Shown: positions 1-64,000 of the stretch, one piece after another | How the letters are laid out: each line of letters opens with the position of its first letter | Position numbering within the stretch: the first letter of the stretch is position 1 | Assembly (NCBI GenBank): GCA_964491475.1 | Contig: CAZBFO010000004.1 | Location: forward strand, 67,290-131,289 | Reading direction: 5' to 3' | Length of the DNA: 64,000 nucleotides | From: an uncultured Gammaproteobacteria bacterium | Lineage (GTDB): Bacteria > Patescibacteriota > Patescibacteriia > SG8-24 | Translations under genes and position numbers: made by a program | Notes under the pieces: generated by a model | What the model was told of the DNA's origin: nothing | The model's database searches: none | The model's input: the letters and a program-made list of their open reading frames with translations, nothing else

Positions 1-10
1 GGCCGCTCTT

Positions 11-1240
11 TTGCTCGGCAGCCAGGCGTTCGCCAGAGGCGGGGGCGGAGGTTCCGGCGGCGGTGGCGGGGGCGGAGGCCACGGATACCATTCGTCATAT
101 TCCGGCGGCTCCGGCTCGTCAGACACGCCGATGACGCGGGGGCAGTTCGAGTTCATGCTCATCGCCGCGATTCCAACCTCGATTTTCACGCTCATTCTCC
201 TGCAACGCGCGTCCGCCATCAACAAAAAACGTCGCGAGGCCTTTTTCGCTTCCTTGCGAGCCGCGGCGGCAACCGATCCGTCCTGGGATCCAGATGCGAT
301 GCTTGCGCGTGCCAGAGACGTCTTCATGCGTTTTCAGCAGGCATGGGGCGCGAACGATACGGCCGCGATGAACGACATCTTGAGCGACTCGTATCGGACG
401 CGGGCGACGCTCGAACTGCAGGTGCTCTCGGCGATGAAGCGCCAAGACGTGATGTCCGAGATCGTCATTAAGGGCGCGTGGATCACCACCGCGTCGGTCG
501 GTGAACCCAACGCCCCAAAGTCTTTCAACGTCACTTTTGTCGCCTCCGCAACCGACAAGCTGATGGAAACGGACAGCGGCAAAACCTTGTTTACCGATAC
601 CGATCCGTTCACCGAATATTGGCATTTCGTCTGGGAAAACGGCGCCTGGAAGCTCGACCTCATCAAACAGGAGACGGAATCCGGAGCGTACGCCGAAAAG
701 GCCATCGCGGACTTCTCGCAAAAGAACGGCTTTTTCTATGACGCCGACTTCGGCTGGCTGATGATGCCCGACAAAGGCACGCTCTTTCACGCGGCCAGCT
801 TCGGAATGTCCGACATCAACAACCATGTCATCGGCACGTACCGGAACAAGATCGTCGAGTTCTACACCTATATTCCGGACCGCACCGACATGCCGCCCGC
901 CAACTATCTCGTGGCACAGGCAGTCTTGCCAAAGGAATACCACGACGTGCTCATCACCAAGCGCGGCCTGATTTCCTTTTGCCCCCGCGGATTGAAGGAA
1001 ATGTCGCTGGAGTTCCCCGATTTCAACAAGAAATTCCAAGTCTGCGTCCACCCCGACGACCAGATCAGCTCCTTGGAACTGCTCACGCCGAACTTCATGG
1101 AAAAAATCTTCGACCTCCCCTTCGACCTGCACGTCGAACTGGTCGGCAGGTTCCTGTACCTCTACACCAAAAAGCGCGACGTTTCCTACGACCAGATGTT
1201 AGAGGTCCTCTCGTGGGCCTTCGACGAGATGAAAGCGTGA
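11..1240 (+). CDS. Tim44-like domain membrane-anchored protein with glycine-rich N-terminus (start may lie upstream of the window; first codon in window is TTG)
   Basis: 409-aa ORF with a G/S-rich low-complexity N-terminus, a hydrophobic segment and a C-terminal globular part with coding-like composition (W, Y, F, N, K); architecture resembles bacterial Tim44-like proteins. Confidence 0.45.
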   Translation: MLGSQAFARGGGGGSGGGGGGGGHGYHSSYSGGSGSSDTPMTRGQFEFMLIAAIPTSIFTLILLQRASAINKKRREAFFASLRAAAATDPSWDPDAMLARARDVFMRFQQAWGANDTAAMNDILSDSYRTRATLELQVLSAMKRQDVMSEIVIKGAWITTASVGEPNAPKSFNVTFVASATDKLMETDSGKTLFTDTDPFTEYWHFVWENGAWKLDLIKQETESGAYAEKAIADFSQKNGFFYDADFGWLMMPDKGTLFHAASFGMSDINNHVIGTYRNKIVEFYTYIPDRTDMPPANYLVAQAVLPKEYHDVLITKRGLISFCPRGLKEMSLEFPDFNKKFQVCVHPDDQISSLELLTPNFMEKIFDLPFDLHVELVGRFLYLYTKKRDVSYDQMLEVLSWAFDEMKA

Positions 1241-1354
1241 ACCGAACCGGAGCCGTTTCATCTTGACCGACAGGCGCATTACTGCTATCCTGCCCCGTTC
1301 AGTCGCATCCCGCGCCTGTACGTGAGCAGCCCGAAAAAGGAGAAGGAAGCGAAC

Positions 1355-1813
1355 ATGGACCCGAGGAACATTCACCGAGCCCTCATCAAGTCCGCGCAGG
1401 TGACGAGCCGCATGCGAGGGGAAATCTCCTTCGTCGCAAACGCCATCGTGAAGACGCTCGGCATTCGCGAATGCACGGAGCAGGCCAAGAACTGGGAGCG
1501 GGATTGGCGGGAATTCAAAGCCGCCGCGATGCGATCGCCTTACGGAGGCGTCGTGTGGACAATGCGCCTCCGCGACGACCTCATGGCGATCCTCTGCAAA
1601 GACGCGGAGCAGGTCGGCAACGACGAGACGCGCGCCCTTTACCGGGCTTGCATCCATTTCGACGCCAACACGGAGCGCGACGTCGAAATCGTGGCGCCGG
1701 TGAACGTGTGGCGCGTGCATCAGCACCTCCCCACGCTCATCGATCTGGCGCGCTGGGAATTTCCCGTTCTGGAAGAACGATGGAAGCCGATGCTGTCTCC
1801 CGCGGAAATGTAA
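1355..1813 (+). CDS. hypothetical protein
   Basis: ATG at 1355 preceded by AAGGAGAAGG; natural amino-acid composition; the listed ORF start at 1322 is a GTG with no SD. Confidence 0.5.
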   Translation: MDPRNIHRALIKSAQVTSRMRGEISFVANAIVKTLGIRECTEQAKNWERDWREFKAAAMRSPYGGVVWTMRLRDDLMAILCKDAEQVGNDETRALYRACIHFDANTERDVEIVAPVNVWRVHQHLPTLIDLARWEFPVLEERWKPMLSPAEM

Positions 1814-1998
1814 CTCGAAGAGCCCCTTACGAAGCCGTGCAGGCAAGGAAGCCGTTTGGCACCTTGTCCGCACGGCTCTTGTTTATCTGCCGAAGCGCGA
1901 AAAGCGCCGATAAGCATTGCAAGTACGCCAGAAACAAGGTAAGAAACCCCCACATGCGTCGTCCCCAAAAATGCGCTAAGGCAAGGAAAATCCGCGTA

Positions 1999-2028
1999 TT
2001 TGCTACGGTCGCGCACTATCCGTTATAG
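1999..2028 (+). promoter_or_regulatory. sigma70-like promoter upstream of ftsH (TTGCTA-N17-TTATAG)
   Basis: -35 TTGCTA at 2000-2005, 17-nt spacer, -10 TTATAG/TATAGT at 2023-2029; leaves a very short leader to the ATG at 2052. Confidence 0.35.
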
Positions 2029-2051
2029 TGCACCTACCCATTACCCTACTT

Positions 2052-3962
2052 ATGAAAAATACGACCAAATCCATTACCAAGAACCTGGTCATCTCCATCG
2101 CGCTTTTCCTGGTGCTGGCGGCCGTCTTGAGCCTGTACTCGCTCGGCGGCAGCAGCGTCAAAAAGGTGCAGGTCAGCGAGGTGATCCAGCAGATCAACGA
2201 CGAGAAGGTGAAGTCCGTCGCGGTGAAGAGCGACACGCTCACCGTCACGCTGAACGACAATACAAAGGAAGTCTCCAACAAGGAGCCGGGAGACACGCTC
2301 TCCACGCTGCTCTCCAACTACAAGGTGGATCCGGCGAAGATGGAGAAGGTCCAAGTCGACATCCAGCAGGAGTCGGGCGTGGGCTATTGGGTCAGCAACA
2401 TGCTGCCGTTCATCCTCCCGTTCGTGCTGGTCGCCCTCTTCATCTTCTTCATGATGCGGCAGGTGCAGGGCGCCAACAACCGCGCCATGACCTTCGGGCA
2501 GAGCGGCGCCCGCGAGCAGGCCAAGGACGCCAAGGACCGCGTCATGTTCAAGGACGTGGCCGGCGTGAAGGAAGCCAAGGAGGAACTGCTCGAAGTCGTC
2601 GACTTCCTCCGCAATCCCAAGAAGTTCGTCGGCCTTGGCGCCAAGATTCCTAAGGGCGTCTTGCTGATGGGTTCGCCGGGCACCGGCAAGACCTTGCTGG
2701 CCCGCGCCGTAGCCGGCGAAGCCAACGTGCCCTTCTACCACATCTCCGGCTCGGAGTTCGTGGAGATGTTCGTGGGCGTGGGCGCCTCGCGCGTGCGCGA
2801 CCTGTTCAACAAGGCCAAGAAGAACGCCCCTTGCATCATTTTCATCGACGAAATCGACGCGGTCGGCCGCCAGCGCGGCACCGGCATGGGCGGCAGCCAC
2901 GACGAACGCGAACAGACCCTCAACCAGATCCTGGTCGAAATGGACGGCTTTGATCCCAACGCCGGCGTCATCATCCTCGCCGCCACCAACCGCCCCGACG
3001 TGCTCGACCCCGCGCTTCTGCGCCCGGGTCGCTTTGACCGCCGCGTGGTGCTCGACGAGCCGGACATCAACGACCGCGAGGCCATCCTCACGATTCACGC
3101 CAAGAACAAGCCGCTGGAGGACGACGTGAACCTGCGCCGCATCGCCCAGCGCACGCCCGGTTTCTCGGGCGCCGACCTGGCCAACATCATCAATGAAGGC
3201 GCGATTCTCGCCGCCCGCCGTAACAAGAAGAAGGTCGGCCAGCCGGAGCTGCTGGAGAGTATCGAGAAGGTGCTGCTCGGCCCCGAGCGCAAGAGCCACA
3301 TCCTCTCCGAGGACGAGCGCCGCGTCACCGCCTACCACGAGGCCGGCCACGCCCTCGTCTCGCACATGCTCCCCGACGCCGATCCGGTCCATAAGGTGTC
3401 CATCATCTCCCGTGGCCGCGCCGCCGGCTACACCCTCAAGCTTCCCAACGAGGACAAGCGCATGCACCGCAAGGTGGAGTTCATCGCCGACCTGGCGGTG
3501 TCGATGGGCGGCTACGTCGCCGAGACCGAGATCTTCGGCAGGGACAACCTGACCACCGGCCCCAGCGACGACCTCCGCAAAGCCACGCGCATGGCCCGCC
3601 GCCTCATCACCGACTTCGCCATGAGCGACAAGCTCGCCCCGCGCACCTTCGGCGAAAAGGAAGAAATGGTCTTCCTCGGCGGCCAAATCAACCATCAGCG
3701 CGACTACTCCGAGAAGATCGCCGAGGAGCTCGACCACGAAATCGAGAAGCTGATGAACGACGCCAAGGCCACGGCCCGCAAGATCATCACCGAGAACCGC
3801 GACAAGCTCGACAAGATCGTGGCCGCGTTGCTCGAAAAGGAAACCATCGAAAAGGAAGAGTTCGACGAGCTGATGGGCAGCCATCACCCTTCCGAAAGGC
3901 CCGCGCCGCCGGGTGGCGACCACAACGGGTCCGCCCCTCGCTTCACCCCGAAGATGGCGTAA
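2052..3962 (+). CDS. ftsH: ATP-dependent zinc metalloprotease FtsH
   Basis: N-terminal TM, AAA Walker [18 protein letters not shown], second region of homology, HEAGH zinc site, C-terminal helical domain; the GTG at 2028 lies inside the -10 box, so ATG 2052 (MKNTTKS) is preferred. Confidence 0.9.
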
Positions 3963-4084
3963 AGCGAAAACCGGCCCCCGCCCGATGCGGGGCCGGTTTT
4001 TGGTTCGCCCAGCGCGCCGGACTTCAACCCCTCCCCATCCCCGTGCTATAGTATGCGCATCGAGCCGTCGCTTTGCCTCGGCCC

Positions 4085-5107
4085 ATGCTCAACCCTATGG
4101 CCAAAAAGTTCGACAACGCACCGTTCTACCGCCGCATTATCGGCGATTCACTCCGCATCGCCTGGATGCACAAGCAGCTTTGGATTTTCGGCTTCTTTGC
4201 CACCCTCATCGGTTTCGGTGGCGTATCCGAGGTGTTTTTTACCGCCATCGAGCGCACTTCGCGGACGCTTCCGGTCGCCGCCGCGCAAGGAACCTCGTTC
4301 TGGTCCATCATCCCCGGCTATTCCACGATGCGCGCAGTCATCGAGTATTCCACGGTGCCGGCCGTAGCCCTGGTGATTTGCGCCTTCGTGCTGGCCGTCA
4401 TCGGAGCGGTGTTTGCCTGGATGTCGCTGGTTTCCGTCGGTGCGCTTGTTTCGGGGTCACGCAAGATCTCTCGCGGCGGCGAGCCGACGTTCGGTGACGG
4501 CGTGAAGGCCGGCAGCGAAGCCTTTTGGCGCCTGTTCGGCCTGAACGTCCTCACCAAGACGATCATCGCTGGCGCGCTGTTCGTTTCGAGCGCCAACCTC
4601 TACGCTCTCATGCGCGACGGTTCGCTGACCAGCAGCCTGTTCTACCTCGGCTCGTTCATGCTCCTCGTTGCGGTCTCATTCATGGCCGCGCTCATCGAAG
4701 TGTTCGGTGCCATGTACGTCGCCATAAAGAACGCCAACATACGCATTGCCCTGGCATCCTCCCTGGCGATGATCAGATTGCATTGGCTGATCGCCTTGGA
4801 GCTGGCACTGCTGCTGCTCGTCACGACAGTGACGATCGGCGCTGCGGCGGCGCTGGCAGTAATGGTGCTTTCGGTGCCGTTCATATTCCTGATCGCCATC
4901 GCCTCCTTTCTGAAAGCCGTCGCCGCAATCTACGCCCTGATCACCCTTTCCGCTGCGCTCATCATCATCTCCGTCATCTGCCTAGGCTCATTCCTCACTG
5001 CCGTTCAGGCGACCGCCTGGACGCTCCTGTGGAGCGAGCTTGAGGAACGCCGCGCATCGGGGCTCCTGCACCGTCTGGCGCGCCGCATCGCCTCTCATTT
5101 CGACTAA
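4085..5107 (+). CDS. polytopic integral membrane protein, function unknown
   Basis: at least 6 predicted TM helices; TATAGT -10 at 4047-4052 upstream; start ambiguous among TTG 4073, ATG 4085 and ATG 4097. Confidence 0.5.
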   Translation: MLNPMAKKFDNAPFYRRIIGDSLRIAWMHKQLWIFGFFATLIGFGGVSEVFFTAIERTSRTLPVAAAQGTSFWSIIPGYSTMRAVIEYSTVPAVALVICAFVLAVIGAVFAWMSLVSVGALVSGSRKISRGGEPTFGDGVKAGSEAFWRLFGLNVLTKTIIAGALFVSSANLYALMRDGSLTSSLFYLGSFMLLVAVSFMAALIEVFGAMYVAIKNANIRIALASSLAMIRLHWLIALELALLLLVTTVTIGAAAALAVMVLSVPFIFLIAIASFLKAVAAIYALITLSAALIIISVICLGSFLTAVQATAWTLLWSELEERRASGLLHRLARRIASHFD

Positions 5108-5220
5108 CGGCGAAAAAAGGGGCACACTAAGCCACGCCTCCGAGGCGTGGCTTTTCAGTACCGCGCGACGTGCCGGTTTGAGTGGAAAGAAAGCGTAAAA
5201 AATGCTATACTGATGAGACT

Positions 5221-6930
5221 ATGAGTGGCTCGATCGAAGACCTGTTGGGAAAGTCGAAAAAGCCGAGCACGCCGGGCCAAGAATCAGCCCAGGAGAAGTT
5301 CTCGACCAAGATGGAGGAAATCCGTCTCAAGAACCTCGAAAAGCTGACGATGCAGTCGGCCAAGGCGCTCGGATTCGAGTACATCGACCTCAAGGGCTTC
5401 CCGATTTCTCCGGAAGCCTTGCAGCTGATCCCGCGCGAACAGGCCAAGCAGAACAAGGTGGTGTGCTTCCTGTACACCGGCAAGGACGCGCGCATCGGAG
5501 CGGTCAACCCCAAAGACCCGATCATGGACGAAATCGTCTATCAGGTGAAGGAGCGTGCCCATCCGGAAACCGTCGGCGTCTACATGATTTCGGAACACAG
5601 CTTCGAACAGGCCGAAAAGGTCTACGACGCGCTGCCCGAAGTGAAGGAAATCGTGAAAGGCGTCGAAATCACCGAAGACGACCTCAAGAAGTTCCAAGCG
5701 GCGGTGCCCACTCTGGGCGATCTCGACGGTGCCGTCCAAAAAGTCTCCACCTCCGACTTCGTGGCCTTGATCATCGCCATCTCGCTTTCATCCGGCGTGT
5801 CCGACATTCACATCGAAGCGCAGGAAAAATCGGTCGACGTGAAGTACCGCATCGACGGCATCCTCAACAAAGTCGCTTCGGTGAAGAAGGAACTGTGGCA
5901 GCGCATCGTCAACCGCATCAAGCTGTTTTCGGGCCTCAAGCTGAACATCGTGACCGTGCCGCAGGACGGCCGTTTCACGATTTTCACCACCGAAGGCAAG
6001 GTCGACGTGCGTGTTTCCACGCTGCCGACGGCCTACGGCGAATCCATCGTCATGCGTCTGCTCAAGCCCGGTACTATCGCATTGCAATTCGAGCAGCTCG
6101 GCATCCGCGGCATCGCCTACGAGCAGCTCAAGTTCCAGGTGGAGCGCCCCAACGGCATGATCATCACCACCGGTCCTACCGGTTCCGGTAAGACGACCTC
6201 GCTGTACGCCATCCTCAACAAGCTCAACGACGGCCACACCAAGATCATCACCTTGGAAGACCCTGTCGAATACAAGCTGCAGGGCATTTCGCAGTCGCAG
6301 ATCGACAAAAGCAAAGACTACACCTTCGCCAAAGGCCTCCACTCCATCCTCCGCCAAGACCCGGACGTGGTGATGGTCGGCGAATTGCGCGAACTCGAAA
6401 CCGCGGAAGTCGCCATTCAGGCGGCGCTCACCGGTCACTTGGTGCTCTCTACCATTCACACCAACAGCGCTGCCGGTGCCGTCCCCCGTTTCCTCTCGAT
6501 GGGCGTGCAGCCGTTCCTGCTCGCGCCGGCACTGAACGCCGTCATCGGCCAGCGTCTGGTGCGCCGCATCTGCAAGGACTGCATCATCGAAGACTCGCCC
6601 GCGCCGGACCAAATCGAGAAGGCCAAGAAGATCATGTCGGAATTGAGCCCCAAGTCCGGCTACACCGTCGACCTCAACAACCTCAAGTTCTACAAGGGCA
6701 AGGGCTGCAAGACCTGCGGCAACCTGGGCTACAAGGGCCGCATGGGTATCTACGAAATCATGTCGATGACCGAGGAAATCGAAAAAATCATCTTGAGCGG
6801 CAAGGTCTCGGAGTACGACATGCAGCGCATCGCCATGGAGCAGGGCATGGTCAGCATGGTTCAGGACGGCATCCTCAAGGCTTTGGACAAGATCTCGACG
6901 CTCGAAGAGGTGTTCAGCGTCGCGGAATAA
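5221..6930 (+). CDS. type IV pilus / type II secretion ATPase of the PilB/GspE family
   Basis: N-terminal GSPII_E_N-type domain, Walker A GPTGSGKTT, Asp box, His box, tetracysteine motif CKDC...CKTCGNLGY; start ATG 5221 (MSGSIEDLL) preferred over the listed GTG 5182. Confidence 0.85.
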   Translation: MSGSIEDLLGKSKKPSTPGQESAQEKFSTKMEEIRLKNLEKLTMQSAKALGFEYIDLKGFPISPEALQLIPREQAKQNKVVCFLYTGKDARIGAVNPKDPIMDEIVYQVKERAHPETVGVYMISEHSFEQAEKVYDALPEVKEIVKGVEITEDDLKKFQAAVPTLGDLDGAVQKVSTSDFVALIIAISLSSGVSDIHIEAQEKSVDVKYRIDGILNKVASVKKELWQRIVNRIKLFSGLKLNIVTVPQDGRFTIFTTEGKVDVRVSTLPTAYGESIVMRLLKPGTIALQFEQLGIRGIAYEQLKFQVERPNGMIITTGPTGSGKTTSLYAILNKLNDGHTKIITLEDPVEYKLQGISQSQIDKSKDYTFAKGLHSILRQDPDVVMVGELRELETAEVAIQAALTGHLVLSTIHTNSAAGAVPRFLSMGVQPFLLAPALNAVIGQRLVRRICKDCIIEDSPAPDQIEKAKKIMSELSPKSGYTVDLNNLKFYKGKGCKTCGNLGYKGRMGIYEIMSMTEEIEKIILSGKVSEYDMQRIAMEQGMVSMVQDGILKALDKISTLEEVFSVAE

Positions 6931-6966
6931 GAAAGAAAAAAGCCGGTCCGAGAACGGACCGGCTGT

Positions 6967-8670
6967 TTATTTTTCCTTGAGCATCTGATCGATGCGCTCG
7001 AGGATTTCGTCAGGACTCGGATCGAAATCGACGTCGATTTCGCCGAACACCGTGCTTTCGACCTCTGCGCCCGCCGCCGGTTTTACCGGAGCCGGCTCAC
7101 CGACCGTCGGTGCAGCCTTGGAAGACGGATCGCCGAAGATGGGGTCGAGCAGAGGCTCTTTGCCGAACGGCCTGGTCGGATCGTCGCCGGCCTTGGTCGC
7201 AGCGGCCGCCTGCCGAAGGATTTCCGCGAGCAGGTCCTGTTCGGTAGCCTCGTTGAAGCCGCGCTCGTGGTCGTACTTTCGCGTCATGCAGTGCCGCGAC
7301 TCGTGCGCCAAGATGATCAGCAGGCTCTGCAACGAAGGCAGTTCCGTCCTCGTCTTGGCCTGGATCCAGATTTCCTTGAAGGCCGTCTCTCCGTACCCTG
7401 CGAACCCGAGCATGCGCCGCATGGCCTCGTCGAGGGGATGGAAGAAGTAGATCGGGTACTGCGTCCGCTGCGGGAAGTGCTTGGCGAACAGCTTCCAAGC
7501 CGCCGTGAAGCGCTGCCTGCTGGCCTCGTCGAGGCCCTCGAAAGGCACCAGTTCCAGCCGGTCTTCGGGATTCTTCGGGAAGACGTCTTCGGCGTTGGGA
7601 ACGCCCAAGTCCTTCAGGAAGAGGTGAAAATCATGACTGCCCTGACGCAACAGCGTATAGCCGTAAATCTGCACGGCGTCGCTGTTGGCCACCTCGTTGG
7701 CGCTGGCCGGGAGGGCCACCTTCGGCCCAAAGACCTCATGAACCGCGCGCAGCCAGGCCACGCGCGCCTCGGGTGTCAATCTGGGGTTGCGCAGGCAACC
7801 CAAGGCGCGTTCCTCGAACTTCGCCTTGCCTTCGGCGATGCCGCGCATCACGGTGATGCAGATGTCCGCGTCGTCGAGCTTGCCGAACATGCCGCCGACG
7901 GCCGACTGATACGTCGACGGGCTCTTGAGGATGCGTTCCTCGGAGAGCATCGCCTTGTCGTACAGCGAGTAGTCGAACAGGGACGAACGCGCCGGAGCGC
8001 TGTCGCAGTCGGCCAGGACGCCGAGCAGGAACAGCCGGGTGTTCTTCACGTCCGACTTCGGCCAGATTTCGCCGATGCCGTCGACCGTCGCGTAAGCGTG
8101 GTGCCGAGACATGAACTTGAAGTACCGTTCCGGCACGTCGAGTATCTTGCCGAATTCCTCGGTGTATTCGAGATACACCGTGGTCTGCCCCTCGCCGGCG
8201 TAGCAGCGTTCGTCCGTCAGCGCCCACTCGAAGTCCTTGTCCTCGTCGTAGGCGTTGCAGACGTGCTCGCGCAGCATCTTGAAGGTCTTCTTGTCGTCGG
8301 TGCCGATGGGCTTGTCCCAATCGGGAAACGCCTCGACCACCATGTTCGACGGGAACCGCAGACGCTTCGGCTTTTCCGGTTCCCCGCCCTCGTTGAGGTA
8401 GTAGTGGTAGTGCACGTGGTGCGAAACCACCCCCTCGACGGTGACCTCGTCGGTATCGAACTCCAGAAAATAGGAACCCTGCGGGTCCCGCGAACTGATG
8501 CCGGTCGAGAGGTTGAGACGCAGCGCGGCGACAGCCGCGAGCTTGGTGCCTGAACCCTTGTTGCCGATGGTGCCGTTCTGGCTCATTTTGTCGCGCTTGG
8601 TCGACAGGCCGATGAGCTCGAGCAGCTTGCGATTCAACGAACCCTTATTCTTAATGTGCAGGTACTTCAC
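6967..8670 (-). CDS. large hypothetical protein with C-terminal gluzincin-like HExxH...E motif
   Basis: coding-like composition throughout; motif ILAHESRHCMT followed about 20 aa later by NEATE; GTG start at 8670 (MKYLHIKNKGSL) has a GGAGG SD and overlaps the stop of the upstream small ORF in a GTGA arrangement. Confidence 0.55.
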   Translation of the reverse strand: MKYLHIKNKGSLNRKLLELIGLSTKRDKMSQNGTIGNKGSGTKLAAVAALRLNLSTGISSRDPQGSYFLEFDTDEVTVEGVVSHHVHYHYYLNEGGEPEKPKRLRFPSNMVVEAFPDWDKPIGTDDKKTFKMLREHVCNAYDEDKDFEWALTDERCYAGEGQTTVYLEYTEEFGKILDVPERYFKFMSRHHAYATVDGIGEIWPKSDVKNTRLFLLGVLADCDSAPARSSLFDYSLYDKAMLSEERILKSPSTYQSAVGGMFGKLDDADICITVMRGIAEGKAKFEERALGCLRNPRLTPEARVAWLRAVHEVFGPKVALPASANEVANSDAVQIYGYTLLRQGSHDFHLFLKDLGVPNAEDVFPKNPEDRLELVPFEGLDEASRQRFTAAWKLFAKHFPQRTQYPIYFFHPLDEAMRRMLGFAGYGETAFKEIWIQAKTRTELPSLQSLLIILAHESRHCMTRKYDHERGFNEATEQDLLAEILRQAAAATKAGDDPTRPFGKEPLLDPIFGDPSSKAAPTVGEPAPVKPAAGAEVESTVFGEIDVDFDPSPDEILERIDQMLKEK

Positions 8671-8753
8671 GACGCACCTCCAGTGCCAAAAAGCGACAAA
8701 AGACGTGGCCACGAAAGGGCGACTACGTGCGTTTCCTCATGGGAACTGCGCAT
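8667..8753 (-). CDS. small upstream ORF (28 aa) translationally coupled to the HExxH protein gene
   Basis: ATG with near-perfect SD AAAAGGAGG 6 nt upstream; ends in TGA overlapping the GTG of the downstream gene; peptide MRSSHEETHVVALSWPRLLSLFGTGGAS. Confidence 0.25.
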   Translation of the reverse strand: MRSSHEETHVVALSWPRLLSLFGTGGAS

Positions 8754-8856
8754 GGCTGCCTCCTTTTCGAACCTAACAGGAAAAAAGCCGTTTGGCAATA
8801 AGAGGACCCTCGGCGCAAGCGCGACGAGAGTCCAAGCGGAGAAGTAGGTTGCACGG

Positions 8857-9249
8857 TCAGTGCTTGCCGAAGGTGGATTGGAACCCCTGGGCGAGGTCCC
8901 TCGTGTGGAGAGTGCCGCGTTGCTGCTGCGGCTGGACGGTCGTGCCCGTGACGAAGGTTCGGTTGGAACCGGTCGGTTTGGGCGTCACCTTGGGGGCGAC
9001 GGGCTTCTTGGCCGCCGGGGCGGAAGATGCGGTCGCGACCGAAGCGGTTGCCGCAGAAGCGGCGGGCTGGGCGGCGACGTCGGTCACCTGGACAGGGCGC
9101 GTCGGTTGACCGAGCGCGACGATCGTCTGGAAGGTCGACGGCCTTTCGCCGTTGGCCGGGACGGGATCGTTCGCCTTGTGCCAAGGCATCAGGATGAAGA
9201 TGAAAATCAGCTCCAGGATGACGGCACCAGCAAGTCCGATTTTGGTCAT
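8857..9249 (-). CDS. small membrane-anchored Pro/Ala-rich protein
   Basis: ATG 9249 with SD AAGGAGA; one N-terminal TM helix then a P/A/T-rich tail; the listed ORF to 9318 is over-extended. Confidence 0.5.
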   Translation of the reverse strand: MTKIGLAGAVILELIFIFILMPWHKANDPVPANGERPSTFQTIVALGQPTRPVQVTDVAAQPAASAATASVATASSAPAAKKPVAPKVTPKPTGSNRTFVTGTTVQPQQQRGTLHTRDLAQGFQSTFGKH

Positions 9250-9333
9250 TTGTGAATCTCCTTGTATTCGTTGGCTCGTCGCGTTTTGCGACGAAGCGTC
9301 AGCGATGAGTTGCCTCATTTACTGACGCCTACA

Positions 9334-9362
9334 CTATAGCACAAAAACAGGCTTTTGTCAAG
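9334..9362 (-). promoter_or_regulatory. sigma70-like promoter (TTGACA-N17-TATAGT) for the 8857-9249 gene
   Basis: on the minus strand TTGACAAAAGCCTGTTTTTGTGCTATAGT; the -35 overlaps the hairpin CAGGCTTttgtcAAGCCTG. Confidence 0.45.
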
Positions 9363-9407
9363 CCTGTCAGGTCAATATTTAGGCTAAAATAAGCATTTTA
9401 TTTAAGC

Positions 9408-9854
9408 TCAATGCTTTTGGACGGTCAGAGAGCGTGCCTCGCCCGATGCGAAGCCGAAAGTCAGCTCGACGTAGGATTTCGAGGAGTGAATCTCCGGCAC
9501 GCGATCGGCCCACTCCACCAGGGTGACAGTCGAGGCGTCGCCGGAATATTCTTCAAACCCGATGGTCGTCAGTTCTTTCCAGGACTCCAAGCGATACGCG
9601 TCGACGTGACAGATGCGCGCAACGCCCCTTTTCTTCGCCTTGGCGCCGGTGGCGAACACCTGCATCAAGATGAACGTCGGGCTCTTCACCGCTTCCTCGA
9701 CGCCGAGCTGCTTGGCCAGCATCTGCGTGAGCGTGGTCTTTCCGGCACCGAGATCGCCGACCAAGCCGACCACGTCGCCGCCGCGAAGTGACTTCGCAAA
9801 CTCCCCTGCGAAGGCTTCCAGCTCTTTCAGATTTTTGATGATGACTTTCCGCAT
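9408..9854 (-). CDS. tsaE: tRNA threonylcarbamoyladenosine biosynthesis protein TsaE
   Basis: P-loop GDLGAGKTT, typical TsaE length when started at ATG 9854 (MRKVIIK), 5 nt after the tsaD stop; the listed start 9911 would overlap tsaD by 53 nt. Confidence 0.75.
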   Translation of the reverse strand: MRKVIIKNLKELEAFAGEFAKSLRGGDVVGLVGDLGAGKTTLTQMLAKQLGVEEAVKSPTFILMQVFATGAKAKKRGVARICHVDAYRLESWKELTTIGFEEYSGDASTVTLVEWADRVPEIHSSKSYVELTFGFASGEARSLTVQKH

Positions 9855-9858
9855 ACGG

Positions 9859-10929
9859 TCAGCGGCCCAACTCCCAGGCGGGATCGACTTCCGCCTTCTT
9901 GCCATCGTCAAATTTGCGCCGCTGGGCGGCGAAATAGGCGGCCATGGCGATCATGGCGGCGTTGTCGGTGCAGTAGGAGAACGGCGGCTCGACGAAACGG
10001 ACCAAGGGCAGATGATGCTCCAGGCGAGAACGAAGCGTCGTGCGCAGCTTGGGGTTGGCCGCGACTCCGCCTGCCAAAATCACCGTTTTTACCTTGGATT
10101 CGTGCGCCGCGCGGACGGTCTTGGCCATCAGCACGTCGACGATGGCCTGCTCCACTGAAGCGGCCACGTCACGCACGAACTGCGGGTCCGACAACCGTTC
10201 CTTTTCTTTCTGCAGGAAGTAACGGACGGCGGTCTTGAAACCGGAGAACGAGAACTCGTGGTGCTTTTCGTTCATGAACGGCCGCGGAAAATCGAAGGCT
10301 TGCGGATTACCCTCCTTAGCCAGGCGTGAAATGGCCGGACCGCCCGGATAACCGAGGCCCATCAGCTTGGCAGCCTTGTCGAAAGCCTCGCCGGCGGCGT
10401 CGTCACGCGTGGCCCCGAGCAGCTTATAACGGCCGTAGTCTTTCATCAGCAGCAGCTCGGTATGGCCGCCGGAAACGACCAGCACCAGCGCCGGAAAGAC
10501 GCCGTCGGGGTCCTTGAGCGCCGGCTCCAGCGGAGCGCCGGGCAACCACGCCGAGGCCACGTGCCCGTCGATGTGATTCACGCCGATCAGCTTCTTGTTC
10601 CAGGCAGCTGCGAGTGCGCGAGCGGTGTCGAAACCCACTTTGAGCGACGTTACCAATCCCGGCCCGCGGGTAGCGGCAACGACGTCCACCATTTTGCCGA
10701 GCGCGCGGCCATCGGCATTGCCGACCAACTTCTGGGCGAGCGCGGCAAGCAGCACCGGCACAGTTGCCGAGTGCTCGCGCGCCGCGACTTCCGGCACCAC
10801 GCCGCCATACATGGCGTGGATGGCCTGGGTGGCCACCAGCGGCTCGAAACGCAAAATCTTGCCGTCTTTCACTTCGAGAAAGGCGGCTGCTGATTCGTCG
10901 CAGGAGGATTCGAGGGCTAGGATGCGCAT
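9859..10929 (-). CDS. tsaD: tRNA N6-adenosine threonylcarbamoyltransferase TsaD
   Basis: Kae1/TsaD/Gcp family: N-terminal MRILALESSCDESAAAF, HxxGH metal site, 356 aa. Confidence 0.9.
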   Translation of the reverse strand: MRILALESSCDESAAAFLEVKDGKILRFEPLVATQAIHAMYGGVVPEVAAREHSATVPVLLAALAQKLVGNADGRALGKMVDVVAATRGPGLVTSLKVGFDTARALAAAWNKKLIGVNHIDGHVASAWLPGAPLEPALKDPDGVFPALVLVVSGGHTELLLMKDYGRYKLLGATRDDAAGEAFDKAAKLMGLGYPGGPAISRLAKEGNPQAFDFPRPFMNEKHHEFSFSGFKTAVRYFLQKEKERLSDPQFVRDVAASVEQAIVDVLMAKTVRAAHESKVKTVILAGGVAANPKLRTTLRSRLEHHLPLVRFVEPPFSYCTDNAAMIAMAAYFAAQRRKFDDGKKAEVDPAWELGR

Positions 10930-11004
10930 GCGATTGCGTAAGTGGTAAAGCGTTAGGGAGCGTACGATATTTGCGCCGTTTTATCAACCCTTTTCGGATC
11001 TCGC

Positions 11005-11038
11005 ACAACAAAAAACGACCCGCAATTGCGGATCGAAA
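11005..11038 (-). terminator. Rho-independent terminator after coaD-coaE
   Basis: perfect palindrome CCGCAATTGCGG within GATCCGCAATTGCGGGTCG, followed on the minus strand by TTTTTTGTTG. Confidence 0.5.
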
Positions 11039-11044
11039 TCAGAG

Positions 11045-12238
11045 TCATTTCTTCCCGGTAAGGCCCGGGAAGATTTTTTTGATTCTCTCGTACAGCAGGC
11101 CGATGTCGTGCAGGGCCGTGGCCGCCTGTTCGCGGCGCAAGTTCTGATGCAACAGGACATTGCCGCTCTTGGCCGCTGCGGCCGCCTTGGTCAGCGCCCG
11201 CGTCTTGCGCATGGCCGGCCACTGGATTTGCTCCATCTCCGCCTGCCTCTCGGCATCGATGCCGCGTTTGGCCATCAGCCAGGCGCGGTCGGGGCTGTCG
11301 ACCACGATGACGTTGTTGTTCGTCCATGAGCCCATCCGCATTTCGGCCGTCTGCGCCCATTCGACCACGACCAGTCCCTTTGCCGAGGCCAATGCCTCGC
11401 GGTACTTGCGGGCGACGTGCGGCATGGTGAGCTCGGTCACGAACTGACGATGATGATCGGCGCCGGGCAAGAACAGCGTTTCGGCCAGGCGTTTCCGGTT
11501 CACGATCAGGCGATCGTCCGAAAGGATGCCGACGCCGAATCTGCGTGCCAGCTCGTCACGAACGGCCTGCGCTCCCGGCGAATCCTCGTCGTAAACGTCG
11601 CGCAGCAGCTGGTCGACGTTGACGTGCTTGGCCTCCAGTTTTTCGAAGCGCGCCAGTCGCGCCAGCTCTGCCGCCACCCAGCTCTTGCCAACCGCGATGC
11701 AGCCGGTGACGCCGATGCGGTACTGGCCGAGCAGACGTTCTTCGAGCGACTGCTTCACGAACATCGGCACGAACTTGTCGACGTCCAGACGCTGCAAGAC
11801 AAACCCTTTGACCATCGACGAGGACACGATGTGCAGCTCGCGAGTGGCATCGAGATATTCGATCTGGACTTGCGGCAGGATGAGCCGGTTCAGCTCCGCC
11901 TGCTCGTCCTCGTACTCGAGATCCTTGGCGTTGCGCACGCCGCGGAACAGCCGGTCGCAGCCGTGATACAGGTAGACGTCGACCAGCAGACCGCCGGAGC
12001 CGACTACTGTGGCGTGGCGGATGCCCGCCTCGCGCACGGCGCGCTCGGTCATCTGCACGCGCTCGTCGAGCGTGTACAGGTAGGACCCGGCCTTGCGCTC
12101 GTTGTTGGCAACGAGCACCACCAGCTCTCGGCACAGCTCCTTGGCGCGGCCGATCAGGTCCAGGTGCCCGTTGGTGACGGGATCTGCAGACAGGGCGACG
12201 AGGCCCTTTTTGTACTTGGGCATCGTTGCTTGGCTCAT
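11045..12238 (-). CDS. bifunctional phosphopantetheine adenylyltransferase / dephospho-CoA kinase (CoaD-CoaE fusion)
   Basis: N-terminal PPAT signature (GLVALSADPVTNGHLDLI); C-terminal DPCK P-loop IGVTGCIAVGKSW and DPCK-like tail; ATG 12238 (MSQATMPKYKK) has SD AAAGGAAAAG. Confidence 0.75.
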   Translation of the reverse strand: MSQATMPKYKKGLVALSADPVTNGHLDLIGRAKELCRELVVLVANNERKAGSYLYTLDERVQMTERAVREAGIRHATVVGSGGLLVDVYLYHGCDRLFRGVRNAKDLEYEDEQAELNRLILPQVQIEYLDATRELHIVSSSMVKGFVLQRLDVDKFVPMFVKQSLEERLLGQYRIGVTGCIAVGKSWVAAELARLARFEKLEAKHVNVDQLLRDVYDEDSPGAQAVRDELARRFGVGILSDDRLIVNRKRLAETLFLPGADHHRQFVTELTMPHVARKYREALASAKGLVVVEWAQTAEMRMGSWTNNNVIVVDSPDRAWLMAKRGIDAERQAEMEQIQWPAMRKTRALTKAAAAAKSGNVLLHQNLRREQAATALHDIGLLYERIKKIFPGLTGKK

Positions 12239-12407
12239 GACGCTTTTCCTTTTGTGAAGGTTGCCGGCACTTGAGCCGACGGCCAACTGTAGCAGCGCCG
12301 ACGGTCGCTGTCAATCGTAAAAAGCCCGTCAGCATTGACGAAACGGAACCTCGATGACACATTGTGAACGCGTCCTTTAGAGACAGACCAACCCGCAGAG
12401 GCGTACG

Positions 12408-13565
12408 ATGTCCGTCAAAAAATACCTGGTGTTCGGAACCGGCAAGATGGGCAAAGCCATCGCCTACGACCTGCTCCACACCGACCCGAACTGTCACGTG
12501 ACCTTGGCCGATGCGAGCCCCTTGAGCCTGCTCGAGACGCTCTACGCGCTCCCCCAGGAGCGCGTGACCACCATCGTCTTCGACGGCGACAAGGAAGACG
12601 TCGCGTCCATCGCCGGCCGCATGCGCGGTCACCACGTGGCCATCGGCGCGGCACGCTACGACTTGCTCCCCAAGCTGACCGAAGCGGCCATCGCCAGCGG
12701 CACGCATTTCTGCGACCTCGGCGGTCACGCCGGCATGGTCGAGCAGCAGTTCGCGATGCACGATCGCGCCAAGGCGGCAGGCGTCCGCGTGCTCCCCGAC
12801 TGCGGCGTCGCGCCCGGCTCGGTGAGCGTGCTGGCCAAGCTGGCCATCGACAGCGTTCCCGACGTGGAGCGCGTGCTCATCCGCGTGGGGGGCCTGCCGC
12901 AAAAGCCGACCGGCCCGCTCAAGTACGCGCACGTCTTCTCCATCAACGGCCTCCTGGGCAACTACCTGGAGCAGACCGAGATCCTGCGCGACGGCAGGCG
13001 CGAGAAGACCGAGTCGCTGCGCGGCAACGAGTACCAGTTCTTCCCGGAGCTGGGCCAGCTCGAAGCCGCCTACACCGCCGACGGCTCCTCGACCCTCACC
13101 AAGACGTACGAAGGCCGAGTGAAAGACCTCGACTACAAGACGCTGCGGTACAAGGGCCACTGGGACGTCATCAGGACGATGCAGGCGCTCGGCATGTTCA
13201 GCAGCGACCTCATGCTCAAGGCCGGCGACGCCGAAGCGTCGGCACGCCAGTTCACCGAGCAGCTGCTCCTCGCCACCTTGCCCGTCGGCGTCCCCGACCT
13301 CCTGGTCATGCGCGTGGCCGCGCTCAACCGCGAGCGCAAAGGCCTGGTGCTGGACCTCGTCGACAGGATGGATCCCGCCACCGGCCACTCGGCCATGCAG
13401 CGCACCACCGGCTACTCCGCCTCGATCTGCGCCCAGATGCTGGCCTCCGGCGAAATCGCCGACACCGGCGTGCTCAAGCACGAAGACGTCGTGCCGCCGA
13501 CACGGTTCGTGGAAGAGTGGGACAAGCGCGGCATCAAGCTGACGCGGTACGACAAGATTCCGTGA
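12408..13565 (+). CDS. saccharopine dehydrogenase family NAD(P)-binding protein
   Basis: N-terminal Rossmann motif LVFGTGKMGKAIAYDL and saccharopine dehydrogenase-like C-terminal domain, 385 aa. Confidence 0.75.
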   Translation: MSVKKYLVFGTGKMGKAIAYDLLHTDPNCHVTLADASPLSLLETLYALPQERVTTIVFDGDKEDVASIAGRMRGHHVAIGAARYDLLPKLTEAAIASGTHFCDLGGHAGMVEQQFAMHDRAKAAGVRVLPDCGVAPGSVSVLAKLAIDSVPDVERVLIRVGGLPQKPTGPLKYAHVFSINGLLGNYLEQTEILRDGRREKTESLRGNEYQFFPELGQLEAAYTADGSSTLTKTYEGRVKDLDYKTLRYKGHWDVIRTMQALGMFSSDLMLKAGDAEASARQFTEQLLLATLPVGVPDLLVMRVAALNRERKGLVLDLVDRMDPATGHSAMQRTTGYSASICAQMLASGEIADTGVLKHEDVVPPTRFVEEWDKRGIKLTRYDKIP

Positions 13566-13571
13566 ACAATA

Positions 13572-13597
13572 CCCCGCGATTGCGGGGTCTTTTTTAT
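13572..13597 (+). terminator. Rho-independent terminator
   Basis: CCCCGCgattGCGGGG hairpin followed by TCTTTTTT. Confidence 0.6.
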
Positions 13598-13609
13598 GCC
13601 GTTCGAGCA

Positions 13610-13638
13610 TTGACAAAACGCCTGTTTGCTGATATATA
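13610..13638 (+). promoter_or_regulatory. sigma70-like promoter TTGACA-N17-TATATA
   Basis: TTGACA at 13610-13615, 17-nt spacer, TATATA at 13633-13638, about 28 nt upstream of GTG 13666. Confidence 0.5.
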
Positions 13639-13665
13639 CCCAGCACGAAAGGACGCAGCACGACC

Positions 13666-14115
13666 GTGGAAAAACAAGCGCAGGAATGGTCAAAGTGGTC
13701 TCGCTATTACGAAAACAGGTCGACGTACAACGGCGACCCCAAAATCGTCATCGGTGACGTTTTTCTGGACGACATCGACGCCAAACACGCATTTTTCGAC
13801 ATCAAGAACGCCAAGGGCGGAATCATCGAGCGCTGCCTCATCTTTAAGACGTACGAGGCCGGAGAATCGGGAGGCGAACCGTCTTATCCGACCACTACGG
13901 TTAAGCTCGCGGCCAAAACGCGCGACGGATGGACGATTGCTCTTGATGAAGAAACGCTCCTGCGTCGCTCCGCCGGCTCGATCAAGAAGGAGCAGCAGGC
14001 AAAGAAGAAGGAAAAAAAGCGCAAGCTCGAAGACGAGAATCGCGCTCTTGCAGAGCGTCAACGCGAGCTCACGCAAGAGCTCGCTCAGGTCACCGGCAAA
14101 TTGAAACGCGCGTAA
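13666..14115 (+). CDS. hypothetical protein with K/E-rich C-terminal coiled-coil segment
   Basis: GTG start with SD GAAAGGACG; own promoter upstream; C-terminus KKEQQAKKKEKKRKLEDENRALAERQRELTQEL. Confidence 0.5.
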   Translation: MEKQAQEWSKWSRYYENRSTYNGDPKIVIGDVFLDDIDAKHAFFDIKNAKGGIIERCLIFKTYEAGESGGEPSYPTTTVKLAAKTRDGWTIALDEETLLRRSAGSIKKEQQAKKKEKKRKLEDENRALAERQRELTQELAQVTGKLKRA

Positions 14116-14234
14116 GCACAGGCAAAAGGCCTTCCGTTCGGGAGGCCTTTTTTCACACCAACATTTGTAGTACAGGCTTGCTTTGCATGTCGTGAACCGC
14201 TACCATCAGCGAACAGTTTCACCAAGGAGACACC

Positions 14235-14687
14235 GTGAGCACATTGCAGCAGCAAATCGAGGCGCGAAAGAAAGAAGCGCACGACAAGCAGATCGAGGAG
14301 AAGGCCAGGGTCGTGGCCAGGCATCTGGGCACGGATCACCGGCCGTTCGAAGGCGTCTTTTGCAGCTACGAGTCCGACGATCTCTCGATTACGTTCCAAG
14401 ACAAGCACCTGATCAGCAGCGTGAGCATCGCCGCCAGCGGCACGATCATCACCTACGAAGGCAAGATCGTCTACCAATGCAGCAGCGAGAGGGCACCCGG
14501 ACCCTCGGGCGCCTGGGAAGAAATAGGCATCACCTGCTTCATCCCCGGCAAATGGGAGAAGCTCCTGGAGGAGTTGTACCAATCGGCACTGCCCAAAGCC
14601 GAAGCCGGACGCACCAGCGAATACCGCGAGCGCAAGCGCCGAGACCGCGAAGCCGAGGCAAAAATACGGGCAAAGTGGGGGCTCTGA
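14235..14687 (+). CDS. hypothetical protein
   Basis: GTG start with SD AAGGAGA; charged R/E-rich C-terminus; same strand and similar size as the preceding gene. Confidence 0.5.
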   Translation: MSTLQQQIEARKKEAHDKQIEEKARVVARHLGTDHRPFEGVFCSYESDDLSITFQDKHLISSVSIAASGTIITYEGKIVYQCSSERAPGPSGAWEEIGITCFIPGKWEKLLEELYQSALPKAEAGRTSEYRERKRRDREAEAKIRAKWGL

Positions 14688-14794
14688 AGACTGGTGCGAT
14701 TCCTCGCGCCTTTTTATTTCGGCCCTCCCGACGCCTTGACGGACCGCCCTTTTTGGCCTAGTATTGGCTGTATCGTGAAAAACCAGACCACCGA

Positions 14795-14869
14795 GGTCCC
14801 ATCGTCTAACGGCTAGGACGACTCCCTTTCACGGAGTAAATAGGGGTTCGATTCCCCTTGGGACTACCA
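14795..14869 (+). tRNA. tRNA-Glu (anticodon TTC)
   Basis: cloverleaf folded by hand: acceptor GGTCCCA/TGGGACT, D arm GTCT-AACGGCTA-GGAC, anticodon stem ACTCC/GGAGT with loop CTTTCAC, T arm AGGGG-TTCGATT-CCCCT, encoded CCA; close to E. coli tRNA-Glu. Confidence 0.85.
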
Positions 14870-14874
14870 AAAGC

Positions 14875-14911
14875 GACTTCTCAAAACGAGGAGTCTCTTT
14901 TTGTTTTGTTT
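14875..14911 (+). terminator. Rho-independent terminator after tRNA-Glu
   Basis: GACTTCTCaaaacGAGGAGTC hairpin followed by TCTTTTTGTTTTGTTT. Confidence 0.45.
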
Positions 14912-14986
14912 GTCACCACCTGACAATGGCAACGTGCTGCGTAAAGGTTTTCGTCGCGCCAAACAAAAAGACCTCGCAAAGAGGCC

Positions 14987-15832
14987 TCAAAATCGCATTC
15001 CGCGCACGCGTTCCCAATGCCCGTCTTCCGGCAGTCGCAGCAACTCGGACACGCGCGGCGCATACCGCACCTCGATGTGATCGCCCTGCCGGACGTCGGC
15101 AACACGGATGCCGTCCAAGAATAGCGCTGGCGGATGACGATGCCTTTCCGGAATGCCGAGGTTCGGCTCGATGCCGAGCAGGGCGAAACGTAACGAACGA
15201 CCCTCGGCCGAGAGCAGCAAGCCTGCCTGCGGCGCGACGGTGTCATGAATGCCTTTCACGTAGAGCGCGCGCACCGACGGGTCCATGCGCGGCGCATGCA
15301 GATGCACCGCCATCGGCGAGGTGGAACCGATCGCCGAACAGAGGCAGGCACCGGATCCGCGAATGTCCTTTACGAAGGCCGTTTCCTTGCCGCTGACCGA
15401 TTCTACGCGCAATCGCAGCCAGGTCATCGTGCACTCGATGGTGATGTCGTTGACCGCGCGATACGCCTGCTCGCCCCCAGAGGAGCGATGGATGACTTGC
15501 ATTGCGGGAATCGGCATGGGCGACAACCTGCCTTCAATGGCCTTGTCGAGCGTCTCGATGAGACGTTGGCGGTCGCGAACCGTCGTCAGGAAGCCCTCGT
15601 GGCCGAGATTGAACGCGAGAAGGTGCTGTCGGCGCTGTCCGTGAGCTCTCACCGCTTCAAGCAGCGTGCCGTCGCCGCCGAGCACCAGCAGCAGGTCGGC
15701 ATTTTGCGGGTCGCAAACGCGCATATTCGGATGATTTCGGCGCAAATGAGCCGCCAATTTTGCCTGCTCCGCAAGCAGCGCGTCAGTAACGACGCGGGAA
15801 AAGAACGCGTAGGTTTCGTAGTGTTTTCGCAT
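14987..15832 (-). CDS. nadK: NAD kinase
   Basis: GGDGT(L) motif in LLLVLGGDGTLLEAV, NAD kinase length and downstream conserved blocks. Confidence 0.8.
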   Translation of the reverse strand: MRKHYETYAFFSRVVTDALLAEQAKLAAHLRRNHPNMRVCDPQNADLLLVLGGDGTLLEAVRAHGQRRQHLLAFNLGHEGFLTTVRDRQRLIETLDKAIEGRLSPMPIPAMQVIHRSSGGEQAYRAVNDITIECTMTWLRLRVESVSGKETAFVKDIRGSGACLCSAIGSTSPMAVHLHAPRMDPSVRALYVKGIHDTVAPQAGLLLSAEGRSLRFALLGIEPNLGIPERHRHPPALFLDGIRVADVRQGDHIEVRYAPRVSELLRLPEDGHWERVRGMRF

Positions 15833-15879
15833 GTCTCCATGCTACCTGCCTCCGCGAAAATCGCCGCGTGGAACGCTGT

Positions 15880-15902
15880 ATTTGTACTTTGAAAGTACAT
15901 TT
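15880..15902. promoter_or_regulatory. operator-like palindrome ATTTGTAC-N7-GTACATTT between nadK and the divergent 15998 gene
   Basis: palindromic core TGTACTTTgAAAGTACA; same half-sites and spacing as the site at 24846-24868. Confidence 0.45.
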
Positions 15903-15997
15903 GAATGTCGACGGCGACCACCGCGGAAAAAGACCTGCTAGCGTGAAGGCACGAGGTACTCACGCCTCGCGCTCGTTCACACTAACGGAGAAACGCC

Positions 15998-16936
15998 ATG
16001 CAACACGATTACAACGGGTTCCCCAACCAGCACATCGCGCGGGAAATCGCCACGCGGTTTCCCAACAACGCGCGAGTCATCGTACACAAGGACCGAGACC
16101 TGCTGGTACCGGTCTTCGACCAGAAGGACGCGGCCATCCTGACGCCCAATGCCGCAGATGCCGGGATTTCGGTGTCCAATGACGAGCCTGTCGTCCGCGA
16201 CATCAACTCCACTTGGGACATCGGCAAGCACGCCGAAGCGCGGCGACCGGTGTCGCTCGGCGCAGTCGGTGAGGACATTCGCGAGGCGTTCGTGCGGCCG
16301 CTCCCCGTCTGGACGCAGCACGTGCTCGACATGCCCATCAAGTTCCCAGGCACCGACGTGCGCGTGCCGGGCGTGCTGGCCAGCGTCGTGCCGGCCATCC
16401 AGCGCGTGCTCGACGTCGAGAAGGCCTTGAACCCGCGCTATGACGAATACTACGCCTACCTTTCGGTCCATCAGGCGACCTTGGTGCGCGGCGAACGCAT
16501 GCGTGAAAATCCGTATCACGTCGACGGATTCCAAGGTCCGCGATGGGAGACCAAGCATCCGGTCAACCACAGCTACCTGCTGTCCGACGCCCTGCCGACG
16601 GTGTTCTACCCCATCGGCTTCCCCCTCGACCACATCGATCCCTGTTTCGACGACGTCTACGCGGAGTTCGCGCAGCGCATCGAGCGCGGACCGGGCGCGC
16701 CGACCTGGCGCGCGGAGGACTTCGAGCTGGTACTCATGGACGCCTACTGCGTGCATCGCGGCGACCTGGCCGACCGGCCGATGACCCGCACCTGGCTCCG
16801 CATCTCCTGGGAGACGCGCGTCTTCGACCGGCTCGGAAACACCCACAATCCCCTGTTTGCCTACGACTGGGAGATGGTCGCGCGAGACACCGATCCGCGA
16901 GTCCGTCCCCGACTTGCTGCCGCCGTGGCCGCGTGA
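15998..16936 (+). CDS. hypothetical protein
   Basis: 312-aa ORF with protein-like composition; the overlapping 507-aa minus-strand ORF is R-rich antisense. Confidence 0.55.
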   Translation: MQHDYNGFPNQHIAREIATRFPNNARVIVHKDRDLLVPVFDQKDAAILTPNAADAGISVSNDEPVVRDINSTWDIGKHAEARRPVSLGAVGEDIREAFVRPLPVWTQHVLDMPIKFPGTDVRVPGVLASVVPAIQRVLDVEKALNPRYDEYYAYLSVHQATLVRGERMRENPYHVDGFQGPRWETKHPVNHSYLLSDALPTVFYPIGFPLDHIDPCFDDVYAEFAQRIERGPGAPTWRAEDFELVLMDAYCVHRGDLADRPMTRTWLRISWETRVFDRLGNTHNPLFAYDWEMVARDTDPRVRPRLAAAVAA

Positions 16937-17023
16937 ACTGCAGCCGCCCACGACTTGGGCGGCTTTTTCTGTGCCGCGCCTGTCCGGGAGCCGGAAAGTG
17001 TGGGATACTTGGAGTGATATCCT

Positions 17024-17731
17024 ATGTGTTTTTCCGCTACGGCCAGCTTCGTTGCCGGCGGCACGTTGAGCGCGGCCGGCATCGCGGTGTTGCGGCGCGC
17101 CCGCACTCGCGAACGCATTCCGATCGCCTCGATTCCCCTGCTCTTCGGCGTCCAACAGCTGGTGGAAGGTGTCGTTTGGCTGACATTCTCGAGCCATCCG
17201 ACGATTCATGCCGCAGCCACAGTGCTCTTTGCGCTGTTCTCGCACGTCCTGTGGCCGTTCTACATACCGCTCGCGGTCATGCTCAACGAGACGGGCCCGA
17301 GGAGGAGGAAGGCCCTCAAATGGATGCTCGTCTTCGGCGTGTCGGTCAGCATCTACATGCTGTATTACGTCCTCACGGGACCGGTCTACTCGGAGATCGT
17401 TCAGAACTGCATTTACTACTATCTTCCCTATTCGGAATCGTACCTGCTGCTTGCCGCTTACGTCGTCGCCACCTGCGTCTGCTGCTTCATTTCGAGCCAC
17501 AAGTTCATCCGCACCTTCGGCCTGGCGGTCTTCGGCGGCTTGATCATCTCGCTGTGGTACTACCTGTACGCCTTCTATTCAGTGTGGTGCTACTTCGCGG
17601 CCATCTTGAGCCTGATCATCTACGTGCACTTGGGCCCGCGAAAGAAGTTGCAGGAAGTGGTGCAGAGGGTGAGAACCGAACTGCCGAAGCATCTCCCCAA
17701 ACTCCCGCCGATTGACCGCAAGCCCCGATGA
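17024..17731 (+). CDS. integral membrane protein (about 6 TM helices)
   Basis: highly hydrophobic, W/Y/F-rich, 235 aa. Confidence 0.55.
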   Translation: MCFSATASFVAGGTLSAAGIAVLRRARTRERIPIASIPLLFGVQQLVEGVVWLTFSSHPTIHAAATVLFALFSHVLWPFYIPLAVMLNETGPRRRKALKWMLVFGVSVSIYMLYYVLTGPVYSEIVQNCIYYYLPYSESYLLLAAYVVATCVCCFISSHKFIRTFGLAVFGGLIISLWYYLYAFYSVWCYFAAILSLIIYVHLGPRKKLQEVVQRVRTELPKHLPKLPPIDRKPR

Positions 17732-17749
17732 ACGTAGGGTGGAGCCACT

Positions 17750-18742
17750 ATGGACTCCCTCTCGGTCACGGCAGCCAAGAACGTCGGCGACATCATCCGC
17801 ATGGCGCTCAAACATGAGGATTCGCGCAAGGCGCTGGTGGTCTACGACCTCCGCACGCCGCTTTCGCGTCTCATCACCGAAGCGTACGCGTCGGCGCTGC
17901 CGAACGCCGTCCGCATGGACTTTGACGCGACCGCGCAAGCCGACGTCCTCGCCGCGATTCAGACGCTTTCGCCCAAGGACCTAGTGGTGCTGGTGCAATC
18001 ATCCAACTTCAGGTTGGCCGAGTACCGCATCCGCATCGAGCTGTTCCAGCGCGGATTGGCGGTCATCGAGCACGTGCACCTCGAACGCGCCGTCGACGAA
18101 CGGCAGCTGGGAACTTATGTCGACGCGCTCGCCTATGACACGGAGTACTATCGCGGCGAGGCGCGCAGGCTTAAGGAGAAAATCGACGCCGCCAAGACGA
18201 TTACGGTGCGCTGCATCGGCGGCACCGTCCTCACCTACGAGGGCGGAATGGAGGACACCAAATGGAATGTCGGCGACTACGCGGGGATGAAGAACGTCGG
18301 CGGCACCTTTCCCATCGGCGAAGTGTTCAGCGAGCCGCGGGACTTCTCCGGAGTCAACGGCGAAGCGATGGTCTTCTCGTTCGCGGGCACAGACCACGTG
18401 GTGCAGATGCACGAGCCGTTCAAGATCGTCATCGAGCAGGGCATCCTCACGCGGCACGAAGGTCCGCCGGGCTTCCAAGAAGTGCTCGACCAGATCAGCT
18501 CGGAAGAAAAAATCCTGGTGCGCGAGTTCGGCATTGGCCTGAATCGCGCCATGGACAAGACGCGCGTTCTCGACGACATCACCGCCTTTGAACGGCAGCG
18601 CGGCCTCCACTTTTCGCTGGGAGAAAAGCACGGCGTCTACAAAAAGCCCGGCATGGCCCCGAAAAAGACCCATTTTCACATCGACATTTTCGTCGACGTA
18701 GACGTAATCGAGGCCGACGGGGAGGAAATCTTCAGAGTCTAG
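17750..18742 (+). CDS. hypothetical protein, possibly M29 (aminopeptidase T)-like fold
   Basis: 330 aa; segment FPIGEVFSEP recalls the GEVF(T)AP block of M29 peptidases; assignment is weak. Confidence 0.45.
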   Translation: MDSLSVTAAKNVGDIIRMALKHEDSRKALVVYDLRTPLSRLITEAYASALPNAVRMDFDATAQADVLAAIQTLSPKDLVVLVQSSNFRLAEYRIRIELFQRGLAVIEHVHLERAVDERQLGTYVDALAYDTEYYRGEARRLKEKIDAAKTITVRCIGGTVLTYEGGMEDTKWNVGDYAGMKNVGGTFPIGEVFSEPRDFSGVNGEAMVFSFAGTDHVVQMHEPFKIVIEQGILTRHEGPPGFQEVLDQISSEEKILVREFGIGLNRAMDKTRVLDDITAFERQRGLHFSLGEKHGVYKKPGMAPKKTHFHIDIFVDVDVIEADGEEIFRV

Positions 18743-18801
18743 AGGAAATGACGCGACGCAAAAACGGGAGCCGGATGGGGCGCCCGTTTTTTCTGTCTTT
18801 A

Positions 18802-19677
18802 TCAGGAAAACAGTTCCGCATTGAATCCCTGCGAGAACCTGGCGCTCATGTCGGCGCCCACGGTCAGGAATGCAAAGTCAAAGTGCGGGGCGAGCGTTTC
18901 GGGACTTACCAGAAAAAGCGCGGTGGCGATGGCGTCTGCGACCATGGCGGTGTCGGCCACGACCCAAGCCGCCAGCAGGTGTCGCGGTGACAGCAGCGTA
19001 CGCGGGTCGATGATGTGATGATAATCCGCCCAGTTGCGACGATTGCCGGCAGAGCCGCAGATGCTCTCGTTGCCGAGCTCGACCACGCCGATCACTTGGC
19101 TGAAATTGCCGGGATGCTCCAAGCCGACGCGGCGCCGGCTGCCGTCGGTGCTGCAATGCAGGATGTCCTGCCCCGCATCGATGCAGAACGCCCGTACGCC
19201 GTTATCGAGCAGCACTTGGCCGACGATGTCTATCAGGTATCCTTTTCCGGCCGAGCCGAAGTCCAACCAGGCCGGCTGCTTCACTTCGAGCACCGGATGA
19301 TGATACGAGAGGGCGTCCTCCCAGCGCGGCGGCCGCGTGAGCGGCTGCGGCCTGAAGGAATACTTGGCGTCATAGCCCGCATCTACCATGACGTTGCCGA
19401 TCAGCGGCGTGAACCGTCCGTCGGTGAGATCATACAGCCGGCGGTAGATGGCCATCATCGGCGCAGCGTCGTCCGGGAGCGTATAGGTGCCGGCCTTGCG
19501 GGCCATCTCGGCAATCAGCGAATCCTCTCGAAAACGCGAGTAGTCACGGTCAAAAACGTCAATGCGCGCGAGAATCGCGCGCATCAACTGGTCCCGTTTT
19601 TCGGAAGAGACGTCCTGCAGCAGGTCGATCTTCCAGGTGGTGCCGATGGCGTCGAAGGCCAGCGGTTGGACCGGCAT
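18802..19677 (-). CDS. FAD:protein FMN transferase (ApbE family)
   Basis: ApbE-like length and blocks (GKGYLID, IDAGQDI); starts 4 nt after the upstream FMN-binding protein gene. Confidence 0.8.
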   Translation of the reverse strand: MPVQPLAFDAIGTTWKIDLLQDVSSEKRDQLMRAILARIDVFDRDYSRFREDSLIAEMARKAGTYTLPDDAAPMMAIYRRLYDLTDGRFTPLIGNVMVDAGYDAKYSFRPQPLTRPPRWEDALSYHHPVLEVKQPAWLDFGSAGKGYLIDIVGQVLLDNGVRAFCIDAGQDILHCSTDGSRRRVGLEHPGNFSQVIGVVELGNESICGSAGNRRNWADYHHIIDPRTLLSPRHLLAAWVVADTAMVADAIATALFLVSPETLAPHFDFAFLTVGADMSARFSQGFNAELFS

Positions 19678-19681
19678 AGCG

Positions 19682-20179
19682 TTACTTGGAAGCCTGGGTC
19701 TTCACCTGGGCCACGGCATCGTTGAAACCCATCAGGGTGAGCGAGGAGCCGGAGATATTGCCGGAAAGCTTCACGTCATTGATGTTCTTGCCGACGACCT
19801 GGGCCTTGTAGCCGCTGATGAAGGAGTTCTGCATGAACACCGACTTCTTGTTGGTGGCCTGCGCCTTGACGTCAGCATCGGTGATGACGTTGCCCTTGAG
19901 CGTCAGCGTGACGTTGATCGTCTCCGGGCCGGCGGGAGAGGTATAGTGACCGACGGCACTGTAGGTGCCGTCCTTGTAAGTGCCCTTCGCCTGCATCGCG
20001 GCGCCACTGGCTCCCGTGTCCGTGGCCGCAGGGGCCGGAGCACCGTCCTTGGCACCGTCCTTGTCGGCCGCGGGTGCGGCGCAACCTGCGCCGACCATGA
20101 GAAGGGCGGAGCCGGCCAGCGCGGTGAGCGCGACGGCCTTCGACTTGAGCTTCTTTTCGTTCTTCACGATTGCTTCCAT
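19682..20179 (-). CDS. FMN-binding domain lipoprotein (candidate ApbE flavinylation substrate)
   Basis: signal peptide with lipobox VGAGC, low-complexity linker, FMN_bind-like C-terminal domain with an SGSS motif at the expected flavinylation site. Confidence 0.7.
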   Translation of the reverse strand: MEAIVKNEKKLKSKAVALTALAGSALLMVGAGCAAPAADKDGAKDGAPAPAATDTGASGAAMQAKGTYKDGTYSAVGHYTSPAGPETINVTLTLKGNVITDADVKAQATNKKSVFMQNSFISGYKAQVVGKNINDVKLSGNISGSSLTLMGFNDAVAQVKTQASK

Positions 20180-20228
20180 AGTGCGTGGTTAAGTGCGTGA
20201 ATTGCTGGCAAAATGCATGACAGTCCTG

Positions 20229-20256
20229 ACTATACTACAGCCTGTCGTTTTGGCAA
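20229..20256 (-). promoter_or_regulatory. sigma70-like promoter (TTGCCA-N16-TATAGT) for the FMN-binding/ApbE operon
   Basis: minus strand reads TTGCCAAAACGACAGGCTGTAGTATAGT about 45 nt upstream of ATG 20179. Confidence 0.45.
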
Positions 20257-20348
20257 AGAACGGCGGTGCATAAGGCATTCCAAAACCGTGACGATGTGCT
20301 AGCGTTGTTTCGTATCGCATTTACCCTTCTCCTCTTCCGAAAACTCTT

Positions 20349-20885
20349 ATGCGCATTTCGTACGGCACCAGGCTCCTCGCCGCCACGGCCCTGCTCGCAT
20401 CGCTTGTTCTCGTTGGCGCGGGCTGCAAGGCCCCTAAATCCGGAGAAACGTCCGCGGGACCGTCTGCCGGCGTGACTGCGCCGCCGAGCGGCCCAGGCGC
20501 AGGGATGCCCTACCCGACGACGACTCCTACTCCCGCCGCCCCTCCGCGCAGGGTCACCATCCCGCTTCGTGACGTGAAAGGCGGAACGTCTCAATACGGA
20601 TCGGTGACGCTCACCGACTTGCCGGGCAACTCCACGCGCGTCGACATCGCCCTTGCTGGCGCCAAGTCGAAATCGGTACAGCCGGCCGCCATCTACGCCG
20701 GCACCTGCGCGACGCAGCAGGCCGAAGTGCAGTATCCGCTGAACCCGGTGGTGAACGGCAAATCGAGCACCGCGCTTGCGGTGAACATCGGCGCAATTCT
20801 CGACAAGGCTCCGCAGGCGCTCAAGGTCCGCGAAGACGGCGCGACGCCCAACTTGCCCTTCGCAGCCTGCGCGGAACTCAAGTGA
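20349..20885 (+). CDS. hypothetical lipoprotein
   Basis: signal peptide plus lipobox LVGAGC, Pro-rich linker, single globular domain. Confidence 0.5.
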   Translation: MRISYGTRLLAATALLASLVLVGAGCKAPKSGETSAGPSAGVTAPPSGPGAGMPYPTTTPTPAAPPRRVTIPLRDVKGGTSQYGSVTLTDLPGNSTRVDIALAGAKSKSVQPAAIYAGTCATQQAEVQYPLNPVVNGKSSTALAVNIGAILDKAPQALKVREDGATPNLPFAACAELK

Positions 20886-20975
20886 AGAAAAGCAAAAGCC
20901 GGCAGAGAGCCGGCTTTTTGGCACAAATAAAGACGTCCCCCGGCAAAAGATTGCCGGGGGACGTGCGCTGACGGG

Positions 20976-21635
20976 TTACTGCTCCCAGAGCTTGGCGAAA
21001 CCTCTCACCGTCGCCGGGGCGGTCGGAGTCGTGAACAGCTCACGACGGAGATCGGACGGATCGAGATCGTCAGTCAGCGTCTCGATGAGGCTGTTGACGC
21101 TGACATCGTCCGCGAGCACCGAAGTGCGGATGCGGAAGCCCTGGCACTCCTTGAGTCCGGCCAACCTCACGCGGGTGAGGCCGTAGACCAGGAGCTCGAG
21201 GTGCGGGCTGTGACCCACGACGAGCACGCGCGCGTCGCGGGGCAGGCTCAACACCCACTCCTTGAAGAGCTGCACGACCGTCGCGCTGGTCTCCTCTGCC
21301 AAGTCGGCATCGAAGGCGAACGCCGCAGCGACCATGTCGTCGCCTGCCTTCTCGGCCTTGTGGCAGATGTTCCACATCTGCTGCAGGCCGGGAGACAGGA
21401 CGTAGAGAGGAGCCACGGAGGCCTTCCTCTCGACATCGGTCCATCGGGCGCCTTCGGCGAACGCCTCGAGCGTCTGCATGGTGCGCGGGACGGCGCTGAC
21501 GAAGAAGTTATCGAACTGCTTGCCGATCAGGAACTCCTGACCGACGGCGCGGGCGAACAGCTTTCCGAGCGATCCGACCGTGCCCATCTTGTCGCCGTCC
21601 TTGATCGAATGCCTGCGGAACTCGAATGTGGTCAT
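20976..21635 (-). CDS. histidine phosphatase superfamily (PGAM/SixA-like) protein
   Basis: N-terminal RHS(IKDGD) catalytic-type motif and a C-terminal H in VLVVGHSPHLEL; 219 aa. Confidence 0.55.
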   Translation of the reverse strand: MTTFEFRRHSIKDGDKMGTVGSLGKLFARAVGQEFLIGKQFDNFFVSAVPRTMQTLEAFAEGARWTDVERKASVAPLYVLSPGLQQMWNICHKAEKAGDDMVAAAFAFDADLAEETSATVVQLFKEWVLSLPRDARVLVVGHSPHLELLVYGLTRVRLAGLKECQGFRIRTSVLADDVSVNSLIETLTDDLDPSDLRRELFTTPTAPATVRGFAKLWEQ

Positions 21636-21699
21636 TATGCTTCTCCAGGGTTGGAATGTGTGGTCATCGCTGCTGAAAATGGTGTTTCAGCAACCGTGC

Positions 21700-21728
21700 A
21701 AGATAGCACAAAAGCGGCATTTTGTCAA
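21700..21728 (-). promoter_or_regulatory. sigma70-like promoter (TTGACA-N17-TATCTT)
   Basis: minus strand TTGACAAAATGCCGCTTTTGTGCTATCTT upstream of the 21635 start. Confidence 0.4.
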
Positions 21729-21817
21729 CGGTATCAGGGAGTATTTTTTCCTAAATTAAGCCATATAATTTGCATGAGAAAAGAAAAAACCCCGCAACAA
21801 GCGGGGCGTGGCGACCT

Positions 21818-22831
21818 TTACGGCCGCCGTTTGGCTTCATCTTCGGCCAGACAGAGGAGCCCGACGTTGCGCATCCCTTCGATGCCGCCGACTTCGGGCT
21901 CACGATCTTCACGGATCGCCGTGATGAAGTCCTGCAGCTCCCCCACGTACGGATCGACCGGCGTGAAGTCGAAGGGCTCTCCGTCCACGGTGATCGAACC
22001 GGTGCCGCGGGCGCCGAGCGTGTCGACGCATTCGATGACGGACCTGGAGCCGTGGATCTCCATTCGCTTGTAGCGAGGCAGCACCACCGACACGGAGATC
22101 GAAGCCGTGGCGCCGTTTTTGAAACGCAACGCAATCGTCGCAGACTCGTCGCGTCCGCTCCTGAAACAGGAATCGGAAGTCACGGCACGAACCGAGGTCA
22201 CTTCGCCGCAGGTCGGCATCATGAACCAACGAACGAGATCAAGGCAGTGCGAACCGAGCGCGGCCATGGACCACCAGCGTCCGACTTTGCCTTTCGCCCG
22301 CCAGTTGTCGGCGCCTTTGGCCGGACTGGCCCAGTGCACGTTCATATGGCGCAAATCGCCGACGAAGGGTCCGGCGCGAAGCGCGTTTGCCAGCTTTCGA
22401 TGGCCCGCGTGCCAGCGGTTGTGGTAGGCGATGCCCAGCTTCACTCCCGCGTTCCAGCACTCTTCCGTCATGGCCAGCGTCGCATTGACGTTGGTGGCCA
22501 TCGGCTTTTCGCAGAAGACGTGCTTGCCTGCCTTCGCGGCGGCGATAGCTTGCTCGGCGTGCAGCCCGTCGGGCGTGGCGATGATGACGGCGTCGACGGT
22601 GGGGTCGGCCAGCATCAGGCTGTAGCTGCTATAGGCAGGTTGCTTTGAAAGCGGACGATGCTTCTCGACGAAGCGGCGAGCCTTCCCGGAGTCAGGATGC
22701 ATCACCGTCCAGAGAACGCCGTCGCTGACGTTGCGAAGTGCCGGAGCCAAATGCGTGTCTGCGGCCTCGCCACAGCCGACCATCGCGAACCTGATTGGTC
22801 TCGGAATCGTCATTTCTCTTTCCTTTTCCAA
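21818..22831 (-). CDS. Gfo/Idh/MocA family oxidoreductase
   Basis: N-terminal Rossmann motif IRFAMVGCGEAADTH, EKP motif, family-typical length. Confidence 0.8.
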   Translation of the reverse strand: MEKEREMTIPRPIRFAMVGCGEAADTHLAPALRNVSDGVLWTVMHPDSGKARRFVEKHRPLSKQPAYSSYSLMLADPTVDAVIIATPDGLHAEQAIAAAKAGKHVFCEKPMATNVNATLAMTEECWNAGVKLGIAYHNRWHAGHRKLANALRAGPFVGDLRHMNVHWASPAKGADNWRAKGKVGRWWSMAALGSHCLDLVRWFMMPTCGEVTSVRAVTSDSCFRSGRDESATIALRFKNGATASISVSVVLPRYKRMEIHGSRSVIECVDTLGARGTGSITVDGEPFDFTPVDPYVGELQDFITAIREDREPEVGGIEGMRNVGLLCLAEDEAKRRP

Positions 22832-22940
22832 AGGGCAATGCGCAAAACACCGTGCTTGCGACCGCTGAACTTAGCCAAAGAAACGCGGGGTTGTCAATCG
22901 TCAGCCAAAAGAAAAAGTCCGGGAACACCCGGACTTGCCG

Positions 22941-23507
22941 TTACATTGCCGGACCCATCGGAGGATGACGGGTGCCGAACAGGCGAATCAACTCCGCGAA
23001 CTTGTGCAATGCCGCAGTATGCAGCGGGAACGCGAGAGTCTCGTCGCCCTTGAGGATGACCAGCTCCTGGGTCTCGTTCTCCCCCGTTTCGGGGTTGGGC
23101 ACCTGCACCAGTTCCGGCAGCTCCGGCAAGTGCAGGTCGACGATGCCGAAGGTGAGGTGGTGCCGACCGTCGTTGCCGGTCATGGTATCGAACAGGGTGA
23201 CCTGCTCGACGGCGGCGACGATGCCGGTTTCCTCGTGCAGCTCGCGCACCAGCGCCTTCTGCCAGGTTTCGCCGTAGGTGTGGAAGCCGCCTGGCAGTGC
23301 CAGTTCACCTCTCTTCTCCTCCAGGCCCCGGCGCACGCCCAGAATGCCGTCGGCGACGCGCACCAGCGCCACGCTGACCGTGGGCGGGTTGCGGTACGTG
23401 ATGTAGCCGCATGCACCGCACTTGCGCGGCCAGTCGAATTCGCCGTGATCGGTCGCGTAACCGGTACCGCAGCACGAACAGTGCGAGAACGGCTTCGGAT
23501 CCTTCAT
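22941..23507 (-). CDS. NUDIX hydrolase with N-terminal zinc ribbon (NudC-like NADH pyrophosphatase candidate)
   Basis: CxxC...CxxC ribbon (CSCCG...CGACG) followed by Nudix box GGFHTYGETWQKALVRELHEETGI; 10 nt downstream of nadA. Confidence 0.75.
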   Translation of the reverse strand: MKDPKPFSHCSCCGTGYATDHGEFDWPRKCGACGYITYRNPPTVSVALVRVADGILGVRRGLEEKRGELALPGGFHTYGETWQKALVRELHEETGIVAAVEQVTLFDTMTGNDGRHHLTFGIVDLHLPELPELVQVPNPETGENETQELVILKGDETLAFPLHTAALHKFAELIRLFGTRHPPMGPAM

Positions 23508-23517
23508 GATGACCTCC

Positions 23518-24789
23518 TCATTTGACCGTCAGCATGCGATCGATGGCCACTTTGGCCCGCGTCGCGGCTGTACGGTTGAGACGAATGACGTTCCCGTCGA
23601 TGACTTCGCTGGCCGCAGGCACGGCATCGTCGAAGACGATCTCGTACTTGTCTTCGCGGAGCGAAGCCGCCAGCTTCTCCAGGGTGTTCTGCTTCATGAA
23701 GTCGCAGACGGCGTCATCGGAGATGGGATGGAAGGTGCGGTCCGGGCACAGCTTGCGAAGGCGATAGATCATCCCCTTCTCCGTGCCGACCACGAAGGTC
23801 TTGGCGCTGCTCTCGCGCACGCGTTCCAGCATGCCTTCGGTCGAGCGGTAGTACACCCGGTTCTTGGGCAGCAGGCCGGCGTTGAGCTTGAACAGGCAGG
23901 CCGAGGCGCAGCCGCACTCCGGGTGGAGCAGCAGCTCGGAGTCCTCGTACTTGTCGAGGGCTTCCTCGGGCGCGTCGGCGCCGATGCGCTCGTGCACGTA
24001 GCAGCAGGCGTTGTAGCCGGCGAAGGGGTTGGCGTAGACCTCGATGTTGTCGGGATCGACTGCCACGCCTTGCGCGGAAGCTAGCTCCAACGCGCGTGCC
24101 TTCATGACCAGGCCGAGGAACTTGTCGGGCATCACCAGGATTTTCTTTCCCGGATTCAGCCTGGCCGCCTCGACGATGATTTTGTCGGTGTTGGCGCTGG
24201 TGCTGATGTAGTCGCTCATGGTCTTGGCCAGCACGTCGCTGTTGACGTAGGTGACCACGATGCCGCCGGGGTTGCGCTGCTTCCAGCGCTCCACCCAGGC
24301 GTGATCGGTGCCGCGCACCAACGAGCAGCTGTGCACGGCCGGGTCGCCCTGCACGAACACGCGCGTGCCCTCGCCCGCGATGATCTTCGCCGTCGCGCCC
24401 ATGAAGTGCACGCTCGAGAAGTCCACGCGGGGCGCCTTGAGGTCGCGGACCTTGAACGACAGCCCCAGCGAATCGCCGACGAAGTGCGCGACTTCGTGCA
24501 GCTCGGGGAACTGGTAGTTGTGCGCCACGATGGTCGACTTCTTCTGCTCGGCCAAGATGCGTGCCTCGACGGCCATGTCGGCCAGGTCGGTGCAGATATC
24601 CTTGGTGTAGCGCCCCGGGTAGAGGTCGCCGGCAAGCCGGTTGAAGTCCTCATGCCATTGGGCCGCGATGGCCTTCACGCAGGATCGCCAGATGATTGCG
24701 CGTCCTCGCATCGTCTCTATCCTTTCTTTGATTGGGTTGCATGACAAGGAACGACGTACAAACCTAGCATCGACAGGGGTCACCGTCAA
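23518..24789 (-). CDS. nadA: quinolinate synthase NadA
   Basis: NadA blocks (VAHNYQ, HFMGATAK, three conserved Cys including CDFMKQNT), 423 aa. Confidence 0.8.
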   Translation of the reverse strand: MTVTPVDARFVRRSLSCNPIKERIETMRGRAIIWRSCVKAIAAQWHEDFNRLAGDLYPGRYTKDICTDLADMAVEARILAEQKKSTIVAHNYQFPELHEVAHFVGDSLGLSFKVRDLKAPRVDFSSVHFMGATAKIIAGEGTRVFVQGDPAVHSCSLVRGTDHAWVERWKQRNPGGIVVTYVNSDVLAKTMSDYISTSANTDKIIVEAARLNPGKKILVMPDKFLGLVMKARALELASAQGVAVDPDNIEVYANPFAGYNACCYVHERIGADAPEEALDKYEDSELLLHPECGCASACLFKLNAGLLPKNRVYYRSTEGMLERVRESSAKTFVVGTEKGMIYRLRKLCPDRTFHPISDDAVCDFMKQNTLEKLAASLREDKYEIVFDDAVPAASEVIDGNVIRLNRTAATRAKVAIDRMLTVK

Positions 24790-24845
24790 CGCCAGGCGTC
24801 AGAGACCGTACCACGCTGCAGCCGTCCTTTGCGGAAAGCCGAATC

Positions 24846-24868
24846 AAATGTACCTTTACAGTACATTT
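24846..24868. promoter_or_regulatory. operator-like palindrome AAATGTAC-N7-GTACATTT in the nadA / regulator divergent region
   Basis: perfect inverted repeat AAATGTAC...GTACATTT ending 14 nt before the regulator ATG. Confidence 0.45.
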
Positions 24869-24881
24869 AACGTTTACCATC

Positions 24882-25607
24882 ATGCCCCTCTCCCCCGCAG
24901 CGCTTTTCGTTCGTGCCGGCCTCACCCGAGACGACGGCCTTGCGTATGCCGTCCTGGCCAAGCATGACGGCATCTCCATCGCCGACATCTGCCGCAAGAT
25001 CGGCCTGCACCGACCGGCCGCGTATCGCGCCTTGGCCCGCCTGGAAAAAGCCGGGCTCCTGCGCAAAACGAAACGCGGAAAACGGTTCATCTACTCCGCC
25101 GCCGATCCGGACAGGCTGGAACGCCTGCTTGCCCGCGCGGACGCGGAAAACGCACGTTCCGCCGAGATGTTCAACACCGTGCCGTCCGGCAACGGCGTCG
25201 TGACCGTGCTGCGCGGCAGCAAAGGGCTCGCGACGGTGCTCGACGACTTGGCACGCACGCTCGGCAAAGACGAAATCTTTTACCGCATCTCGTCGCGCAA
25301 GCCGAGCACCAGCGTCGAGGGCTTCGTGCCGAAGGACTTCCTGCGCACGCGCGACGGCAAAAAATTGCAGCAGTTCGTGCTATGCAACGCCGCGCTCCGC
25401 GCCGCACCGCACAAGAAACGCATCGACGGCCTCTCGAAGGTGGTGCCGGAAGGCGGAGCGCCTTTCGAGTACGACATCGCGCTGGTCATCTACGGCGACA
25501 AAGTCGCCACGGTCGACTACGCCGCAAAACAGGCGGTGGTCGTAAAAAATGCGCGACTGGCCAAGTTCCATATTCGTCTCTTCAAGATGCTTTTTGATCG
25601 GATATAA
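24882..25607 (+). CDS. TrmB-like winged-helix transcriptional regulator (paralog 1)
   Basis: N-terminal wHTH (ISIADICRKIGLHRPAAYRALARLEKAGLL) plus a C-terminal effector-type domain; paralogous in layout to 33041-33823. Confidence 0.6.
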   Translation: MPLSPAALFVRAGLTRDDGLAYAVLAKHDGISIADICRKIGLHRPAAYRALARLEKAGLLRKTKRGKRFIYSAADPDRLERLLARADAENARSAEMFNTVPSGNGVVTVLRGSKGLATVLDDLARTLGKDEIFYRISSRKPSTSVEGFVPKDFLRTRDGKKLQQFVLCNAALRAAPHKKRIDGLSKVVPEGGAPFEYDIALVIYGDKVATVDYAAKQAVVVKNARLAKFHIRLFKMLFDRI

Positions 25608-25648
25608 AAGACCCCCATCATTGATGGAGGCCTGATGAGATGCGCGAC

Positions 25649-25984
25649 CTAACGACGCATGCCCTGCCGGGGCCGCAGCTTTGGCGCGTTCTCGCGAAGC
25701 GTCTTCGCGGCTGCGGCGCGTTCCGGATTCGCCTCGGCCCATTCTTTGTCCGTCGGCAGCGAAACGAAAGGTTCCGGAAGGACGGTCTGGGCGCCGCAAC
25801 AAGGGCACATCATGACCGTCTCGTCGCGGGCCCCGCCGATGTCGTGCGTGTGCTTCTGAAAAAGATCCGCTTTGGTGACGCGGAGCAAGGCTCCGCAGCC
25901 TGTGGGACCGTTGTATTCGGTGCCCGTGCACTCGAACTCTTTGCTCCAGCCATCCTGCTCCCGTCCAGGTCGAACGATTTCCAT
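25649..25984 (-). CDS. small zinc-ribbon protein (WSKE...C...C...CPxCG family, paralog 1)
   Basis: WSKEFEC...GCG...CPCCG motifs shared with 32341-32580 and 32597-32866; SD GGAGGA. Confidence 0.55.
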   Translation of the reverse strand: MEIVRPGREQDGWSKEFECTGTEYNGPTGCGALLRVTKADLFQKHTHDIGGARDETVMMCPCCGAQTVLPEPFVSLPTDKEWAEANPERAAAAKTLRENAPKLRPRQGMRR

Positions 25985-26100
25985 GTTTCCTCCGTGGTCG
26001 GCGTACCGACCCGAGGATGCTGCCAGAAAAAGCCGTTTTTGTCAACGGTGCCTCGTCCGTCGCGGTATAAAAAACCCCCGACGAGCGTCGGAGATTTCGT

Positions 26101-26877
26101 TCAAGCGGTTCGCGGATACAGTTCCTTGAACGCATCGATGATTTCGACTTTGCGGTAGAGCGGCAGCGGCGCCAAGCTGCGCCCCTTGCGGTTGCCGGGC
26201 GCGTTCCACGGGCGGCCCGTGACCATCACGCTCAACACCTTTTCGCCCAGCGGCCGGACGTAGTGCCAAGCGGTCGGATCGACCATCTCGTACTTTTCGC
26301 CGTTGCCGATGACTTTGGCGTTGCCCTTCGGCGGCGCAGGTCCGTCCGATGGCCCGTGTCCGTACGCCGTTTCGTACCAACCGCGGCAGATGCGCATGGC
26401 CGAGGGCCACGGGTGCGGGTGATACAACGGCTCGCTGGCGTAGCAGGGATGAATGACGTGCAGGCACAGCCGACCGTCGCCGTACGGCATCCAGACGCGT
26501 TCCACGTTGGGCTTTTCGTCTGCGATGAGCAGGCTCTCCCACTCGGGAACGTGCAACAGCAACGCCGGCAGCTCGCGTTCGGCCTGTTCGAGCGTCGGCA
26601 GCATGCTGCCGCCGGGCGTGCTTCCCCAAGCGAAGCGGTCGCAGGGATGCTGGCGCGTCTCGACGAAGCGCTTGCAGTTGCGAAGCATCAGCTCCGGGTC
26701 CAGCAAGGTCTCGGCATGGACACCGTCCGGCAACAGGCCGTACAGCTTTTCGTCGTCGATCCAACAGCGGTCGTCGCCGCGCTGGTCGCGGTGGGCGCGG
26801 ATGCCGTGGCGAAGACGCCGCACTTCCTGCCGCAACTTTTCCTTGTTGAGGACCAAAAGGTCGTCGTCTTTGGACAT
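26101..26877 (-). CDS. hypothetical protein, possibly cupin-like
   Basis: 258 aa, W/Y/H/P-rich, HVIHP...E metal-type motif; SD AGGAGG; hairpin terminator CCGACGagCGTCGG downstream. Confidence 0.5.
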   Translation of the reverse strand: MSKDDDLLVLNKEKLRQEVRRLRHGIRAHRDQRGDDRCWIDDEKLYGLLPDGVHAETLLDPELMLRNCKRFVETRQHPCDRFAWGSTPGGSMLPTLEQAERELPALLLHVPEWESLLIADEKPNVERVWMPYGDGRLCLHVIHPCYASEPLYHPHPWPSAMRICRGWYETAYGHGPSDGPAPPKGNAKVIGNGEKYEMVDPTAWHYVRPLGEKVLSVMVTGRPWNAPGNRKGRSLAPLPLYRKVEIIDAFKELYPRTA

Positions 26878-26930
26878 CGTTCCTCCTAGCGCCTTTCGGC
26901 AAGCGCATTGAAGCAGCAGCGCGGGCGACG

Positions 26931-26945
26931 GTCAACGGCGTTGAC
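26931..26945. promoter_or_regulatory. palindrome GTCAACggcGTTGAC in divergent promoter region
   Basis: perfect 6-3-6 inverted repeat between 26877 (minus) and 27013 (plus) starts. Confidence 0.3.
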
Positions 26946-27012
26946 TCGCGTTGCGCGAACGGGTAGGTTGGACCATCGGCAATCGCCGCAACAAGCATAA
27001 GGAGGATGGCCG

Positions 27013-27582
27013 ATGAAGTCAGCCCGTTTGTTCCTTTCGTTCATCGTCGGTGCGGTCGCGCTTGTCATCGCATGCAAGCGCGTTCCCCCACTGCCCGACG
27101 CCGACGGCACCGACATCGTCACGCGCAAACAGCCTGCGGAGTGGAGCATCGTGGAGCGGCCGGCATTGCCGCCGCCCGTGACGCTGAAGGACGGCGGCTG
27201 CGTCCGTCGCGGACCGCTGCCCGACCCGCTGTGCACGCCCGGCAAGGCCAACCCCGGCGTAAAGGCCACGCACATCTGCACGCCGGGATTTTCCAAGAAC
27301 CTGCACGGTGCCACCGACAAAACGAAGCGCAAAGTCTTGCAGATGTACGGCGAGACTTCCGGCGCGGGCGAGATCGACTACCTCATCTCGCTGGAGCTGG
27401 GCGGTTCGACCGATGCCAGCAACCTCTGGCCGGAACGCGCCGAGCCTCGTCCGGGACTGCACGAAAAGAACAAGGCCGAGGAATACTTGCGCCGCCAAGT
27501 CTGTCAGGGACACATGACCCTGGAAGAAGCGCAGCGCCTCATCGCCGCCGACTGGATGGCCGTCTACCGCAGCATGCGGTGA
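27013..27582 (+). CDS. secreted lipoprotein with HNH / His-Me-finger nuclease-like C-terminal motif
   Basis: signal peptide and lipobox LVIAC; block EIDYLISLELGGSTDASNLWPE resembles DUF1524/HNH nuclease cores; SD AAGGAGG. Confidence 0.45.
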   Translation: MKSARLFLSFIVGAVALVIACKRVPPLPDADGTDIVTRKQPAEWSIVERPALPPPVTLKDGGCVRRGPLPDPLCTPGKANPGVKATHICTPGFSKNLHGATDKTKRKVLQMYGETSGAGEIDYLISLELGGSTDASNLWPERAEPRPGLHEKNKAEEYLRRQVCQGHMTLEEAQRLIAADWMAVYRSMR

Positions 27583-27754
27583 CAACTCCGAAACGCCCGC
27601 CGCTTGGCGGGTTTTTTCTTTGCCGCGGCTCCCGTTACCAATCAAGGTCTCTGACTCCCCACCACCTTTGACGAAAGCACGGATTTACGCTGATATGAGC
27701 ACCGAAGCAACGGTGCTTCGCCCGTACATTCACACCCACATTCGGAGAATGCTC

Positions 27755-30328
27755 ATGAAGAAGTCCGGCTCCCTGATTCGGGCGACACTGCTTACCGCTG
27801 CCATCGGTTTTCCCCTCGGCTGCGGCAGCCACGACGCCGATCCGCCTGCGGCCGTCTTCCCCGACGCCATTACGCTCGGCTCGTCCGACGCCAAGGTGGT
27901 CCTGACGCTCCGTCCCCACTTCGGCATGTCGGTCATCAAGAACGACGGCTCCGCAGTGCTGCGGACGCTGGCGGACGATCACGCGGTGCAGGGCGACAGC
28001 CTCGGCGCGTACGTGCCGGTCGGCGCCACGCATCGTGACGTCGAACTGACCTCCACGCTGCTCGAAGGGTTCGACCACGTGTCGGACACGGATCAGCCGT
28101 GGCTGCGCGCGACGAACGTCGTCTCGGCCACGTCGGATGCGGCCAGCGCGCACGTCGTACTGGCCGACCCGAAGGAATCGGGTACCAAGCTGGCTATCGA
28201 AGTCAGCGTGAACGGCACCGCCGTGGACGTCAGCGTGACTCCCGTCGCCAATCGCGGCGACGCCAGCAAGGCGCTGAACCTGTTCGGCCAGTCCTTCGCC
28301 ACCGACCCCGACGAGCAGTTCGTCGGTTTCGGCGAGCACGAGAACGCCGTGAACCATCACGGCGAGCGGTTGAAGAGCTGGGTGGAAGAAGGCGGACTCG
28401 GCGGCGGCGAAAAGGCGCCCCCGAGCGAGTTCAATCCCGCCCCCAACGGCCCGGGCATGACGCACGTGCCGATGCCGTTCTTCATCTCGTCGCACGGCTA
28501 CGGCCTGTGGATCCGCACCAGCTTTCGCACCGATTTTTCGCTCGGCAGCGACGATCCCGGCGCAATCCGCATCCAAGCGGAGGAGCCGCAGCTGCGCTAC
28601 CGCGTCTACGTGCGCGGTACGCCGCGCGAGGTGCTGGCCGACTTCACCGCCGACAACGGACGGGCACGGCTGCCCGCACCGTGGGTCTTCGGACCGCGGC
28701 GGCGCATGGACACGAACAAGGTCATCAAGCAGCCCGGCGGCGACGTTTTGGAAGCGCAGCTGATGCGCGACCGCAGCGTGCCGACCACCTGCGCCGACGA
28801 CACCGTCCACTTCCTGCCGAACAACGGTTCGGCAGGACGCGAGGCCGAGCTCAAGGCCTGGACCGACAAGCTGCACTCTCTCGGCTACAAGGCCATCGGC
28901 TACTTCAACGGTCATGTCTCCGCCGAAAATCCCGACGCAGCCGCGTTGCTGAACGACGGACGCTCCAAAGGCGTCTTCGTGAAGCTCGACGACGGCACGG
29001 AATCGCTGGTGCGGATCAACTCCGCCGGCTGGCAGCAAGTGGCCACCCTCGACCTGACCAACCCGGCCGCCGTGACCTGGTTCGAAGGCCGCATGGCCGG
29101 CGCATTGGCGCTCGGCTACGACGGCTGGATGCTGGACTTCGGCGAATACCTGCCGCAACGTGCCAGGCTGACCAACGGCATGAGCGGATGGGAGGCCCAC
29201 AACCTCTATCCGATCTTCCTGCAGACGGCCACCACCGACTACCTGCGGCGCGTACGGGGAGACGACTTCCTGATCTTCGCGCGCAGCGGCTACGTCGGCT
29301 CGCAGGCGCACACCACCGTGGTGTGGTCCGGCGATCCGTCCGCCAGCTTCGACAACGCCCGCGGCCTTCCGGCCATGGTGCGCTCCGGAATGAACGCCGG
29401 GCTGTCCGGCATCCCCTTCTGGGGCTCGGACATCAGCGGCTTCACCTGCATCAGCGGCGACCCCGCCGACAAGGAAGTGTACCTGCGTTGGGCCGAGTTC
29501 GGCGCGCTGTCCTCGGACATGCACGACGAGAACGCCTGCGCCGGAAAGCCCGCCAGTGCGCCCGACAAATGGACGCTCTGGAGCGACGACGAAACGGTCA
29601 CCGTTTACGGCCGTTACGCCTCGCTGCACACGCGCCTGTTCCCCTACCTGTACGCCGCTGCCGACGAGTCCGTTGCCACGGGCATGCCGGTCATCCGCCA
29701 TCCGCTGCTGATGACCCCGGAACAACCGGACGCCTGGAAGGCCGAGCATTCCTACTGGTTCGGACCGTCGCTCTACGTCGCACCGGTCGTCCATCGAGGC
29801 GACCGCAGTCGGACCTTCTGGCTTCCCCCGGCAACGTGGTTCGACTGGTGGACCTCCACGGCAACCACCGGCGGCACAAAAGTGACGCGTGACGCGCCGC
29901 TCGACGTGCTCCCGCTGTACTTCAAAGCCGGCAGCCTCATCGTGATGCTCCCGGAAGAAGTGCAGACGCTGGCGCCGTCTGACGATCCCAAGGTCGTCGA
30001 CATGTACGACCGCGACGGCTCGTACGTCGTCCGCTCCGGTCTCACCGCCGCGGAACCGAACGCCGAAGCGAAGATACATGACGGCTCCACCTTCACCGCA
30101 GCGGTGCGGCAGGGCCCTCTCACCCTGCCGGCAGACGTCCCCCTGGCCGCGACCGACGCCGAACTGCACGACTGCGCCCGCTGCGGCAGAATCGACATCC
30201 TGCCGGACGGCACCACGCGAGTCCGCGTGACCGCCGACGGCGCATCGCTGCAAGCAGGCGCGCTGACGCTGTCTGCCGACCGACCAGGCAAGGCACTGCG
30301 CGTCCGCTGGGACGTGCTGGTGCACTGA
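27755..30328 (+). CDS. glycoside hydrolase family 31 (alpha-glucosidase/alpha-xylosidase-like) lipoprotein
   Basis: GH31 catalytic region (WMLDFGEY ... GDPSASFDNARG ... FWGSDISGF); ATG 27755 with GGAGA SD gives signal peptide with lipobox PLGC. Confidence 0.8.
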   Translation: MKKSGSLIRATLLTAAIGFPLGCGSHDADPPAAVFPDAITLGSSDAKVVLTLRPHFGMSVIKNDGSAVLRTLADDHAVQGDSLGAYVPVGATHRDVELTSTLLEGFDHVSDTDQPWLRATNVVSATSDAASAHVVLADPKESGTKLAIEVSVNGTAVDVSVTPVANRGDASKALNLFGQSFATDPDEQFVGFGEHENAVNHHGERLKSWVEEGGLGGGEKAPPSEFNPAPNGPGMTHVPMPFFISSHGYGLWIRTSFRTDFSLGSDDPGAIRIQAEEPQLRYRVYVRGTPREVLADFTADNGRARLPAPWVFGPRRRMDTNKVIKQPGGDVLEAQLMRDRSVPTTCADDTVHFLPNNGSAGREAELKAWTDKLHSLGYKAIGYFNGHVSAENPDAAALLNDGRSKGVFVKLDDGTESLVRINSAGWQQVATLDLTNPAAVTWFEGRMAGALALGYDGWMLDFGEYLPQRARLTNGMSGWEAHNLYPIFLQTATTDYLRRVRGDDFLIFARSGYVGSQAHTTVVWSGDPSASFDNARGLPAMVRSGMNAGLSGIPFWGSDISGFTCISGDPADKEVYLRWAEFGALSSDMHDENACAGKPASAPDKWTLWSDDETVTVYGRYASLHTRLFPYLYAAADESVATGMPVIRHPLLMTPEQPDAWKAEHSYWFGPSLYVAPVVHRGDRSRTFWLPPATWFDWWTSTATTGGTKVTRDAPLDVLPLYFKAGSLIVMLPEEVQTLAPSDDPKVVDMYDRDGSYVVRSGLTAAEPNAEAKIHDGSTFTAAVRQGPLTLPADVPLAATDAELHDCARCGRIDILPDGTTRVRVTADGASLQAGALTLSADRPGKALRVRWDVLVH

Positions 30329-30455
30329 ACGCAACGGCTCCGCATTCGCGGGGCCGTTTTTTATAGGCCGTCGCAACGAAAAGCGCATGCCCACCTACAT
30401 CATCCGACCGAGACCTTGGCAGAAACGGCCGTTGAGTACGGTATACTGCATCCGT

Positions 30456-31724
30456 ATGACCGCCCTCCGACGCGTAATCATCGCCGCCATTGTCTTTTTT
30501 GCTCCGATTTGCGCTTTTGCCGCTGCTCCGGGCGATCTGGTCAAGATTCCGTGTCCTGGCGGCGAAGCCGCCGACCACCCTTGCCGCGCGGTCTACTACT
30601 ACGGCGGCGACGGTCGCCGACACGCCTTCCCCAACGAACGCAACTACTTCAGCTGGTACCCGAACTTCAGCGCAGTAAAAATCGTCAGTGAGAGCGGCAT
30701 GGCCGCAATCCCCCTGGGCGAGAACGTCACCTACCGTCCCGGCAGCACCTTGGTGAAATTTCCGTCCGAAGGGAAGGTGTATGCAGTCGCCTCCGACCGC
30801 GCCCTTCGCTGGGTCACAAGCGAGTCCATCGCGGTCGACATTGCCGGACTGAACTGGACCAAGAAGGTCGACGACATCTCCGAAACTTTTTTCGGCGACT
30901 ACTCCTTTGGAGCCAACATCACCGCCGCCTCCGGCTATAACGCCTCTTCCGAGCTCGCCGGCGCGCCCAACATCGACGCCGCGCTCCCCGATTCGTACCG
31001 TACGCTCAAGGTCGACACCGACCGCGGAACGTTCGACGTACAGGTGATTTCGTTGCGCAAAGACCGTTTCTCGATGATTACCGCTGTTGCCGCGCCCACG
31101 CCTGACTGCATCGACAATTGCGCCACCGAACCCCTGGCCGACTACGCCGCTGCCGCCGGCGCGCTGATCGGCGTCCACGGCACGTACTTCTGCCCGCCCG
31201 ACTACGCCGACTGCCAAGGCAAAACCAATACCTTCAACCCACCGGTATTCCGCACCTCCGACCGCGTCATGTTCCAACCGTTCGGCCTGCAAGTGCACAA
31301 GGGCCCGATGATCGCCTACATGTCCGACGGAAAATACGTCTTCCTGCGCTTGGCCACGGACAGCGGCGGCTCCGTTTCCGCCCTTGAGTCGCACCAATCG
31401 GCGCTGCTCGTCGCTGCCATTTCGAATTACCCCGCATTGATGCAGGGCGGCCAAGTCGTGGTCGATAACGACCCCTTGCTGGAAGACATCCAGCGCACCA
31501 AAAAATCAACACGCGCCGGCATCGGCTTGGATGAAAAACGCCTGCTCATCGTCGTGGCCAAGAACGCCACGGTCCCCGACCTCGCCTCGGTATTTGCCGC
31601 CCTCGGTGCCAAAGACGCGCTGAACTTGGACGGCGGCGGCTCCACCGCGCTCATGTATGGCGGGGCGTATAAGGCCGGCCCGGGCCGCACCCTGCCTAAT
31701 GCCGTGCTTTTTAAGGCGCGCTGA
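30456..31724 (+). CDS. phosphodiester glycosidase family protein (DUF2233/NAGPA-like), secreted
   Basis: C-terminal LNLDGGGSTALMYGG block; ATG 30456 gives a signal peptide; TATACT -10 sits only 9 nt upstream, suggesting a leaderless mRNA. Confidence 0.7.
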   Translation: MTALRRVIIAAIVFFAPICAFAAAPGDLVKIPCPGGEAADHPCRAVYYYGGDGRRHAFPNERNYFSWYPNFSAVKIVSESGMAAIPLGENVTYRPGSTLVKFPSEGKVYAVASDRALRWVTSESIAVDIAGLNWTKKVDDISETFFGDYSFGANITAASGYNASSELAGAPNIDAALPDSYRTLKVDTDRGTFDVQVISLRKDRFSMITAVAAPTPDCIDNCATEPLADYAAAAGALIGVHGTYFCPPDYADCQGKTNTFNPPVFRTSDRVMFQPFGLQVHKGPMIAYMSDGKYVFLRLATDSGGSVSALESHQSALLVAAISNYPALMQGGQVVVDNDPLLEDIQRTKKSTRAGIGLDEKRLLIVVAKNATVPDLASVFAALGAKDALNLDGGGSTALMYGGAYKAGPGRTLPNAVLFKAR

Positions 31725-31795
31725 CCCCTTTGACGCCGCTGCCGTTTTGAGCTAGCCTGAACAAAGCCCATTTAAAGGGCACAAAGGAGTTCCCG

Positions 31796-32269
31796 TTGAA
31801 CAAATCACCCGCTGAACGACAAGCCGCCGTAACCGGCGGCCTAGCGCAGGGCCGAAAGCTCGGTGTCCTGCTGCGCGCCGGCAAGAGCGCCAAACGCATC
31901 CGCATGCTCGGTGAGCTGCAGGAAAATGCCTCGTTCCACGAGAGCGAGAACCTCATCCGGAGCCTGGCCACCTGCGCCGACGCTTCGCTCGGCGACGACG
32001 CCGATCAAAGCGGCGCTATCCGTGCCGCCGCCACCGGTTTCCGCGACGTCCTCGTGGCGTTCCCGCCCAAGGACAAGCGCGACTGGAGGGAGATCAACGA
32101 TGCGCTCAAGGTGCCGGCGTCGGCCAAGAAGGCCGACGAGGACGAGGAGCCTGTCACGCTCCGTGCACCGGCCCATCACGTGCTCCCCACGCCGTCTTCC
32201 GAGGACCACGACTACGGCGACGACGAAAACGTCCGCTACCGCTACCTCGACGAAAAAGACGGCAGCTAG
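31796..32269 (+). CDS. hypothetical acidic protein
   Basis: TTG start with SD AAAGGAG; followed by a terminator. Confidence 0.4.
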   Translation: MNKSPAERQAAVTGGLAQGRKLGVLLRAGKSAKRIRMLGELQENASFHESENLIRSLATCADASLGDDADQSGAIRAAATGFRDVLVAFPPKDKRDWREINDALKVPASAKKADEDEEPVTLRAPAHHVLPTPSSEDHDYGDDENVRYRYLDEKDGS

Positions 32270-32276
32270 CCGCAGT

Positions 32277-32304
32277 AAACCGCTCCGCTTGGGGCGGTTT
32301 TTTC
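32277..32304 (+). terminator. Rho-independent terminator
   Basis: AAACCGC...GCGGTTT stem followed by TTTTTC. Confidence 0.5.
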
Positions 32305-32307
32305 TAT

Positions 32308-32333
32308 GAAAAAGCCCCCGAAACATCGGGGGC
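32308..32333 (-). terminator. Rho-independent terminator for the zinc-ribbon gene pair
   Basis: GCCCCCGaaacatCGGGGGC hairpin, T-run on the minus strand. Confidence 0.5.
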
Positions 32334-32340
32334 AAAGGGA

Positions 32341-32580
32341 TCAGTCCCAAGCGCTGGAATACTTTCGTTTCCGGTCGACCTCGTCACGCACGCGCTTGGA
32401 AAGATCGCCGCTCTTGATCTCGATGCGCTCGCCGCAAAGGGCGCAGAGACAGTAGAAGCCGGTGCCGTAGTCGACGGGCTTCACGTCTTTCTCCTCCACG
32501 AGGAGCACGCCTTTGCAGGTGCCGCACTCGTGTTCCTTCGACCACGGGTTCTTCCAGTTGCCTTCCTTGATGATCTTCAT
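32341..32580 (-). CDS. small zinc-ribbon protein (paralog 3)
   Basis: NPWSKEHECGTCKG...CLCALCGERIE; same motif order as the other two paralogs. Confidence 0.55.
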   Translation of the reverse strand: MKIIKEGNWKNPWSKEHECGTCKGVLLVEEKDVKPVDYGTGFYCLCALCGERIEIKSGDLSKRVRDEVDRKRKYSSAWD

Positions 32581-32596
32581 GACTTCCTCCTTCGCA

Positions 32597-32866
32597 TCAC
32601 TTGCGGCTCTTGGTTCTATCCTTCACGCATTCGAGCGGCCCGCTGCCGATCTGCCATTCGGGATACAGCTTCTGACCGCAGGCCGGACAGATGACGTGGA
32701 AGGTCCAATCGCCTTCGCAGTCCCGATGGCCCTTGATGTCATCGAGCGTGATTTCGATGAGGGCGAAACAGCCGTCTACGCGATGCGGACCGGCAAAACC
32801 GCTGACCGGATGCGCGCAGCGGATGACCGCCGACCATTCCTTCTTGCCTTCGACGATTTTTGCCAT
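32597..32866 (-). CDS. small zinc-ribbon protein (paralog 2)
   Basis: KEWSAVIRC...DGC...HVICPACGQKLYPE; tandem with paralog 3. Confidence 0.55.
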   Translation of the reverse strand: MAKIVEGKKEWSAVIRCAHPVSGFAGPHRVDGCFALIEITLDDIKGHRDCEGDWTFHVICPACGQKLYPEWQIGSGPLECVKDRTKSRK

Positions 32867-32968
32867 GACTGACTCCTCGGTTGTAATGGTCTTGGCGCGG
32901 GACGTTCCCGCGACAAAGCCATCATTCCAGATTGATACGAACTTTGCCGTACTTTTTTACATTTTCAC

Positions 32969-32996
32969 TTGCTAAAAAGTGACTTTTTGCTATACT
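32969..32996 (+). promoter_or_regulatory. promoter TTGCTA-N16-TATACT with embedded perfect palindrome AAAAAGTgACTTTTT (32974-32988)
   Basis: a 15-nt perfect palindrome exactly fills the spacer of the promoter for the TrmB-like regulator at 33041, which is a typical autoregulatory operator layout. Confidence 0.45.
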
Positions 32997-33040
32997 AAGC
33001 CAAGTAAAGGATTTCCATTACTACGTCATATATCGTAATT

Positions 33041-33823
33041 ATGAACATTCCTCATCTGACCGCCGCGCGGAAAAAAGAGATTGCCGAAGTGCTCACCCGG
33101 TTCGGGCTCGATGCCAAGGAACAGGCCATGTACCTGGCATTGCTGCCCATGGGCACCACGACGCTGCGGCCGCTGGCGCAGGCCTCGGGATTCCAGCTGA
33201 CCACCGCGCAATCCGTTGCCGCGCGTCTTGCCGATGCGGGCCTTGTCAACGTGACCAAGCGCGGCGGGCGGCAGTCGTACGAGGCGCACGATCCCGAAAC
33301 GCTGTCGCGCATCCTTGAACGCCAGGCCGAAGAAGTCGCAGGCATCATCCCGGTTCTGCGCAAGATGAAAAACGCCGAATCGGCGCCGGCGGCCCTGCGC
33401 GTCTATTGGCGCGAACGCCGGACGGACATCTTTCACGAAGCGCTGGCCGCCAAGGAAAAACTGGTGTTCGAAATCGTCGCCGCGCGGGACATCCAGGAAG
33501 TGCTCGGAGAAAAGTTCCACTTCACCCGCCGCCGAATGCAGGCCGGCGTGAAACTGCGAAGCCTGCGCGTCGAGTCGCAGGAAATCAAAAAATATTCCCG
33601 AGCCAGGCATGCGACCGAGCTGCGGGAAGCCAAGTTCTTGCCGCGCGAGCTGACCTTTCGCTGCAGCATCATGTGCTGGGACGACACCGTCGCATTTTTC
33701 GCCACGGAGAGGGAAAAGCTTGCCTGGACGGTGCGTTCGGCATCGATGGCCGAAACGGTCAGGCAGCTGTTCGCCCTGCTTTGGGAAGTCAGCCGAAAGA
33801 TGGAAAATGACGTTGCGACCTAA
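33041..33823 (+). CDS. TrmB-like winged-helix transcriptional regulator (paralog 2)
   Basis: N-terminal wHTH plus effector-type domain; same layout as 24882-25607. Confidence 0.6.
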   Translation: MNIPHLTAARKKEIAEVLTRFGLDAKEQAMYLALLPMGTTTLRPLAQASGFQLTTAQSVAARLADAGLVNVTKRGGRQSYEAHDPETLSRILERQAEEVAGIIPVLRKMKNAESAPAALRVYWRERRTDIFHEALAAKEKLVFEIVAARDIQEVLGEKFHFTRRRMQAGVKLRSLRVESQEIKKYSRARHATELREAKFLPRELTFRCSIMCWDDTVAFFATEREKLAWTVRSASMAETVRQLFALLWEVSRKMENDVAT

Positions 33824-33858
33824 AGGCCTTTGGCACGAAATGCGGTTGCCTTTATACT

Positions 33859-34410
33859 GTGAGGGATATGTACCTCAACGTCGGCGACAAGGCGCCGCGC
33901 TTCTCCGTGACGGATGTCCGGGGCAGGGCCGTAAACCTCAAGGATTTCGCAGGCAAGCACCTGCTGCTTTGCTTTTACCGGTACGCAGGCTGCCCCTTTT
34001 GCAACTTGAGCCTCAAGGAGCTGGTGGCCTTCGTAAACAAGCGACGAAAGAATGACCTGGCCGTCGTCGCGTTTTTCCAGTCACCGCGGGAAAGCGTCCT
34101 GGCGCAGCCCGGCAAGCTCTCCCCGCCCTTCCCGCTGGTTGCCGACCCCACTCGATCGGTTTACGACAGATACGGCATCGGGACATCGTACATGGGGGCC
34201 ATCCGCAGCATCAGCAAGACTCTTCGTTGGGTCCGAGCAAACAACGAAGGGTTCCCGCAGGGGCCGATTGACGGCAGCTTTTACCTGATGCCGGCGCAGT
34301 TCCTCGTTTCGCCATCGCAAAACATAGAGCTGGCGCACTATTGGAACACGTTCGGGGACGAAACGCCCTTCGCGGAGATCGAGGCGATCCTGAAGAAACG
34401 ACGTCCATAG
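33859..34410 (+). CDS. peroxiredoxin-like redoxin (AhpC/TSA/Bcp family)
   Basis: thioredoxin-fold with CPFC in LLCFYRYAGCPFCNLSLKEL. Confidence 0.7.
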   Translation: MRDMYLNVGDKAPRFSVTDVRGRAVNLKDFAGKHLLLCFYRYAGCPFCNLSLKELVAFVNKRRKNDLAVVAFFQSPRESVLAQPGKLSPPFPLVADPTRSVYDRYGIGTSYMGAIRSISKTLRWVRANNEGFPQGPIDGSFYLMPAQFLVSPSQNIELAHYWNTFGDETPFAEIEAILKKRRP

Positions 34411-34475
34411 CGGATCGAGCGGAAAATTGACCTCGGCTGGCCCAGCGGCTACCGTGACAACCAAGGAGTAAGGGC

Positions 34476-34892
34476 ATGAAAATCCTTCGTTGGCTCGTTT
34501 TGCTCCCCGTCGTCGGCTTGCTCCTCTGCGTCCTTTTGGCGCGGTATGACGCGGGCGCGGCGACGGCTGAACCGACGGCAGACCTGCCGCGTCTCGATGA
34601 CGCCTGCCATCCCGGCAAGCCGACGCTGGTCGTCTTTACTGCCGACTGGTGCGGCTACTGCAAAGTCCTCAAGGAAAAGACCTTGGCGGACCCTGCGGTC
34701 AAAGCGCGTCTCAAGAACTACGTCATCGTGTTCGTCAACGTGGAGAAGAACCGCGGCCTTGCCCGCATCGCCGGCGTATCGGCGCTCCCCACCACCTTCG
34801 CGCTGTCGAAGAGCTGCGAAACCAAGGGTAAGCTCGAGGGCGCTTACCCGCCCGAGGACTTCCTTAAGTGGCTCGACGAAGCCGAAAAATGA
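34476..34892 (+). CDS. thioredoxin-like protein, secreted or membrane-anchored
   Basis: N-terminal hydrophobic segment; WCGYC active-site motif (TADWCGYCKVLKE). Confidence 0.7.
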   Translation: MKILRWLVLLPVVGLLLCVLLARYDAGAATAEPTADLPRLDDACHPGKPTLVVFTADWCGYCKVLKEKTLADPAVKARLKNYVIVFVNVEKNRGLARIAGVSALPTTFALSKSCETKGKLEGAYPPEDFLKWLDEAEK

Positions 34893-34943
34893 AGCGCCTG
34901 CCGGTCAGGCATGACCGGCTTTTTTATTGAAAAAGCCGCGCTG

Positions 34944-35330
34944 TCAACGGCCCGTGACTTCGCGCACCTTCTCCAGCACTTCGGAGAAAATGACGTCGGA
35001 TTTGAGGAAGTAGGCGTGCACGCCGCGCCCCTTGATTTCTTCCGCGAAGGCGTCCTGATTCAGGTTCGTGACGATGATGACCGGCAGATCGCGGAGCACG
35101 GGATCGTCGTGGCTGCGCAGCTTGGCCAGAAGCTCCAAGCCGGTGATTTTGGGCAGGACCAGGTCCAGGAGCAGCACGTCGGGACGGTCCTCGTGGAGCT
35201 TCTTCCAGCCATCCTCGCCGTCGCCGGCGAGCCGGACTTCAAAGCCTTCCTCGGCGAACTTGGCCGCGTAAATTTCGGAGAACAGGCGGTCGTCCTCTAC
35301 GACCAGGATTTTTTTCTTTGATGCGCTCAT
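34944..35330 (-). CDS. receiver-only (CheY-like) response regulator
   Basis: 128 aa receiver domain (ILVVEDD ... LLLDLVLP ... K); ATG 35330 overlaps the kinase stop (ATGA); the listed 340-aa ORF is over-extended. Confidence 0.75.
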   Translation of the reverse strand: MSASKKKILVVEDDRLFSEIYAAKFAEEGFEVRLAGDGEDGWKKLHEDRPDVLLLDLVLPKITGLELLAKLRSHDDPVLRDLPVIIVTNLNQDAFAEEIKGRGVHAYFLKSDVIFSEVLEKVREVTGR

Positions 35331-37573
35331 ACGTTTTTGCGGGGTGCGGCGGCAGCGACCGGCACGGTGAAGAAGAAGGTGGTGCCCTTTTGCTCCTCGG
35401 AAGTGAACCAGATCTTGCCGCCAGACAGCTCGATGACCGATTTCACGAAGTACAGCCCCAAGCCGGTCCCTTGCACGGCGCTCTTCAGCGCGTTGCCGGC
35501 GCGGAAGAACTTCTTGAACAGCTGGTTCTGGTCGGCCTTGGGAATGCCGATGCCGTCGTCTTTGACCGACGTGAGCAGCGAGTCGCCGCGCAACTCGATC
35601 GCGACGGTCACCATGCCCCCTTCCCTTGAATACTTGATGGCGTTGGAAACGACGTTGGCGACCGCCTCGCGAACGAGCATGGGATCGACGCTCGCCTTCG
35701 GCAGCGACTTCTTGTCGAAAACGAGGGTCTGCTTCTTGGCGGCGAAGAGCGGCGCCGCCTCGGTGAGCACCGCGTCCATGAGCGCCACGAAGTCTGTGGG
35801 TTCGGGGCTGGGCTTGGAGACGCCGGCATCGAGACGCGAGACGTTGAGCAGCTCGTTCACCAGCACCACCATGCGCTCGTTGGCCGTAAACAGCTTGTCG
35901 GCCAATTCCTGCTGCTTGGGCTGCAGGGCGCCGACGTCGCCTTTGCGGAGCATGTCGGTAAGCCACTTGGTGGCGGCAAGCGGCGTCCGCAGCTGGTGCG
36001 AGGCGATGGAGATGAACTCCGTCTTGCGCTTGTCGAACTCGGCCTCGTCGGTGATGTCGCGAATGACCTCGATGGCGCCGATGATGTCCTTGCCGAAGGC
36101 GACCGGCGACACCGTCACGTTCACGGGGTACGAAGTGCCGTCCTTGCAGATCAGCGAATACGGCTTGGGAAACGGCGCCAGCACCGATTTTTCGCCGGTC
36201 TTGAGGGCGATGCGAGCCGGACGCAATTCCGGGTCCATCTGCTTGCCGTCGGCATCGACGAACTTGATCACGTCCTGCTCCTTCTGGCCGACCAGCTCCG
36301 GCGCGATCCAGCCCATGGCCTGCTCGGCCTCTTGGTTGATGAAGATGATGCGCCCCTCCTTGTCGGTGGCAATCACCCCTTCGCCGATGCTGGCGATCAG
36401 CGCCTCGGTGCGGGCTTTTTCCAGCTCGGCCATGCCCTTGTTGAACTCGAGGTCGGCGGTGCGCGTCAGCACTTTCTGGTCGGTATTCGACATGGTGTCG
36501 ATCAGCTTCCGGTGCATGCGCTCAAAAATCGCCGCAAGCTCGTCGAGTTCGCCCATGCCGCCCGGAATGTCATCGGCCGAACCGCCGTCGCCGACGGCCA
36601 CGCCGCGCATCGCCTCGACCAGCTTGCGGATGCGCCGGAGGATGAGCAGGTCGCCGAGCGTCAACGTGGCCCACAATGCCAAGAGGCCGAGGGGGAAGGC
36701 GATTGCGGCCGCACGGTAGGCGGCGCTGCGCACGGAAGCCAGGGCAAGACTGCGCGGCACGCCGACGTACACGTAACCCGAGGGCGAGGCCACTCGGGCC
36801 AGCGGAGCGAAGGCGTAGAGCCGTTCGGTGCCGTCATCGCCCGTCCGCGTCGCCGTTCCGGTCTTTCGCGACAGGATGTCAGTCGCCAAATCAGACTCCT
36901 TCAGCTCCTTGCCCGTCCACTTGTCCTTATCGGGGCCGCGGAGAACGGCGACGGTGCGCGCGTCGATGATGCCGAAAACGGATCCCGCCGGCAGTGACGC
37001 CAGCATTTCGGCAGTATCCAAGTCGTGAACGTTCACGATGACGAAAACAGCGCCGGCGACGTCGGGGCCGCTCATTACGGGCTGCGCGAAACCGACCGTG
37101 GGCTTGCCCAACACGTTTTCATAAGTGTAGTCGCCCATCGAAAACGCGCGCGAAGCCAAGGCGCGGCGGAAGAAGGCTCGCTCTGCCAGCACCACCGTTC
37201 CCTGCGAAGCGCCGCAAGTGACGATGCCGGTCGGCGTGGCGAAACCGACCGCAAGGACCTTGCCTTCGCGCTTCAGGACGTCGTTTGCTGCCGCCGTGCA
37301 GTTCTTGCCGTCGGAGGCAGCGGCCGAAACCTCGTCAAGCGCCCGTTTGGCGTCGTCGATGAAACCCCGAGAAGCCAAATCGACGACAGGCGCGAGCCGT
37401 TGCGCCGCCGATTCCGCGTCAGCAATGACGGCCCGACGAACGTCGAGGGCCGCGCCGACGGCGATGCCGGCGATGGAAAACGCCGAAAACACGGCCAAGA
37501 GCGCGATGCGGCTGCCCAAACCGTGAATGTGCACGTGCCTGCGCGCCGTGACCTTGGCGGATTCAATGCGCAT
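35327..37573 (-). CDS. sensor histidine kinase (TM, periplasmic Cache-like, HAMP, PAS, HisKA, HATPase)
   Basis: two TM segments flanking an extracytoplasmic domain, H-box ISIASHQLRTPL, N/G1/G2 boxes (GTGLGLYFVKSVIELSGGKIW); TATAAT plus GGGAG upstream. Confidence 0.85.
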   Translation of the reverse strand: MRIESAKVTARRHVHIHGLGSRIALLAVFSAFSIAGIAVGAALDVRRAVIADAESAAQRLAPVVDLASRGFIDDAKRALDEVSAAASDGKNCTAAANDVLKREGKVLAVGFATPTGIVTCGASQGTVVLAERAFFRRALASRAFSMGDYTYENVLGKPTVGFAQPVMSGPDVAGAVFVIVNVHDLDTAEMLASLPAGSVFGIIDARTVAVLRGPDKDKWTGKELKESDLATDILSRKTGTATRTGDDGTERLYAFAPLARVASPSGYVYVGVPRSLALASVRSAAYRAAAIAFPLGLLALWATLTLGDLLILRRIRKLVEAMRGVAVGDGGSADDIPGGMGELDELAAIFERMHRKLIDTMSNTDQKVLTRTADLEFNKGMAELEKARTEALIASIGEGVIATDKEGRIIFINQEAEQAMGWIAPELVGQKEQDVIKFVDADGKQMDPELRPARIALKTGEKSVLAPFPKPYSLICKDGTSYPVNVTVSPVAFGKDIIGAIEVIRDITDEAEFDKRKTEFISIASHQLRTPLAATKWLTDMLRKGDVGALQPKQQELADKLFTANERMVVLVNELLNVSRLDAGVSKPSPEPTDFVALMDAVLTEAAPLFAAKKQTLVFDKKSLPKASVDPMLVREAVANVVSNAIKYSREGGMVTVAIELRGDSLLTSVKDDGIGIPKADQNQLFKKFFRAGNALKSAVQGTGLGLYFVKSVIELSGGKIWFTSEEQKGTTFFFTVPVAAAAPRKNV

Positions 37574-37623
37574 AATCTCCCTTATTATAGCAAAAAATGC
37601 GCCTCTTTAAAAGGGGGTGATGG

Positions 37624-37653
37624 CAACAAAAAATCCCCGACAAGTCGTCGGGG
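37624..37653 (-). terminator. Rho-independent terminator after the 37660-38592 gene
   Basis: CCCCGACaagtcGTCGGGG hairpin with T-run on the minus strand. Confidence 0.5.
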
Positions 37654-37659
37654 AAATCG

Positions 37660-38592
37660 TCATGTCGGTTCGAATTCGTCGCAGCATTCCTTGACGATGC
37701 TGGTGACTTGCTCGGGGGTCAGCTTGCTGCGACGTTTCCTGGGCGATCCGCCGCCGTTGTCGCCGCCGTCCCACTTGTCGGGATCCTTCGGAGAGATGCC
37801 TTCCGCCTCGTTGAGCCGAGCGAACATCTTGTCGACCGGAAACCAGTTGATGAACCGCGAGCGGCGCAGGATGATGTAGCGGTTCACCGGACCCTGCTCG
37901 CCCACCAGCGCGACGAAAGCCTTGATGCCCTTTTGGGCCAGGCCGAGTCGCGCGTTGCGGCCGATCTCGTTGATGAACTGCCATTTGCCGAAGTCCTCGA
38001 TCACGTCGAAACGCATGTCCGGCTCGACTTCCTTGCCCCTGCCGAACAGCGTGGCGCGAATGCGCTTGTGCGTCTGCTCGATGACCGCCTCCATCTTGAC
38101 GGAGCTCATCTTGCAGAGGCTGCCGTCAGCCCGCGCTTCCGCGTACGGGGCGCTGATCCAAAGCAGGCGTTTCAGCAGGTGCCAGCGCTTCTTGATGGGG
38201 TAGAAGCCCACGGACATGTCCAAGAGGTCGGCCAACTGCACGGCCAGCTTGAGCCGCGTCCGATCGACGTGCTCCGGGTGCATCAGGATGTAGGTGCACC
38301 ACTGGATGTCCTCGTCGCAGTCGTTGACGAAGAGGTGGGCACGGGGCTTCCCCTTCTGCGAGAAAGTCTCGAACATGCCCATCTTCACCAAATGCAGCGC
38401 CTGCGCGCAGCTGGACCGCGTCGCGATCCGGTCGCAATCCTGATGATGGTTGATGTTCAGCCGAAGCCCGTCCGGACTCGAACGGGGCGGCCCGTCGCAG
38501 TAGCCGTCGATGGCCACGCTGAACGCCGGATATTCCTGGAACGCGTCCCAGCTGACCGTCTTGTCCGGCTGGACGATTAGTCGCACACCCAT
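37660..38592 (-). CDS. hypothetical protein
   Basis: 310 aa with natural composition (W/C/H/F-rich); own terminator. Confidence 0.5.
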   Translation of the reverse strand: MGVRLIVQPDKTVSWDAFQEYPAFSVAIDGYCDGPPRSSPDGLRLNINHHQDCDRIATRSSCAQALHLVKMGMFETFSQKGKPRAHLFVNDCDEDIQWCTYILMHPEHVDRTRLKLAVQLADLLDMSVGFYPIKKRWHLLKRLLWISAPYAEARADGSLCKMSSVKMEAVIEQTHKRIRATLFGRGKEVEPDMRFDVIEDFGKWQFINEIGRNARLGLAQKGIKAFVALVGEQGPVNRYIILRRSRFINWFPVDKMFARLNEAEGISPKDPDKWDGGDNGGGSPRKRRSKLTPEQVTSIVKECCDEFEPT

Positions 38593-38732
38593 GGTGAAAC
38601 CTCACTTTTCTCAGCCGGTAAAGGCAATGAAAGGAACGACCCTAAACGCTACTCCCCCAAAGGATTGTGTCAACAGGGCCTTTCCACCACCGGCCGATTT
38701 AGTGCTATACTGGGCCTATCCACGTCATTCCT

Positions 38733-39182
38733 ATGCCGAACGCAAAGCAGAAGCACCGCGTCGATGACGACCTGATCCTGTTCCCCGAAGCGGAACAGCA
38801 GGTTTCCGGCTCGCATGCGGGTTCGCGCACCGAAGACGGCTGGTTCAATGACGACGAGGGCCGCCTGGCCATCGACATCAGCGAGACCGACAAGGAGATC
38901 GTCATCCTGTCGCCCATTGCCGGAGTGAAACCGGAAGACCTGGAAGTGTTCATGCACAACGACATGCTGACGATCCGCGGCAATCGTCATCACGACCTGG
39001 GTACGGTGCCCGGAGGCAAGCACGTCGTCCGCGAATGCCACTGGGGCGCGTTTTCGCGTTCCGTCATCCTGCCCATCGAAATCGATCCGGACGCCATCAC
39101 CGCTACCATCAAGGACGGCGTGCTGACGGTGCGCCTGCCCAAGACGGAGCGCTCGCGCCGCATCGCCGTCAGGGAGCTGTAG
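38733..39182 (+). CDS. Hsp20/alpha-crystallin family small heat-shock protein
   Basis: ACD-type blocks including the GVLTVRLPK signature. Confidence 0.8.
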   Translation: MPNAKQKHRVDDDLILFPEAEQQVSGSHAGSRTEDGWFNDDEGRLAIDISETDKEIVILSPIAGVKPEDLEVFMHNDMLTIRGNRHHDLGTVPGGKHVVRECHWGAFSRSVILPIEIDPDAITATIKDGVLTVRLPKTERSRRIAVREL

Positions 39183-39222
39183 CGCCCTTGAACAAGCGCG
39201 GGCTTCGTGAAAAGCTACACCC

Positions 39223-41124
39223 ATGACCGAGAAACGCGACAAGCGCGGAAGGACGCGGTCACCGTTTGTCCTACGGGCGGTGGCACTTTTTTTATTGGCT
39301 GCCGTCTTTACCGGCATGGCCGCCTACGGCGCGCTTGCCACAGTCAAACAGGACCAGATCATCCAAGGGGTGTCCATCCACGGCATCAGCATCGGCGGCC
39401 GGACCGCCGACGAGGCTTTTGCCGAAATAAAAAAGCAGGTGGAGGGCCTGCGCCTGCATTTCTCCCTCAACGGAGAGACCGTCGAAATCGATCCTGACGC
39501 CGGTGACGTGCCGATCGCCAAATACGACGTCGATACGGCGGTGAGGAAAGCGCTGGAGGTGGGACGGTCGGGCAATCCCGTGATTGCCATGTACGAGAGG
39601 GTGCGCACCGCGCTGGTCGGCACCTCGATCGACCTGCCGCACGCACTCAACGCCACGGCACTTCGCTACGCCCTGGAAAAACGCTTCAGCGACACCATCT
39701 CGCTCGGGAGAGGCGCACGTTTCGCGATTGCCATCGACGGCAACGGCGCGCCCGACGTGACCATCGAACCGGAGCGTGACGGCGCCATGGTCAACTTCGA
39801 CGCCGTGACCCGCGCCACCGATAACCGCCTTTCCGCGCTTTCCGACGAAACCATTGTCATTCCCGCCAAGCGCGACAAGCCGAAGCTGACCAAGGAAGGC
39901 ATTTCGCCGCTGACCCAATCGGTGCTCACGGCCGTGAAGCGCGCGCCGTTCACCCTTATAGCCAAAACCGAGACCTGGACCGTGTCGCGCAGCACCTTTG
40001 CCGACTGGATTGTCGCCGTTCCGGCGGACAACGACGGCGCCCCCGTGCTTTCGCTCGACCGCGACAAGGTACGCGCGTTCATCGAGTCCCGCGCCGGCGG
40101 AATCAGGACCGAACCGAAGAGCGCCGTCTTCGAAGAAAAGGACGGCAAAGTGGTGAATTTCGAGCCCAGCGTCGACGGCGAGACGGTCGATCCGGGCGCG
40201 TCGGCCATCGTCATCGGCGTGCTGGCCTTCGGCACCGATGAGGTGAAACCGATCACCCTGCCGCTAATGCCCGTCCATCCCGACATCGACACCGAGAGGT
40301 CCAACCCGTACGGCATCAAGGAGATCATCGGCGTTGGCGCGACCAACTTCCGCGGCAGCCCCAAGAACCGTCGTCACAACATCGCGGTCGGCGCTGCCAG
40401 CGTGAACGGCACGCTCATTGCGCCCGACGAGGAGTTTTCGATGCTCAAGACGCTCGGCACCATCGACGCCACCACCGGCTACCTGGAGGAGCTGGTCATC
40501 AAGGAAAACAAAACCACGCCGGAGTTCGGCGGCGGCCTCTGCCAGATCGGCTCCACCGCTTTCCGTGCCACGCTCGACTCGGGCTTGCCTGTGACCATGC
40601 GCCAGAATCATTCCTATCGCGTCCCCTATTACGAGCGTGACGGCGACGGCAATGACATCGGTCCGGGCAAAGATGCCACCATCTACGACCCCGCGCCGGA
40701 CTACCGTTTCATCAACGACACCGGCCACGAAATCCTCATCTGGACCAAAATCACCGGCAACAAGCTGACCTTCACCTTTTGGGGCGTGAAGGACGGCCGC
40801 ACCTCCGCACAGACCAAATCGCGCGTTTACAACATCGTGCAGCCCCCGCCCAAGAAGGTCATCCAGACCAGCGAACTCAAGATCGGCGAGGAAAAATGCA
40901 CCGAACACGCCCACGTGGGCAGCGAGGCGGTCTTCGATTACACGGTGGTCTATGCAGACGGCGCCAAGAAGGAGAAGGAGTTCCACAGCCACTACAAACC
41001 GTGGCAAGAAGTCTGCCTGATCGGCGTCGACCCCTCGACGCTCCCGCCCGGCGTCACTTCGCAGGAACTGATCACCTCTCCCGACTCGGCGGCAGCAGAC
41101 ATGCCGACGACGACCAAACCGTAG
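39223..41124 (+). CDS. VanW family protein (YoaR-like) with N-terminal TM anchor
   Basis: TM anchor, peptidoglycan-binding-type N-terminal domain, VanW core (GGGLCQIGSTAFRATLDSGLPV ... HSYRVPYY). Confidence 0.8.
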   Translation: MTEKRDKRGRTRSPFVLRAVALFLLAAVFTGMAAYGALATVKQDQIIQGVSIHGISIGGRTADEAFAEIKKQVEGLRLHFSLNGETVEIDPDAGDVPIAKYDVDTAVRKALEVGRSGNPVIAMYERVRTALVGTSIDLPHALNATALRYALEKRFSDTISLGRGARFAIAIDGNGAPDVTIEPERDGAMVNFDAVTRATDNRLSALSDETIVIPAKRDKPKLTKEGISPLTQSVLTAVKRAPFTLIAKTETWTVSRSTFADWIVAVPADNDGAPVLSLDRDKVRAFIESRAGGIRTEPKSAVFEEKDGKVVNFEPSVDGETVDPGASAIVIGVLAFGTDEVKPITLPLMPVHPDIDTERSNPYGIKEIIGVGATNFRGSPKNRRHNIAVGAASVNGTLIAPDEEFSMLKTLGTIDATTGYLEELVIKENKTTPEFGGGLCQIGSTAFRATLDSGLPVTMRQNHSYRVPYYERDGDGNDIGPGKDATIYDPAPDYRFINDTGHEILIWTKITGNKLTFTFWGVKDGRTSAQTKSRVYNIVQPPPKKVIQTSELKIGEEKCTEHAHVGSEAVFDYTVVYADGAKKEKEFHSHYKPWQEVCLIGVDPSTLPPGVTSQELITSPDSAAADMPTTTKP

Positions 41125-41400
41125 GCGAACGAAAAAACACCCCAATGAGTCGCGCTCAAGAAGAATACTCGGAGGGTAGATCGAGCCGGAGCCCAATACA
41201 TCCTTCAAGTAGTCCCCATGCTTGTCGTGAGCGCGAATCGCTAAGGTGTTTTTTGGTGGCAATTGAAGCTGCTGCTTCAACGACATAGGAACGTACCACG
41301 GCTGGATAAAGCTGTCAAGGGCCCGATGGCCATACAATGACGTCAGGGTCCATAATTCAAAATTTCGCTTATTTTAAGCCAAAAATGTCCCATGTCAGCC

Positions 41401-41429
41401 TTGACAAGGCGGCCCAAATATGTTATGGT
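41401..41429 (+). promoter_or_regulatory. sigma70-like promoter TTGACA-N17-TATGGT
   Basis: TTGACA at 41401-41406, TATGGT at 41424-41429; drives an approximately 180-nt leader before ATG 41611. Confidence 0.5.
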
Positions 41430-41610
41430 GTTACGTTCCTTTCCGAAGAAGCTTTGCCCGGCAGTCCTGTCCGCGGACGGGAGTGCGGGGCGAGGAGTCT
41501 TCCTCGACGTTCACTTAACAACGCGTACGCCACAGAGGTACTGCATGAAACAGTCGAGACGCTGACGGGCGATACCGCCCATGACCATTGACACGAATAG
41601 GAGAAGTGCG

Positions 41611-42189
41611 ATGAGAAATACGACTGCACGAAAGACTCGTCCATACGTAACCATGCCCGTGGACAGCGACGAGAGCGTCTACCTGACGGGTTGCACCGAC
41701 AAGCCGGCCAACTCCAGGGACGATGAAATCCGAATCCGCTTCAAGGACGGACCGGGCTTCATGCCTTCGTGGATATTCTCGTGGATCATGCGCTTCATGC
41801 AGAGCCCGAGGACCTCCAAGACCGAGGACGACCGCGTACGGCAAATCGCCGAAAACGAGTTCGTCTTCACCAGAGGGCGGATCACGGCCCACGCCGTGAA
41901 GTACGACGACCGCATCCTGATGAAGGTCGTCGTGCGCCTGCGCGACGACGAAGGCACCTTCGAGCGCGAACTCGACAGCGTGACCTGCGCGGAAATCGAG
42001 AAACGGATTACGGACATGCGCAGTGCGCTTAACCGTTACGACGGCACCAAGGCTTTCCCCGAAATCGCCGACGACGAGAGCCGCTGGTTCGAATCCTTCG
42101 ACAAGTCAGCCTCCGGCGAACCCGCCAGCGGAAGCCGGAGCTCCGAAAACGAGATTCCGGCGTCCGCCGACGCAAGCCAGTCGGCCTAG
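41611..42189 (+). CDS. hypothetical protein
   Basis: ATG 41611 with SD AGGAGA; 192 aa; acidic S-rich tail. Confidence 0.5.
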   Translation: MRNTTARKTRPYVTMPVDSDESVYLTGCTDKPANSRDDEIRIRFKDGPGFMPSWIFSWIMRFMQSPRTSKTEDDRVRQIAENEFVFTRGRITAHAVKYDDRILMKVVVRLRDDEGTFERELDSVTCAEIEKRITDMRSALNRYDGTKAFPEIADDESRWFESFDKSASGEPASGSRSSENEIPASADASQSA

Positions 42190-42197
42190 GCCGACTG

Positions 42198-42234
42198 CCC
42201 CTGCACGTTCTTACGTGCAGGGGTTTTCTTTTTG
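42198..42234 (+). terminator. Rho-independent terminator
   Basis: CCCCTGCACGttcttaCGTGCAGGGG hairpin followed by TTTTCTTTTT. Confidence 0.55.
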
Positions 42235-42286
42235 CCTCCGCTGGGCTTTACTGAACGCGGCTCCTTATCACGGAAAGAGAGGGCAC

Positions 42287-43243
42287 ATGTCCGATCATCA
42301 CCACGCGCATGACGGTGGCGGCCATGGCGCCGGCAAGGCAGTCAGCGTCACCTTGGTCGTGAACTTGTGCATCACCGCCGCAAAGTGGTTCGCCTTCGCC
42401 GTCACGCGATCGCCTTCGCTGTTCGGCGAGGCGGCGCATTCGACGGCGGACTCCCTGAATCCTCTGGTGCTGTGGCTCGGCCATCGTCGCAGCGGCAGGC
42501 CCGCGCACGATCGTCACCCGCACGGGCACGGGCGCGAAGCGTACTTCTGGTCGCTGATCGCCGCGCAGCTGATGCTGCTGGTAGGCGCCACGCTGACCGC
42601 CTGGCATGGCATCGAGACCATCGTCGACGGCAACGTGCCGCGCATCTCCGCCGCGGCCATCATCGTCATGGCCTTTGCGGCCGTCGGCGAATCGTATTCC
42701 CTGTTCGTCGTCTGGCGGCAGATGCGGGAAGAACGGCGGCAGGGCAAGGAGGGCAAGAACCCCATCCTGCTCGCGCTGCTCGTCGAGAACGGCGCGGACG
42801 TGCTGGGCGTGCTGCTGGCCTTCGCCGGCTACGGCATCTACGCGCTCACGGGCAACGCCTTGTGGGATGCGGGATTCTCGATGGCCATCGCCGCGCTCCT
42901 GGCCGCAACCTCCCTCTTTCTCATCAACCGCAGCCGTTCGCTGATCATCGGCGAGTCCGCCGGCCCCGGAGTGGAAGCGGCGGTGAGGGACGCCATCGAA
43001 GAGCGCCCGCGCTTTGCCACCGCGGTTCGCGTCACCACCACGATGCGCGGACCGGAAGAAATCGAATGCCATGTGGAGATGCAATGGAACCACATGTGGT
43101 TCATCGTCCGAGCCGATTTCAAAGAGCCTGACAACGAGCCGCTGAAGTCCTTTCGCAGGGCCCGCAGGCAGATACGTGCGCTCCGCGCAGAGATCAAAAA
43201 GCGGGCCCCCCAGGTCACCCGCATCATCATCGAAATCTCCTGA
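42287..43243 (+). CDS. cation diffusion facilitator (CDF) family metal efflux transporter
   Basis: His-rich N-terminus MSDHHHAHDGGGHG, six TM segments with the CDF signature, C-terminal cytoplasmic domain; ATG 42287 with SD AAGAGAG; the listed 406-aa ORF adds a P/R-rich artefactual N-terminus. Confidence 0.85.
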   Translation: MSDHHHAHDGGGHGAGKAVSVTLVVNLCITAAKWFAFAVTRSPSLFGEAAHSTADSLNPLVLWLGHRRSGRPAHDRHPHGHGREAYFWSLIAAQLMLLVGATLTAWHGIETIVDGNVPRISAAAIIVMAFAAVGESYSLFVVWRQMREERRQGKEGKNPILLALLVENGADVLGVLLAFAGYGIYALTGNALWDAGFSMAIAALLAATSLFLINRSRSLIIGESAGPGVEAAVRDAIEERPRFATAVRVTTTMRGPEEIECHVEMQWNHMWFIVRADFKEPDNEPLKSFRRARRQIRALRAEIKKRAPQVTRIIIEIS

Positions 43244-43280
43244 ACCCGGCCGTATGCCGGGTTTTTATCTGCCGCAGGGC

Positions 43281-44102
43281 CTACTTCCTGGCAAACGAAC
43301 CGGCCGCCGATTTCCCGACGGAAACCAGCGCGAACAGGACGAGCATCAGCAGGACGATCGTGCCGCCGGTGGAGAGGTTGTAGGCGAACGACACGAAGAT
43401 GCCGGCGATCACCGAGGCGACCGACACGAGTTCCGCCACCATCACGGTCACGACGAAGCTCTGGCGGAGCTGCAGCGCGGTGACGACCGGAATGACGATA
43501 AGCGCGGAAATCAGCAGCACGCCGACGATGGGAATGGACAACGACACCGTCAGCGCCGACAGGATGATCAGCACCGCGTTCACCACGCCGGTCGGAATGC
43601 CGCCCACCTTGGCGGCGTCCTCGTCGAAGGCCACGAACACCAGCTCCTTGAAGAAGGCCGCGAGAGCGATCGCCACGGCGACGGCCAAGCCCACGATGAC
43701 CCGCACGTCCGCGTCGGTGACGGTGACGATGCTGCCGAAGAGATAGCTGAACAAGTTGGCGTTCAGACCCTTCGCGAGGCTCAACAGCACGATGGCCAGC
43801 GCCAAGCTGCCGGAAAGGAACAGCGCCAGGGCCGACTCGCCGTAGACGCGCTTGGTGCCGCGCAGCCGTTCGATGCCCAAAGAAGCCGCCACCGTCGTGG
43901 CGATCGCCGTGATCACCGGATCGATGCGCGCCAAGAGGCCGATGGCAATCCCGGCCAGCGAGACGTGCGCCAGGGTGTCGGCGATCAGCGAATAGCGGCG
44001 CAGCACCAGGAAAATCCCGATGAGCGGCGCTATCACGGCGACGACGATGCCTGCTTCGAGGCCGCGGACGATAAATCCGTAATGGAAAAGCGAGGACAGC
44101 AT
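43281..44102 (-). CDS. znuB: metal (Zn/Mn) ABC transporter permease
   Basis: ABC-3 family permease, about 8 TM segments; ATG 44102 overlaps the znuC stop (ATGA). Confidence 0.8.
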   Translation of the reverse strand: MLSSLFHYGFIVRGLEAGIVVAVIAPLIGIFLVLRRYSLIADTLAHVSLAGIAIGLLARIDPVITAIATTVAASLGIERLRGTKRVYGESALALFLSGSLALAIVLLSLAKGLNANLFSYLFGSIVTVTDADVRVIVGLAVAVAIALAAFFKELVFVAFDEDAAKVGGIPTGVVNAVLIILSALTVSLSIPIVGVLLISALIVIPVVTALQLRQSFVVTVMVAELVSVASVIAGIFVSFAYNLSTGGTIVLLMLVLFALVSVGKSAAGSFARK

Positions 44103-44875
44103 CAGTGGTTGTGGCGATGGTGAGTCATGAGCCGCACGTCCTGGCCGAACAGGTTGGCGGTGGCGCTTTCCTTGAGGTACTCCTGCGGCGACATGTGGCA
44201 CACCAAGGTCTTGTCGATGCAGGCGATGTGCATGACTTCCTTGGTCACCATGGCGATGTCGTGCGACACCAGCACCAAGGTCAACCCGAGCTTCTCGTTC
44301 AGCCGCTTCAACAGGGCGTAAAATTCCGCTTGGGCGCGCTCGTCAATGCCCGTGGTCGGCTCGTCCAAGAAGACGATTTCGGGCTTGCCGGCCAGCGCGC
44401 GAGCGATGAACACCCGCTGCTGCTGGCCTCCGGACAGGTCGCCGATGAGACGATTCTTGAATTCGGCCATGCCCACTTGCTCAAGCGCGCGCAGGGCAGC
44501 CTGATGATCCTGCCTGGTCATGCTCCTGAACAGGCCGCGGCGCGCGTAACGCCCCATCAGCACGACCTCGAGCACCGTCGCCGGAAAGTTGACGTCGAAG
44601 TTGGTGACCTTCTGCGGCACGTAGCCGATGCGCGACCAGTCGCGGAACTCGGTGACGTCCTGCCCGAACAGCAGCACTTTTCCGGCCGACGGCCTGATCA
44701 GGCCGAGCATGATCTTGAGCAGCGTGGTCTTGCCGGACCCGTTCGGCCCGATCACGCCCAAATAGTCGCCCTCATGGACGTCGAAGGTGATGTCGGTCAG
44801 CACCTGCTCCTTCCCATAGGAAAAGCCGATGCCCCGGACTTCCACGATGTTCTTGATCTCGCTTACATGCGGCAT
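44102..44875 (-). CDS. znuC: metal ABC transporter ATP-binding protein
   Basis: Walker A GPNGSGKTT, LSGGQQQR signature, Walker B IVFLDEPT. Confidence 0.85.
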   Translation of the reverse strand: MPHVSEIKNIVEVRGIGFSYGKEQVLTDITFDVHEGDYLGVIGPNGSGKTTLLKIMLGLIRPSAGKVLLFGQDVTEFRDWSRIGYVPQKVTNFDVNFPATVLEVVLMGRYARRGLFRSMTRQDHQAALRALEQVGMAEFKNRLIGDLSGGQQQRVFIARALAGKPEIVFLDEPTTGIDERAQAEFYALLKRLNEKLGLTLVLVSHDIAMVTKEVMHIACIDKTLVCHMSPQEYLKESATANLFGQDVRLMTHHRHNH

Positions 44876-45879
44876 TGGAGTGCGGCGCGAAGGTTCGCCA
44901 AGTTATTTCTCATGACCGAAAGATAGTCTTGTCCCTGTGCCGGCGAATCCTGCTGCAATCCCTCGATCGGATCGAGCACCGATGTCTTTGCGCCGGTTTC
45001 GGCGGCGACCGTATCGGCCAGCTTCGGGCTGACCAGGCTCTCGAAGAAGATTGTACCAACTTTGCGCTTCCTCACGAAGGCGGCAATGTCGGCAAGTTCC
45101 TTTGGCGAGGGCTCGGCGTCAGGTGACAGGCCCGCGATCGGCACCTGGTTGAGGCCGTACGCCTTGGCCAGATAGCCGAATGCGGCGTGCGACGTGACGA
45201 TGTCCTTCTTCTCGCAGGAAGACAATCCCTTGCGGTAATCGGCATCGAGCGAATCCAGGTCATTTTTCAGGACGTCGGCATTGGCGCGAAAGGCATCCGC
45301 GTCGGCGGGATCGGCCTTCAGGTATGCCGCCGCGATATGATCCACCATTTGCTTGGCCAAGACGGGACTCAACCATACGTGAGGATCCGCCACATTCTGC
45401 CCCTCCTCCATCATGTGGTCGGTCATGAGGTCCTGACCGACGTTCACCACCAACGTATTGTCCCCGTCGAGGTTCTTTGCCACGCGGCCGCCCCAGGATT
45501 CCAAGCCGCCGAGCAGGATGACCATCTTGGCATCCTCCATTTCGGCGATATCCTGTGCCGTCGGCTCATAGTCATGCGGTTCCGCGCCGGCCGGCGTCAC
45601 GTTCACTACGGAGGCGCGGTCGCCGCCGATTCGCGAGGCGAGGTAATAGAGAGGATAGAAGCTGGTGACCACGCGCACCTTGCCGCCCGCCTCGGGAGCC
45701 TCCGGGGGCCGCACCGCAGGTCGCGTCTGCCACAAAAGGAATGCGCCGACGCCCGCTGCCAAGAGCGCGGCGGCAGTCACCAACGGTTGCCGCCAGTTCG
45801 GCTCTCGACCTTTCGAATCTTTCATTTGATCTGTCATAGCCATCATGGGGGGGTTGCCAATTGCTCTCCCTTCCAGCAT
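44863..45879 (-). CDS. znuA: metal ABC transporter substrate-binding protein (ZnuA/TroA family); start uncertain
   Basis: cluster 9 SBP blocks, H/D/E-rich loop; candidate starts at ATG 45879, 45846, 45837 or 45825, none with a clear SD. Confidence 0.75.
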   Translation of the reverse strand: MLEGRAIGNPPMMAMTDQMKDSKGREPNWRQPLVTAAALLAAGVGAFLLWQTRPAVRPPEAPEAGGKVRVVTSFYPLYYLASRIGGDRASVVNVTPAGAEPHDYEPTAQDIAEMEDAKMVILLGGLESWGGRVAKNLDGDNTLVVNVGQDLMTDHMMEEGQNVADPHVWLSPVLAKQMVDHIAAAYLKADPADADAFRANADVLKNDLDSLDADYRKGLSSCEKKDIVTSHAAFGYLAKAYGLNQVPIAGLSPDAEPSPKELADIAAFVRKRKVGTIFFESLVSPKLADTVAAETGAKTSVLDPIEGLQQDSPAQGQDYLSVMRNNLANLRAALQCRM

Positions 45880-45904
45880 AATGCAACATAGTTGCGTTTG
45901 TCAA

Positions 45905-46384
45905 ATGTCGAGCCCTATGCCGATCCCAAAAGAAAATCCCTTGGCTGTCCTCCTCCGCCAACGTTCTCTCAAAGTGACGCGCCTGCGCCTCGCCATCCTT
46001 GGCATCCTCCAAAAAGCCCACTCCCCCGTCGGCGCCCCCGAAATCATCACCGCCGCCAGGGAAGAAGGCGCGAATTACGTCACCGTCTACCGCGCCCTCA
46101 ACGCGCTCGAAAAATCAGGCATCCTCCGCCGCGTAAACCTCCGCCACAACCACGCCGACTACGAACTCCAAGACGACGGCGACCACCACCACATCATCTG
46201 CAAAACCTGCGGCAAAATCGAATCTTTCGAAAATTGCCAAATCGACAAGCTCACCAAAGAAATACTCTCCAAGAGCAAGGCGTTCGTGAACGTCGACGAC
46301 CACTCGCTGGAGTTCTTCGGCCAGTGCAAGAACTGCGCCCAGAGCCCACGCAAGACTGCTTTGCGCAGCAAGCAGCCGAGGTGA
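45905..46384 (+). CDS. zur: Fur family transcriptional regulator, likely zinc-responsive Zur
   Basis: Fur-family DNA-binding helix plus HHHxxCxxC and C-terminal CxxC pairs; divergent from znuA; ATG 45905 or 45917 preferred over the listed 45845 because a TGCAACataGTTGCG inverted repeat lies at 45882-45896. Confidence 0.75.
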   Translation: MSSPMPIPKENPLAVLLRQRSLKVTRLRLAILGILQKAHSPVGAPEIITAAREEGANYVTVYRALNALEKSGILRRVNLRHNHADYELQDDGDHHHIICKTCGKIESFENCQIDKLTKEILSKSKAFVNVDDHSLEFFGQCKNCAQSPRKTALRSKQPR

Positions 46385-46521
46385 GCCGGGACTGGCGGGC
46401 ACCGCCAGACATTGCGCAGCAAAAAACTGGCCGCAGCCAGTTTTTTGTGAGCCTTAGACCAAAACGTTCCCGCAGGAACGTTTTGAGTCGTGTCTGGCGG
46501 CGCCCGCCAGTCCCGGCTCAC
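46380..46521. repeat. about 30-nt inverted repeat arms enclosing two bidirectional hairpin terminators
   Basis: left arm GGTGAGCCGGGACTGGCGGGCACCGCCAGAC is the reverse complement, with 1 mismatch, of the right arm at 46491-46521; between them AACTGGccgcagCCAGTT with A6/T6 flanks and AACGTTCCcgcaGGAACGTT with A4/T4 flanks. Confidence 0.4.
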
Positions 46522-46542
46522 CCCCTGTATGAACCGCAACAA

Positions 46543-47145
46543 CTACTTGATGATCTTATCGACAATCCCGTACTCCAAGGCCTCCTCGGCGGTCATGAAG
46601 TAATCGCGATCGGTGTCCTTCTCGACTTTCGAAAAAGGATGCCCGGTGTTGTTGGCAAGAATCTTGTTCAGCTGGTCCTTCATCTTTATGATGCGCTCCG
46701 CGCGGATCTTGATGTCGGAAGCCTGGCCTTCGGCTCCGCCGAGCACCTGGTGAATCATCACTTCGGAATTGGGGAGGACGAAGCGCTTGCCTTTGGCGCC
46801 GGCCGAGAGCAGCACGGCGCCCATCGAGGCGGCCATGCCCACGCAGATGGTGGCGACGTCGCACTTCACCAAGTTCATGGTGTCCATGATGGCCAGGCCG
46901 GCGGTAACGGAGCCGCCCGGGGAGTTGATGTACAGCTTGATGTCCTTGGTCTTGTCCTGGCTCTCGAGGAACAGCAGCTGGGCGATGACGATGTTGGCGA
47001 CATGGTCGTCGATGCCGTCACCGAGGAAGATGATGCGGTCCTTGAGCAGACGGGAGTAGATGTCGTAGGCGCGCTCGTAACCGCCGGACTTTTCGATGAC
47101 CGTGGGGATGAGCATGTTCGAAACGATGTCGTGTGAGCGTGACAT
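46543..47145 (-). CDS. clpP: ATP-dependent Clp protease proteolytic subunit ClpP
   Basis: canonical ClpP sequence with catalytic Ser in GMAASMGA, His and Asp present; ATG 47145; the listed 539-aa ORF is a spurious upstream extension. Confidence 0.9.
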
Positions 47146-47283
47146 AGGAAAAGGTATGAGCAATGCCTGCAGTATAACTTGCCTGCGAGGTCTTGGCCAT
47201 TCAACGCAAAAGCATTGACGTTTCGGCGTTTTTTTGCCAAGGTCGCAACGTTGATCTTTCTCGTCAACGGAAGGAGAAAAAGG

Positions 47284-48012
47284 ATGACGCAAAGGATTTT
47301 CAGGGCCGCATGGGCGGCCGCAGCGCTCGCGCTCATGTCGCCGCTGGCCTGCAGCTCGGACAAGGACACGCCGCCGGCACGGTTGGACCTGCTCTCGCAG
47401 GACATCGCCGACGGAACGCTCGCCCTGCACAAAGGCGACAGCTCGCTGGTGGGCGTCAACGCCTACGATGCCGACGGCAATCAGGTGACCGCCAAGTCGG
47501 GAGACTACAGCTGGATCTCGGAGGACCCGAAGGTGCTGACGGCCAAGACGCTGGGCAGCGCCGCGCTGATCCACGGCGAATCCGACTGGTTCGACACCGT
47601 CGCCCCGCCGCCTGATCCGGATGCCGGTGCGGACGGAGGTCCCGCGAAGAGCGACGCGCCTCCCCCGGAGGGCCACGAGCCCACGACGACGTTGCGTGTC
47701 GTCTATGGCACGGGCAACGGAGCGCCCGCGGCTTCCGTGAAGGTCGCCATCGTCATCGACGTCACCGGCCGCTGGCAGGCGAACGTCGACGGCGTCGGCT
47801 CGCAGCAGCTGACGCTCGACCAGCACGGACGCAACGTCAAAATGGTCGGCAGCGGCACCCAGGCCAGCGGCATCGTGACCGGCAACGGGTTCTCGCTGAA
47901 CCAGCAGGGGTTCGTCCTGCACGGCACCTTTTCCTCGCGGACGGACGTCGCCGGCACCTACACGGGCCCTGGCGGCGTTTCCGGCAACTGGAACGCGCAC
48001 AAGATTCAGTAG
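47284..48012 (+). CDS. hypothetical lipoprotein
   Basis: ATG 47284 with SD GGAAGGAGAAAAAGG; signal peptide with lipobox PLACS. Confidence 0.55.
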
Positions 48013-48148
48013 GCCGAAGCGCATCACGCCTCCCGACGTCCGTCGGGAGGCTTTTTCTTTATGCCCTTGACCGTTCAGGTTGTGTCGGTAGGTGAGCGCT
48101 GCTATCCTCAAAATAGGGTTCCTTTCACGCCTACAGGGAGTACATCCC

Positions 48149-49009
48149 ATGGCGCAAAACACTCGTCAGCTGTTCTTCGCGTTCGTCCTTCTCTGCGTTT
48201 CCCAGCTGGTGGGTTGTGGCGCCGCGGCACCGCAGGCGGCAGCGGCAGCAATGCCGGCCGCGCCCGCAAGCAACGCAGGAGAAATGGCTCGCTATCGCCT
48301 CAACAGCGACGCGACCTACCGCATCGACGTGATCTCCCCCGACGGTCACGGCCACGGTTCCGGCGTCGTGATCTCGACCGAGGGGTACATCCTCACGGTC
48401 AATCACGTCGTCGACCATCCGGGCAACCTGTCCATCATGGTCTCGGAGGGCCCTGGCCCGCCCAAGACCTACCCGCTCCGGGTCATTGCCACCGACAAGG
48501 TGCACGACCTGGCCGTGGTCAAGGTCGAGCGGCGCTTCGCGAATCCCGCGATTCTCGAGGACATCCGCAACGTGCACCCCGGCGACGAGGTGTACAACAT
48601 CGGCTACCCGTACGACTACGGCGAGATGGTCGCCCGCGGCCACGTGATGCGCCTGCACTACTCGATGCCCGAGGACGAGAACGACAAGAAGCTCCCGGCG
48701 GACCGGCGCATCTACGTGCGCGACATGATCCTCTCGGACTTCCTGGCGGGCCCCGGCACCTCCGGTTCCGGCATCTTCCTCTCGTCGAGCGGCAAGCTGG
48801 TCGGCGTGATGCGCCTGCTCATCTGGCAGGGCGGCGGATACGTCGCGATGACGACCCGAGCCCTGGTTCCCGTGAACCAGGTCGAGGACTTCCTGCGGCT
48901 GTACCGCATTCCCCACGTGACGTCGGACGGCACGGTGGCCACTTACCCGCCGCTGCCTCCGCCGGCGCCGCCGGCACCTTCCGTTCCCACGCTGCAGCCA
49001 CATAAGTGA
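48149..49009 (+). CDS. trypsin-like serine protease (S1 family, catalytic triad intact), secreted
   Basis: signal peptide and lipobox LVGCG; His in ILTVNHVV, Asp in DLAVVKV, Ser in GTSGSGIF; ATG 48149 with SD AGGGAG. Confidence 0.7.
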
Positions 49010-49083
49010 CGGCAGCCCCCGCGGTCCGCTTATCGGACCGCCTTTTTTATTCCAGACGAAAAAGAGAGCGGCGCTCGCTCTCC

Positions 49084-50094
49084 TTATTCCACCCGCCAGC
49101 CTGTCGCCGCTTCCTTGATCCGGCCCGGCACGGTGAATCCGGCGGCCTTCTTGTGTCCGCCGCCGCCGAGCATCTTGGCCGGCAGCGATACGTCCGTATC
49201 GTCCGCGCTGCGGAAACTGCCCTTCACCTTGTTGCCCGGCACTTCCTTGAGGACCAGCACCGCCTTCGTATCCAAAAACTGATTCAGGAAGTTGGAAATG
49301 CCTTCCACATGCTCCTCCTCGACGCCTTCGGCGGCGACCTCGTGCTCGAAAATGGCAGTCGAGGAAACGCCCAGCTTCTCGTCGTGCTTGAGGCGCCCCA
49401 AAACGGTGCCCCACAGGCGCAACGACATCAGCGATTTGTTGCGCATCAGCTTGTTGGCGACCTCCTGGATTTTGCCGCCGCGCTTCACCAGATCGGATGC
49501 GGCGCCCAACGAAGTCCAGGTGGTCGCAGGGTTCGAGAAGTTGCCGGTATCGGTCAGGATGCCGGTGAGCAGGCAGGTGGAGATGGCGCGGTCGATGTCG
49601 GCGCCGGCGGTCTGCAGGAAGTCGTAGACCACTTCGGCCGTGGAAGACGCCGTGACGTCGAGGATGTTGATGTCGCCGTACCGCTCGTTGGTGGCGTGAT
49701 GATCAAAGTTGATGATGAACGGACGAGGAGACATCTTCGCCACCAAATCGGCGATGCCGGCGAAGCGGAGGTCGCCCGCGTCGAACACTGCCAGCACGTC
49801 GTGCTCGGGGTTTGCGAACACCGAAGGGTCGTTCGTGTAATGCTCCGTGCCCGGCATGTAGGCATACTGCTGCGGCACCTGGTCCTGGCAGTAACCGGTC
49901 ACTGGAATCCCCTCGCGCTGGCAAAAATTGTACATGGCGGCACCGGCACCGAGGGTGTCGCCGTCCGGTTTGGGATGCGAAACCGCCAGCACGCGTTTGG
50001 CGCGGCGGATGACATCGAGGGCGTTGCGGTGGAGATAGGCGATATCCATAAACGTTGAGCAAATCAACGTACCAACGCGACGCGACGCCGTCAA
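49084..50094 (-). CDS. nrnA: DHH-family phosphoesterase NrnA-like (oligoribonuclease/pAp phosphatase)
   Basis: DHH motif block HPKPDGDTLGAGAAM, DHH plus DHHA1 architecture; start may be ATG 50049. Confidence 0.8.
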   Translation of the reverse strand: MTASRRVGTLICSTFMDIAYLHRNALDVIRRAKRVLAVSHPKPDGDTLGAGAAMYNFCQREGIPVTGYCQDQVPQQYAYMPGTEHYTNDPSVFANPEHDVLAVFDAGDLRFAGIADLVAKMSPRPFIINFDHHATNERYGDINILDVTASSTAEVVYDFLQTAGADIDRAISTCLLTGILTDTGNFSNPATTWTSLGAASDLVKRGGKIQEVANKLMRNKSLMSLRLWGTVLGRLKHDEKLGVSSTAIFEHEVAAEGVEEEHVEGISNFLNQFLDTKAVLVLKEVPGNKVKGSFRSADDTDVSLPAKMLGGGGHKKAAGFTVPGRIKEAATGWRVE

Positions 50095-50187
50095 GGCGGC
50101 GCGCCCGCGAGTTGACCGTACCGCCGGGACGCGGAATGATAGCGGCGTTCTTTGGCAACGCCATTCGCGTAGAAAAAAGAGGCTTAC

Positions 50188-50916
50188 ATGCGCACCGCGT
50201 TTTTCGCCTTGCTGCTGCCGTTCTCCTTGAGCCTGTGCGACGATTCACCCACGCCCGTCGGCTCTCCTGCACCAGTGCAGCCCAAGCCGGCCGTCGCGGC
50301 GGAAACCGTCGAAACGGTGCTGCGCGTCGACATGGGCGGCAAGTATCGCGGCCCCGGCGTCGTCGTTTCCCCCGCCGGCTACGTGATCACGGCAGTCGAA
50401 AATCTGCCGGAGTACGTCTTCTGGAAGTACAGGGTGACCGTCGGCAGCGAGCGCGTTCCGGGGACCATCGTCGCCGTGGATGAACAGCTGGGCCTGGCGC
50501 TCATCCATGCCGACCGGCCGATCCGACTGTGCGCCACCTTCACTTCGCGCATCGATTTCAAGGCCGGCGACCCCGCTGTTGCCGTCGGCTATCTCGACTT
50601 CGACGGTGAGCCGCAGCTGGTGGAGCGGAGGCAGGTGCCCGCGACGATCGTCGAGGTCCATAAGCGCGGCGAGAGCGTCGGCCGTCTCGACTTGCGCGAC
50701 ATGACCACCGTTTCTCTCGAGCACGTCGAAGGGCGGCTGCACATCCTGGGCACAGGCGTCTTCTCGTCGAACCCCGACGCCTTCATCGGCATCATCGTCG
50801 GCACTTCCGAAAAGGCGTACGGGACGAGCACGCCCACTTCGCCGCTGTTCGTCGTCCCGTCGACCTCCGTGGCGACCTTCATGCGCCGTCACGGTACGGA
50901 ACCGAAAACGCAGTAG
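50188..50916 (+). CDS. trypsin-fold protein lacking the catalytic triad (pseudoprotease), lipoprotein
   Basis: aligns to the 48149 protease, but His is replaced (ITAVENL), Asp is replaced by Gly (GLALIHA) and there is no GxSGG serine motif; lipobox LSLC. Confidence 0.55.
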   Translation: MRTAFFALLLPFSLSLCDDSPTPVGSPAPVQPKPAVAAETVETVLRVDMGGKYRGPGVVVSPAGYVITAVENLPEYVFWKYRVTVGSERVPGTIVAVDEQLGLALIHADRPIRLCATFTSRIDFKAGDPAVAVGYLDFDGEPQLVERRQVPATIVEVHKRGESVGRLDLRDMTTVSLEHVEGRLHILGTGVFSSNPDAFIGIIVGTSEKAYGTSTPTSPLFVVPSTSVATFMRRHGTEPKTQ

Positions 50917-51034
50917 TTTCCCCCGACCGCACGCCTTCGTGCGGTTTTTCCTTAATTGACTTTCGTTCCCGGCGAGCCCAAAATGAGGCCGTTCTTTCCT
51001 TTCGCGCATCATTCGCCGAAATCAGGAGGATCCC

Positions 51035-51745
51035 ATGGGTTCCGCGAAACGTTTCCGGCTCCTAGCCTTCTTGGCCATTGTCTTTTTCGCCGCGCTGGTC
51101 GGTTCGCCGACCGGGCCGTCGACGGCTGCGGCCGAAGAACCGCCACCGATCACGTCCAAGGCCGACAAGGCCACCGTGCGCATCGACGCCAACGGCAATT
51201 ACGTCGGAGTAGGCGTCGTCGTTTCTGCCAGCGGACACGTGCTCACTTCCGTACAGGCCGCGGGCAGCTGGCGCTACGCCAAGTTCACCGTCGGCGACGC
51301 ACGCCTTCCCGCAAACGTGGTGGACTTCGACGAGAGCCACGGCTTGGCGCTGCTCAAGGCGGCCGCCCCTCTCCAGAACGCGCCTGTCACCCTGGCTTCG
51401 GCCCGTGCCGCAAAGAACTCCGCGGTGATGCTGATCTGCTATCGGCAGGTGTCGAGCGAACCGCCGATGATCTCTCGTCGCAAGGACACGGGCCTAGTCA
51501 CCGACCCGTCATACGGCGGCGAATCGTCGGGGACGCTCGACCTCCGCGACCTGGAAATCGTCCGCGTGCGCGGCCAAGAACAGATGTCGCCCTACGCGTA
51601 CGCCCCCGTCATCTCCGCGAAAACCGGAGAAATCGAGGGATTCGTCATTGGCAACATGCGCCGCTACGACGTCACCGACGTGCTGGTGATGCCGGCAAGC
51701 GTCATCAGGACGTTCCTTCAGGCGCAGAAGGTGCCTCTTCCGTGA
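51035..51745 (+). CDS. trypsin-fold protein lacking the catalytic triad (pseudoprotease), secreted
   Basis: paralog of 50188-50916: VLTSVQAA replaces the His block, GLALLKA replaces the Asp block, no Ser motif; signal peptide. Confidence 0.55.
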   Translation: MGSAKRFRLLAFLAIVFFAALVGSPTGPSTAAAEEPPPITSKADKATVRIDANGNYVGVGVVVSASGHVLTSVQAAGSWRYAKFTVGDARLPANVVDFDESHGLALLKAAAPLQNAPVTLASARAAKNSAVMLICYRQVSSEPPMISRRKDTGLVTDPSYGGESSGTLDLRDLEIVRVRGQEQMSPYAYAPVISAKTGEIEGFVIGNMRRYDVTDVLVMPASVIRTFLQAQKVPLP

Positions 51746-51841
51746 CCTTTCTCCCGCAACCGTTGCGGGTTTTTTATTGGGAAATCGGAGGTTGCGGTTG
51801 CCCGCCGGTTTGCTACACTTCGAGCAGAAATTCACCTCCCT

Positions 51842-54160
51842 ATGCATCTCCAAAAGCTCGAACTTGTCGGATTCAAGTCGTTTGCCGAAAAGGCCGAACT
51901 CGATTTTCTCTCGCCCGCCAACGGAGGCAAGGGCATTACCGCCGTAGTCGGCCCCAACGGTTCGGGCAAATCCAACGTCGCCGACGCCATCCGCTGGGTG
52001 CTGGGCGAGCAGTCGCTCAAGCTGCTCCGCGGCAAAAAGGCCGAGGACGTCATCTTTTCCGGTTCCGAAAAGCGCTCCCGCTCCGGCTTTGCCGAAGTCA
52101 CCCTCTACTTCAACAACGAGGACGGCAAAATGCCGGTCGACTTTTCGGAAGTGGCCATCTCCCGCCGCATTTACCGCGACGGCGACTCCGAATACCTCAT
52201 CAACAAGAACAAAGTCCGCCTTGCCGACATCCAGCTGCTCCTGGCCCAGTCCAACTTCGGCGCGCGCTCCTACTCGGTCATCGGCCAGGGCATGATCGAG
52301 GGTGTGCTCATTGCGACGCCCCAAGAGCGTAAGGAATTCTTCGACGAAGCCGCCGGCGTAAAGCAGTTCCAGCTCAAGCGCCACCAGTCGGTAATCAAGC
52401 TCGAAGCCACCCGCGAAAACCTGCAGCAGGCCGAAATGCTTTTGGCCGAAATCGAGCCCCGCATGCGCTCGCTCGCCCGCCAGGTGAAGCGCCTGGAGGA
52501 GCGCGGCAGCATCGAAGAAGAGCTGCACGCGCTCAAGCACCAGTACTACGGCAGCCTGTGGTTCGACCTCAAGAAGCAGATTGATGCCCGCGGCGCGACC
52601 GTGGCAAAGCTCGAAAAGGAATGGCGCGAAAAGGAGTCCACGCTCGATTCTGCCAAGGCCGAACTGTCCTCTTTGGAAATCGAAGAAACCGGCAGCGACG
52701 CCTTCTCCGCGCTCCAGGGCGACTACGAAAAGCTGCTCGAGGAGAAGAACCGCCTCCGCAGTGCCGAGATGACCGCGCGCGGCAAGATCGAAATAGCCGA
52801 ACAGGTGAAGAAGCGCGTGGCCGCTTCGGTGGCAGCTGCAAAAACCAGCATGCCGCTCTCCAAGATCATCGAGGAGATCGGCAGCGTCGCCAAGCGCCAG
52901 GACGCTTTGGTAGCCCGCGTGCGCTCTGCGAAGACGCTCGAAGCAGTGCAGGCGGTGTTGCCGGAATTGGAGAAGCTAACCGGCGACGTCGAAGCTCTGC
53001 GCGACCGTCTGGAACGCCCAGTGGCCGAGCCACAGGCCGAAAAGTCGGCGGCAGAACAGGAAACTGACCCGGCGCTGCTCAAGGAAGTCGCCGACCTCGT
53101 TGCGGGCATCTCCGCCCTCGACGTGAAGCTGCGCGAGGCCCAGTCCAAGCTCCAGACCTACAACCAAGGCGAGATGAAAAAGAAGGAAAAGTTCTTCTCC
53201 CTCCAGCGCACGCTGCAGGAGAAGATCAACGCCGCGCACCAGCTTGAACGCCGCCTTGGCGACGAGCGCGTGGAGCAGGCCCGCCTGGACACCCGCCGCG
53301 AGCAGCTCGAATCCGAAATGGCTGCCGAGCTCGGCGAAAAGGCCAAGCACGTCCGCGACAGCTTCACGCCCACCGACGACCCGGCCCAGCGCCCCGACGC
53401 CGTGCTCCCCCAGATGAACCGCCTCAAGTACCAGCTGCAGCTCATAGGCGGGATCGACCCGGAGGCGGTCAAGGAATACGAGGAGACCAAAGGCCGATTC
53501 GACTTCCTCGAAGGCCAGACCAGCGACCTTCGCAGGGCCATCGACGACTTGGACCGCGTCATCGCCGAACTCGACATCACCATCAAGGCCAAGTCCGAAT
53601 CGGCCTTCCGCCAACTGAACCGCGACTTCAACGACTACTTCAAGCAGCTGTTCGGCGGCGGTCATGCCGAATTGATCCAGCTCCGCGAAGAGCCGAAAGA
53701 TGAGGACGACGAAGGTGCGGTCGCCGAAGGCACACAGGAAAAAGACGAACCCAAAGCCCAGAAAAAGGCTTCGGACCACATCGTCGGCATCGACATCCAT
53801 GCCACTCCCCCGGGCAAGAAGATCAAGAACATCGCCATGCTCTCCGGCGGCGAGCGCGCCCTGATCTCCATCGCGCTCATCTGCGCCATCATGAACAGCA
53901 ACCCCTCGCCGTTCGTGGTGCTCGACGAAGTCGACGCCGCGCTTGACGAGTCCAACGCCGACAAGTTCGCCAGCATCATCGAGACCCTGGCCGAGAAGAC
54001 GCAGTTCATCGTCATCACCCACAACCGCTACACCATGCGCAAGGCCAACGTCCTCTACGGCGTGACCATGCGGCAGGACGGCACCTCGATGCTGCTCTCC
54101 ATCAACCTCGACGAGGTCGGCACGCTCGCGAACGCCAGCAAGGAGAAGATGACCGTCTAA
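51842..54160 (+). CDS. smc: SMC-family ATPase lacking a hinge domain (772 aa)
   Basis: SMC-specific N-terminal block LELVGFKSFAEK ... GPNGSGKSNVADAIRWVLGEQS and C-terminal block LSGGERALISIALICAIM ... VLDEVDAALDE ... FIVITH; about 450 aa of coiled coil with no glycine-rich hinge. Confidence 0.8.
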   Translation: MHLQKLELVGFKSFAEKAELDFLSPANGGKGITAVVGPNGSGKSNVADAIRWVLGEQSLKLLRGKKAEDVIFSGSEKRSRSGFAEVTLYFNNEDGKMPVDFSEVAISRRIYRDGDSEYLINKNKVRLADIQLLLAQSNFGARSYSVIGQGMIEGVLIATPQERKEFFDEAAGVKQFQLKRHQSVIKLEATRENLQQAEMLLAEIEPRMRSLARQVKRLEERGSIEEELHALKHQYYGSLWFDLKKQIDARGATVAKLEKEWREKESTLDSAKAELSSLEIEETGSDAFSALQGDYEKLLEEKNRLRSAEMTARGKIEIAEQVKKRVAASVAAAKTSMPLSKIIEEIGSVAKRQDALVARVRSAKTLEAVQAVLPELEKLTGDVEALRDRLERPVAEPQAEKSAAEQETDPALLKEVADLVAGISALDVKLREAQSKLQTYNQGEMKKKEKFFSLQRTLQEKINAAHQLERRLGDERVEQARLDTRREQLESEMAAELGEKAKHVRDSFTPTDDPAQRPDAVLPQMNRLKYQLQLIGGIDPEAVKEYEETKGRFDFLEGQTSDLRRAIDDLDRVIAELDITIKAKSESAFRQLNRDFNDYFKQLFGGGHAELIQLREEPKDEDDEGAVAEGTQEKDEPKAQKKASDHIVGIDIHATPPGKKIKNIAMLSGGERALISIALICAIMNSNPSPFVVLDEVDAALDESNADKFASIIETLAEKTQFIVITHNRYTMRKANVLYGVTMRQDGTSMLLSINLDEVGTLANASKEKMTV

Positions 54161-54182
54161 GCGGACGTAATCGAAAAGCTCT

Positions 54183-54416
54183 ATGAACCAATATTATTCG
54201 GCCTTCGGAGGCGGCCACTACTGGGCGGTCGGCCTGCTCCTGATGTGGGCGCTCCCCTGGAAAGCCTGGTCGATGTGGATCGCGGCCAAGCAGAACCAGA
54301 AGATCTGGTTCATCGCGCTGCTGGCGGTCAACACCGCCGGCCTGCTCGAGATCCTGTACATCTTCGTCTTCAGCAAGCATTACGCCAAACCCAAGACGGG
54401 CGGCCAAAAGGAGTAA
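54183..54416 (+). CDS. small two-TM membrane protein
   Basis: 77 aa, two hydrophobic helices rich in W; weak SD; followed by a hairpin terminator. Confidence 0.4.
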   Translation: MNQYYSAFGGGHYWAVGLLLMWALPWKAWSMWIAAKQNQKIWFIALLAVNTAGLLEILYIFVFSKHYAKPKTGGQKE

Positions 54417-54535
54417 AAGCGAGAACGGCCTGCGGGCCGTTTTTGCTTTGGGATGTCGTGACGATCGACTCCGGAAAAAGAAAAACGGCCCGACAAATGT
54501 CGGGCCGCGAGTGACGCCGCGGCGTCCGTGACGTA

Positions 54536-55234
54536 TCAGGCCGGCGCGCCGCCCGCCTTCTTCTTCATCTGCTCGATGAGCGCCTTGGCCTTGGCCGCAC
54601 GGACCGCGTCCGCGCTGCTGCCGCCGCTGGTGCTGGCGAGCGCCTCGTTGAGCCGCTCGTCCTGCACCGCGCCTTCGCGCTTCATGCGGGCCGCGATGTC
54701 GTCGACCGAGACGGCGCCGGCGCCGTTCGAGAGCGCCGCCACCTGCGTCAGCGCGTCCGCCGCGTTCTTCTTGGCGTTGGACGTGCGCTGCATGTTCTCG
54801 AGCCGGTTGATGTTGCGAATCAGCTCGGTCTTCTTGGCAGACAGCTTGTTGCTGGCCTCGGCCATGCCATCGGCGACCTTCTTGGCGTCGGCCAGCGCCT
54901 GTTCCTGCTCCGCGAGCGTCTCCTGCAAGGTGACGACCTCCTCCATCAGCGTGGTGGCCACGTTGTCGTTGGACGGATCATCGTCGCTGAGGAGCATCTG
55001 CGCGTTGGCGGTGTTCTCGTCGATGCGGTGCTTGGTGCCGTCGACCGCCGCCTGCGCCATGCCGACGTCGGCCCGTGCCGCCGCCGCATGGCGCTTCAGG
55101 TTGTTGGACTCGTCCTCGATCTTCCGCACCTGCTCCTTGCAGGCCCCGACGCTGTCGAGGTCGATGGCTGCGTCGAGCAGAGCGTGGATGTTGGAACCGA
55201 TGAGGGTGCTGATCTTGTCGAAGATTCCGGCCAT
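54536..55234 (-). CDS. pspA: PspA/IM30 (Vipp1) family protein
   Basis: N-terminus MAGIFDKISTLIGSNIHALLDAAID matches the PspA/IM30 amphipathic helix and first coiled coil; about 230 aa all-helical; terminator downstream. Confidence 0.8.
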   Translation of the reverse strand: MAGIFDKISTLIGSNIHALLDAAIDLDSVGACKEQVRKIEDESNNLKRHAAAARADVGMAQAAVDGTKHRIDENTANAQMLLSDDDPSNDNVATTLMEEVVTLQETLAEQEQALADAKKVADGMAEASNKLSAKKTELIRNINRLENMQRTSNAKKNAADALTQVAALSNGAGAVSVDDIAARMKREGAVQDERLNEALASTSGGSSADAVRAAKAKALIEQMKKKAGGAPA

Positions 55235-55300
55235 GGTGTCTCTCCTGTTTCTTTCGTGTTCGTTTTCGTTTTCGTTTCGGGGTTTCGTGTCCGGTCGGGT

Positions 55301-57592
55301 TCAGAGGTCGTCGTTGCTGCCGTCGTTTCCTCCGCCCGACGAGTCGTCGGAGCTGCCCAAGTCGTCGCTGCCGCCCATGAGTCCGCCACCGCCGCTGTCC
55401 AAGTCGGACGAGGGGGAGGTGTAGGAGCTCGAGTCGTCAGTGCCTCCGTCGAGGCTGTCGTCGCCGCCCATCAGTCCGCCGCGGGACTGCTGCGGGTAGC
55501 CGAGCGACGAGTTGTCGTTTCCGTTGTTGCGCGAGCCGATGGCCGCGCCGACAGCCACCCCGCCCGCAAAGGCGATGGAGGCGTCGACTGCCGCCCGTTG
55601 GCGCGCAGCTTCTTCGTCGATACGACGACGTTCCGCAGCCGATTCGACCGCCGCCGCTGCCTGGGCGCGCATCTGCACGTTGTGTGCCGCGTCGCCGCGT
55701 GCGCTCTGCAGCACGTCGGCGGCCACCTTCGTGGCGACCTCGGCTGCAGAGACCAGTGCCAGATAGTCCGGCTTGGTCGTCCTTCGTACGGTTTCTTCGG
55801 CCGGCAGCTTGGCCTCGGCATCGCGGAGCTGCTGCAGGAGGTTGCCCTCCAGCACGTCCTCGATATCCGCGGCGTTCGCGGCGATGAAGCGGTTGGCTTC
55901 TGCCACGGCCGCACGTGCGGACGCAAGCTTGGCGGGCGTTTCGGCCTTGGCGGCCTGAAGCCTCTGCCTCGTCGCCGTGAGGGCAGTCAGGTACCCGGCG
56001 GCCTTGGCAAGCCGTTCTTCGGCGTCGCCGAGGAACTGCTCCGCGCCCTTCCAGTCCTGCTGCTCCATGCCGACCGACTTGGTCGCGGCGTCGCAGCTTT
56101 GCGTCGCCGACTCCGCCCCGGAGGCGGCGTTGGCGACGTTGTTCCGGACGGATTCCCAGGACGTCGACACGAATCCGCTTTGGATCGCGGCGAAGTCCTT
56201 CTTGCCCGTTTCGATGTCCGCTGCGGTAGAGGCGATGCTCGCCTTCACCCTGGCGATACGGGCCTCGATGGCCTGCTTGCGCGAGACCAGACCCTTGGCG
56301 TCGGCACCGGCCTTCTTGGCCTTCACCGAACCGGAGCTGCAGGTGGTGGTTGCCGCGGCCGCTCGGCCTTCGCCGATTGCCGCAGTAGCCGTCTCCTGGT
56401 CCGCAATCGCTTCTGCCAACGCGGATTCCAGATCACCGGTCTTGAAACCGGCTTTCTGCACCTCGGCGATGTCCGCTGCCGCCGCCTCGATGTCCTTGCC
56501 CAGCTTCTCTAATGCGGGCTTGGCCTGATCGGCCGCCCGCTTGATCTCGCCGAGCTTGTTGTCGAGCGCGGTCTGGCTGCGCTTGGCGTCGTCGAGCCCG
56601 TTGAGCAGCTTGTCGTACGACTTCTCGATCGACTCATACTCTTGGACCGACTTGCCGTCATCGTCGGGATTCGACGATTGCGACAGCCTGCCGTACTGCT
56701 TGGTCGCCTCTGCCGAGCGCGTCTTGAGCGCGTTCAGCAGCGCGGTGAGCGAACGGGCATCATCCGGCGAACAGCCCTTCGATGCCGCAGTCACCTTGGC
56801 TTCCAGCACGGTCATTGCCGTGGGGCTGAAAGCCTCGATTTCCGTGGCGCACGACGTGGCCTTGTTCTTGGCGTTCTGCTGCGCGGCCTTGGCTTCCGCC
56901 TTGGACCGCCGCACGAAGAAGAAGGCGATGCCTCCTCCTGCCAGCACCAGAATGCCGAGGAACACCCACAGCCCTGCCGACGAACCGCCCGAAGACGGCG
57001 CCGGAGTGACGACAGTGGGTGCCGGAACGGGAGCGGGCACCGGCACGACAGGAATCGGCGCGGGCCGCGGCGCGACCTGCGTCGGGGCCGGCGGCTGCAC
57101 CGCGACGGGAGACCCGCCGAGCGCGCCGCTGATGCCGTTCAGTCCGCCGACTGCCGCGCCGGAGTAATCCCCGACGTTGAAGCGCGGACCGATCTGACTG
57201 GTCTTGATGCCCTGCCACTGCGCGTTGAGCCGGTTTTGGAACCGGCTGCCGGCATAGACGTTGGCTTTTCCCTTGTTGGTCGCGGGGTCGCGGTACAGGA
57301 CGAACACGAGCAGGTCGCTGCGTGCCGCCGAACCGCTCTTCCACGACTGACAAGGGCGAATCATCCCGGGGATGTCTTCGTAGGTGGCCAGCGATGCGGT
57401 GGTGCGCACGCGCACGAACGCGCCTTGCGCCGCGAGCCTCTGGGCCGCGGCGGCGACGGAATCGCCGCTGCTTCCGAAAAGCCCGGCATCGTCACCGACG
57501 ACCTGGTCGCAGGTAGCCGCCCGTGCGGTCCCGGCGAAGCAAAGCGCGGTGACCAGCATGGCCATCGCCGCGAGCAATTGTCCTAGTTTCAT
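55301..57592 (-). CDS. TPM-domain (TLP18.3/Psb32/MOLO-1) membrane protein with long coiled coil and Gly/Ser/Asp-rich C-terminus
   Basis: ATG 57592 with SD AGGAGAG gives a signal peptide; TPM-like domain (LFGSSGDSVAAAAQRLAAQGAFVRVRTT); Pro-rich linker, TM helix, about 400 aa of Ala-rich coiled coil; the listed ORF start 57817 is over-extended. Confidence 0.65.
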   Translation of the reverse strand: MKLGQLLAAMAMLVTALCFAGTARAATCDQVVGDDAGLFGSSGDSVAAAAQRLAAQGAFVRVRTTASLATYEDIPGMIRPCQSWKSGSAARSDLLVFVLYRDPATNKGKANVYAGSRFQNRLNAQWQGIKTSQIGPRFNVGDYSGAAVGGLNGISGALGGSPVAVQPPAPTQVAPRPAPIPVVPVPAPVPAPTVVTPAPSSGGSSAGLWVFLGILVLAGGGIAFFFVRRSKAEAKAAQQNAKNKATSCATEIEAFSPTAMTVLEAKVTAASKGCSPDDARSLTALLNALKTRSAEATKQYGRLSQSSNPDDDGKSVQEYESIEKSYDKLLNGLDDAKRSQTALDNKLGEIKRAADQAKPALEKLGKDIEAAAADIAEVQKAGFKTGDLESALAEAIADQETATAAIGEGRAAAATTTCSSGSVKAKKAGADAKGLVSRKQAIEARIARVKASIASTAADIETGKKDFAAIQSGFVSTSWESVRNNVANAASGAESATQSCDAATKSVGMEQQDWKGAEQFLGDAEERLAKAAGYLTALTATRQRLQAAKAETPAKLASARAAVAEANRFIAANAADIEDVLEGNLLQQLRDAEAKLPAEETVRRTTKPDYLALVSAAEVATKVAADVLQSARGDAAHNVQMRAQAAAAVESAAERRRIDEEAARQRAAVDASIAFAGGVAVGAAIGSRNNGNDNSSLGYPQQSRGGLMGGDDSLDGGTDDSSSYTSPSSDLDSGGGGLMGGSDDLGSSDDSSGGGNDGSNDDL

Positions 57593-57663
57593 CGTTTCAA
57601 TCTCTCCTGTTTGCGTTGTCAACGACCGTTTCAGCGCCAGAGGCCTGTGCCACGTAGCACAGA

Positions 57664-57692
57664 CAGATAACGATAAATAAGCCGTTTTGTCA
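57664..57692 (-). promoter_or_regulatory. sigma70-like promoter (TTGACA-N17-TTATCT) for the TPM-pspA operon
   Basis: minus strand TTGACAAAACGGCTTATTTATCGTTATCT about 70 nt upstream of ATG 57592. Confidence 0.4.
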
Positions 57693-57743
57693 AGGCGGGC
57701 GGGAATAAAAAACCGGCAGCCAGATGCCGCCGGGTAGAGTGTC

Positions 57744-58043
57744 CTATCGCCCTTCGGAACGCGGAATCGCCTTGCCCAGCACCTCGTCGAGCAGTTCGAC
57801 GACCTTGTGCGGGTCATGCTTTCCGCCGGAGAGGTAGGACCGCATGGTCAGGCAGGCCCGATACAAATCGGGTGCCGCCGCCATCAGCGCCCACAGTTGC
57901 CGCGGCGTCAATTGCCGCTCTTCCAGGTTCGGCCTCTTGCCGACCAGCACCGGCACGACCACCGGGTCACCGAGGTTGAAGCGGTCTCCCGCATCCCCCG
58001 AGGGGACCATCTGTTTCCTTGCTCGAGTCCTTTTTGCCGCCAT
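57744..58043 (-). CDS. hypothetical protein (99 aa)
   Basis: ATG 58043 with SD GGGAGA; divergent from rpsP. Confidence 0.4.
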   Translation of the reverse strand: MAAKRTRARKQMVPSGDAGDRFNLGDPVVVPVLVGKRPNLEERQLTPRQLWALMAAAPDLYRACLTMRSYLSGGKHDPHKVVELLDEVLGKAIPRSEGR

Positions 58044-58126
58044 GTCGTTCTCCCATTCTGAAAACGGTGAGCACATAGGGCATAGAGAATGAAAAAACTG
58101 ATTTTGTCAATGTTGGCGGGCTCGTC

Positions 58127-58155
58127 TTGACACCGGCGGAGGTCGGTGGCACAAT
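58127..58155 (+). promoter_or_regulatory. sigma70-like promoter TTGACA-N17-CACAAT for rpsP
   Basis: TTGACA at 58127-58132, 17-nt spacer, CACAAT at 58150-58155. Confidence 0.5.
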
Positions 58156-58314
58156 CGTGCTGCTGTAGGAACCCGGGGTTGCTCATCCCGTCAGTTCCGC
58201 AAACTCGCGGCGTCCGACCGCATCGACCGAGACCATCTATCTCGAGACTGCATCGGACCTGCCGCATCCAAGGTGCCGAACCGGCACTTTCAATTATCTT
58301 TCATCCACTCAAGC

Positions 58315-58623
58315 ATGCTGGTCATCCGCCTCACCCGCGTCGGCAAGAAGAAGCAGCCGACCTACCGCCTCATCGTCCAGGAGAAGTCGCAGGACCCCTG
58401 GGGCAAGTCCAAGGAAATCGTCGGCAACTACAACCCCCGCACTAACCCCAAGTCGATCAGCCTCAAGGCCGATCGCATCAAGTACTGGATCGGTCTGGGG
58501 GCCCAGCCGTCCCCGTCGGTCCACAACCTCTTGGTGGACGCCAAGGTCCTGACCGCCGAAAAGCGGCCCGCCGCCTCCGGCACGGGCAAATCCGGCGCAA
58601 AGGAAGCCGCAGCCAAGGAGTAA
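58315..58623 (+). CDS. rpsP: 30S ribosomal protein S16
   Basis: MLVIRLTRVGKKKQPTYRLIV is the canonical S16 N-terminus; ATG 58315; C-terminal Ala/Lys-rich extension. Confidence 0.9.
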   Translation: MLVIRLTRVGKKKQPTYRLIVQEKSQDPWGKSKEIVGNYNPRTNPKSISLKADRIKYWIGLGAQPSPSVHNLLVDAKVLTAEKRPAASGTGKSGAKEAAAKE

Positions 58624-58640
58624 AAAACAGACATGTCAAA

Positions 58641-58668
58641 ACGCCCCCGCAACGGGGCGTTTTTGATT
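58641..58668 (+). terminator. Rho-independent terminator after rpsP
   Basis: ACGCCCCcgcaacGGGGCGT hairpin followed by TTTTGATTTT. Confidence 0.5.
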
Positions 58669-58695
58669 TTCCTGATGAAGTTATCAACGTCCGTT

Positions 58696-58724
58696 TTGAC
58701 AGCCTCCACGCTCGCTTTTATACT
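58696..58724 (+). promoter_or_regulatory. sigma70-like promoter TTGACA-N17-TATACT for the KH-domain gene
   Basis: TTGACA at 58696-58701, TATACT at 58719-58724. Confidence 0.5.
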
Positions 58725-58835
58725 AGACGCAGTTCCCGCCTCGCGGGAATCCGCGCCGAAAAGGACGCGGCTATTCATTAGAAGGATGCACCTTCTTCAC
58801 CCGGAGCGACCGGGAAAGAGCGTCACCGCCAAGAT

Positions 58836-59207
58836 ATGGCAGAACGGTTTTCCGATCAGGAATTCGTCGAATACGTCGTTAAGGGAATTGTCGGTCATCC
58901 GGAAGACGTCAAAACCGAAAGGACCATCGATGAGCGCGGAGTCCTCATCACGCTGCACATCAATCCGGAAGACATGGGCTACGTCATAGGCCGCCAAGGT
59001 CAGACCGCCCGATCCATCCGCACGCTGCTCAAGATCGTCGGCGCCAAGAACAACGCCCGCGTGAACCTCAAGATCTACGAGCCGGAAGGCAGCCGCCGCG
59101 CCCATCGTGAGCGCCAGGAAGCCGAAGGCCACCATGAGCCGGCCCACGCTGCCGCCTCGGTCAGCCGCGAGGACATCGACACCTCGGCCGTCGACCTCAC
59201 CATCTAA
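58836..59207 (+). CDS. KH-domain RNA-binding protein (YlqC/UPF0109 family)
   Basis: GxxG KH loop in YVIGRQGQTARSIRTLL; conserved neighbour of rpsP; His/Glu-rich tail. Confidence 0.8.
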   Translation: MAERFSDQEFVEYVVKGIVGHPEDVKTERTIDERGVLITLHINPEDMGYVIGRQGQTARSIRTLLKIVGAKNNARVNLKIYEPEGSRRAHRERQEAEGHHEPAHAAASVSREDIDTSAVDLTI

Positions 59208-59218
59208 GCGACCAAAAA

Positions 59219-59250
59219 GACGTCCGATTCGCCTCGGACGTTTTTGTTTG
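59219..59250 (+). terminator. Rho-independent terminator
   Basis: GACGTCCGAttcgccTCGGACGT hairpin followed by TTTTTGTTTG. Confidence 0.55.
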
Positions 59251-59336
59251 CGCCAGCACCGCAAACCCTTGATTTTTACGCGGAAACGTGTCATAACTTC
59301 ACGCAGTCCCTTCAAAGGACGGAAAAGGAACGTGCC

Positions 59337-60287
59337 ATGGCAGGCACCGCCAAAAAAGAATTCACCGGCCGAAACGACGGCTTTCAGAAGTACATCCAGC
59401 AGTGGGTTGGTCACGCGCTGCTCACGAAGGAACAGGAATACGACCTGATTCGCCGAGCGCAGGAAGAGGAACGCCAGCGCCTGGCGAACAAAAGCAAGCT
59501 GAAGCGACTCGGCAGAAAGGGCGCACGCCCGAAACGGAAGCCGAAGAAGCCCGTGGCGATGACCGCACTGGTCAATGCCAACGTGAGGCTGCTGCTCTCC
59601 ATCGCGCAGAAGTTCAACCGAGCGGGTGCGCTCCGCGGCGTCTACCTGGAAGACCTTTTTAACGTCGCCGCAATCGGCCTGAACAAGGCCGTGCTGAAGT
59701 TCGACTTCACCATGGGCTGCCGGCTCAACACCTATGCGACCTGGTGGATAAGGCAGGAACTGGCCAGGGCGCTGAACGACCTCGGCAGCACCATCCGGCT
59801 TCCCGTCTACGTGACCGAAGATCGCCGCAAGCTGCGGCGAGCGGCAAACCTCTACCAAGCCGAATTCGGACGCGAACCGGACGAAGAGGCGCTGGGCCAG
59901 ATGGTCCGCCTGCGTTCAGGCCGGGTGCAGGCCGTTTTGGACGCGCCTGCCGAGCCGTACTCGCTCGACAAACCGGCGCGAAGCCATGACGGGTCCTCCG
60001 ACATGCCCGGCACCATGCTGGACATGATGGCCGACACCGCGCACGAAGGGGAGTCCGCCGAGGACAAGGTGCTGCGTTCGGAAAAATACGCAGCGCTGAA
60101 CGCCGCTGCCGAACGGTGCCTCGACGAAAGGGCGCGCGAGATCTTGCGCTGCCGCTTCCGCGACGAGATGACGTTGGACGAGACCGCGGCCGCCATCGCC
60201 GAGCCGGGCGAAATGCCGCTCTCGCGCGAACGCATCCGGCAAATCGAAACGGCCTCGCTCGAACGGCTCCGCAAAGTCCTGCGGTAG
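59337..60287 (+). CDS. sigma-70 family RNA polymerase sigma factor (regions 2-4; no region 1.1)
   Basis: region 2 blocks (LLSIAQKF, RLNTYATWWIRQ), region 3, region 4.2 HTH (LDETAAAI...SRERIRQIE); ATG 59337 with SD GGAAAAGGAACG. Confidence 0.8.
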   Translation: MAGTAKKEFTGRNDGFQKYIQQWVGHALLTKEQEYDLIRRAQEEERQRLANKSKLKRLGRKGARPKRKPKKPVAMTALVNANVRLLLSIAQKFNRAGALRGVYLEDLFNVAAIGLNKAVLKFDFTMGCRLNTYATWWIRQELARALNDLGSTIRLPVYVTEDRRKLRRAANLYQAEFGREPDEEALGQMVRLRSGRVQAVLDAPAEPYSLDKPARSHDGSSDMPGTMLDMMADTAHEGESAEDKVLRSEKYAALNAAAERCLDERAREILRCRFRDEMTLDETAAAIAEPGEMPLSRERIRQIETASLERLRKVLR

Positions 60288-60293
60288 TCCCGC

Positions 60294-60323
60294 GCCCGTC
60301 CTTCATGGACGGGCTTTTTGTTT
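60294..60323 (+). terminator. Rho-independent terminator
   Basis: GCCCGTCCttcatGGACGGGC hairpin followed by TTTTTGTTTG. Confidence 0.5.
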
Positions 60324-60378
60324 GCCGAAGCGCTCTCGTCTGGTGGCGCCGGTGCTGTCATACTTACGAGACTCGCCT

Positions 60379-62121
60379 ATGTCAGCCCGCACCCGCCACC
60401 TGTTCGCCTTCTCCGCATGCGCCCTGCTGGCCGTCGTTTTCACTTGGCCGCTGGCAGCGCACATGAACGCCAGCTTCCCGTCAGCCGGCGTGTGGACCGC
60501 CGGCGACCCCGAAATGTTCATCTGGTGGTTCGATGTCGCCGCCAAGTCGTTGCGCGGCGCCTTGCCGACCGCTGCGTCAAAAATGCTGTTCTGGCCCAAC
60601 GGCATCAACCTGCTGGCCGGCTATGACGGCCCGCTGATGCTGGCCGTCGGCGTCCCCCTCACGCTGCTTTTCGGCAATCCCGTCCTAGCCTACGACCTGT
60701 TCATCCTGACCGCGCTTGCAGGCTCGGCGTTTGCCGCATACTTGTTGGGAATGCGGCTCACCCGTTCCTGGCCTGCGGCCATGTTGGTCGGCTTCCTCTT
60801 CGGCTTGAGTCCCTACATGCTTGTGCGTGCCGCGCAGCACCCCAACCTGCTGATGACCGGAACGCTGCCGCTGCTGCTGCTTGCCGCCTTTCGCTGGCTC
60901 GACCGACCGAAAGACAAAAGCTCTTACGCCTGGCTGGCATTGGCCGCGGCCGCAAATGCGGCATCGTCATGGTATTACGCCATCGCGGGACTCATTTTCC
61001 TGGCGATACTTTTTCTTTTCCAAGCCGACACCTGGCGAAAAAATGCGGCGCGTCTGATCGCTGCAGTTGCGGCCGTCGGCGTGGGAACAGGAATAGTCGC
61101 GCTTCCGCTGCTGTTCTCTCCCACCGGGGGAAGCGCGCCGTCCAGCGCGGCGTTCGTCGCTCGCATGGGTGCCAAGCCCATCGACTTCATCCTTCCGAAC
61201 GCGCTCACCAACGTCTTCGGCGATCTGCGCCGCGGCCTTCGCGATGACCCGCCAGCCTCCGACACGTTGCCCACGCCGAACGTGTTCGAACGGTCCTCCT
61301 ACTTCGGCATTCCGCTGCTGGTACTGGTTGCCATCTTCGCATGGCGACGGCGCACTTCAACATTGCCCGTGCCCGCTTTCTGGATTTGCGCCCTGATAAC
61401 GTTCACCTTGCTGTCCCTCGGCACCGAGGTCACCGTCCTCGGCCAACATCTCCCGATGCCCTTTGCGCTGCTGCGAGGTCTCTTTCCCTTCTCGCTGGCA
61501 CGCGTCCCAAACAGGTTCTTTGTGGGCGCCCTCCTCTGCGCGGCCGTGATGGCCGGCGACGTCGCTGCCCGATGGCTGGCGCAAAAACGCCTCCTTACCT
61601 TCGCGAATCGGGCCACGGCGGCCTGCTTCGGCATCATGTTCGTCGCAGAACGGCTCATCTTCCCCTATCCGATCTTCACCCAAGAAGTCTCCTCTTTCTT
61701 CGTAAGCATGGCCGCAGACCGGGACTTTTATGCCGTTGCCGACCTTCCCATCCCCTACACGGAGTTCAGCGAGTTCGACTACTACCAGATCCATCATGGC
61801 AAACCGACGACCGGCGGCGCCTACTATTACCCCGCGTACACGCCCGAGGTGCTTTCCTTCATCCGCAAGAATCCGCTGCTGGCCGCTTCGCTGTGCACGC
61901 CGCGCTTGCCCCACCCGAATCCCATCGACCTTGCTCGCGAAGTCTGGCCCGCCTTCCGCGGACAGAACGTCCGCTACGTCATCATTCACAACCTCCTGCT
62001 CCACGACATCCCGGAATGCGCCGGCATCCAGCAGACGCTCCGCGAGACGTTCCGGGAGCTCACGCCGTACTTTGCCGATGGCGACATCACCGTCTACCGT
62101 GTCCCCGCCCCAAACCGGTAG
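60379..62121 (+). CDS. large polytopic membrane protein, possibly GT-C-type glycosyltransferase-like
   Basis: about 12 TM segments in the N-terminal 400 aa, then a soluble C-terminal domain; ATG 60379 (MSARTRHLFAF). Confidence 0.5.
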   Translation: MSARTRHLFAFSACALLAVVFTWPLAAHMNASFPSAGVWTAGDPEMFIWWFDVAAKSLRGALPTAASKMLFWPNGINLLAGYDGPLMLAVGVPLTLLFGNPVLAYDLFILTALAGSAFAAYLLGMRLTRSWPAAMLVGFLFGLSPYMLVRAAQHPNLLMTGTLPLLLLAAFRWLDRPKDKSSYAWLALAAAANAASSWYYAIAGLIFLAILFLFQADTWRKNAARLIAAVAAVGVGTGIVALPLLFSPTGGSAPSSAAFVARMGAKPIDFILPNALTNVFGDLRRGLRDDPPASDTLPTPNVFERSSYFGIPLLVLVAIFAWRRRTSTLPVPAFWICALITFTLLSLGTEVTVLGQHLPMPFALLRGLFPFSLARVPNRFFVGALLCAAVMAGDVAARWLAQKRLLTFANRATAACFGIMFVAERLIFPYPIFTQEVSSFFVSMAADRDFYAVADLPIPYTEFSEFDYYQIHHGKPTTGGAYYYPAYTPEVLSFIRKNPLLAASLCTPRLPHPNPIDLAREVWPAFRGQNVRYVIIHNLLLHDIPECAGIQQTLRETFRELTPYFADGDITVYRVPAPNR

Positions 62122-62166
62122 CCAGCTTGTCAGGACGCCTCTTTCACGCTAGAGTAGCCAGTCACT

Positions 62167-62844
62167 ATGCGATTCGACGTACTGACCATCTTCCCCGCGA
62201 TGTTCGAGAGCTATTTCTCGGAATCCATCATCAAGCGCGCTCGCGAGCGCGGCCTTTTGGACATCCGCGTGCACGATCTCCGCGCCTGGGCCGAAAACAA
62301 GCACAACCGCGTCGACGACAAGCCCTACGGCGGCGGTCCGGGCATGGTCATGCAGGTCGGACCGTTCTATCGGGCGCTCAAGGCCCTCAAAGCGCTCACG
62401 CCGACCACGCGCAAGAAGATCCGAATCATCCTCATGTCCGCCAAGGGCAAGCGCTTCACGCACAAGGACGCCGTCCGCCTGGCAAAATACTCGCGCATCG
62501 TGCTGCTGTGCGGCCGCTACGAGGGCGTCGACGAGCGCGTGGCCGAACATTTGGCTGACGAGGAAATCTCCATCGGCGATTTCGTGCTGACCGGCGGCGA
62601 ACTGCCGGCCATGACGCTCATCGATTCGGTTTCGCGCCAGGTCAAAGGTGTCCTCGGCAAAAGCGAATCGCTGGCGCGCGAATCGCACGCCGAACCGGGC
62701 CTGACCGAACATCCCCAATACACCCGTCCTGAAGTCTTCGAGCCAAAGAAAGGCCAACGCTGGTCAGTCCCCGACGTTCTGGTGGGCGGCGACCACGCCA
62801 AAATCGAGGCTTGGCGCAAAAAGCAGCAAAAGCCGGCCAAGTAG
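62167..62844 (+). CDS. trmD: tRNA (guanine37-N1)-methyltransferase TrmD
   Basis: MRFDVLTIFPAMFESYF N-terminus, SPOUT knot motifs (YGGGPGMVM, LLCGRYEGVDERV), 225 aa. Confidence 0.9.
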   Translation: MRFDVLTIFPAMFESYFSESIIKRARERGLLDIRVHDLRAWAENKHNRVDDKPYGGGPGMVMQVGPFYRALKALKALTPTTRKKIRIILMSAKGKRFTHKDAVRLAKYSRIVLLCGRYEGVDERVAEHLADEEISIGDFVLTGGELPAMTLIDSVSRQVKGVLGKSESLARESHAEPGLTEHPQYTRPEVFEPKKGQRWSVPDVLVGGDHAKIEAWRKKQQKPAK

Positions 62845-62945
62845 GCCCGATATTGCGCGCAGGAAGGGAGAGGTATAGGATTGCTATTGCCATCTCCAAG
62901 GGTGGCGGCCGTCACAGTCCTTTCCCCGGGAAACAGGAGACAGCG

Positions 62946-63149
62946 ATGTCGTTCTTCAGCAAAATCGCAGCGTGCACCGCGCTGGCGTTCGCCGTCATGG
63001 CGATTTCACCGGCAACCGCCGAGGCAAGCCACAAGGGCAAGACGCACTCGGCCCAACAGGCCAAGAAGCATGGCAAGAAGCATGCCAAGCCTCGGCACCA
63101 CAAGAAGGGCCATCACAAGGCCCACAAGAAGGGCGCGCACAAGAAGTAA
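62946..63149 (+). CDS. secreted His/Lys-rich peptide (about 40-residue mature form)
   Basis: ATG 62946 with SD CAGGAGA; signal peptide MSFFSKIAACTALAFAVMAISPATAEA; mature SHKGKTHSAQQAKKHGKKHAKPRHHKKGHHKAHKKGAHKK; terminator follows. Confidence 0.55.
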   Translation: MSFFSKIAACTALAFAVMAISPATAEASHKGKTHSAQQAKKHGKKHAKPRHHKKGHHKAHKKGAHKK

Positions 63150-63170
63150 GCGCCAGTCACGTCACCGCCC

Positions 63171-63200
63171 GACCCGCCTGATCAAGGCAGGGTCTTTTTT
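63171..63200 (+). terminator. Rho-independent terminator (imperfect stem)
   Basis: GACCCgCC...GGcaGGGTC stem with internal loop, followed by TTTTTTT. Confidence 0.4.
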
Positions 63201-63292
63201 TACGCCCGGTCGCCACGTTGACAGGCCGGCATTTTTTTGCTTAGCTTTGAAGGTGTTCGACGCCACACGGCCTCACACGAGGAGCTCATTTC

Positions 63293-64000
63293 ATGGACGA
63301 CAACCGGCTCGAATTCATACAGCAACCGTGGGGATTCCGCAGAGACAAAACGCAGCCCGATTGGCTGCATTTCCCGAGGTTACGCTTGCTGCTGGGCTGG
63401 GGGCCCGGCATTCGGGAGTACTTCAGGAAGTCATCTCTGTCTGGTTTACGCACCATCGTCATTCCGGAGAGCGCGGACATCTCCCGTCCGCCCCTCGTCT
63501 GGCTTATGACCTGGTATGACGAGCACTTCCTCTTCAACACCCGCCTGCGTGAGAACGCCCCGCCGCTTGCCGTCTTTAGCGCCGGCAAGCAGAACCAGTG
63601 TTTCCGCCTCGGCGACGAAGGACTGCACAAGACCGAGCTGGACTCGACCATCAAAGGTCTGTTCCCAGTGAGCACATCTCCGGAGTTCGGAGTACGTCAC
63701 GCCGTCGACGATGACGGATCGCGGCTGGTGCTGGTTCAACGGTCCAAGCGGCTTAAGGCCAAATACCAGGAACGGATGAAACAGTTCGGCCTGGTGTACG
63801 CGCCCGGAACGGGCAAACGGGACAACAGCCCCGATGACCAACGCACGCCCAGCGAGCAGCACTTCGTCGAGTTCATCAGCGCAATCAAGCACGAGTACAT
63901 CGAGAAACGTGCCCGCGAACTCGAAAAGCACCCCGGCCTGCGACCGCCCAACTACGAGGAGCGTCGCAAGGCGCATATCCGATCTCGGCTCGGCGAGATG
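63293..64000 (+). CDS. hypothetical protein, 3' end beyond the window
   Basis: ATG 63293 with SD ACGAGGAGC; open in this frame to the window end; promoter-like TTGACA-N17-TTAGCT at 63218-63246; absent from the ORF track only because no stop occurs in-window. Confidence 0.5.
   Translation, partial: MDDNRLEFIQQPWGFRRDKTQPDWLHFPRLRLLLGWGPGIREYFRKSSLSGLRTIVIPESADISRPPLVWLMTWYDEHFLFNTRLRENAPPLAVFSAGKQNQCFRLGDEGLHKTELDSTIKGLFPVSTSPEFGVRHAVDDDGSRLVLVQRSKRLKAKYQERMKQFGLVYAPGTGKRDNSPDDQRTPSEQHFVEFISAIKHEYIEKRARELEKHPGLRPPNYEERRKAHIRSRLGEM

Follow-up and report, generated by a model that had tools for sequence, protein, structure and literature searches.

The hinge is regarded as a hallmark of SMC proteins, and current models of these assign it the roles of dimerisation point, DNA-binding site and possible DNA gate. 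In B. subtilis, Burmann et al. (2017; PMC5344682) found that Smc carrying the zinc hook of Rad50, Smc(Zh), is functional, that arm length rather than the type of hinge governs function, that only discrete lengths are permitted (Mini-Smc, Smc(Zh)), and that any dimerisation domain suffices in this organism. A published arm-length survey gathered its SMCs by hinge homology, and hinge-less SMCs would therefore be missed by it. The closest natural precedent is the "hinge-less" SMC cluster of marine Actinomycetes (Sussfeld et al., 2025, Environ Microbiome 20:65, PMC12153180), for which no co-occurrence with a regular SMC was found and which is apparently the only SMC of the genomes that carry it. 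Hinge-less SMCs are thus already known from marine Actinomycetes; their occurrence in Patescibacteria (CPR) and Solirubrobacterales, which we describe here, is not in that paper, and neither are locus orthology, arm-length classes or the anatomy of the apex (PMC12153180). Our literature searches on SMCs without a hinge, and on ScpA/ScpB in Patescibacteria, CPR or Saccharibacteria, yielded this precedent and nothing else of relevance. The present analysis is computational throughout, and the organisms are uncultured.

The gene occupies positions 51842..54160 of the plus strand (on which all its parts lie) in the 64-kb stretch of DNA that was analysed, hereafter the window. A preliminary description had placed a 772-aa SMC homolog here, and an open reading frame is found at exactly these coordinates, with an ATG start, 772 codons and its stop codon within the interval. 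The match to SMC proteins is far above chance level: Pfam SMC_N covers aa 3-749 (E 1.4e-69), the Smc equivalog model TIGR02168 scores 627.2 bits against a cutoff of 567.35 (E 5.6e-188), and the B. subtilis Smc head 5xg3 is matched at E 1.5e-102. The TIGR02168 match falls in two stretches, the first of which lays aa 3-407 on positions 2-401 of the 1181 in the model. The top fold-search matches are prokaryotic Smc head, coiled-coil and joint structures and Smc-ScpA complexes (5xei, 5xg3, 3zgx). The N-terminal half of the ATPase head (aa 1-173; 51842..52360) aligns residue for residue with the B. subtilis Smc head (5xg3/3zgx), and the C-terminal half (aa 605-772; 53654..54157) aligns with aa 320-430 of 5xg3 at E 9e-32.

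The ABC-type head is complete, and every head motif listed in the preliminary description is present. GFKSFA lies at aa 10-15, GPNGSGKSN at aa 37-45, with Walker A as GPNGSGKS (aa 37-44; 51950-51973), and DAIRWVLGEQS at aa 48-58, while the C-terminal half holds the LSGGE signature (aa 667-671; 53840-53854), the Walker B/D-loop region (aa 691-702; 53912-53947) with LDEVDAALD at aa 694-702, and the H-loop ITHN (aa 725-728; 54014-54025). The Q-loop is found at aa 148-151 (52283-52294). Across 65 homologues reaching down to 49% identity, K43, Q149, S668, G669, G670, E671, D695, E696, D698 and H727 are invariant. In ABC and SMC proteins, the signature motif acts only on ATP that is held by the partner head. 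The heads are shown to be intact, and strong purifying selection maintains their capacity to bind and hydrolyse ATP and to engage with each other in an ATP sandwich.

The hinge, which the preliminary description had reported as missing, could not be recovered by any of the approaches we used. Pfam found no hinge (PF06470) in the 772-aa protein, hhalign of the protein centre against the hinge profile gave a probability of only 3-7%, and hinge HMMs run unfiltered (hmmsearch --max, E<=10) had no match in the protein. The best value from the same HMMs was E 3.3 among 186 short, 74 mid and 9 long relatives (the length classes are described below), whereas hinge-bearing control relatives scored between 1e-28 and 1e-75 in the same search. 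In the AlphaFold (AF2) model, beta strands are absent throughout aa 174-604 and the centre is all-helical. The structure prediction and the comparison with hinge HMMs that had been proposed as checks thus bring out no degenerate hinge fold in the centre, and we reject this candidate. A stand-alone hinge ORF was likewise absent from the window and from the hinge-less loci of relatives. The protein has a single cysteine, at aa 681, and can therefore carry no CxxC zinc hook, and the RecN model TIGR00634 reaches 49.7 bits with a cutoff of 407.85; the absence of a zinc hook and of RecN-like features is as had been stated. It follows from the loss of the hinge that the canonical mode of dimerisation is not available to such a protein.

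Between the heads, the preliminary description had seen roughly 450 residues of continuous coiled coil. The coiled coil itself stands, with an a/d heptad pattern along the entire arm, but it is nearer to 430 aa and is not continuous: in the AF2 model, two strands, each of about 195 aa, are connected by a tip loop (aa 392-412) and broken at aa 283-285, 318-339, 363-372 and 508-517. The N-terminal strand begins with aa 174-317 (52361..52792), which includes the neck and the joint (break at 283-285; AF2 helices 174-282 and 286-317, pLDDT ~80-93, with a/d heptads). It is then interrupted by a variable loop at aa 318-339 (52793..52858; pLDDT <50, 28% gaps) and resumes with the apex-proximal helices of aa 340-391 (52859..53014; AF2 helices 340-362, 366-370 and 373-391, pLDDT 78-86), whose a/d hydrophobic density is like that of the arm. 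Together these two segments (~195 aa) pair in length with the C-terminal strand of ~192 aa (aa 413-604; 53078..53653; AF2 helices 413-507, 518-536 and 541-604, break at 508-517). The arm that AlphaFold predicts is one antiparallel hairpin with about 200 residues per strand, closed by a short hydrophilic loop; its length would be roughly 30 nm.

The tip loop (aa 392-412; 53015..53077) takes the place of the hinge, and the same position holds ~297 aa in the hinge-bearing relative P0168. Its hydrophilic middle varies in both sequence and length and is modelled with pLDDT <50. Its flanks are conserved, with the caps "rLE.P" and "DPaL.kEL" in the consensus of 179 sequences and with L386, L390 and P393; conserved residues of this kind typically cap helices. 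In alignments of 65 and 179 sequences, we found no surplus of conserved hydrophobic or small residues that would mark a dimerisation surface at the apex: their density is 0.21-0.23 there and 0.24 in the arm, and the conserved-hydrophobic density of the tip loop is 0.05.

The hinge-less architecture recurs in hundreds of homologues, down to ~40% identity and mostly from Patescibacteria by source name, where NCBI labels these proteins only "AAA family ATPase". All complete proteins among the 120 nearest are hinge-less, and so are ~140 of the 150 cluster representatives that lie closest. Going by these homologues, the hinge-less state is shown to be clade-wide over a large part of Patescibacteria. 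The relatives fall into three sharply quantised classes, with 417, 548 and 706 residues between the heads, which correspond to ~198 (short), ~264 (mid) and ~343 aa (long) per strand. In the short class, the between-head length is 417 aa with an interquartile range of 415-421 (n=153). Over the classes, arm length is kept to within a few residues across sequences that are ~45% identical. The short and mid classes have a common profile of the central module. Hinge-bearing CPR-type SMCs of ~1000 aa are also present in related organisms. In a neighbour-joining tree of the heads, the length classes and the hinge-bearing forms are interleaved; as this tree is without support values, we do not infer from it how many times the hinge was lost within CPR bacteria.

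The position of the gene points in the same direction as its sequence. Upstream lies a DHH/DHHA1 phosphoesterase gene on the minus strand (49084..50094; Pfam), a conserved neighbour of the short smc that is also found at loci L001-L003, L005 and L008. Downstream on the plus strand is a cluster (58273..62844; Pfam) of rpsP (S16), khpA (58836-59207), a sigma-70 gene (59244-60287), a membrane protein gene and trmD (62167-62844). The order DHH - smc - rpsP - khpA - trmD is kept in relatives from 90% to 50% identity, and the same slot is occupied by the canonical 1186-aa smc of Peribacillus (L050), by a hinge-bearing CPR smc (L033) and by all hinge-less classes. Because this is the ancestral smc slot, we take the gene to be the smc ortholog rather than an extra paralog. 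The preliminary description had left the choice between a reduced condensin architecture and a distinct SMC-like ATPase. The former is favoured by the equivalog score, the Smc fold matches and the ancestral locus, and the latter finds no support.

It had also been stated that neither scpA nor scpB is adjacent, and none is present in the entire window (Pfam on ~50 ORFs; jackhmmer on ORFs of at least 70 aa); the window has no second SMC either. Nor was ScpA or ScpB found within +/-10 kb of 84 smc loci (jackhmmer with PDB-derived seeds; 7392 ORFs including those of the window). As canonical loci are negative too, this result is uninformative at the level of the genome.

A second, hinge-less clade is found in Actinomycetota. 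In Solirubrobacterales, proteins of ~780 aa are encoded at rnc-smc-ftsY-ffh-rpsP, and locus L085 has the full order rnc-smc-ftsY-ffh-rpsP-khpA-trmD-rplS. This form also has the design of a head plus a hairpin, with a tip that is a four-residue turn. The hinge-less proteins L019 and L021, labelled Actinomycetota, branch apart from the CPR clade in the neighbour-joining head tree (which has no support values), and their centres are unrelated to those of the CPR proteins. Separate branching and unrelated centres together suggest that the hinge was probably lost in Actinomycetota independently of its loss in Patescibacteria.

Compared with bacterial Smc (B. subtilis, 1186 aa; TIGR02168; PF02463 and PF06470), the protein is alike in the sequence and fold of its head, its ATPase motifs, neck and joint, its intramolecular antiparallel coiled coil and its position beside rpsP-khpA-trmD. 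It differs in that the hinge is missing, with a loop closing the arm, and in having ~200 residues per arm strand instead of ~357; unlike Smc-ScpAB, it has no ScpA or ScpB partner within the window. With the cluster of Sussfeld et al. (PMC12153180), as judged from its published description, it shares an SMC-type head, an antiparallel coiled coil, the lack of hinge and CXXC, and a greater nearness to SMC than to Rad50/SbcC; the phylum, here Patescibacteria, is different. Like Mini-Smc and Smc(Zh), it has shortened arms of discrete length and no hinge fold, but a strong domain for dimerisation, either hinge or zinc hook, is retained in those constructs, and none is recognisable here. The mid and long strands are near the functional regimes of 253-267 and 321-373, whereas the short class falls between 163 and 238, which are published natural modes (PMC5344682). 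[quoted passage not shown] Zinc-hook, Rad50 and RecN identities are thus ruled out by motifs and family cutoffs; the archaea-specific SMC-related protein (ASRP, NF045487) was also tried and scored 63.3 bits with a cutoff of 300.

The explanation that we consider probable, taken as a whole, is that the 772-aa protein is the organism's own Smc, by both position and sequence an ortholog of bacterial smc, from which the hinge and some hinge-proximal coiled coil were deleted, and that it would still serve chromosome organisation and segregation as a dimer. Its arm would be a closed antiparallel helical hairpin, ~200 residues per strand, capped by the hydrophilic loop. The link between the two subunits would lie at the head end and consist in the ATP-dependent engagement of the heads; a kleisin, if the genome encodes one, may also bridge neck and cap. 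The main action would then be that of an ATP-gated DNA clamp and a kleisin-compartment ring, and the arms, side by side and with no hinge to join them, would act as rigid, length-tuned levers. That arm length is so tightly conserved suggests a need for the tips to come together in register even so; the contact is probably weak or transient and does without a dedicated domain. The dispensability of the hinge fold in the B. subtilis zinc-hook chimera (PMC5344682) and the convergence seen in Solirubrobacterales speak for this explanation. Against it, the zinc-hook precedent from the laboratory still had a dimerisation domain, ScpA and ScpB are missing from 64 kb of this genome and from +/-10 kb around relatives, and an arm length fixed to +/-3 residues is more easily explained by a specific role of the tip. 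In such a reading, which we hold to be less probable, the two arms would dimerise at their hairpin tips (caps "LERPxPE...DPAL" and adjacent helices) through an element that is new and minimal; it could be a short four-helix bundle, or the tips could overlap in an antiparallel contact like that of RecN. The ring would be closed at the far end, and a tripartite SMC-kleisin ring would entrap or extrude DNA like Smc-ScpAB, with shorter arms. Quantised arm lengths are expected if tips meet in a defined phase, and the conserved tip flanks, the central-module profile common to two classes and the sufficiency of any dimerisation domain in B. subtilis (PMC5344682) also fit. However, the apex has no extra conserved hydrophobic or small-residue seam, the loop is hydrophilic, variable and of low confidence with typical helix caps as its conserved residues, and the tip in Solirubrobacterales is a four-residue turn.

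Two further explanations deny that this is the functional Smc of its genome. The protein could be an extra SMC-like paralog, active in repair like RecN or Rad50 or in defence, with a canonical hinge-bearing Smc encoded elsewhere; its bare NCBI label and the ~1000-aa hinge-bearing SMCs of related organisms would agree with this. We regard it as quite unlikely, since the gene sits in the slot that hinge-bearing and canonical smc genes occupy and its product passes the Smc equivalog cutoff while falling far below those of RecN, Rad50 and ASRP. Moreover, no nuclease or defence partner gene and no Mre11/SbcD lies near smc in the window, no assembly in our GTDB sample supplied two loci, and Sussfeld et al. 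saw no co-occurrence of their hinge-less cluster with a regular SMC (PMC12153180). An assembly deletion, a frameshift or a decaying full-length smc is suggested by the unusual length alone, and its probability is negligible: the frame is intact with a GC3 of 0.84, catalytic residues are invariant, and central motifs are conserved. A frameshifted, split or pseudogenised smc is refuted by this intact frame and by hundreds of independent homologues that have the same architecture and a tightly kept length.

We put forward, tentatively and as a possibility that we doubt more than we believe, that much of Patescibacteria and, independently, Solirubrobacterales organise their chromosomes with SMC arms that are never joined distally, in a complex that is open on the hinge side and whose arm length is still quantised. 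If this is true, SMC function in nature needs neither closure of the ring through the hinge nor contacts between hinge and DNA, and the yardstick for an arm would be the other arm or the head module, not the hinge. Should ScpAB be absent as well, this would be a minimal SMC with neither kleisin nor hinge. At least two phyla keep hinge-less smc orthologs under strong selection, which amounts to a natural evolutionary deletion experiment: for each step of DNA loading, clamping and translocation, it can be tested directly whether the hinge end has to be closed or whether the heads, the neck and tuned arms are enough. At ~760 aa, the orthologs are compact subjects for structural work. Given the "AAA family ATPase" label and the collection of SMCs by their hinges, statements on the distribution of SMC in CPR bacteria may be incomplete.

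Three smaller features of the protein deserve mention. The C-terminal head half contains a disordered acidic insertion (aa 616-646, ~30 aa; 53687..53779; pLDDT <50) that is absent from canonical Smc, from which the protein differs by an insert of ~28 aa; the spacing from GG.A to LSGGE is ~59 aa here versus a fixed 31 in canonical SMCs. On the C-terminal strand, the motif E.KKK.KFF.LQR.LQ (aa 444-460; 53171-53221) has an invariant Q455, with F451, F452 and R456 conserved in at least 90%. The interruption of the N-terminal strand ends in the motif (M/L)PLSKII (aa 337-343), in which P338 is invariant and I342 is conserved in at least 90%; a 10-residue stretch around "MPLSKI" bears the sole local likeness to a hinge, "FLPLNKI" (P = 0.005), which we record as a curiosity.

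The open reading frame at 51842-54160 (+ strand, ATG start) encodes a 772-aa protein, and its codon composition (GC3 0.84) resembles that of genuine genes in the window, which is 62% GC. Every motif quoted for it in the preliminary description was found. Pfam SMC_N covers aa 3-749 (1.4e-69), and TIGR02168, the NCBIfam Smc equivalog, scores 627 bits against a 567-bit cutoff, matching in two stretches of which the first places model positions 2-401 of 1181 on aa 3-407. RecN, Rad50 and archaeal ASRP were rejected, each model falling far under its cutoff. The nearest solved structures are the Smc heads of B. subtilis and Geobacillus (1.5e-102), and a Foldseek search of the AlphaFold2 model against the PDB returned prokaryotic Smc head/coiled-coil/joint structures and Smc-ScpA complexes at the top. 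The NCBI pipeline names many relatives (P0089 and P0118 among them) “AAA family ATPase”, yet the window protein exceeds the TIGR02168 cutoff; because of these names, gene-content surveys based on names are blind to hinge-less smc orthologs.

Using the neighbouring genes of the window as probes on loci of GTDB species representatives, we found smc-rpsP-khpA-trmD to be common to a canonical Peribacillus smc and a hinge-bearing Buchananbacteria smc (1039 aa), and also present where smc is hinge-less, whether of the mid class (873 and 924 aa) or, in many loci, short. Relatives that share 90% down to 50% identity have a DHH/DHHA1 phosphoesterase gene on one side of smc and rpsP-khpA-trmD on the other, which is the order in the window. 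On sequence and gene order, the window gene is an smc ortholog. All CPR-type (Patescibacteria) forms, with or without a hinge, fall in one clade beside Chloroflexota SMCs in a neighbor-joining tree of head domains, which carries no support values and interleaves the classes.

The preliminary description had reported the absence of a hinge, and this is borne out by Pfam (no SMC_hinge match in the protein), by unfiltered HMM searches and by profile-profile comparison. Hinge HMMs built from canonical and CPR hinge-bearing SMCs scored no better than E 3.3 against any of the short (186), mid (74) or long (9) relatives, compared with 1e-28 to 1e-75 on hinge-bearing controls, and the centre of the window protein reached only 3-7% probability against the hinge. 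A degenerate hinge is thus ruled out. So is a broken gene, since complete relatives have the same build: the complete proteins among the 120 nearest in a 5.8-billion-protein collection are all 735-808 aa long, lack a precomputed hinge domain and extend down to 49% identity (those that are named are Patescibacteria, Uhrbacteria or Parcubacteria). In P0168 (1002 aa), the closest relative that has a hinge, residues 1-319 and 616-1001 align to 1-318 and 379-763 of the window protein, so that about 297 residues including the hinge are replaced by about 60; for a canonical 1186-aa Smc, residues 1-398 and 925-1186 align to 1-407 and 472-763. Neither the window nor any of the hinge-less loci contains a separate hinge ORF, and the window protein has no zinc hook, since it contains a single cysteine.

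Hinge-less SMCs are also found beyond CPR. Two short genes from Actinomycetota-labelled MAGs, L019 (65% GC) and L021 (38% GC), lie outside the CPR clade on the tree and are unrelated in their centres. A search with L019 revealed a large Solirubrobacterales/Thermoleophilia clade (L019, L085, P0273-P0392), whose proteins are 770-800 aa long and are encoded on contigs as large as 1.57 Mb; neither hinge nor CxxC was found in them. One of its genes lies in the textbook cluster plsX-acpP-rnc-smc-ftsY-ffh-rpsP-khpA-trmD-rplS, and AlphaFold2 models its product as a head plus a helical hairpin whose tip is four residues long and predicted with confidence. This clade is independent of the CPR clade, and the literature searched held no earlier report of it. 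L021, an 89-kb contig labelled “uncultured Actinomycetota”, encodes a third short hinge-less Smc (772 aa) beside rpsP-khpA-trmD; its centre is unrelated to those of the CPR and Solirubrobacterales proteins, and it may belong to the abundant oceanic “hinge-less” cluster assigned to Actinomycetes, whose describers saw neither a CXXC nor a regular SMC occurring alongside and put forward no mechanism (Sussfeld et al., 2025, PMC12153180). Patescibacteria and Solirubrobacterales go unmentioned in that study, and the window SMC is probably an independent lineage of this recently reported, uncharacterised kind. CPR-type smc genes also occur in species-representative MAGs titled “uncultured Gammaproteobacteria bacterium” (L005, L008, L016-L018, L023), and some close relatives are titled Binatia or Eisenbacteria; these titles are probably taxonomic mislabels or reflect mis-binned contigs.

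When 50%-identity representatives were searched exhaustively, the best 150 matches fell into three classes (~725-775, 850-925 and 975-1090 aa), and hinge-less CPR SMCs (P0121-P0270; L017, L023) have medians of 760, 885 and 1066 aa with almost none in between. Measured from the end of the N-head to the start of the C-head, two conserved landmarks, the between-head length is 417 aa in the short (IQR 415-421, n=153), 548 in the mid (543-554, n=50) and 706 in the long class (700-715, n=9), compared with 676 in CPR-type hinge-bearing (670-682, n=11), 444 in Solirubrobacterales hinge-less (444-445, n=109) and 885 in canonical Smc (884-888, n=42). The steps between CPR classes are thus ~131 and ~158 aa, or ~65 and ~79 per strand, and the short-class apex profile also matches the centre of mid-class proteins. 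One representative, P0248 (1425 aa), begins its N-head at about residue 560-600 (query 43-266 aligns to 601-819), through either a fusion at the N-terminus or an error of gene calling. Natural arm lengths have been shown to be multimodal; in B. subtilis, functional arm lengths form periodic regimes, and a Rad50 zinc hook can stand in for the hinge (Burmann et al., 2017, PMC5344682). Because the sequences of that survey were gathered from hinge-alignment seeds and had to cover the reference domains, it is very unlikely to include hinge-less proteins.

The AlphaFold2 model (65-sequence alignment, mean pLDDT 76) shows a normal Smc head and a wholly helical centre, with N-strand helices at aa 174-282, 286-317 and 340-391, C-strand helices at 413-507, 518-536 and 541-604, and low-confidence loops at 318-339 and 392-412. 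The C-strand (413-604, ~192 aa) matches the N-strand (174-317 plus 340-391, ~195 aa), so the arm forms one antiparallel hairpin, whose tip is the loop at 392-412. Conserved hydrophobics occupy a/d heptad positions at a density of 0.21-0.23 at the apex against 0.24 along the arm; no enrichment of small residues was found at the apex, the tip loop is hydrophilic and variable, and conservation specific to the tip is limited to helix caps (“rLE.P”, “DPaL.kEL”). Below it, the N-strand interruption ends in an invariant (M/L)PLSKII, and the C-strand carries E.KKK.KFF.LQR.LQ. An invariant Pro-Leu-(Ser/Thr) marks the N-strand break 40-55 residues before the tip in both lineages, as “MPLSKII” in CPR (52850-52876, aa 337-345) and “APLTLD” in Solirubrobacterales (P0273, aa 326-331). 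The sole local hhalign match between the CPR centre and the hinge profile puts this motif on the conserved strand “ATFLPLNKI” (P = 0.005), and it may represent either a hinge relic or convergent helix capping. In the C-head, a disordered acidic insertion of ~28 aa (53687-53779, aa 616-646) separates the “F.GG.A” strand from the signature motif, giving a spacing of 59-63 aa where 46 canonical SMCs uniformly have 31 aa. All CPR-type SMCs, hinge-bearing and hinge-less, carry this insertion, as do Solirubrobacterales P0273-P0392 (net charge about -5 to -9).

Walker A K43, Q149, signature S668-E671, Walker B D695/E696, D-loop D698 and H727 are invariant in 65 sequences. In ABC/SMC ATPases the signature motif contacts ATP on the opposite head; since it is invariant here, ATP-sandwich head dimers would still be formed, and the heads appear to be under selection to act as a pair. 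We infer, as the preferred mechanism, that a hinge-less Smc dimer would be joined at the head end and act as an ATP-gated DNA clamp, its length-tuned hairpin arms lying side by side. The principal rival is that a minimal tip-to-tip contact keeps the ring closed, for which the main evidence is the tight control of arm length without a hinge; this control suggests that the position of the tip still matters.

No ScpA, ScpB or second SMC was found within the 64-kb window, in agreement with the earlier observation that scpA and scpB are not adjacent. As scpAB is likewise missing within ±10 kb of the canonical smc genes in our sample, this says nothing on the rest of the genome. Immediately upstream of smc, three paralogous genes for secreted trypsin-like (Trypsin_2) proteases (48092-49009, 50188-50916 and 51035-51745, all +) flank the DHH gene, an arrangement shared with L001 (90% identical) and absent from more distant relatives. 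The slot between smc and rpsP differs among relatives; directly downstream of smc in the window are a 77-aa two-helix membrane ORF (54183-54416, +), a 232-aa coiled-coil protein (54536-55234, -) with an N-terminus PspA/IM30-like by eye and no Pfam match at E<=0.001, and a membrane protein of 838 aa with a TPM domain (55301-57817, -), whose long helical region is rich in Ala and whose tail is rich in Gly, Ser and Asp. Elsewhere, the window encodes a zinc-uptake cluster (znuA, ABC-3 and Fur; 43281-46384) and a T2SSE ATPase of the PilB type (5182-6930), and tRNA-Glu(TTC) at 14795-14869 is the single Rfam or ARAGORN match in the 64 kb.

Follow-up and report, generated by a model that had tools for sequence, protein, structure and literature searches.

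A TPM-domain membrane protein and a divergent PspA/IM30 protein are encoded side by side in a two-gene unit

Results

A two-gene unit on the minus strand

The window analysed here, meaning the whole 64,000-nucleotide stretch of DNA, carries two adjacent genes on its minus strand, one encoding a 763-residue protein (positions 55301-57592), referred to below as the partner, and the other a 232-residue PspA-like protein (54536-55234). These genes form a genuine two-gene unit that is bracketed by two intrinsic terminators, and the spacer between them contains no terminator. The 5' boundary is the terminator of a small upstream ORF (57744-58076), which a terminator scan placed at 57713-57733 on the minus strand. 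At the other end, the PspA-like gene has its own terminator on the same strand (54508-54485), as an earlier note on this DNA had claimed; a 10-bp stem with eight GC pairs is followed by a T-run (TTTTTCTTTTT). The small ORF, a DUF5652 gene and an SMC gene are the neighbors of the pair. A phage or defence origin was considered and rejected, as there were no relatives among viral contigs and the PADLOC matches were chance coiled-coil matches only.

At full length, the partner ORF extends over 55301-57817 on the minus strand, and we took the ATG at 57592 as its start. This start was preferred because an AGGAGA ribosome-binding site lies at 57608-57603, because the terminator of the upstream gene falls inside the longer ORF and because all homologs align from this Met. 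The 838-residue product that would begin at 57817 was discarded, since its reading frame overlaps the upstream terminator (57733-57713) and homologs begin at the Met encoded at 57592.

A probable promoter, read from the sequence, lies at 57664-57693 on the minus strand, with TTGACA at 57693-57688 and a spacer of 17-18 nt. The earlier note had proposed TTGACA-N17-TTATCT, and TTGACA-N18-TATCTG is another reading. A generic sigma-70 scan made no call for this promoter because its -10 element fits TATAAT poorly. The arrangement is conserved, with CTTGACA-N18-TATCTT kept at the equivalent position before the homologous gene in loci L004 and L007. Other genes in the window are preceded by similar promoters. 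The 5' leader that follows (57593-57663, minus strand) was aligned across five to seven loci and contains the ribosome-binding site, a small hairpin that varies between loci, and two conserved sequences, TGCT(A/T)(C/T)G and the invariant CGTTGACAA at 57624-57616. A structured RNA leader was rejected, as RNAalifold gave only -4 kcal/mol with zero covariation and Rfam yielded no match. A second promoter at CGTTGACAA was also discarded, because no -10-like element follows that sequence in any aligned locus.

The intergenic spacer (55235-55300, minus strand) is 66 nt long, rather than the 67 nt reported earlier. It is A/C-rich, includes an AGGAGA ribosome-binding site and has no hairpin (MFE -2.2 kcal/mol). 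A strong GC hairpin is present in the partner-PspA spacer of seven relatives. Co-transcription is predicted for the window and may be attenuated in those seven relatives.

The partner is a TPM-domain protein with a single transmembrane helix

All partner features lie on the minus strand. The protein begins with a signal peptide (residues 1-25, 57518-57592; ...ARA followed by AT), recognized as a hydrophobic N-terminus, to which 11 homologs align with their own N-termini. The next domain (residues 26-160, 57113-57517) is an extracytoplasmic TPM domain, which agrees with the original assignment. PF04536 scored 24.6 bits over residues 34-155, above Pfam's gathering threshold of 22.1, and the alignment takes in positions 3-123 of the 125 in the profile. 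The same model matched all four partner homologs that have the N-terminal domain (best E 1.9e-7) as well as ten of ten sampled distant family members (E 3e-8 to 7e-26). Residues C28 and C81 are invariant in 12 of 12 aligned partner sequences, as is D34, and the cysteine pair probably forms a disulfide.

The TPM domain is followed by a linker that is 33% proline (residues 161-205, 56978-57112) and differs in length among homologs. A single transmembrane helix (residues 206-228, 56909-56977; Kyte-Doolittle 2.38) lies in a GLW...TM block that is conserved among homologs, and it is followed by RRSK, in keeping with the positive-inside rule. At its C-terminus, the partner has a hydrophobic Gly/Ala stretch (residues 667-686) and, judged by composition, a disordered acidic tail that runs to residue 763 (55301-55594, stop codon included). 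Glycine, serine and aspartate account for 25%, 22% and 18% of residues 681-763. The Pro-rich linker, transmembrane helix and acidic Gly/Ser/Asp tail are arranged as first described. The Gly/Ser-rich tail is a hallmark of the family, found in 137 of 157 sequences fetched through a representative search and cluster look-ups. Among the fetched sequences the tail ends in F in 133 and in W in six; the window copy ends in NDDL.

A helical repeat domain defines a large family

The region between the transmembrane helix and the tail (residues 229-666, 55595-56908), which we assign to the cytoplasm, had been described as about 400 residues of Ala-rich coiled coil. It is indeed Ala-rich (24% over about 440 residues) and helical, but its helices form a repeat domain and not a simple coiled coil. 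The AF2 model (pLDDT 91) contains 12 helices, of which four extend over 56-65 residues, and alignment of the domain to itself with hhalign gave 94.9% probability at an offset of about 92-97 residues, corresponding to repeat units of about 95 residues. The domain also carries a conserved NPDxxG(L/K)SxxEY loop. No Pfam model covers it, and neither a sequence-profile search nor Foldseek against the PDB identified a significant relative of solved structure. The best named Foldseek analogue, at rank 30, was EzrA (4uy3), a weak match with an E value of 1.9 and TM-scores of 0.61 (target) and 0.30 (query). EzrA resembles the partner in having an N-terminal transmembrane helix followed by a cytoplasmic domain of repeated helical units; however, it has no extracytoplasmic domain, and it shows no sequence similarity to the partner and no evidence of homology.

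A word-indexed search for partner homologs gave few matches, as low-complexity words saturated the candidate list. A profile built from seven sequences matched at least 1,012 clusters (50% identity) at E<=1e-30, and the members retrieved with it number about 1,000-1,800. Long-form members, with TPM domain, transmembrane helix and helical repeats, are typically 640-720 residues long, with the helical domain beginning near residue 190-250, and they include RefSeq proteins of cultured Agromyces. We found no experimental work on this long form in the literature.

The downstream gene encodes a divergent PspA/IM30 protein

Homologs, a subfamily profile and the predicted fold all point to the 232-residue product (54536-55234, minus strand) as a PspA/IM30 protein of the ESCRT-III superfamily. 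It had been called canonical, a term that applies to the predicted fold only; the sequence is divergent. The protein itself does not match PF04012 at E<=1, and phmmer against E. coli PspA (4whe) gave an E value of 1.7. PF04012 is, however, present in homologs that share 49, 35 and 33% identity with it, and this model matches three of four subfamily members (best E 1.2e-12). A four-sequence subfamily profile matched Vipp1/PspA chains in alignments running from residue 2-3 onward, with E values of 8e-5 to 1.7e-4. In the AF2 model, which has a pLDDT above 75 over the hairpin and a mean of 70 overall, helices span residues 4-83, 87-169, 178-203 and 208-226. The top six Foldseek matches of this model in the PDB were all Vipp1, at weak E values of about 2e-3 to 4e-3.

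The window protein shares with PspA and Vipp1 the helical hairpin with two C-terminal helices and an amphipathic N-terminal helix motif (GIFDKI...NIHALLD, compared to GIFSRF...NINALLE in E. coli). In contrast, its subfamily has HxLLDAAIDLNS in place of ...EKAEDP, together with DDDPSND at the hairpin tip.

The pair is conserved across distant lineages

Neighborhood comparison showed that the partner gene lies directly upstream of pspA, on the same strand, in 20 of 21 distinct loci of the window's PspA subfamily. Among seven distant partner homologs, five are followed by a canonical PF04012 PspA (L027, L030, L032, L033 and L034), with L027 from Agromyces sp. and L033 from Agromyces larvae (CP094528.1, region 437473-447503). 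The two genes are co-conserved and the N-terminal domain is TPM by profile comparison, and in these two respects the refuting conditions named in the earlier note were not borne out. Even very divergent lineages, with identities as low as about 18-20%, retain the gene order and the shared strand. Across 136 pairs of loci, the identity between partners correlates with that between the PspA proteins (r=0.87). Partner homologs without an adjacent PspA gene were found in L026, L028 and L004, the last a close syntenic relative; therefore, the partner can occur without a neighboring pspA. Conversely, the distant subfamily PspA of L022 has no partner gene upstream. Some relatives are labeled Uhrbacteria or Paceibacteria. 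Others bear the labels Binatia, Vicinamibacterales and "Gammaproteobacteria", of which one or more look unreliable.

Discussion

An association between PspA and TPM proteins has already been published (Ravi et al.), and comparative genomics has named TPM proteins as the conserved PspA partner (PMC11237479). In B. subtilis, two-hybrid assays showed that the TPM protein YdjH, a short relative of the partner, binds both YdjI and PspA, and PspA foci are lost when ydjH is deleted (Scholz et al. 2021, PMC8581546). Recruitment of PspA in this organism also requires YdjI and YdjG. The module had been regarded as unusual in the earlier note, but the TPM-PspA pairing is already described and widespread, and the window copy is a further example of it.

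YdjH has a signal peptide, a TPM domain, a transmembrane helix and a low-complexity Gly/Ser tail (PMC11237479 supplement). Compared by this described architecture, the window partner has the same elements, a low-complexity tail included, and its gene likewise adjoins pspA. The YdjH C-terminus, deduced as ...SRGSF from a published reverse primer (PMC8581546), is similar to the Gly/Ser tails of the long family, which end in an aromatic residue. The two systems differ in gene order, with pspA first in B. subtilis and the partner gene first in the window, and in the helical repeat domain of about 440 residues that the window partner adds between its transmembrane helix and tail. The B. subtilis operon also encodes YdjG, with zinc ribbons and a transmembrane helix, and YdjI, a band-7 protein that serves as a required adaptor. 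In contrast, no band-7 match was recorded among the called window genes and no YdjG or YdjI counterpart lies near the pair, and a band-7 companion was also not found in the L002, L027, L030, L033 and L034 loci.

The locus is best read as a PspA module for envelope stress in which PspA has a membrane partner. By analogy with YdjH, we propose that the partner is a membrane receptor or anchor for PspA, a role to which we assign a probability of roughly 0.6. The partner is a bitopic membrane protein with its TPM domain outside and its helical repeats and disordered Gly/Ser/Asp tail inside. It would contact PspA physically and recruit or nucleate it on the cytoplasmic side of the membrane. PspA in turn would act as an ESCRT-III-like polymer, coating membrane under stress and repairing it, and its recruitment may be coupled to envelope condition through the external TPM domain. 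The TPM domain, the identity of PspA, the adjacency of the genes, the correlation of their divergence (r=0.87), the terminator-free 66-nt spacer between two flanking terminators, the ECF sigma factor genes upstream of the pair in L033 and L030, the comparative genomics of TPM proteins (PMC11237479) and the YdjH experiments were counted in favor of this role. Counted against it were the three loci in which the partner lacks a neighboring PspA (L004, L026 and L028), the L022 PspA without a partner, the hairpins in the spacers of relatives and the lack of YdjI and YdjG. The long cytoplasmic domain may stand in for these two Bacillus adaptors. A more specific version, which we offer tentatively, is that the repeat domain is a platform replacing YdjI and YdjG, such that a TPM sensor would be connected through the transmembrane helix to a spectrin-like rod that templates or positions PspA polymers in a minimal two-protein system.

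Other relationships between the two proteins would account for some of the same observations. The partner could be a regulator whose cytoplasmic domain keeps PspA inactive and non-polymerised until it is released upon envelope damage sensed by the TPM domain. PspF-PspA and LiaF-type controls are models for such an arrangement. The adjacency and co-evolution data fit a regulator as well, the extracytoplasmic TPM domain with its conserved cysteines sits where a sensor would, and the helical domain is large relative to the needs of simple anchoring. However, no motif for a signalling or enzymatic output is present in the TPM domain, and loss of YdjH in B. subtilis abolishes rather than raises PspA foci (PMC8581546), and we consider regulation unlikely, if still worth weighing. 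We find it more doubtful again that the genes are neighbors with separate functions, PspA acting independently of a partner that is either an EzrA-like, membrane-anchored scaffold or cytoskeletal protein or an extracytoplasmic TPM phosphatase or assembly factor. Such independence would suit the partner homologs that occur without PspA, the intergenic hairpins of relatives, which suggest separable expression, and the weak structural likeness to the EzrA cytoplasmic domain (4uy3, E 1.9). It fits poorly with gene order and strand that are preserved down to about 18-20% identity and with the direct YdjH-PspA interaction in Bacillus (PMC8581546).

The partner's coiled coil had also been thought to resemble PspA's own architecture, and the helical domain would then be a PspA/ESCRT-III-like paralog that co-polymerises with PspA. 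An initial hhalign comparison with small alignments gave 50% and paired the partner's SNPDDDG loop with the DDDPSND tip of PspA, and one partner homolog showed a weak match to PF04012 (E 0.0014). With larger alignments the probability fell to 5%, below the 36% of a reversed-sequence control, and Foldseek with the pLDDT-91 model returned no PspA, Vipp1 or ESCRT-III chain. The build of the domain from repeats of about 95 residues is also unlike PspA. We therefore rejected the resemblance and regard a paralog as highly improbable.

Apart from the PspBC system of E. coli and the LiaI system of Bacillus, little is understood of how PspA/ESCRT-III polymers reach the membrane. As the TPM-PspA link has been published, the locus brings little new principle to this question. 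The long partner form with its helical repeat domain is a large family that is experimentally unstudied as far as we found in the literature, and it retains PspA directly downstream across very distant lineages. If the repeat domain does serve as a platform, it would represent a new mode of PspA recruitment common to about 1,000 protein clusters, from Actinomycetota to candidate-phylum bacteria. The family is present in cultivable Agromyces, and the proposal that the partner anchors PspA is thus directly testable.

The Actinomycetota pair, exemplified by Agromyces larvae WP_290428395.1, consists of a "TPM domain-containing protein" of about 640-735 residues and a PspA_IM30 protein encoded in the same order as in the window. 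The partners share the TPM domain, the transmembrane helix, a Gly-rich tail and a helical domain whose homology is seen with local HMMs (E 1e-17 to 1e-20), although the two pairs are only about 18-22% identical. The actinobacterial PspA differs from the window protein in being canonical, with a match to PF04012 and the AEDP motif, and the actinobacterial partner tails end in F, whereas the window tail is acidic. The Actinomycetota loci also differ in that two of them have an ECF sigma factor gene upstream. In L033 and L030, this gene and an unannotated gene of 259-261 codons lie immediately 5' of the pair, an arrangement that recalls the sigma-W control of pspA-ydjGHI (PMC8581546).

Gene layout and transcription signals

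Both genes lie on the minus strand. The large ORF spans 55301-57817, and we preferred the ATG at 57592 as its start, giving a 763-aa protein, because an AGGAGA ribosome-binding site (RBS; 57608-57603, minus strand) lies ahead of it, 11 homologs align from that Met, and the longer reading from 57817 would cross the intrinsic terminator of an upstream small ORF (57733-57713, minus). A 66-nt, A/C-rich spacer with an AGGAGA RBS (55235-55300) leads to the gene for a 232-aa protein (54536-55234, minus), and a strong intrinsic terminator (54508-54485, minus) lies 28 nt past its stop codon. The -35 element TTGACA (57693-57688, minus) precedes the large gene, followed by N17-TTATCT or N18-TATCTG. The earlier note's description of genes, promoter, spacer and terminator was borne out except in small details such as the spacer length. 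A generic promoter scan did not call the TTGACA-N17-TTATCT site because its -10 is poor compared to TATAAT. A CTTGACA-N18-TATCTT layout is kept ahead of the homologous gene in two other loci (L004 and L007), and promoters of similar type precede other genes in the window.

The leader of the large gene is conserved in sequence in five loci (window 57605-57700, minus strand; L004, 3625-3770; L001, 60-216; L005, 3282-3421; L007, 3335-3467). The -10 is followed by TGCTTTG (TGCTACG in the window) and then by a small variable hairpin, and the motif CGTTGACAA(C/T) is invariant about 70 nt downstream of the -35. Neither a convincing RNA structure nor a match in Rfam was found for this leader. The motif resembles the organism's extended -35 element, also present at 21722 and 26039, and no -10 follows it.

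The window's 66-nt spacer contains no hairpin. The spacers of seven relatives (84-159 nt) carry a strong GC-rich hairpin (-28 to -61 kcal/mol), in some cases with T-rich sequence after it (L001, 2032-2190; L002, 4183-4266; L005, 5897-6000; L006, 5884-6000; L007, 5886-6000; L009, 5851-6000; L014, 4861-5000). Such hairpins may act in internal attenuation or help to stabilise the RNA.

The small protein is a divergent PspA

The earlier note described the 232-aa protein as a canonical PspA/IM30. Family membership held, but the protein is not canonical, as it has no PF04012 match of its own even at E <= 1. We assign it to PspA/IM30 because its sole relatives in an index of 5.8 billion proteins (49, 35 and 33% identity) carry PF04012 (best E 1.2e-12), and because a four-sequence profile matches PDB chains of Vipp1 and PspA (E 8e-5 to 1.7e-4) in alignments that begin at the N-terminal residue. 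Its AF2 model also has the pattern expected of PspA, a long helical hairpin (residues 4-83 and 87-169) and then two shorter helices, and all of the best six Foldseek matches are Vipp1. The subfamily is marked by HxLLDAAIDLNS near the N-terminus and DDDPSND at the hairpin tip.

Architecture of the large protein

Pfam placed a TPM domain at aa 34-155 of the large protein (24.6 bits; gathering cutoff 22.1), and PF04536 was matched by all four homologs that possess this region (best E 1.9e-7), which confirms the proposed identity of the N-terminal domain. Hydropathy and composition indicate a signal-peptide-like N-terminus (aa 1-25, ending ARA|AT), a Pro-rich linker (aa 161-205, 33% Pro), a single TM helix (aa 206-228) with RRSK directly after it, an Ala-rich helical region (aa 229 to about 666, 24% Ala), a short Gly/Ala hydrophobic stretch and a tail (aa 681-763) of 25% Gly, 22% Ser and 18% Asp. 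C28 and C81 in the TPM domain are invariant in 12 of 12 aligned sequences, a pair that would fit an extracytoplasmic, disulfide-bonded domain.

The helical region had been read as a coiled coil resembling that of PspA, and neither part of this description was upheld. Aligning the family profile with itself in hhalign revealed repeats within the region, offset from one another by about 92-97 residues (94.9% probability, E 4e-8), and the structure predicted from an alignment of seven sequences (mean pLDDT 91) has helices of 56-65 residues alternating with shorter ones. These results identify a repeat domain, with units about 95 residues long, rather than a simple coiled coil. An initial hhalign comparison with PspA gave 50% probability and paired the partner's SNPDDDG loop with the DDDPSND hairpin tip. 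Larger alignments of 9 and 10 sequences lowered this value to 5%, under the 36% of a reversed-sequence control, and no ESCRT-III proteins were among the Foldseek matches of the confident model. The domain has no Pfam model and no significant relative among solved structures by sequence profile or Foldseek (best E 0.45); the EzrA cytoplasmic domain (4uy3) ranked 30th, with E 1.9.

Conservation of the pair

Loci were gathered from exact-protein look-ups, species-representative genomes and metagenome contigs, and every ORF was scanned with local HMMs for PspA, the TPM domain and the helical domain. De-duplication left 21 distinct loci of the PspA subfamily. A complete partner gene lies directly upstream on the same strand in 12 of these, and eight others (L012, L013, L017, L018, L024, L015, L023 and L010) stop inside the partner gene with its C-terminal part visible, so that 20/21 have a same-strand upstream partner. 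The one exception, L022, has the most distant subfamily PspA, and its upstream ORFs are unrelated to the partner. We also examined seven distant relatives found by profile search with the partner alignment; the window-family HMM matches their helical domains with E values of 1e-17 to 1e-52. The partner is directly followed by a canonical PF04012 PspA of 245-249 aa in five (L027, from Agromyces sp.; L030; L032; L033, from the Agromyces larvae complete genome CP094528.1; and L034), and none directly follows it in L026 and L028. The expectation that the two genes are co-conserved was thus supported.

Across pairs of loci, partner identity correlates with PspA identity (r = 0.87, 136 pairs; 0.78 within the subfamily), which would fit inheritance as a unit, though common phylogeny alone would give the same result. 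The closest relative of the large protein, at L004 (3768-5405; ENA k141_8286199, also one NCBI contig), has 545 aa and is 57% identical over aa 205-644. L004 shares the window's S16-KH-sigma/SMC synteny. Its protein has no signal peptide, TPM domain or Gly-rich tail, and no pspA is adjacent or within the 15.4 kb of contig scanned. The losses of TPM and PspA appear to be joint here, though this is a single case. L004, the partners of L026 and L028 and the hairpins in seven spacers all argue against the two genes depending strictly on each other.

The helical-domain profile, run exhaustively with HMMER against 1.84 billion representative proteins, returned 2,298 matches at E <= 1e-3, 1,826 at 1e-10 and 1,012 at 1e-30. 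A typical match has 640-720 aa, with the helical domain beginning near residue 190-250, and Pfam detects a TPM domain at the N-terminus of 10/10 sampled matches. The C-terminus is rich in Gly/Ser in 137 of 157 fetched sequences, and the last residue is Phe in 133. The family includes RefSeq WP_290428395.1 from Agromyces larvae, annotated as a TPM domain-containing protein. Based on these counts and this annotation, the partner belongs to a large, annotated family. We found no paper characterising the long-domain form, which is widespread and apparently unstudied; cultivable Agromyces would be a reasonable target.

The domain encoded by 55595-56908 (aa 229-666) occurs in at least 1,000 representative proteins and is a candidate new domain family. 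Acidic tails ending in NDDL (window, 55304-55594), GDQDI (L001) and GDDD (L021) differ from the Phe/Trp ends of most family members.

Comparison with the Bacillus operon

Pairing of PspA with a TPM protein had been considered unusual, but it is a described class, since it is reported in two published studies. Ravi et al. 2024 (PMC11237479) identified membrane-associated YdjH as the conserved PspA partner in B. subtilis ydjFGHL-type operons and proposed a chaperone-like role in membrane-complex assembly; the architecture in their supplement is PspA, ZnR+TM, SIG+TPM+TM and Band-7+ZnR. Scholz et al. 2021 (PMC8581546) reported that deletion of ydjH or ydjG abolishes foci of PspA and YdjI. The window locus is a divergent example of this class. 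In contrast to the Bacillus operon, the partner gene comes first, there is no band-7 or zinc-ribbon companion, the partner has an additional repeat domain of about 440 aa compared to YdjH, and the PspA belongs to a divergent subfamily.

Two actinobacterial loci (L033, 2592-3888; L030, 3488-4841) have an ECF-type sigma gene and an unannotated gene of 259-261 aa immediately upstream of the pair. The latter is a possible anti-sigma factor. The sigma gene recalls sigma-W control of B. subtilis pspA-ydjGHI and, by this analogy, supports a role in envelope stress.

Alongside the observed domain identities, topology signals and conserved adjacency, the interpretation with the best support casts the large protein as a membrane receptor or anchor of PspA, by analogy with YdjH, from which we also infer a physical interaction between the two. 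The TPM domain would face outward, with the repeat domain and tail on the cytoplasmic side, where PspA would polymerise. Hypothetically, the TPM domain could sense and the repeat domain could serve as an adaptor. The earlier interpretation, a PspA module with a TPM membrane partner, survives in outline, without its claim that the module is unusual.

Neighbouring genes and related loci

At L021 (1935-4648), a divergent pair (664-aa partner, 227-aa PspA) lies amid genes matching phage protein families, with phrog_32617/HNH endonuclease, phrog_3754 and phrog_3740 in its flanks. Judging from these neighbours, the pair may be phage- or prophage-borne; we found no relatives in a viral contig collection. 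A comparison of L009, L010 and L005-L007 showed inconsistent MAG labels. L010 ("uncultured Gammaproteobacteria") and L009 (Candidatus Uhrbacteria) share almost the same PspA and downstream genes, and the window's synteny is also seen in L007, labelled "Gammaproteobacteria". Mis-binning probably explains some of the labels.

In the window, a DUF5652 gene (54183-54416, plus strand; E 1.2e-19) is convergent with pspA, and a second hairpin between them (54424-54441) could be its plus-strand terminator. Tandem genes for secreted proteins of about 240 aa (50188-50916 and 51035-51745, plus), whose L004 counterparts are weakly trypsin-like, are followed by a gene for an SMC-like protein that, at 772 aa, is unusually short (51842-54160, plus), an arrangement common to L004 and L007.

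What the first reader, a model, noticed from the sequence alone, without database searches (positions are those of the whole stretch)
62946..63149. Secreted 40-residue His/Lys-rich peptide downstream of trmD
The gene has a strong SD, a classic signal peptide and its own terminator. The mature product, SHKGKTHSAQQAKKHGKKHAKPRHHKKGHHKAHKKGAHKK, is about 30% His and 40% Lys. Such composition is typical of metal-binding peptides (Hpn-like, for Ni or Zn) or cationic antimicrobial or histatin-like peptides, but here it is exported.
Basis: seen in the sequence. Interest (0 to 1): 0.55.

Follow-up and report, generated by a model that had tools for sequence, protein, structure and literature searches.

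The report
Exported histidine-rich basic micro-peptide gene
A real, conserved small gene in an uncultured soil or groundwater bacterium (probably Patescibacteria) encodes a 27-residue export signal followed by a roughly 40-residue disordered tail made almost entirely of histidine and basic residues; it belongs to no described family and probably binds metal ions or protons outside the cell.

Summary
ORF 62946..63149 (+) encodes 67 aa: a 27-aa Sec-type signal peptide ending AEA, then a 40-aa tail. The tail is 25% His and 35% Lys (not 30/40%), with no acidic and no hydrophobic residue. The gene has AGGAG 6 nt before the ATG and a hairpin plus U7 terminator.

It is a real gene. I found seven variants in related metagenomic contigs. 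Indels are all multiples of three. dN/dS is 0.13-0.33 in this frame and at least 1 in the other two. Signal length (27), Pro-6 and Ala-3/Glu-2/Ala-1 are invariant.

His pairs keep their positions across the family, while Lys is swapped for Arg or Ala (His 25-49%). This points to a function centred on histidine.

No Pfam, NCBIfam, PDB or Rfam match was found, and a profile search of 1.84 billion proteins found only its own cluster. It is not a detectable Asr, Hpn, SilE or ABZJ_00068 member.

My best reading is an exported, disordered His-rich polycation that binds transition metals or protons outside the cytoplasm. An Asr-like acid protectant and a histatin-like effector remain open. No genomic context supports any specific role. 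Moderate interest: a new, lineage-restricted variant of a known kind.

The parts
62853..62881 (+). Candidate sigma-70-type promoter: -35 TTGCGC (62853-62858), 17-nt spacer, -10 TAGGAT (62876-62881)
   Evidence: TTGCG(C/T) and GGTATAnnAT are conserved in the window, L092, L004, L006 and L007, even where the upstream gene differs. The consensus scan did not call it because the -35 matches only 3 of 6. Inferred, not shown.
62888..62907 (+). 5' leader hairpin 1: UGCCAUC / GGUGGCG
   Evidence: RNAalifold and pair counts on 5 leaders: 97% of cells paired and 2 pairs with compensatory double changes. It overlaps the DNA palindrome GTGGCGGCCGTCAC at 62902-62915.
62919..62937 (+). 5' leader hairpin 2: CCUUUCC / GGGA..AGG, covering the first 3 nt of the Shine-Dalgarno
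   Evidence: 91% of cells paired and 1 compensatory pair. A possible translational control element; suggestive only, from 5 sequences.
62935..62939 (+). Shine-Dalgarno AGGAG, 6 nt before the ATG
   Evidence: CAGGAG is invariant in the 4 window-like homologous leaders and GGAG is invariant in all five.
62946..63026 (+). Signal peptide codons (27 aa, MSFFSKIAACTALAFAVMAISPATAEA)
   Evidence: Length 27, P-6, A-3, E-2 and A-1 are invariant in all family members although the hydrophobic cores diverge. AF2 predicts a helix at residues 3-20.
63027..63149 (+). Mature 40-aa His/Lys-rich peptide SHKGK...AHKK plus the stop codon
   Evidence: dN/dS for this part is 0.09-0.25. AF2 gives coil with pLDDT 55-66.
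63171..63201 (+). Intrinsic terminator: 9-bp bulged G+C-rich hairpin plus U7
   Evidence: Equivalent hairpin-plus-T-run terminators with different sequences follow the gene in L004, L006, L007, L009 and L092.

Best explanation
This is a genuine, independently transcribed micro-gene. Its 67-aa precursor is targeted to the Sec translocon by a classical 27-residue signal peptide and cut by signal peptidase I after Ala-Glu-Ala. That releases a roughly 4.5-kDa, 40-residue, intrinsically disordered peptide outside the cytoplasmic membrane. The host's nearest relatives are mostly labelled Patescibacteria, so there is probably no outer membrane and the destination is the wall zone or the medium. The working part is the array of histidines, mostly in HH pairs spaced by 2-3 small or basic residues. 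I propose that it reversibly binds divalent transition metals (Zn, Ni, Cu) and protons at the cell surface, acting as a metal buffer or capture peptide whose charge rises from about +15 at pH 7-8 to +24 at pH 5. The flanking Lys/Arg would keep it soluble, unfolded and attached to anionic envelope polymers. Shown: the gene is real, conserved and under purifying selection; it has its own terminator; its signal-peptide anatomy is invariant; its composition is as stated. Inferred: the promoter, which rests on sequence conservation alone; export and cleavage; disorder; metal or proton binding as the physiological role.
For: Coding and conservation: seven distinct variants (P0001-3, L007, P0010/L009/L088, P0011/L091, L092). 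All indels are multiples of 3. dN/dS is 0.13-0.33 in this frame against 1.0-9.4 in the other two. Export: in all members the N-terminal segment is exactly 27 aa with P-6 and A-E-A at -3..-1, although the hydrophobic cores differ (IAACTALAFAVMAI versus LLVLPAALAAALLL). A plain membrane anchor would not need this. There is no twin-arginine motif and no conserved lipobox Cys. His-centred function: His is 25-49% of the mature part, and H46, H52, H57 and H60 are invariant alignment columns. K+R varies from 14% to 37%, and Lys is fully replaced by Arg in P0010/P0011 and largely by Ala in L007 (HHAAHHAAHHAAHH). Predicted charge at pH 5 varies less (+18 to +26) than charge at pH 8 (+4.6 to +14.6). Disorder: AF2 gives only the signal helix, then coil at pLDDT 55-66, and the tail has no hydrophobic residue. 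Precedents for exported disordered metal-binding or charge-regulated proteins: SilE (PMC5008109) and Asr (PMC10746267, citing Ren et al. 2022). Lys can cross SecY deprotonated (PMC9110029), and His is largely neutral at cytoplasmic pH (general chemistry).
Against: There is no experimental or expression data. No metal gene is adjacent. The Zn cluster (CDF exporter, znuABC) lies 17-20 kb away, and its operator-like palindrome has no copy near the peptide gene. No Cys, Met, Asp or Glu is available to assist coordination, and dense positive charge lowers cation affinity. K/R density just after the cleavage site (2 in the first 5 residues, 6 in the first 18 in the window copy) is of the kind known to slow Sec export (own knowledge of E. 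coli studies; PMC9110029 for Arg). The P0010/P0011 variants use Arg, the residue hardest to export. The distribution is patchy: close relatives L008, L093, L095 and L096 lack the gene, so it is dispensable. Signal peptide prediction rests on manual rules; SignalP was not available.
Confidence: 0.4

Rival explanations
1. Asr-like acid-stress protectant. The exported disordered polycation gains charge as its His residues protonate at low pH, and it shields envelope proteins or polymers from acid-induced aggregation, as the E. coli periplasmic chaperone Asr does.
For: Same architecture as Asr: a Sec signal plus a disordered K/H/A/Q-rich mature part with no hydrophobic residues. There is local likeness (AKKHGKKHAKP here, AKKHAKKHSHQQPAKP in Asr). 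The summed H+K+R content (53-66%) and the charge at pH 5 are more conserved than the charge at neutral pH. Asr is described as a net-charge-regulated disordered chaperone (PMC10746267, citing Ren 2022).
Against: No detectable homology: the Pfam Asr model was not among hits at E<=10, and BLASTP gave E=5.5, in the signal peptide only. Asr has 10% His and a 14-residue neutral spacer after the cleavage site. This family has 25-49% His. Nothing is known about acid induction here.
Confidence: 0.2
2. Secreted cationic effector aimed at other cells, such as a histatin-like antimicrobial or a factor an episymbiont uses on its host's envelope.
For: The composition resembles histatin 5 (His/Lys/Arg-rich, metal-binding; own knowledge). 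The likely Patescibacteria affiliation implies a cell-surface-dependent lifestyle. The gene is patchy and fast-evolving in the mature part, as effector genes often are. The P0002 variant starts with SGH, an ATCUN-type N-terminus.
Against: There are no hydrophobic residues, so no amphipathic membrane-active helix can form. No immunity gene or dedicated transporter is adjacent. N-terminal Cu/Ni motifs are not conserved across members. The low dN/dS of 0.09-0.25 in the mature part indicates purifying selection, not an arms race.
Confidence: 0.12
3. Envelope-bound polycation that neutralises or cross-links anionic polymers (wall teichoic-acid-like polymers, extracellular DNA, polyphosphate), with no specific role for metals.
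For: Net charge is +5 to +16 at pH 7 and there are no acidic residues in any member. The Gly/Pro/Ala spacers suit an extended chain.
Against: It does not explain why His, rather than Lys/Arg, is the conserved residue. The L007 variant has only about +6 at pH 7.
Confidence: 0.1
4. Uncleaved N-out/C-in micro-membrane protein. The hydrophobic segment is a membrane anchor and the basic tail stays in the cytoplasm (positive-inside rule), binding nucleic acid, ribosomes or the inner membrane face.
For: Charge asymmetry is extreme: +1 or +2 before the hydrophobic segment against +5 to +15 after it. Positive charges close to a cleavage site impede Sec export (own knowledge; PMC9110029 for Arg).
Against: The hydrophobic core is only about 14 residues and is followed by an invariant Pro-x-x-Ala-Glu-Ala at a fixed distance in all members. 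This is the signature of a signal peptidase I site and is not needed for an anchor. The first 12 mature residues carry only 2 K/R in every member.
Confidence: 0.08
5. Not a functional peptide. The ORF would be a His/Lys-codon-rich regulatory leader (his-operon-style attenuator for the downstream gene), or a chance ORF.
For: A small ORF rich in His codons ends 22 nt before a terminator and lies upstream of another gene.
Against: Amino-acid-level purifying selection acts over the whole ORF, including the signal peptide. Lys codons are replaced by Arg or Ala codons in relatives. The downstream gene has its own conserved TTGACA promoter after the terminator. That gene occurs without the peptide in L008 and L093-L096, and is separated from the peptide by a 538-aa gene in L092.
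Confidence: 0.02

Closest known systems
Asr, acid shock protein / periplasmic chaperone of E. coli (Pfam PF06392)
   Same: A Sec signal peptide followed by a low-complexity, disordered, hydrophobic-free, Lys/His/Ala/Gln-rich mature part. The charge is pH-titratable. It is a standalone small gene. Both contain short AKKHxKKH strings.
   Different: No detectable sequence homology. Asr has 10% His against 25-49% here. Its mature part is 81 aa against 36-43 aa. Asr has a neutral Thr/Pro/Ala spacer after the cleavage site and a few Glu. It comes from diderm Enterobacteria, whereas this host is probably Patescibacteria.
Hpn and Hpn-2 of Helicobacter pylori (His-rich nickel storage proteins)
   Same: Tiny proteins (7-8 kDa) with 25-47% His, lineage-restricted and without orthologues elsewhere (PMC3856676).
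   Different: Hpn and Hpn-2 are cytoplasmic, with no signal peptide. They contain Cys pairs or poly-Gln and some acidic residues. This family is exported, strongly basic, and has no Cys or Gln runs.
SilE / PcoE periplasmic metal 'molecular sponges'
   Same: Exported, intrinsically disordered small proteins that use His-containing motifs to soak up metal ions outside the cytoplasm (PMC5008109).
   Different: SilE uses His plus Met motifs, is about 143 aa (own knowledge), folds on Ag+ binding, and sits in a metal-resistance operon. The peptide here has no Met in its mature part and no metal operon context.
Histatin 5 (human salivary peptide)
   Same: A short, secreted, disordered, His/Lys/Arg-rich peptide that binds Cu, Zn and Ni and is not a classical amphipathic pore-former (own knowledge).
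   Different: Eukaryotic and unrelated in sequence. It contains Tyr/Phe and Asp/Glu and a defined ATCUN N-terminus, which is not conserved in this family.
ABZJ_00068 family colistin stress protein (NCBIfam NF051864)
   Same: The best, though weak, library hit: a 58-position model of a small protein induced in colistin-resistant Acinetobacter baumannii (PMC5319971).
   Different: The score is 16.7 bits against a cut-off of 40 (E=0.006). Much of the aligned stretch (query residues 9-52) is the signal peptide. It is not a member.

Membership tests
Sec/SPase I (type I) signal peptide | Positively charged n-region, 7-15-residue hydrophobic h-region, and a polar c-region with small residues at -3 and -1 | tested here: met
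   K6; a 14-residue core with mean KD 2.3-2.8; P-6; A-3, E-2 and A-1 invariant in all members. Rules were applied by hand because SignalP was not available.
Sec/SPase I (type I) signal peptide | Low positive charge in the early mature region | tested here: inconclusive
   2 K/R in the first 5 residues and 2-6 in the first 18. This is higher than typical, but Lys and His can cross SecY uncharged (PMC9110029).
Asr (PF06392) | Match to the Asr repeat profile | tested here: not met
   PF06392 was not among the hits at E<=10 for any of 6 members. BLASTP against E. coli Asr gave E=5.5.
Asr (PF06392) | Signal peptide plus disordered Lys/His/Ala-rich periplasmic mature protein | tested here: met
   Composition and AF2 coil. 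This is analogy only.
Asr (PF06392) | Strong induction by acid | not testable with these tools
   No expression data are available for this uncultured organism.
Hpn / Hpn-2 | Cytoplasmic location (no signal peptide) | tested here: not met
   A conserved 27-aa signal peptide is present.
Hpn / Hpn-2 | Very high His content in a protein under 10 kDa | tested here: met
   25-49% His in the mature part, against 47% and 25% for Hpn and Hpn-2 (PMC3856676).
Hpn / Hpn-2 | Ni binding and NikR-dependent induction | not testable with these tools
   Needs biochemistry or expression data.
SilE / PcoE | His- and Met-containing metal-binding motifs | tested here: not met
   There is no Met in any mature sequence. 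The importance of His and Met motifs is from PMC5008109.
SilE / PcoE | Encoded within a sil/pco metal-resistance operon | tested here: not met
   The neighbours are trmD, a sigma factor, a DUF6311 membrane protein and an orphan 292-aa gene.
ABZJ_00068 family (NF051864) | Score at or above the curated cut-off of 40 bits | tested here: not met
   16.7 bits, E=0.006.
Lipoprotein (SPase II) | Conserved lipobox Cys at the end of the h-region | tested here: not met
   Cys10 of the window copy lies too near the N-terminus and is Leu or Phe in P0002 and P0003.
Known cis-regulatory RNA (Rfam) in the leader | Match to an Rfam covariance model | tested here: not met
   There is no relevant hit at E<=10 in 62780-63300, and none at the gathering threshold in the window apart from one tRNA.

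The most novel reading that the evidence does not exclude
A lineage-specific secreted histidine-rich peptide of a Patescibacteria-like (candidate phyla radiation) bacterium that works at the symbiont-host or cell-environment interface. It could be a ribosomally made 'metallophore' that captures Zn or Ni for a minimal cell whose ZnuA lacks a His-rich loop. Alternatively it could be a pH- or metal-switched polycation that docks onto or perturbs the host envelope. Its synthesis may be controlled by the conserved SD-occluding hairpin in its leader.
Probability: 0.15. Interest if true: 0.7.

Novelty: new variant of a known kind. Interest (0 to 1): 0.42.

Why it matters
Exported, disordered, low-complexity micro-proteins are routinely missed or dismissed by annotation. 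Four of the loci searched here had no gene call for this ORF in the protein collections. This case shows a small family under clear purifying selection, in a poorly understood and probably episymbiotic lineage, whose only conserved chemistry is an array of histidines outside the cell. If it binds metals, it would be a gene-encoded extracellular metal buffer or scavenger in a minimal genome. If it is Asr-like, it would show that charge-regulated disordered envelope protectants arose independently outside the Enterobacteria. Either way the peptide is short enough to synthesise and test directly.

Tried and rejected
1. Family assignment. Pfam and NCBIfam on the peptide and on all six members, and a PDB sequence profile, gave only sub-threshold, composition-driven hits (ABZJ_00068, DUF4148, CbtA, ZrgA, RcnA loop).

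2. Asr homology. I fetched E. coli asr from NC_000913.3 and ran BLASTP: no similarity.

3. Wider relatives.
- A profile search of 1.84 billion representatives found only the family's own cluster.
- A word-indexed search found 3, then 5 clusters.
- A metagenome scan with the peptide alignment found nothing confirmed, probably because of low-complexity filtering.
- A genome scan with the downstream protein found nothing.

4. Known riboswitch or sRNA in the leader: no Rfam hit.

5. Regulatory link to zinc. The znuA operator-like palindrome has no copy near the peptide gene. The leader palindrome GTGRCGGCCGTCAC has no significant second copy. Shared 11-mers with the znuA start region turned out to be an SD-like stretch, not an operator.

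6. Functional hint from the linked downstream 292-aa gene. It has no Pfam, NCBIfam or PDB sequence hit. The AF2 model is mediocre (pLDDT 66) and Foldseek against PDB gave nothing at E<=0.001. Linkage is also not obligatory.

7. Longer ORF from TTG 62811 (112 aa, overlapping trmD). Rejected because the homologues L003, L004 and L006 start at the ATG and the SD is conserved.

8. Lipoprotein, Tat substrate and attenuator-leader readings: rejected on sequence grounds, as set out under the rival explanations and membership tests.

Full report
**What is there.** The + strand carries an ATG at 62946 and a TAA ending at 63149. It encodes the 67-aa protein MSFFSKIAACTALAFAVMAISPATAEASHKGKTHSAQQAKKHGKKHAKPRHHKKGHHKAHKKGAHKK. 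The gene follows trmD (62167..62844; PF01746, E=2.9e-56). AGGAG lies 6 nt before the ATG. Downstream, a bulged 9-bp G+C-rich hairpin (63171-63194) followed by seven U forms an intrinsic terminator. The consensus scan missed it because of the bulge.

With cleavage after Ala27 the product is 40 residues. It has 10 His (25%), 14 Lys (35%), 1 Arg, 5 Ala, 4 Gly, 2 Ser, 2 Gln, 1 Thr and 1 Pro. It has no acidic residue and no hydrophobic residue.

**It is a real gene.**
- A word-indexed search of 5.8 billion proteins returned the window's own protein plus two variants of 88-89% identity from other metagenomes.
- Looking downstream of trmD in related contigs, and searching again with an alignment, added four more variants: L007 (MSQLAKIV...AHHAAHHAAHHAAHHKGK), P0010 (in L009 and L088), P0011 (in L091) and L092.
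- In the DNA alignment, every indel inside the ORF is a multiple of three.
- Nei-Gojobori dN/dS among the three close variants is 0.13-0.33 in the annotated frame (0.09-0.25 for the mature part). It is 1.0-9.4 in the two other frames.
- Each homologue has its own hairpin plus T-run terminator, of different sequence.
- The window-like copies (L092, L004, L006) and L007 share a conserved upstream block, TTGCG(C/T)-17 nt-TAnnAT, which I read as the promoter; L009 does not.
- That block is retained in L003/L004, where the upstream gene is the C-terminus of a Clp ATPase and not trmD.
- In L092 a 538-aa gene on the other strand separates the peptide gene from its usual downstream neighbour.
- The unit is therefore autonomous, and 'downstream of trmD' is usual but not essential.

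**Export.** All seven precursors have an N-terminal segment of exactly 27 residues. Each has one or two basic residues, a 14-residue hydrophobic core, Pro at -6 and Ala-Glu-Ala at -3 to -1. The cores themselves diverge, while the P-x-x-A-E-A and its distance from the start do not. That is the pattern expected of a signal peptidase I substrate and not of a membrane anchor. There is no twin-arginine motif. The Cys of the window copy is not conserved, so it is not a lipoprotein. AlphaFold2 predicts a helix for residues 3-20 and low-confidence coil for the rest.

The main caveat is the density of positive charge after the cleavage site, which is known to slow Sec transport. However, every member keeps only two K/R in its first 12 mature residues. 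Lys can cross SecY deprotonated (PMC9110029), and His is mostly neutral at cytoplasmic pH. I put export and cleavage at about 0.75.

**What is conserved in the mature part.**
- Length is 36-44 residues (44 in L092). No member has an acidic or hydrophobic residue.
- His ranges from 25% to 49%, and several His columns are invariant.
- Lys+Arg ranges from 14% to 37%. Lys is completely replaced by Arg in P0010 and P0011, and largely by Ala in L007.
- Predicted charge at pH 5 (+18 to +26) varies less than charge at pH 8 (+4.6 to +14.6).
- The selected chemistry is therefore that of the imidazoles, meaning metal or proton binding, with basic or small spacers around them.

**Who carries it.**
- The window is 62% G+C.
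- Its TrmD is closest (60-88% identity) to MAGs mostly labelled Patescibacteria or Parcubacteria, from groundwater and soil. A few labels are discordant (Binatia, Gammaproteobacteria). Beyond that, identity drops to about 50% across many phyla.
- A homologue of the neighbouring orphan gene is also labelled Patescibacteria.
- Window gene content fits this: a type IV pilus ATPase, FtsH, VanW with a peptidoglycan-binding domain, many genes with no Pfam hit, and no outer-membrane marker. It does not prove the affiliation.
- The gene is patchy. Relatives L008, L093, L094, L095 and L096 have trmD directly followed by the orphan gene. L087 and L089 carry a different 156-aa membrane ORF in the same slot.

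**Comparison with known families.**
- Nothing reaches a curated threshold in Pfam, NCBIfam or PDB sequence space.
- An exhaustive HMMER profile search of 1.84 billion representatives found only the family's own cluster.
- E. coli Asr, fetched from NC_000913.3, has the same architecture and shares short AKKHxKKH strings. It shows no significant similarity and has far less His.
- Hpn and Hpn-2 are as His-rich but cytoplasmic (PMC3856676).
- SilE is an exported disordered metal sponge, but it uses His/Met motifs and sits in a resistance operon (PMC5008109).
- The best library hit, the ABZJ_00068 family, scores 16.7 bits against a cut-off of 40.
- The peptide is thus a functional analogue of these proteins, not a member of any of them.

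**Mechanism.** I commit to an exported, cleaved, disordered His-rich polycation that binds transition metals and protons outside the cytoplasm (confidence 0.4).

The rivals are:
- an Asr-like acid protectant (0.2);
- a histatin-like or host-directed effector (0.12);
- a generic binder of anionic polymers (0.1);
- an uncleaved N-out/C-in membrane micro-protein (0.08);
- a regulatory leader or non-functional ORF (0.02).

Context gives no help in choosing. The Zn cluster of the window (a CDF exporter with a His-rich N-terminus, and znuABC) is 17-20 kb away and shares no operator with the peptide gene. The linked 292-aa gene is an orphan with no fold match.

**Leader.** The roughly 58-nt leader contains two hairpins that are kept in five homologous leaders, with three compensatory pair changes. 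In total 94% of cells are paired, and 3 of 500 shuffles reach the observed covariation. The second hairpin covers the first three bases of the SD, so translation may be regulated. No Rfam family matches. With five sequences this is suggestive only.

**Verdict.** This is a new, narrowly distributed family of a known general kind (exported low-complexity His-rich or basic peptides), with its function open. Interest is moderate.

Noticed in passing
window 62888-62937 (also L092 913-962, L004, L006, L007 leaders): The 5' leader of the peptide gene has two conserved hairpins with compensatory changes. The second hairpin occludes part of the SD. The DNA palindrome GTGGCGGCCGTCAC (62902-62915) shares one arm with hairpin 1, so alternative pairings are possible. 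No Rfam match.
   Followed up: partly
window 63293-64000 (full length in L001 4119-4997): An orphan 292-aa protein family with the invariant motif HFPRLxLLLGWGPG usually follows trmD or the peptide gene. It has its own TTGACA promoter. Only 10 homologues were found, with no Pfam, NCBIfam or PDB hit. The AF2 model has pLDDT 66 and no Foldseek match.
   Followed up: yes
window 42023-45900: A zinc-homeostasis cluster. It contains a CDF exporter whose likely true start (about 42287) gives MSDHHHAHDGGGHG, and znuB, znuC and znuA on the minus strand. The znuA promoter (TTGACA-18-TATGCT) carries a palindrome (CGCAACTATGTTGCA on the - strand) at 45882-45896, probably a Zur-type operator. ZnuA lacks a His-rich loop.
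   Followed up: partly
L087 2304-2774 and L089 2378-2848: In two more distant relatives, the slot between trmD and the orphan gene holds a different small gene (a 156-aa ORF with one transmembrane segment) instead of the His-rich peptide. The slot seems to collect small envelope proteins.
   Followed up: no
window 58273-62844: The order is rpsP, KH-domain khpA, a sigma-70 family gene, a DUF6311/PTPS-related membrane protein, then trmD. There is no rimM between khpA and trmD and no rplS after trmD. Relatives L093, L095 and L096 have two sigma genes in tandem here.
   Followed up: no
window 48092-51745: Three trypsin-like (Trypsin_2) peptidase genes lie close together (48092-49009, 50188-50916, 51035-51745).
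   Followed up: no
window 62811-63149: The mechanical ORF list extends the peptide ORF upstream to a TTG at 62811 (112 aa), overlapping the end of trmD. Homologues show that this extension is not conserved.
   Followed up: yes
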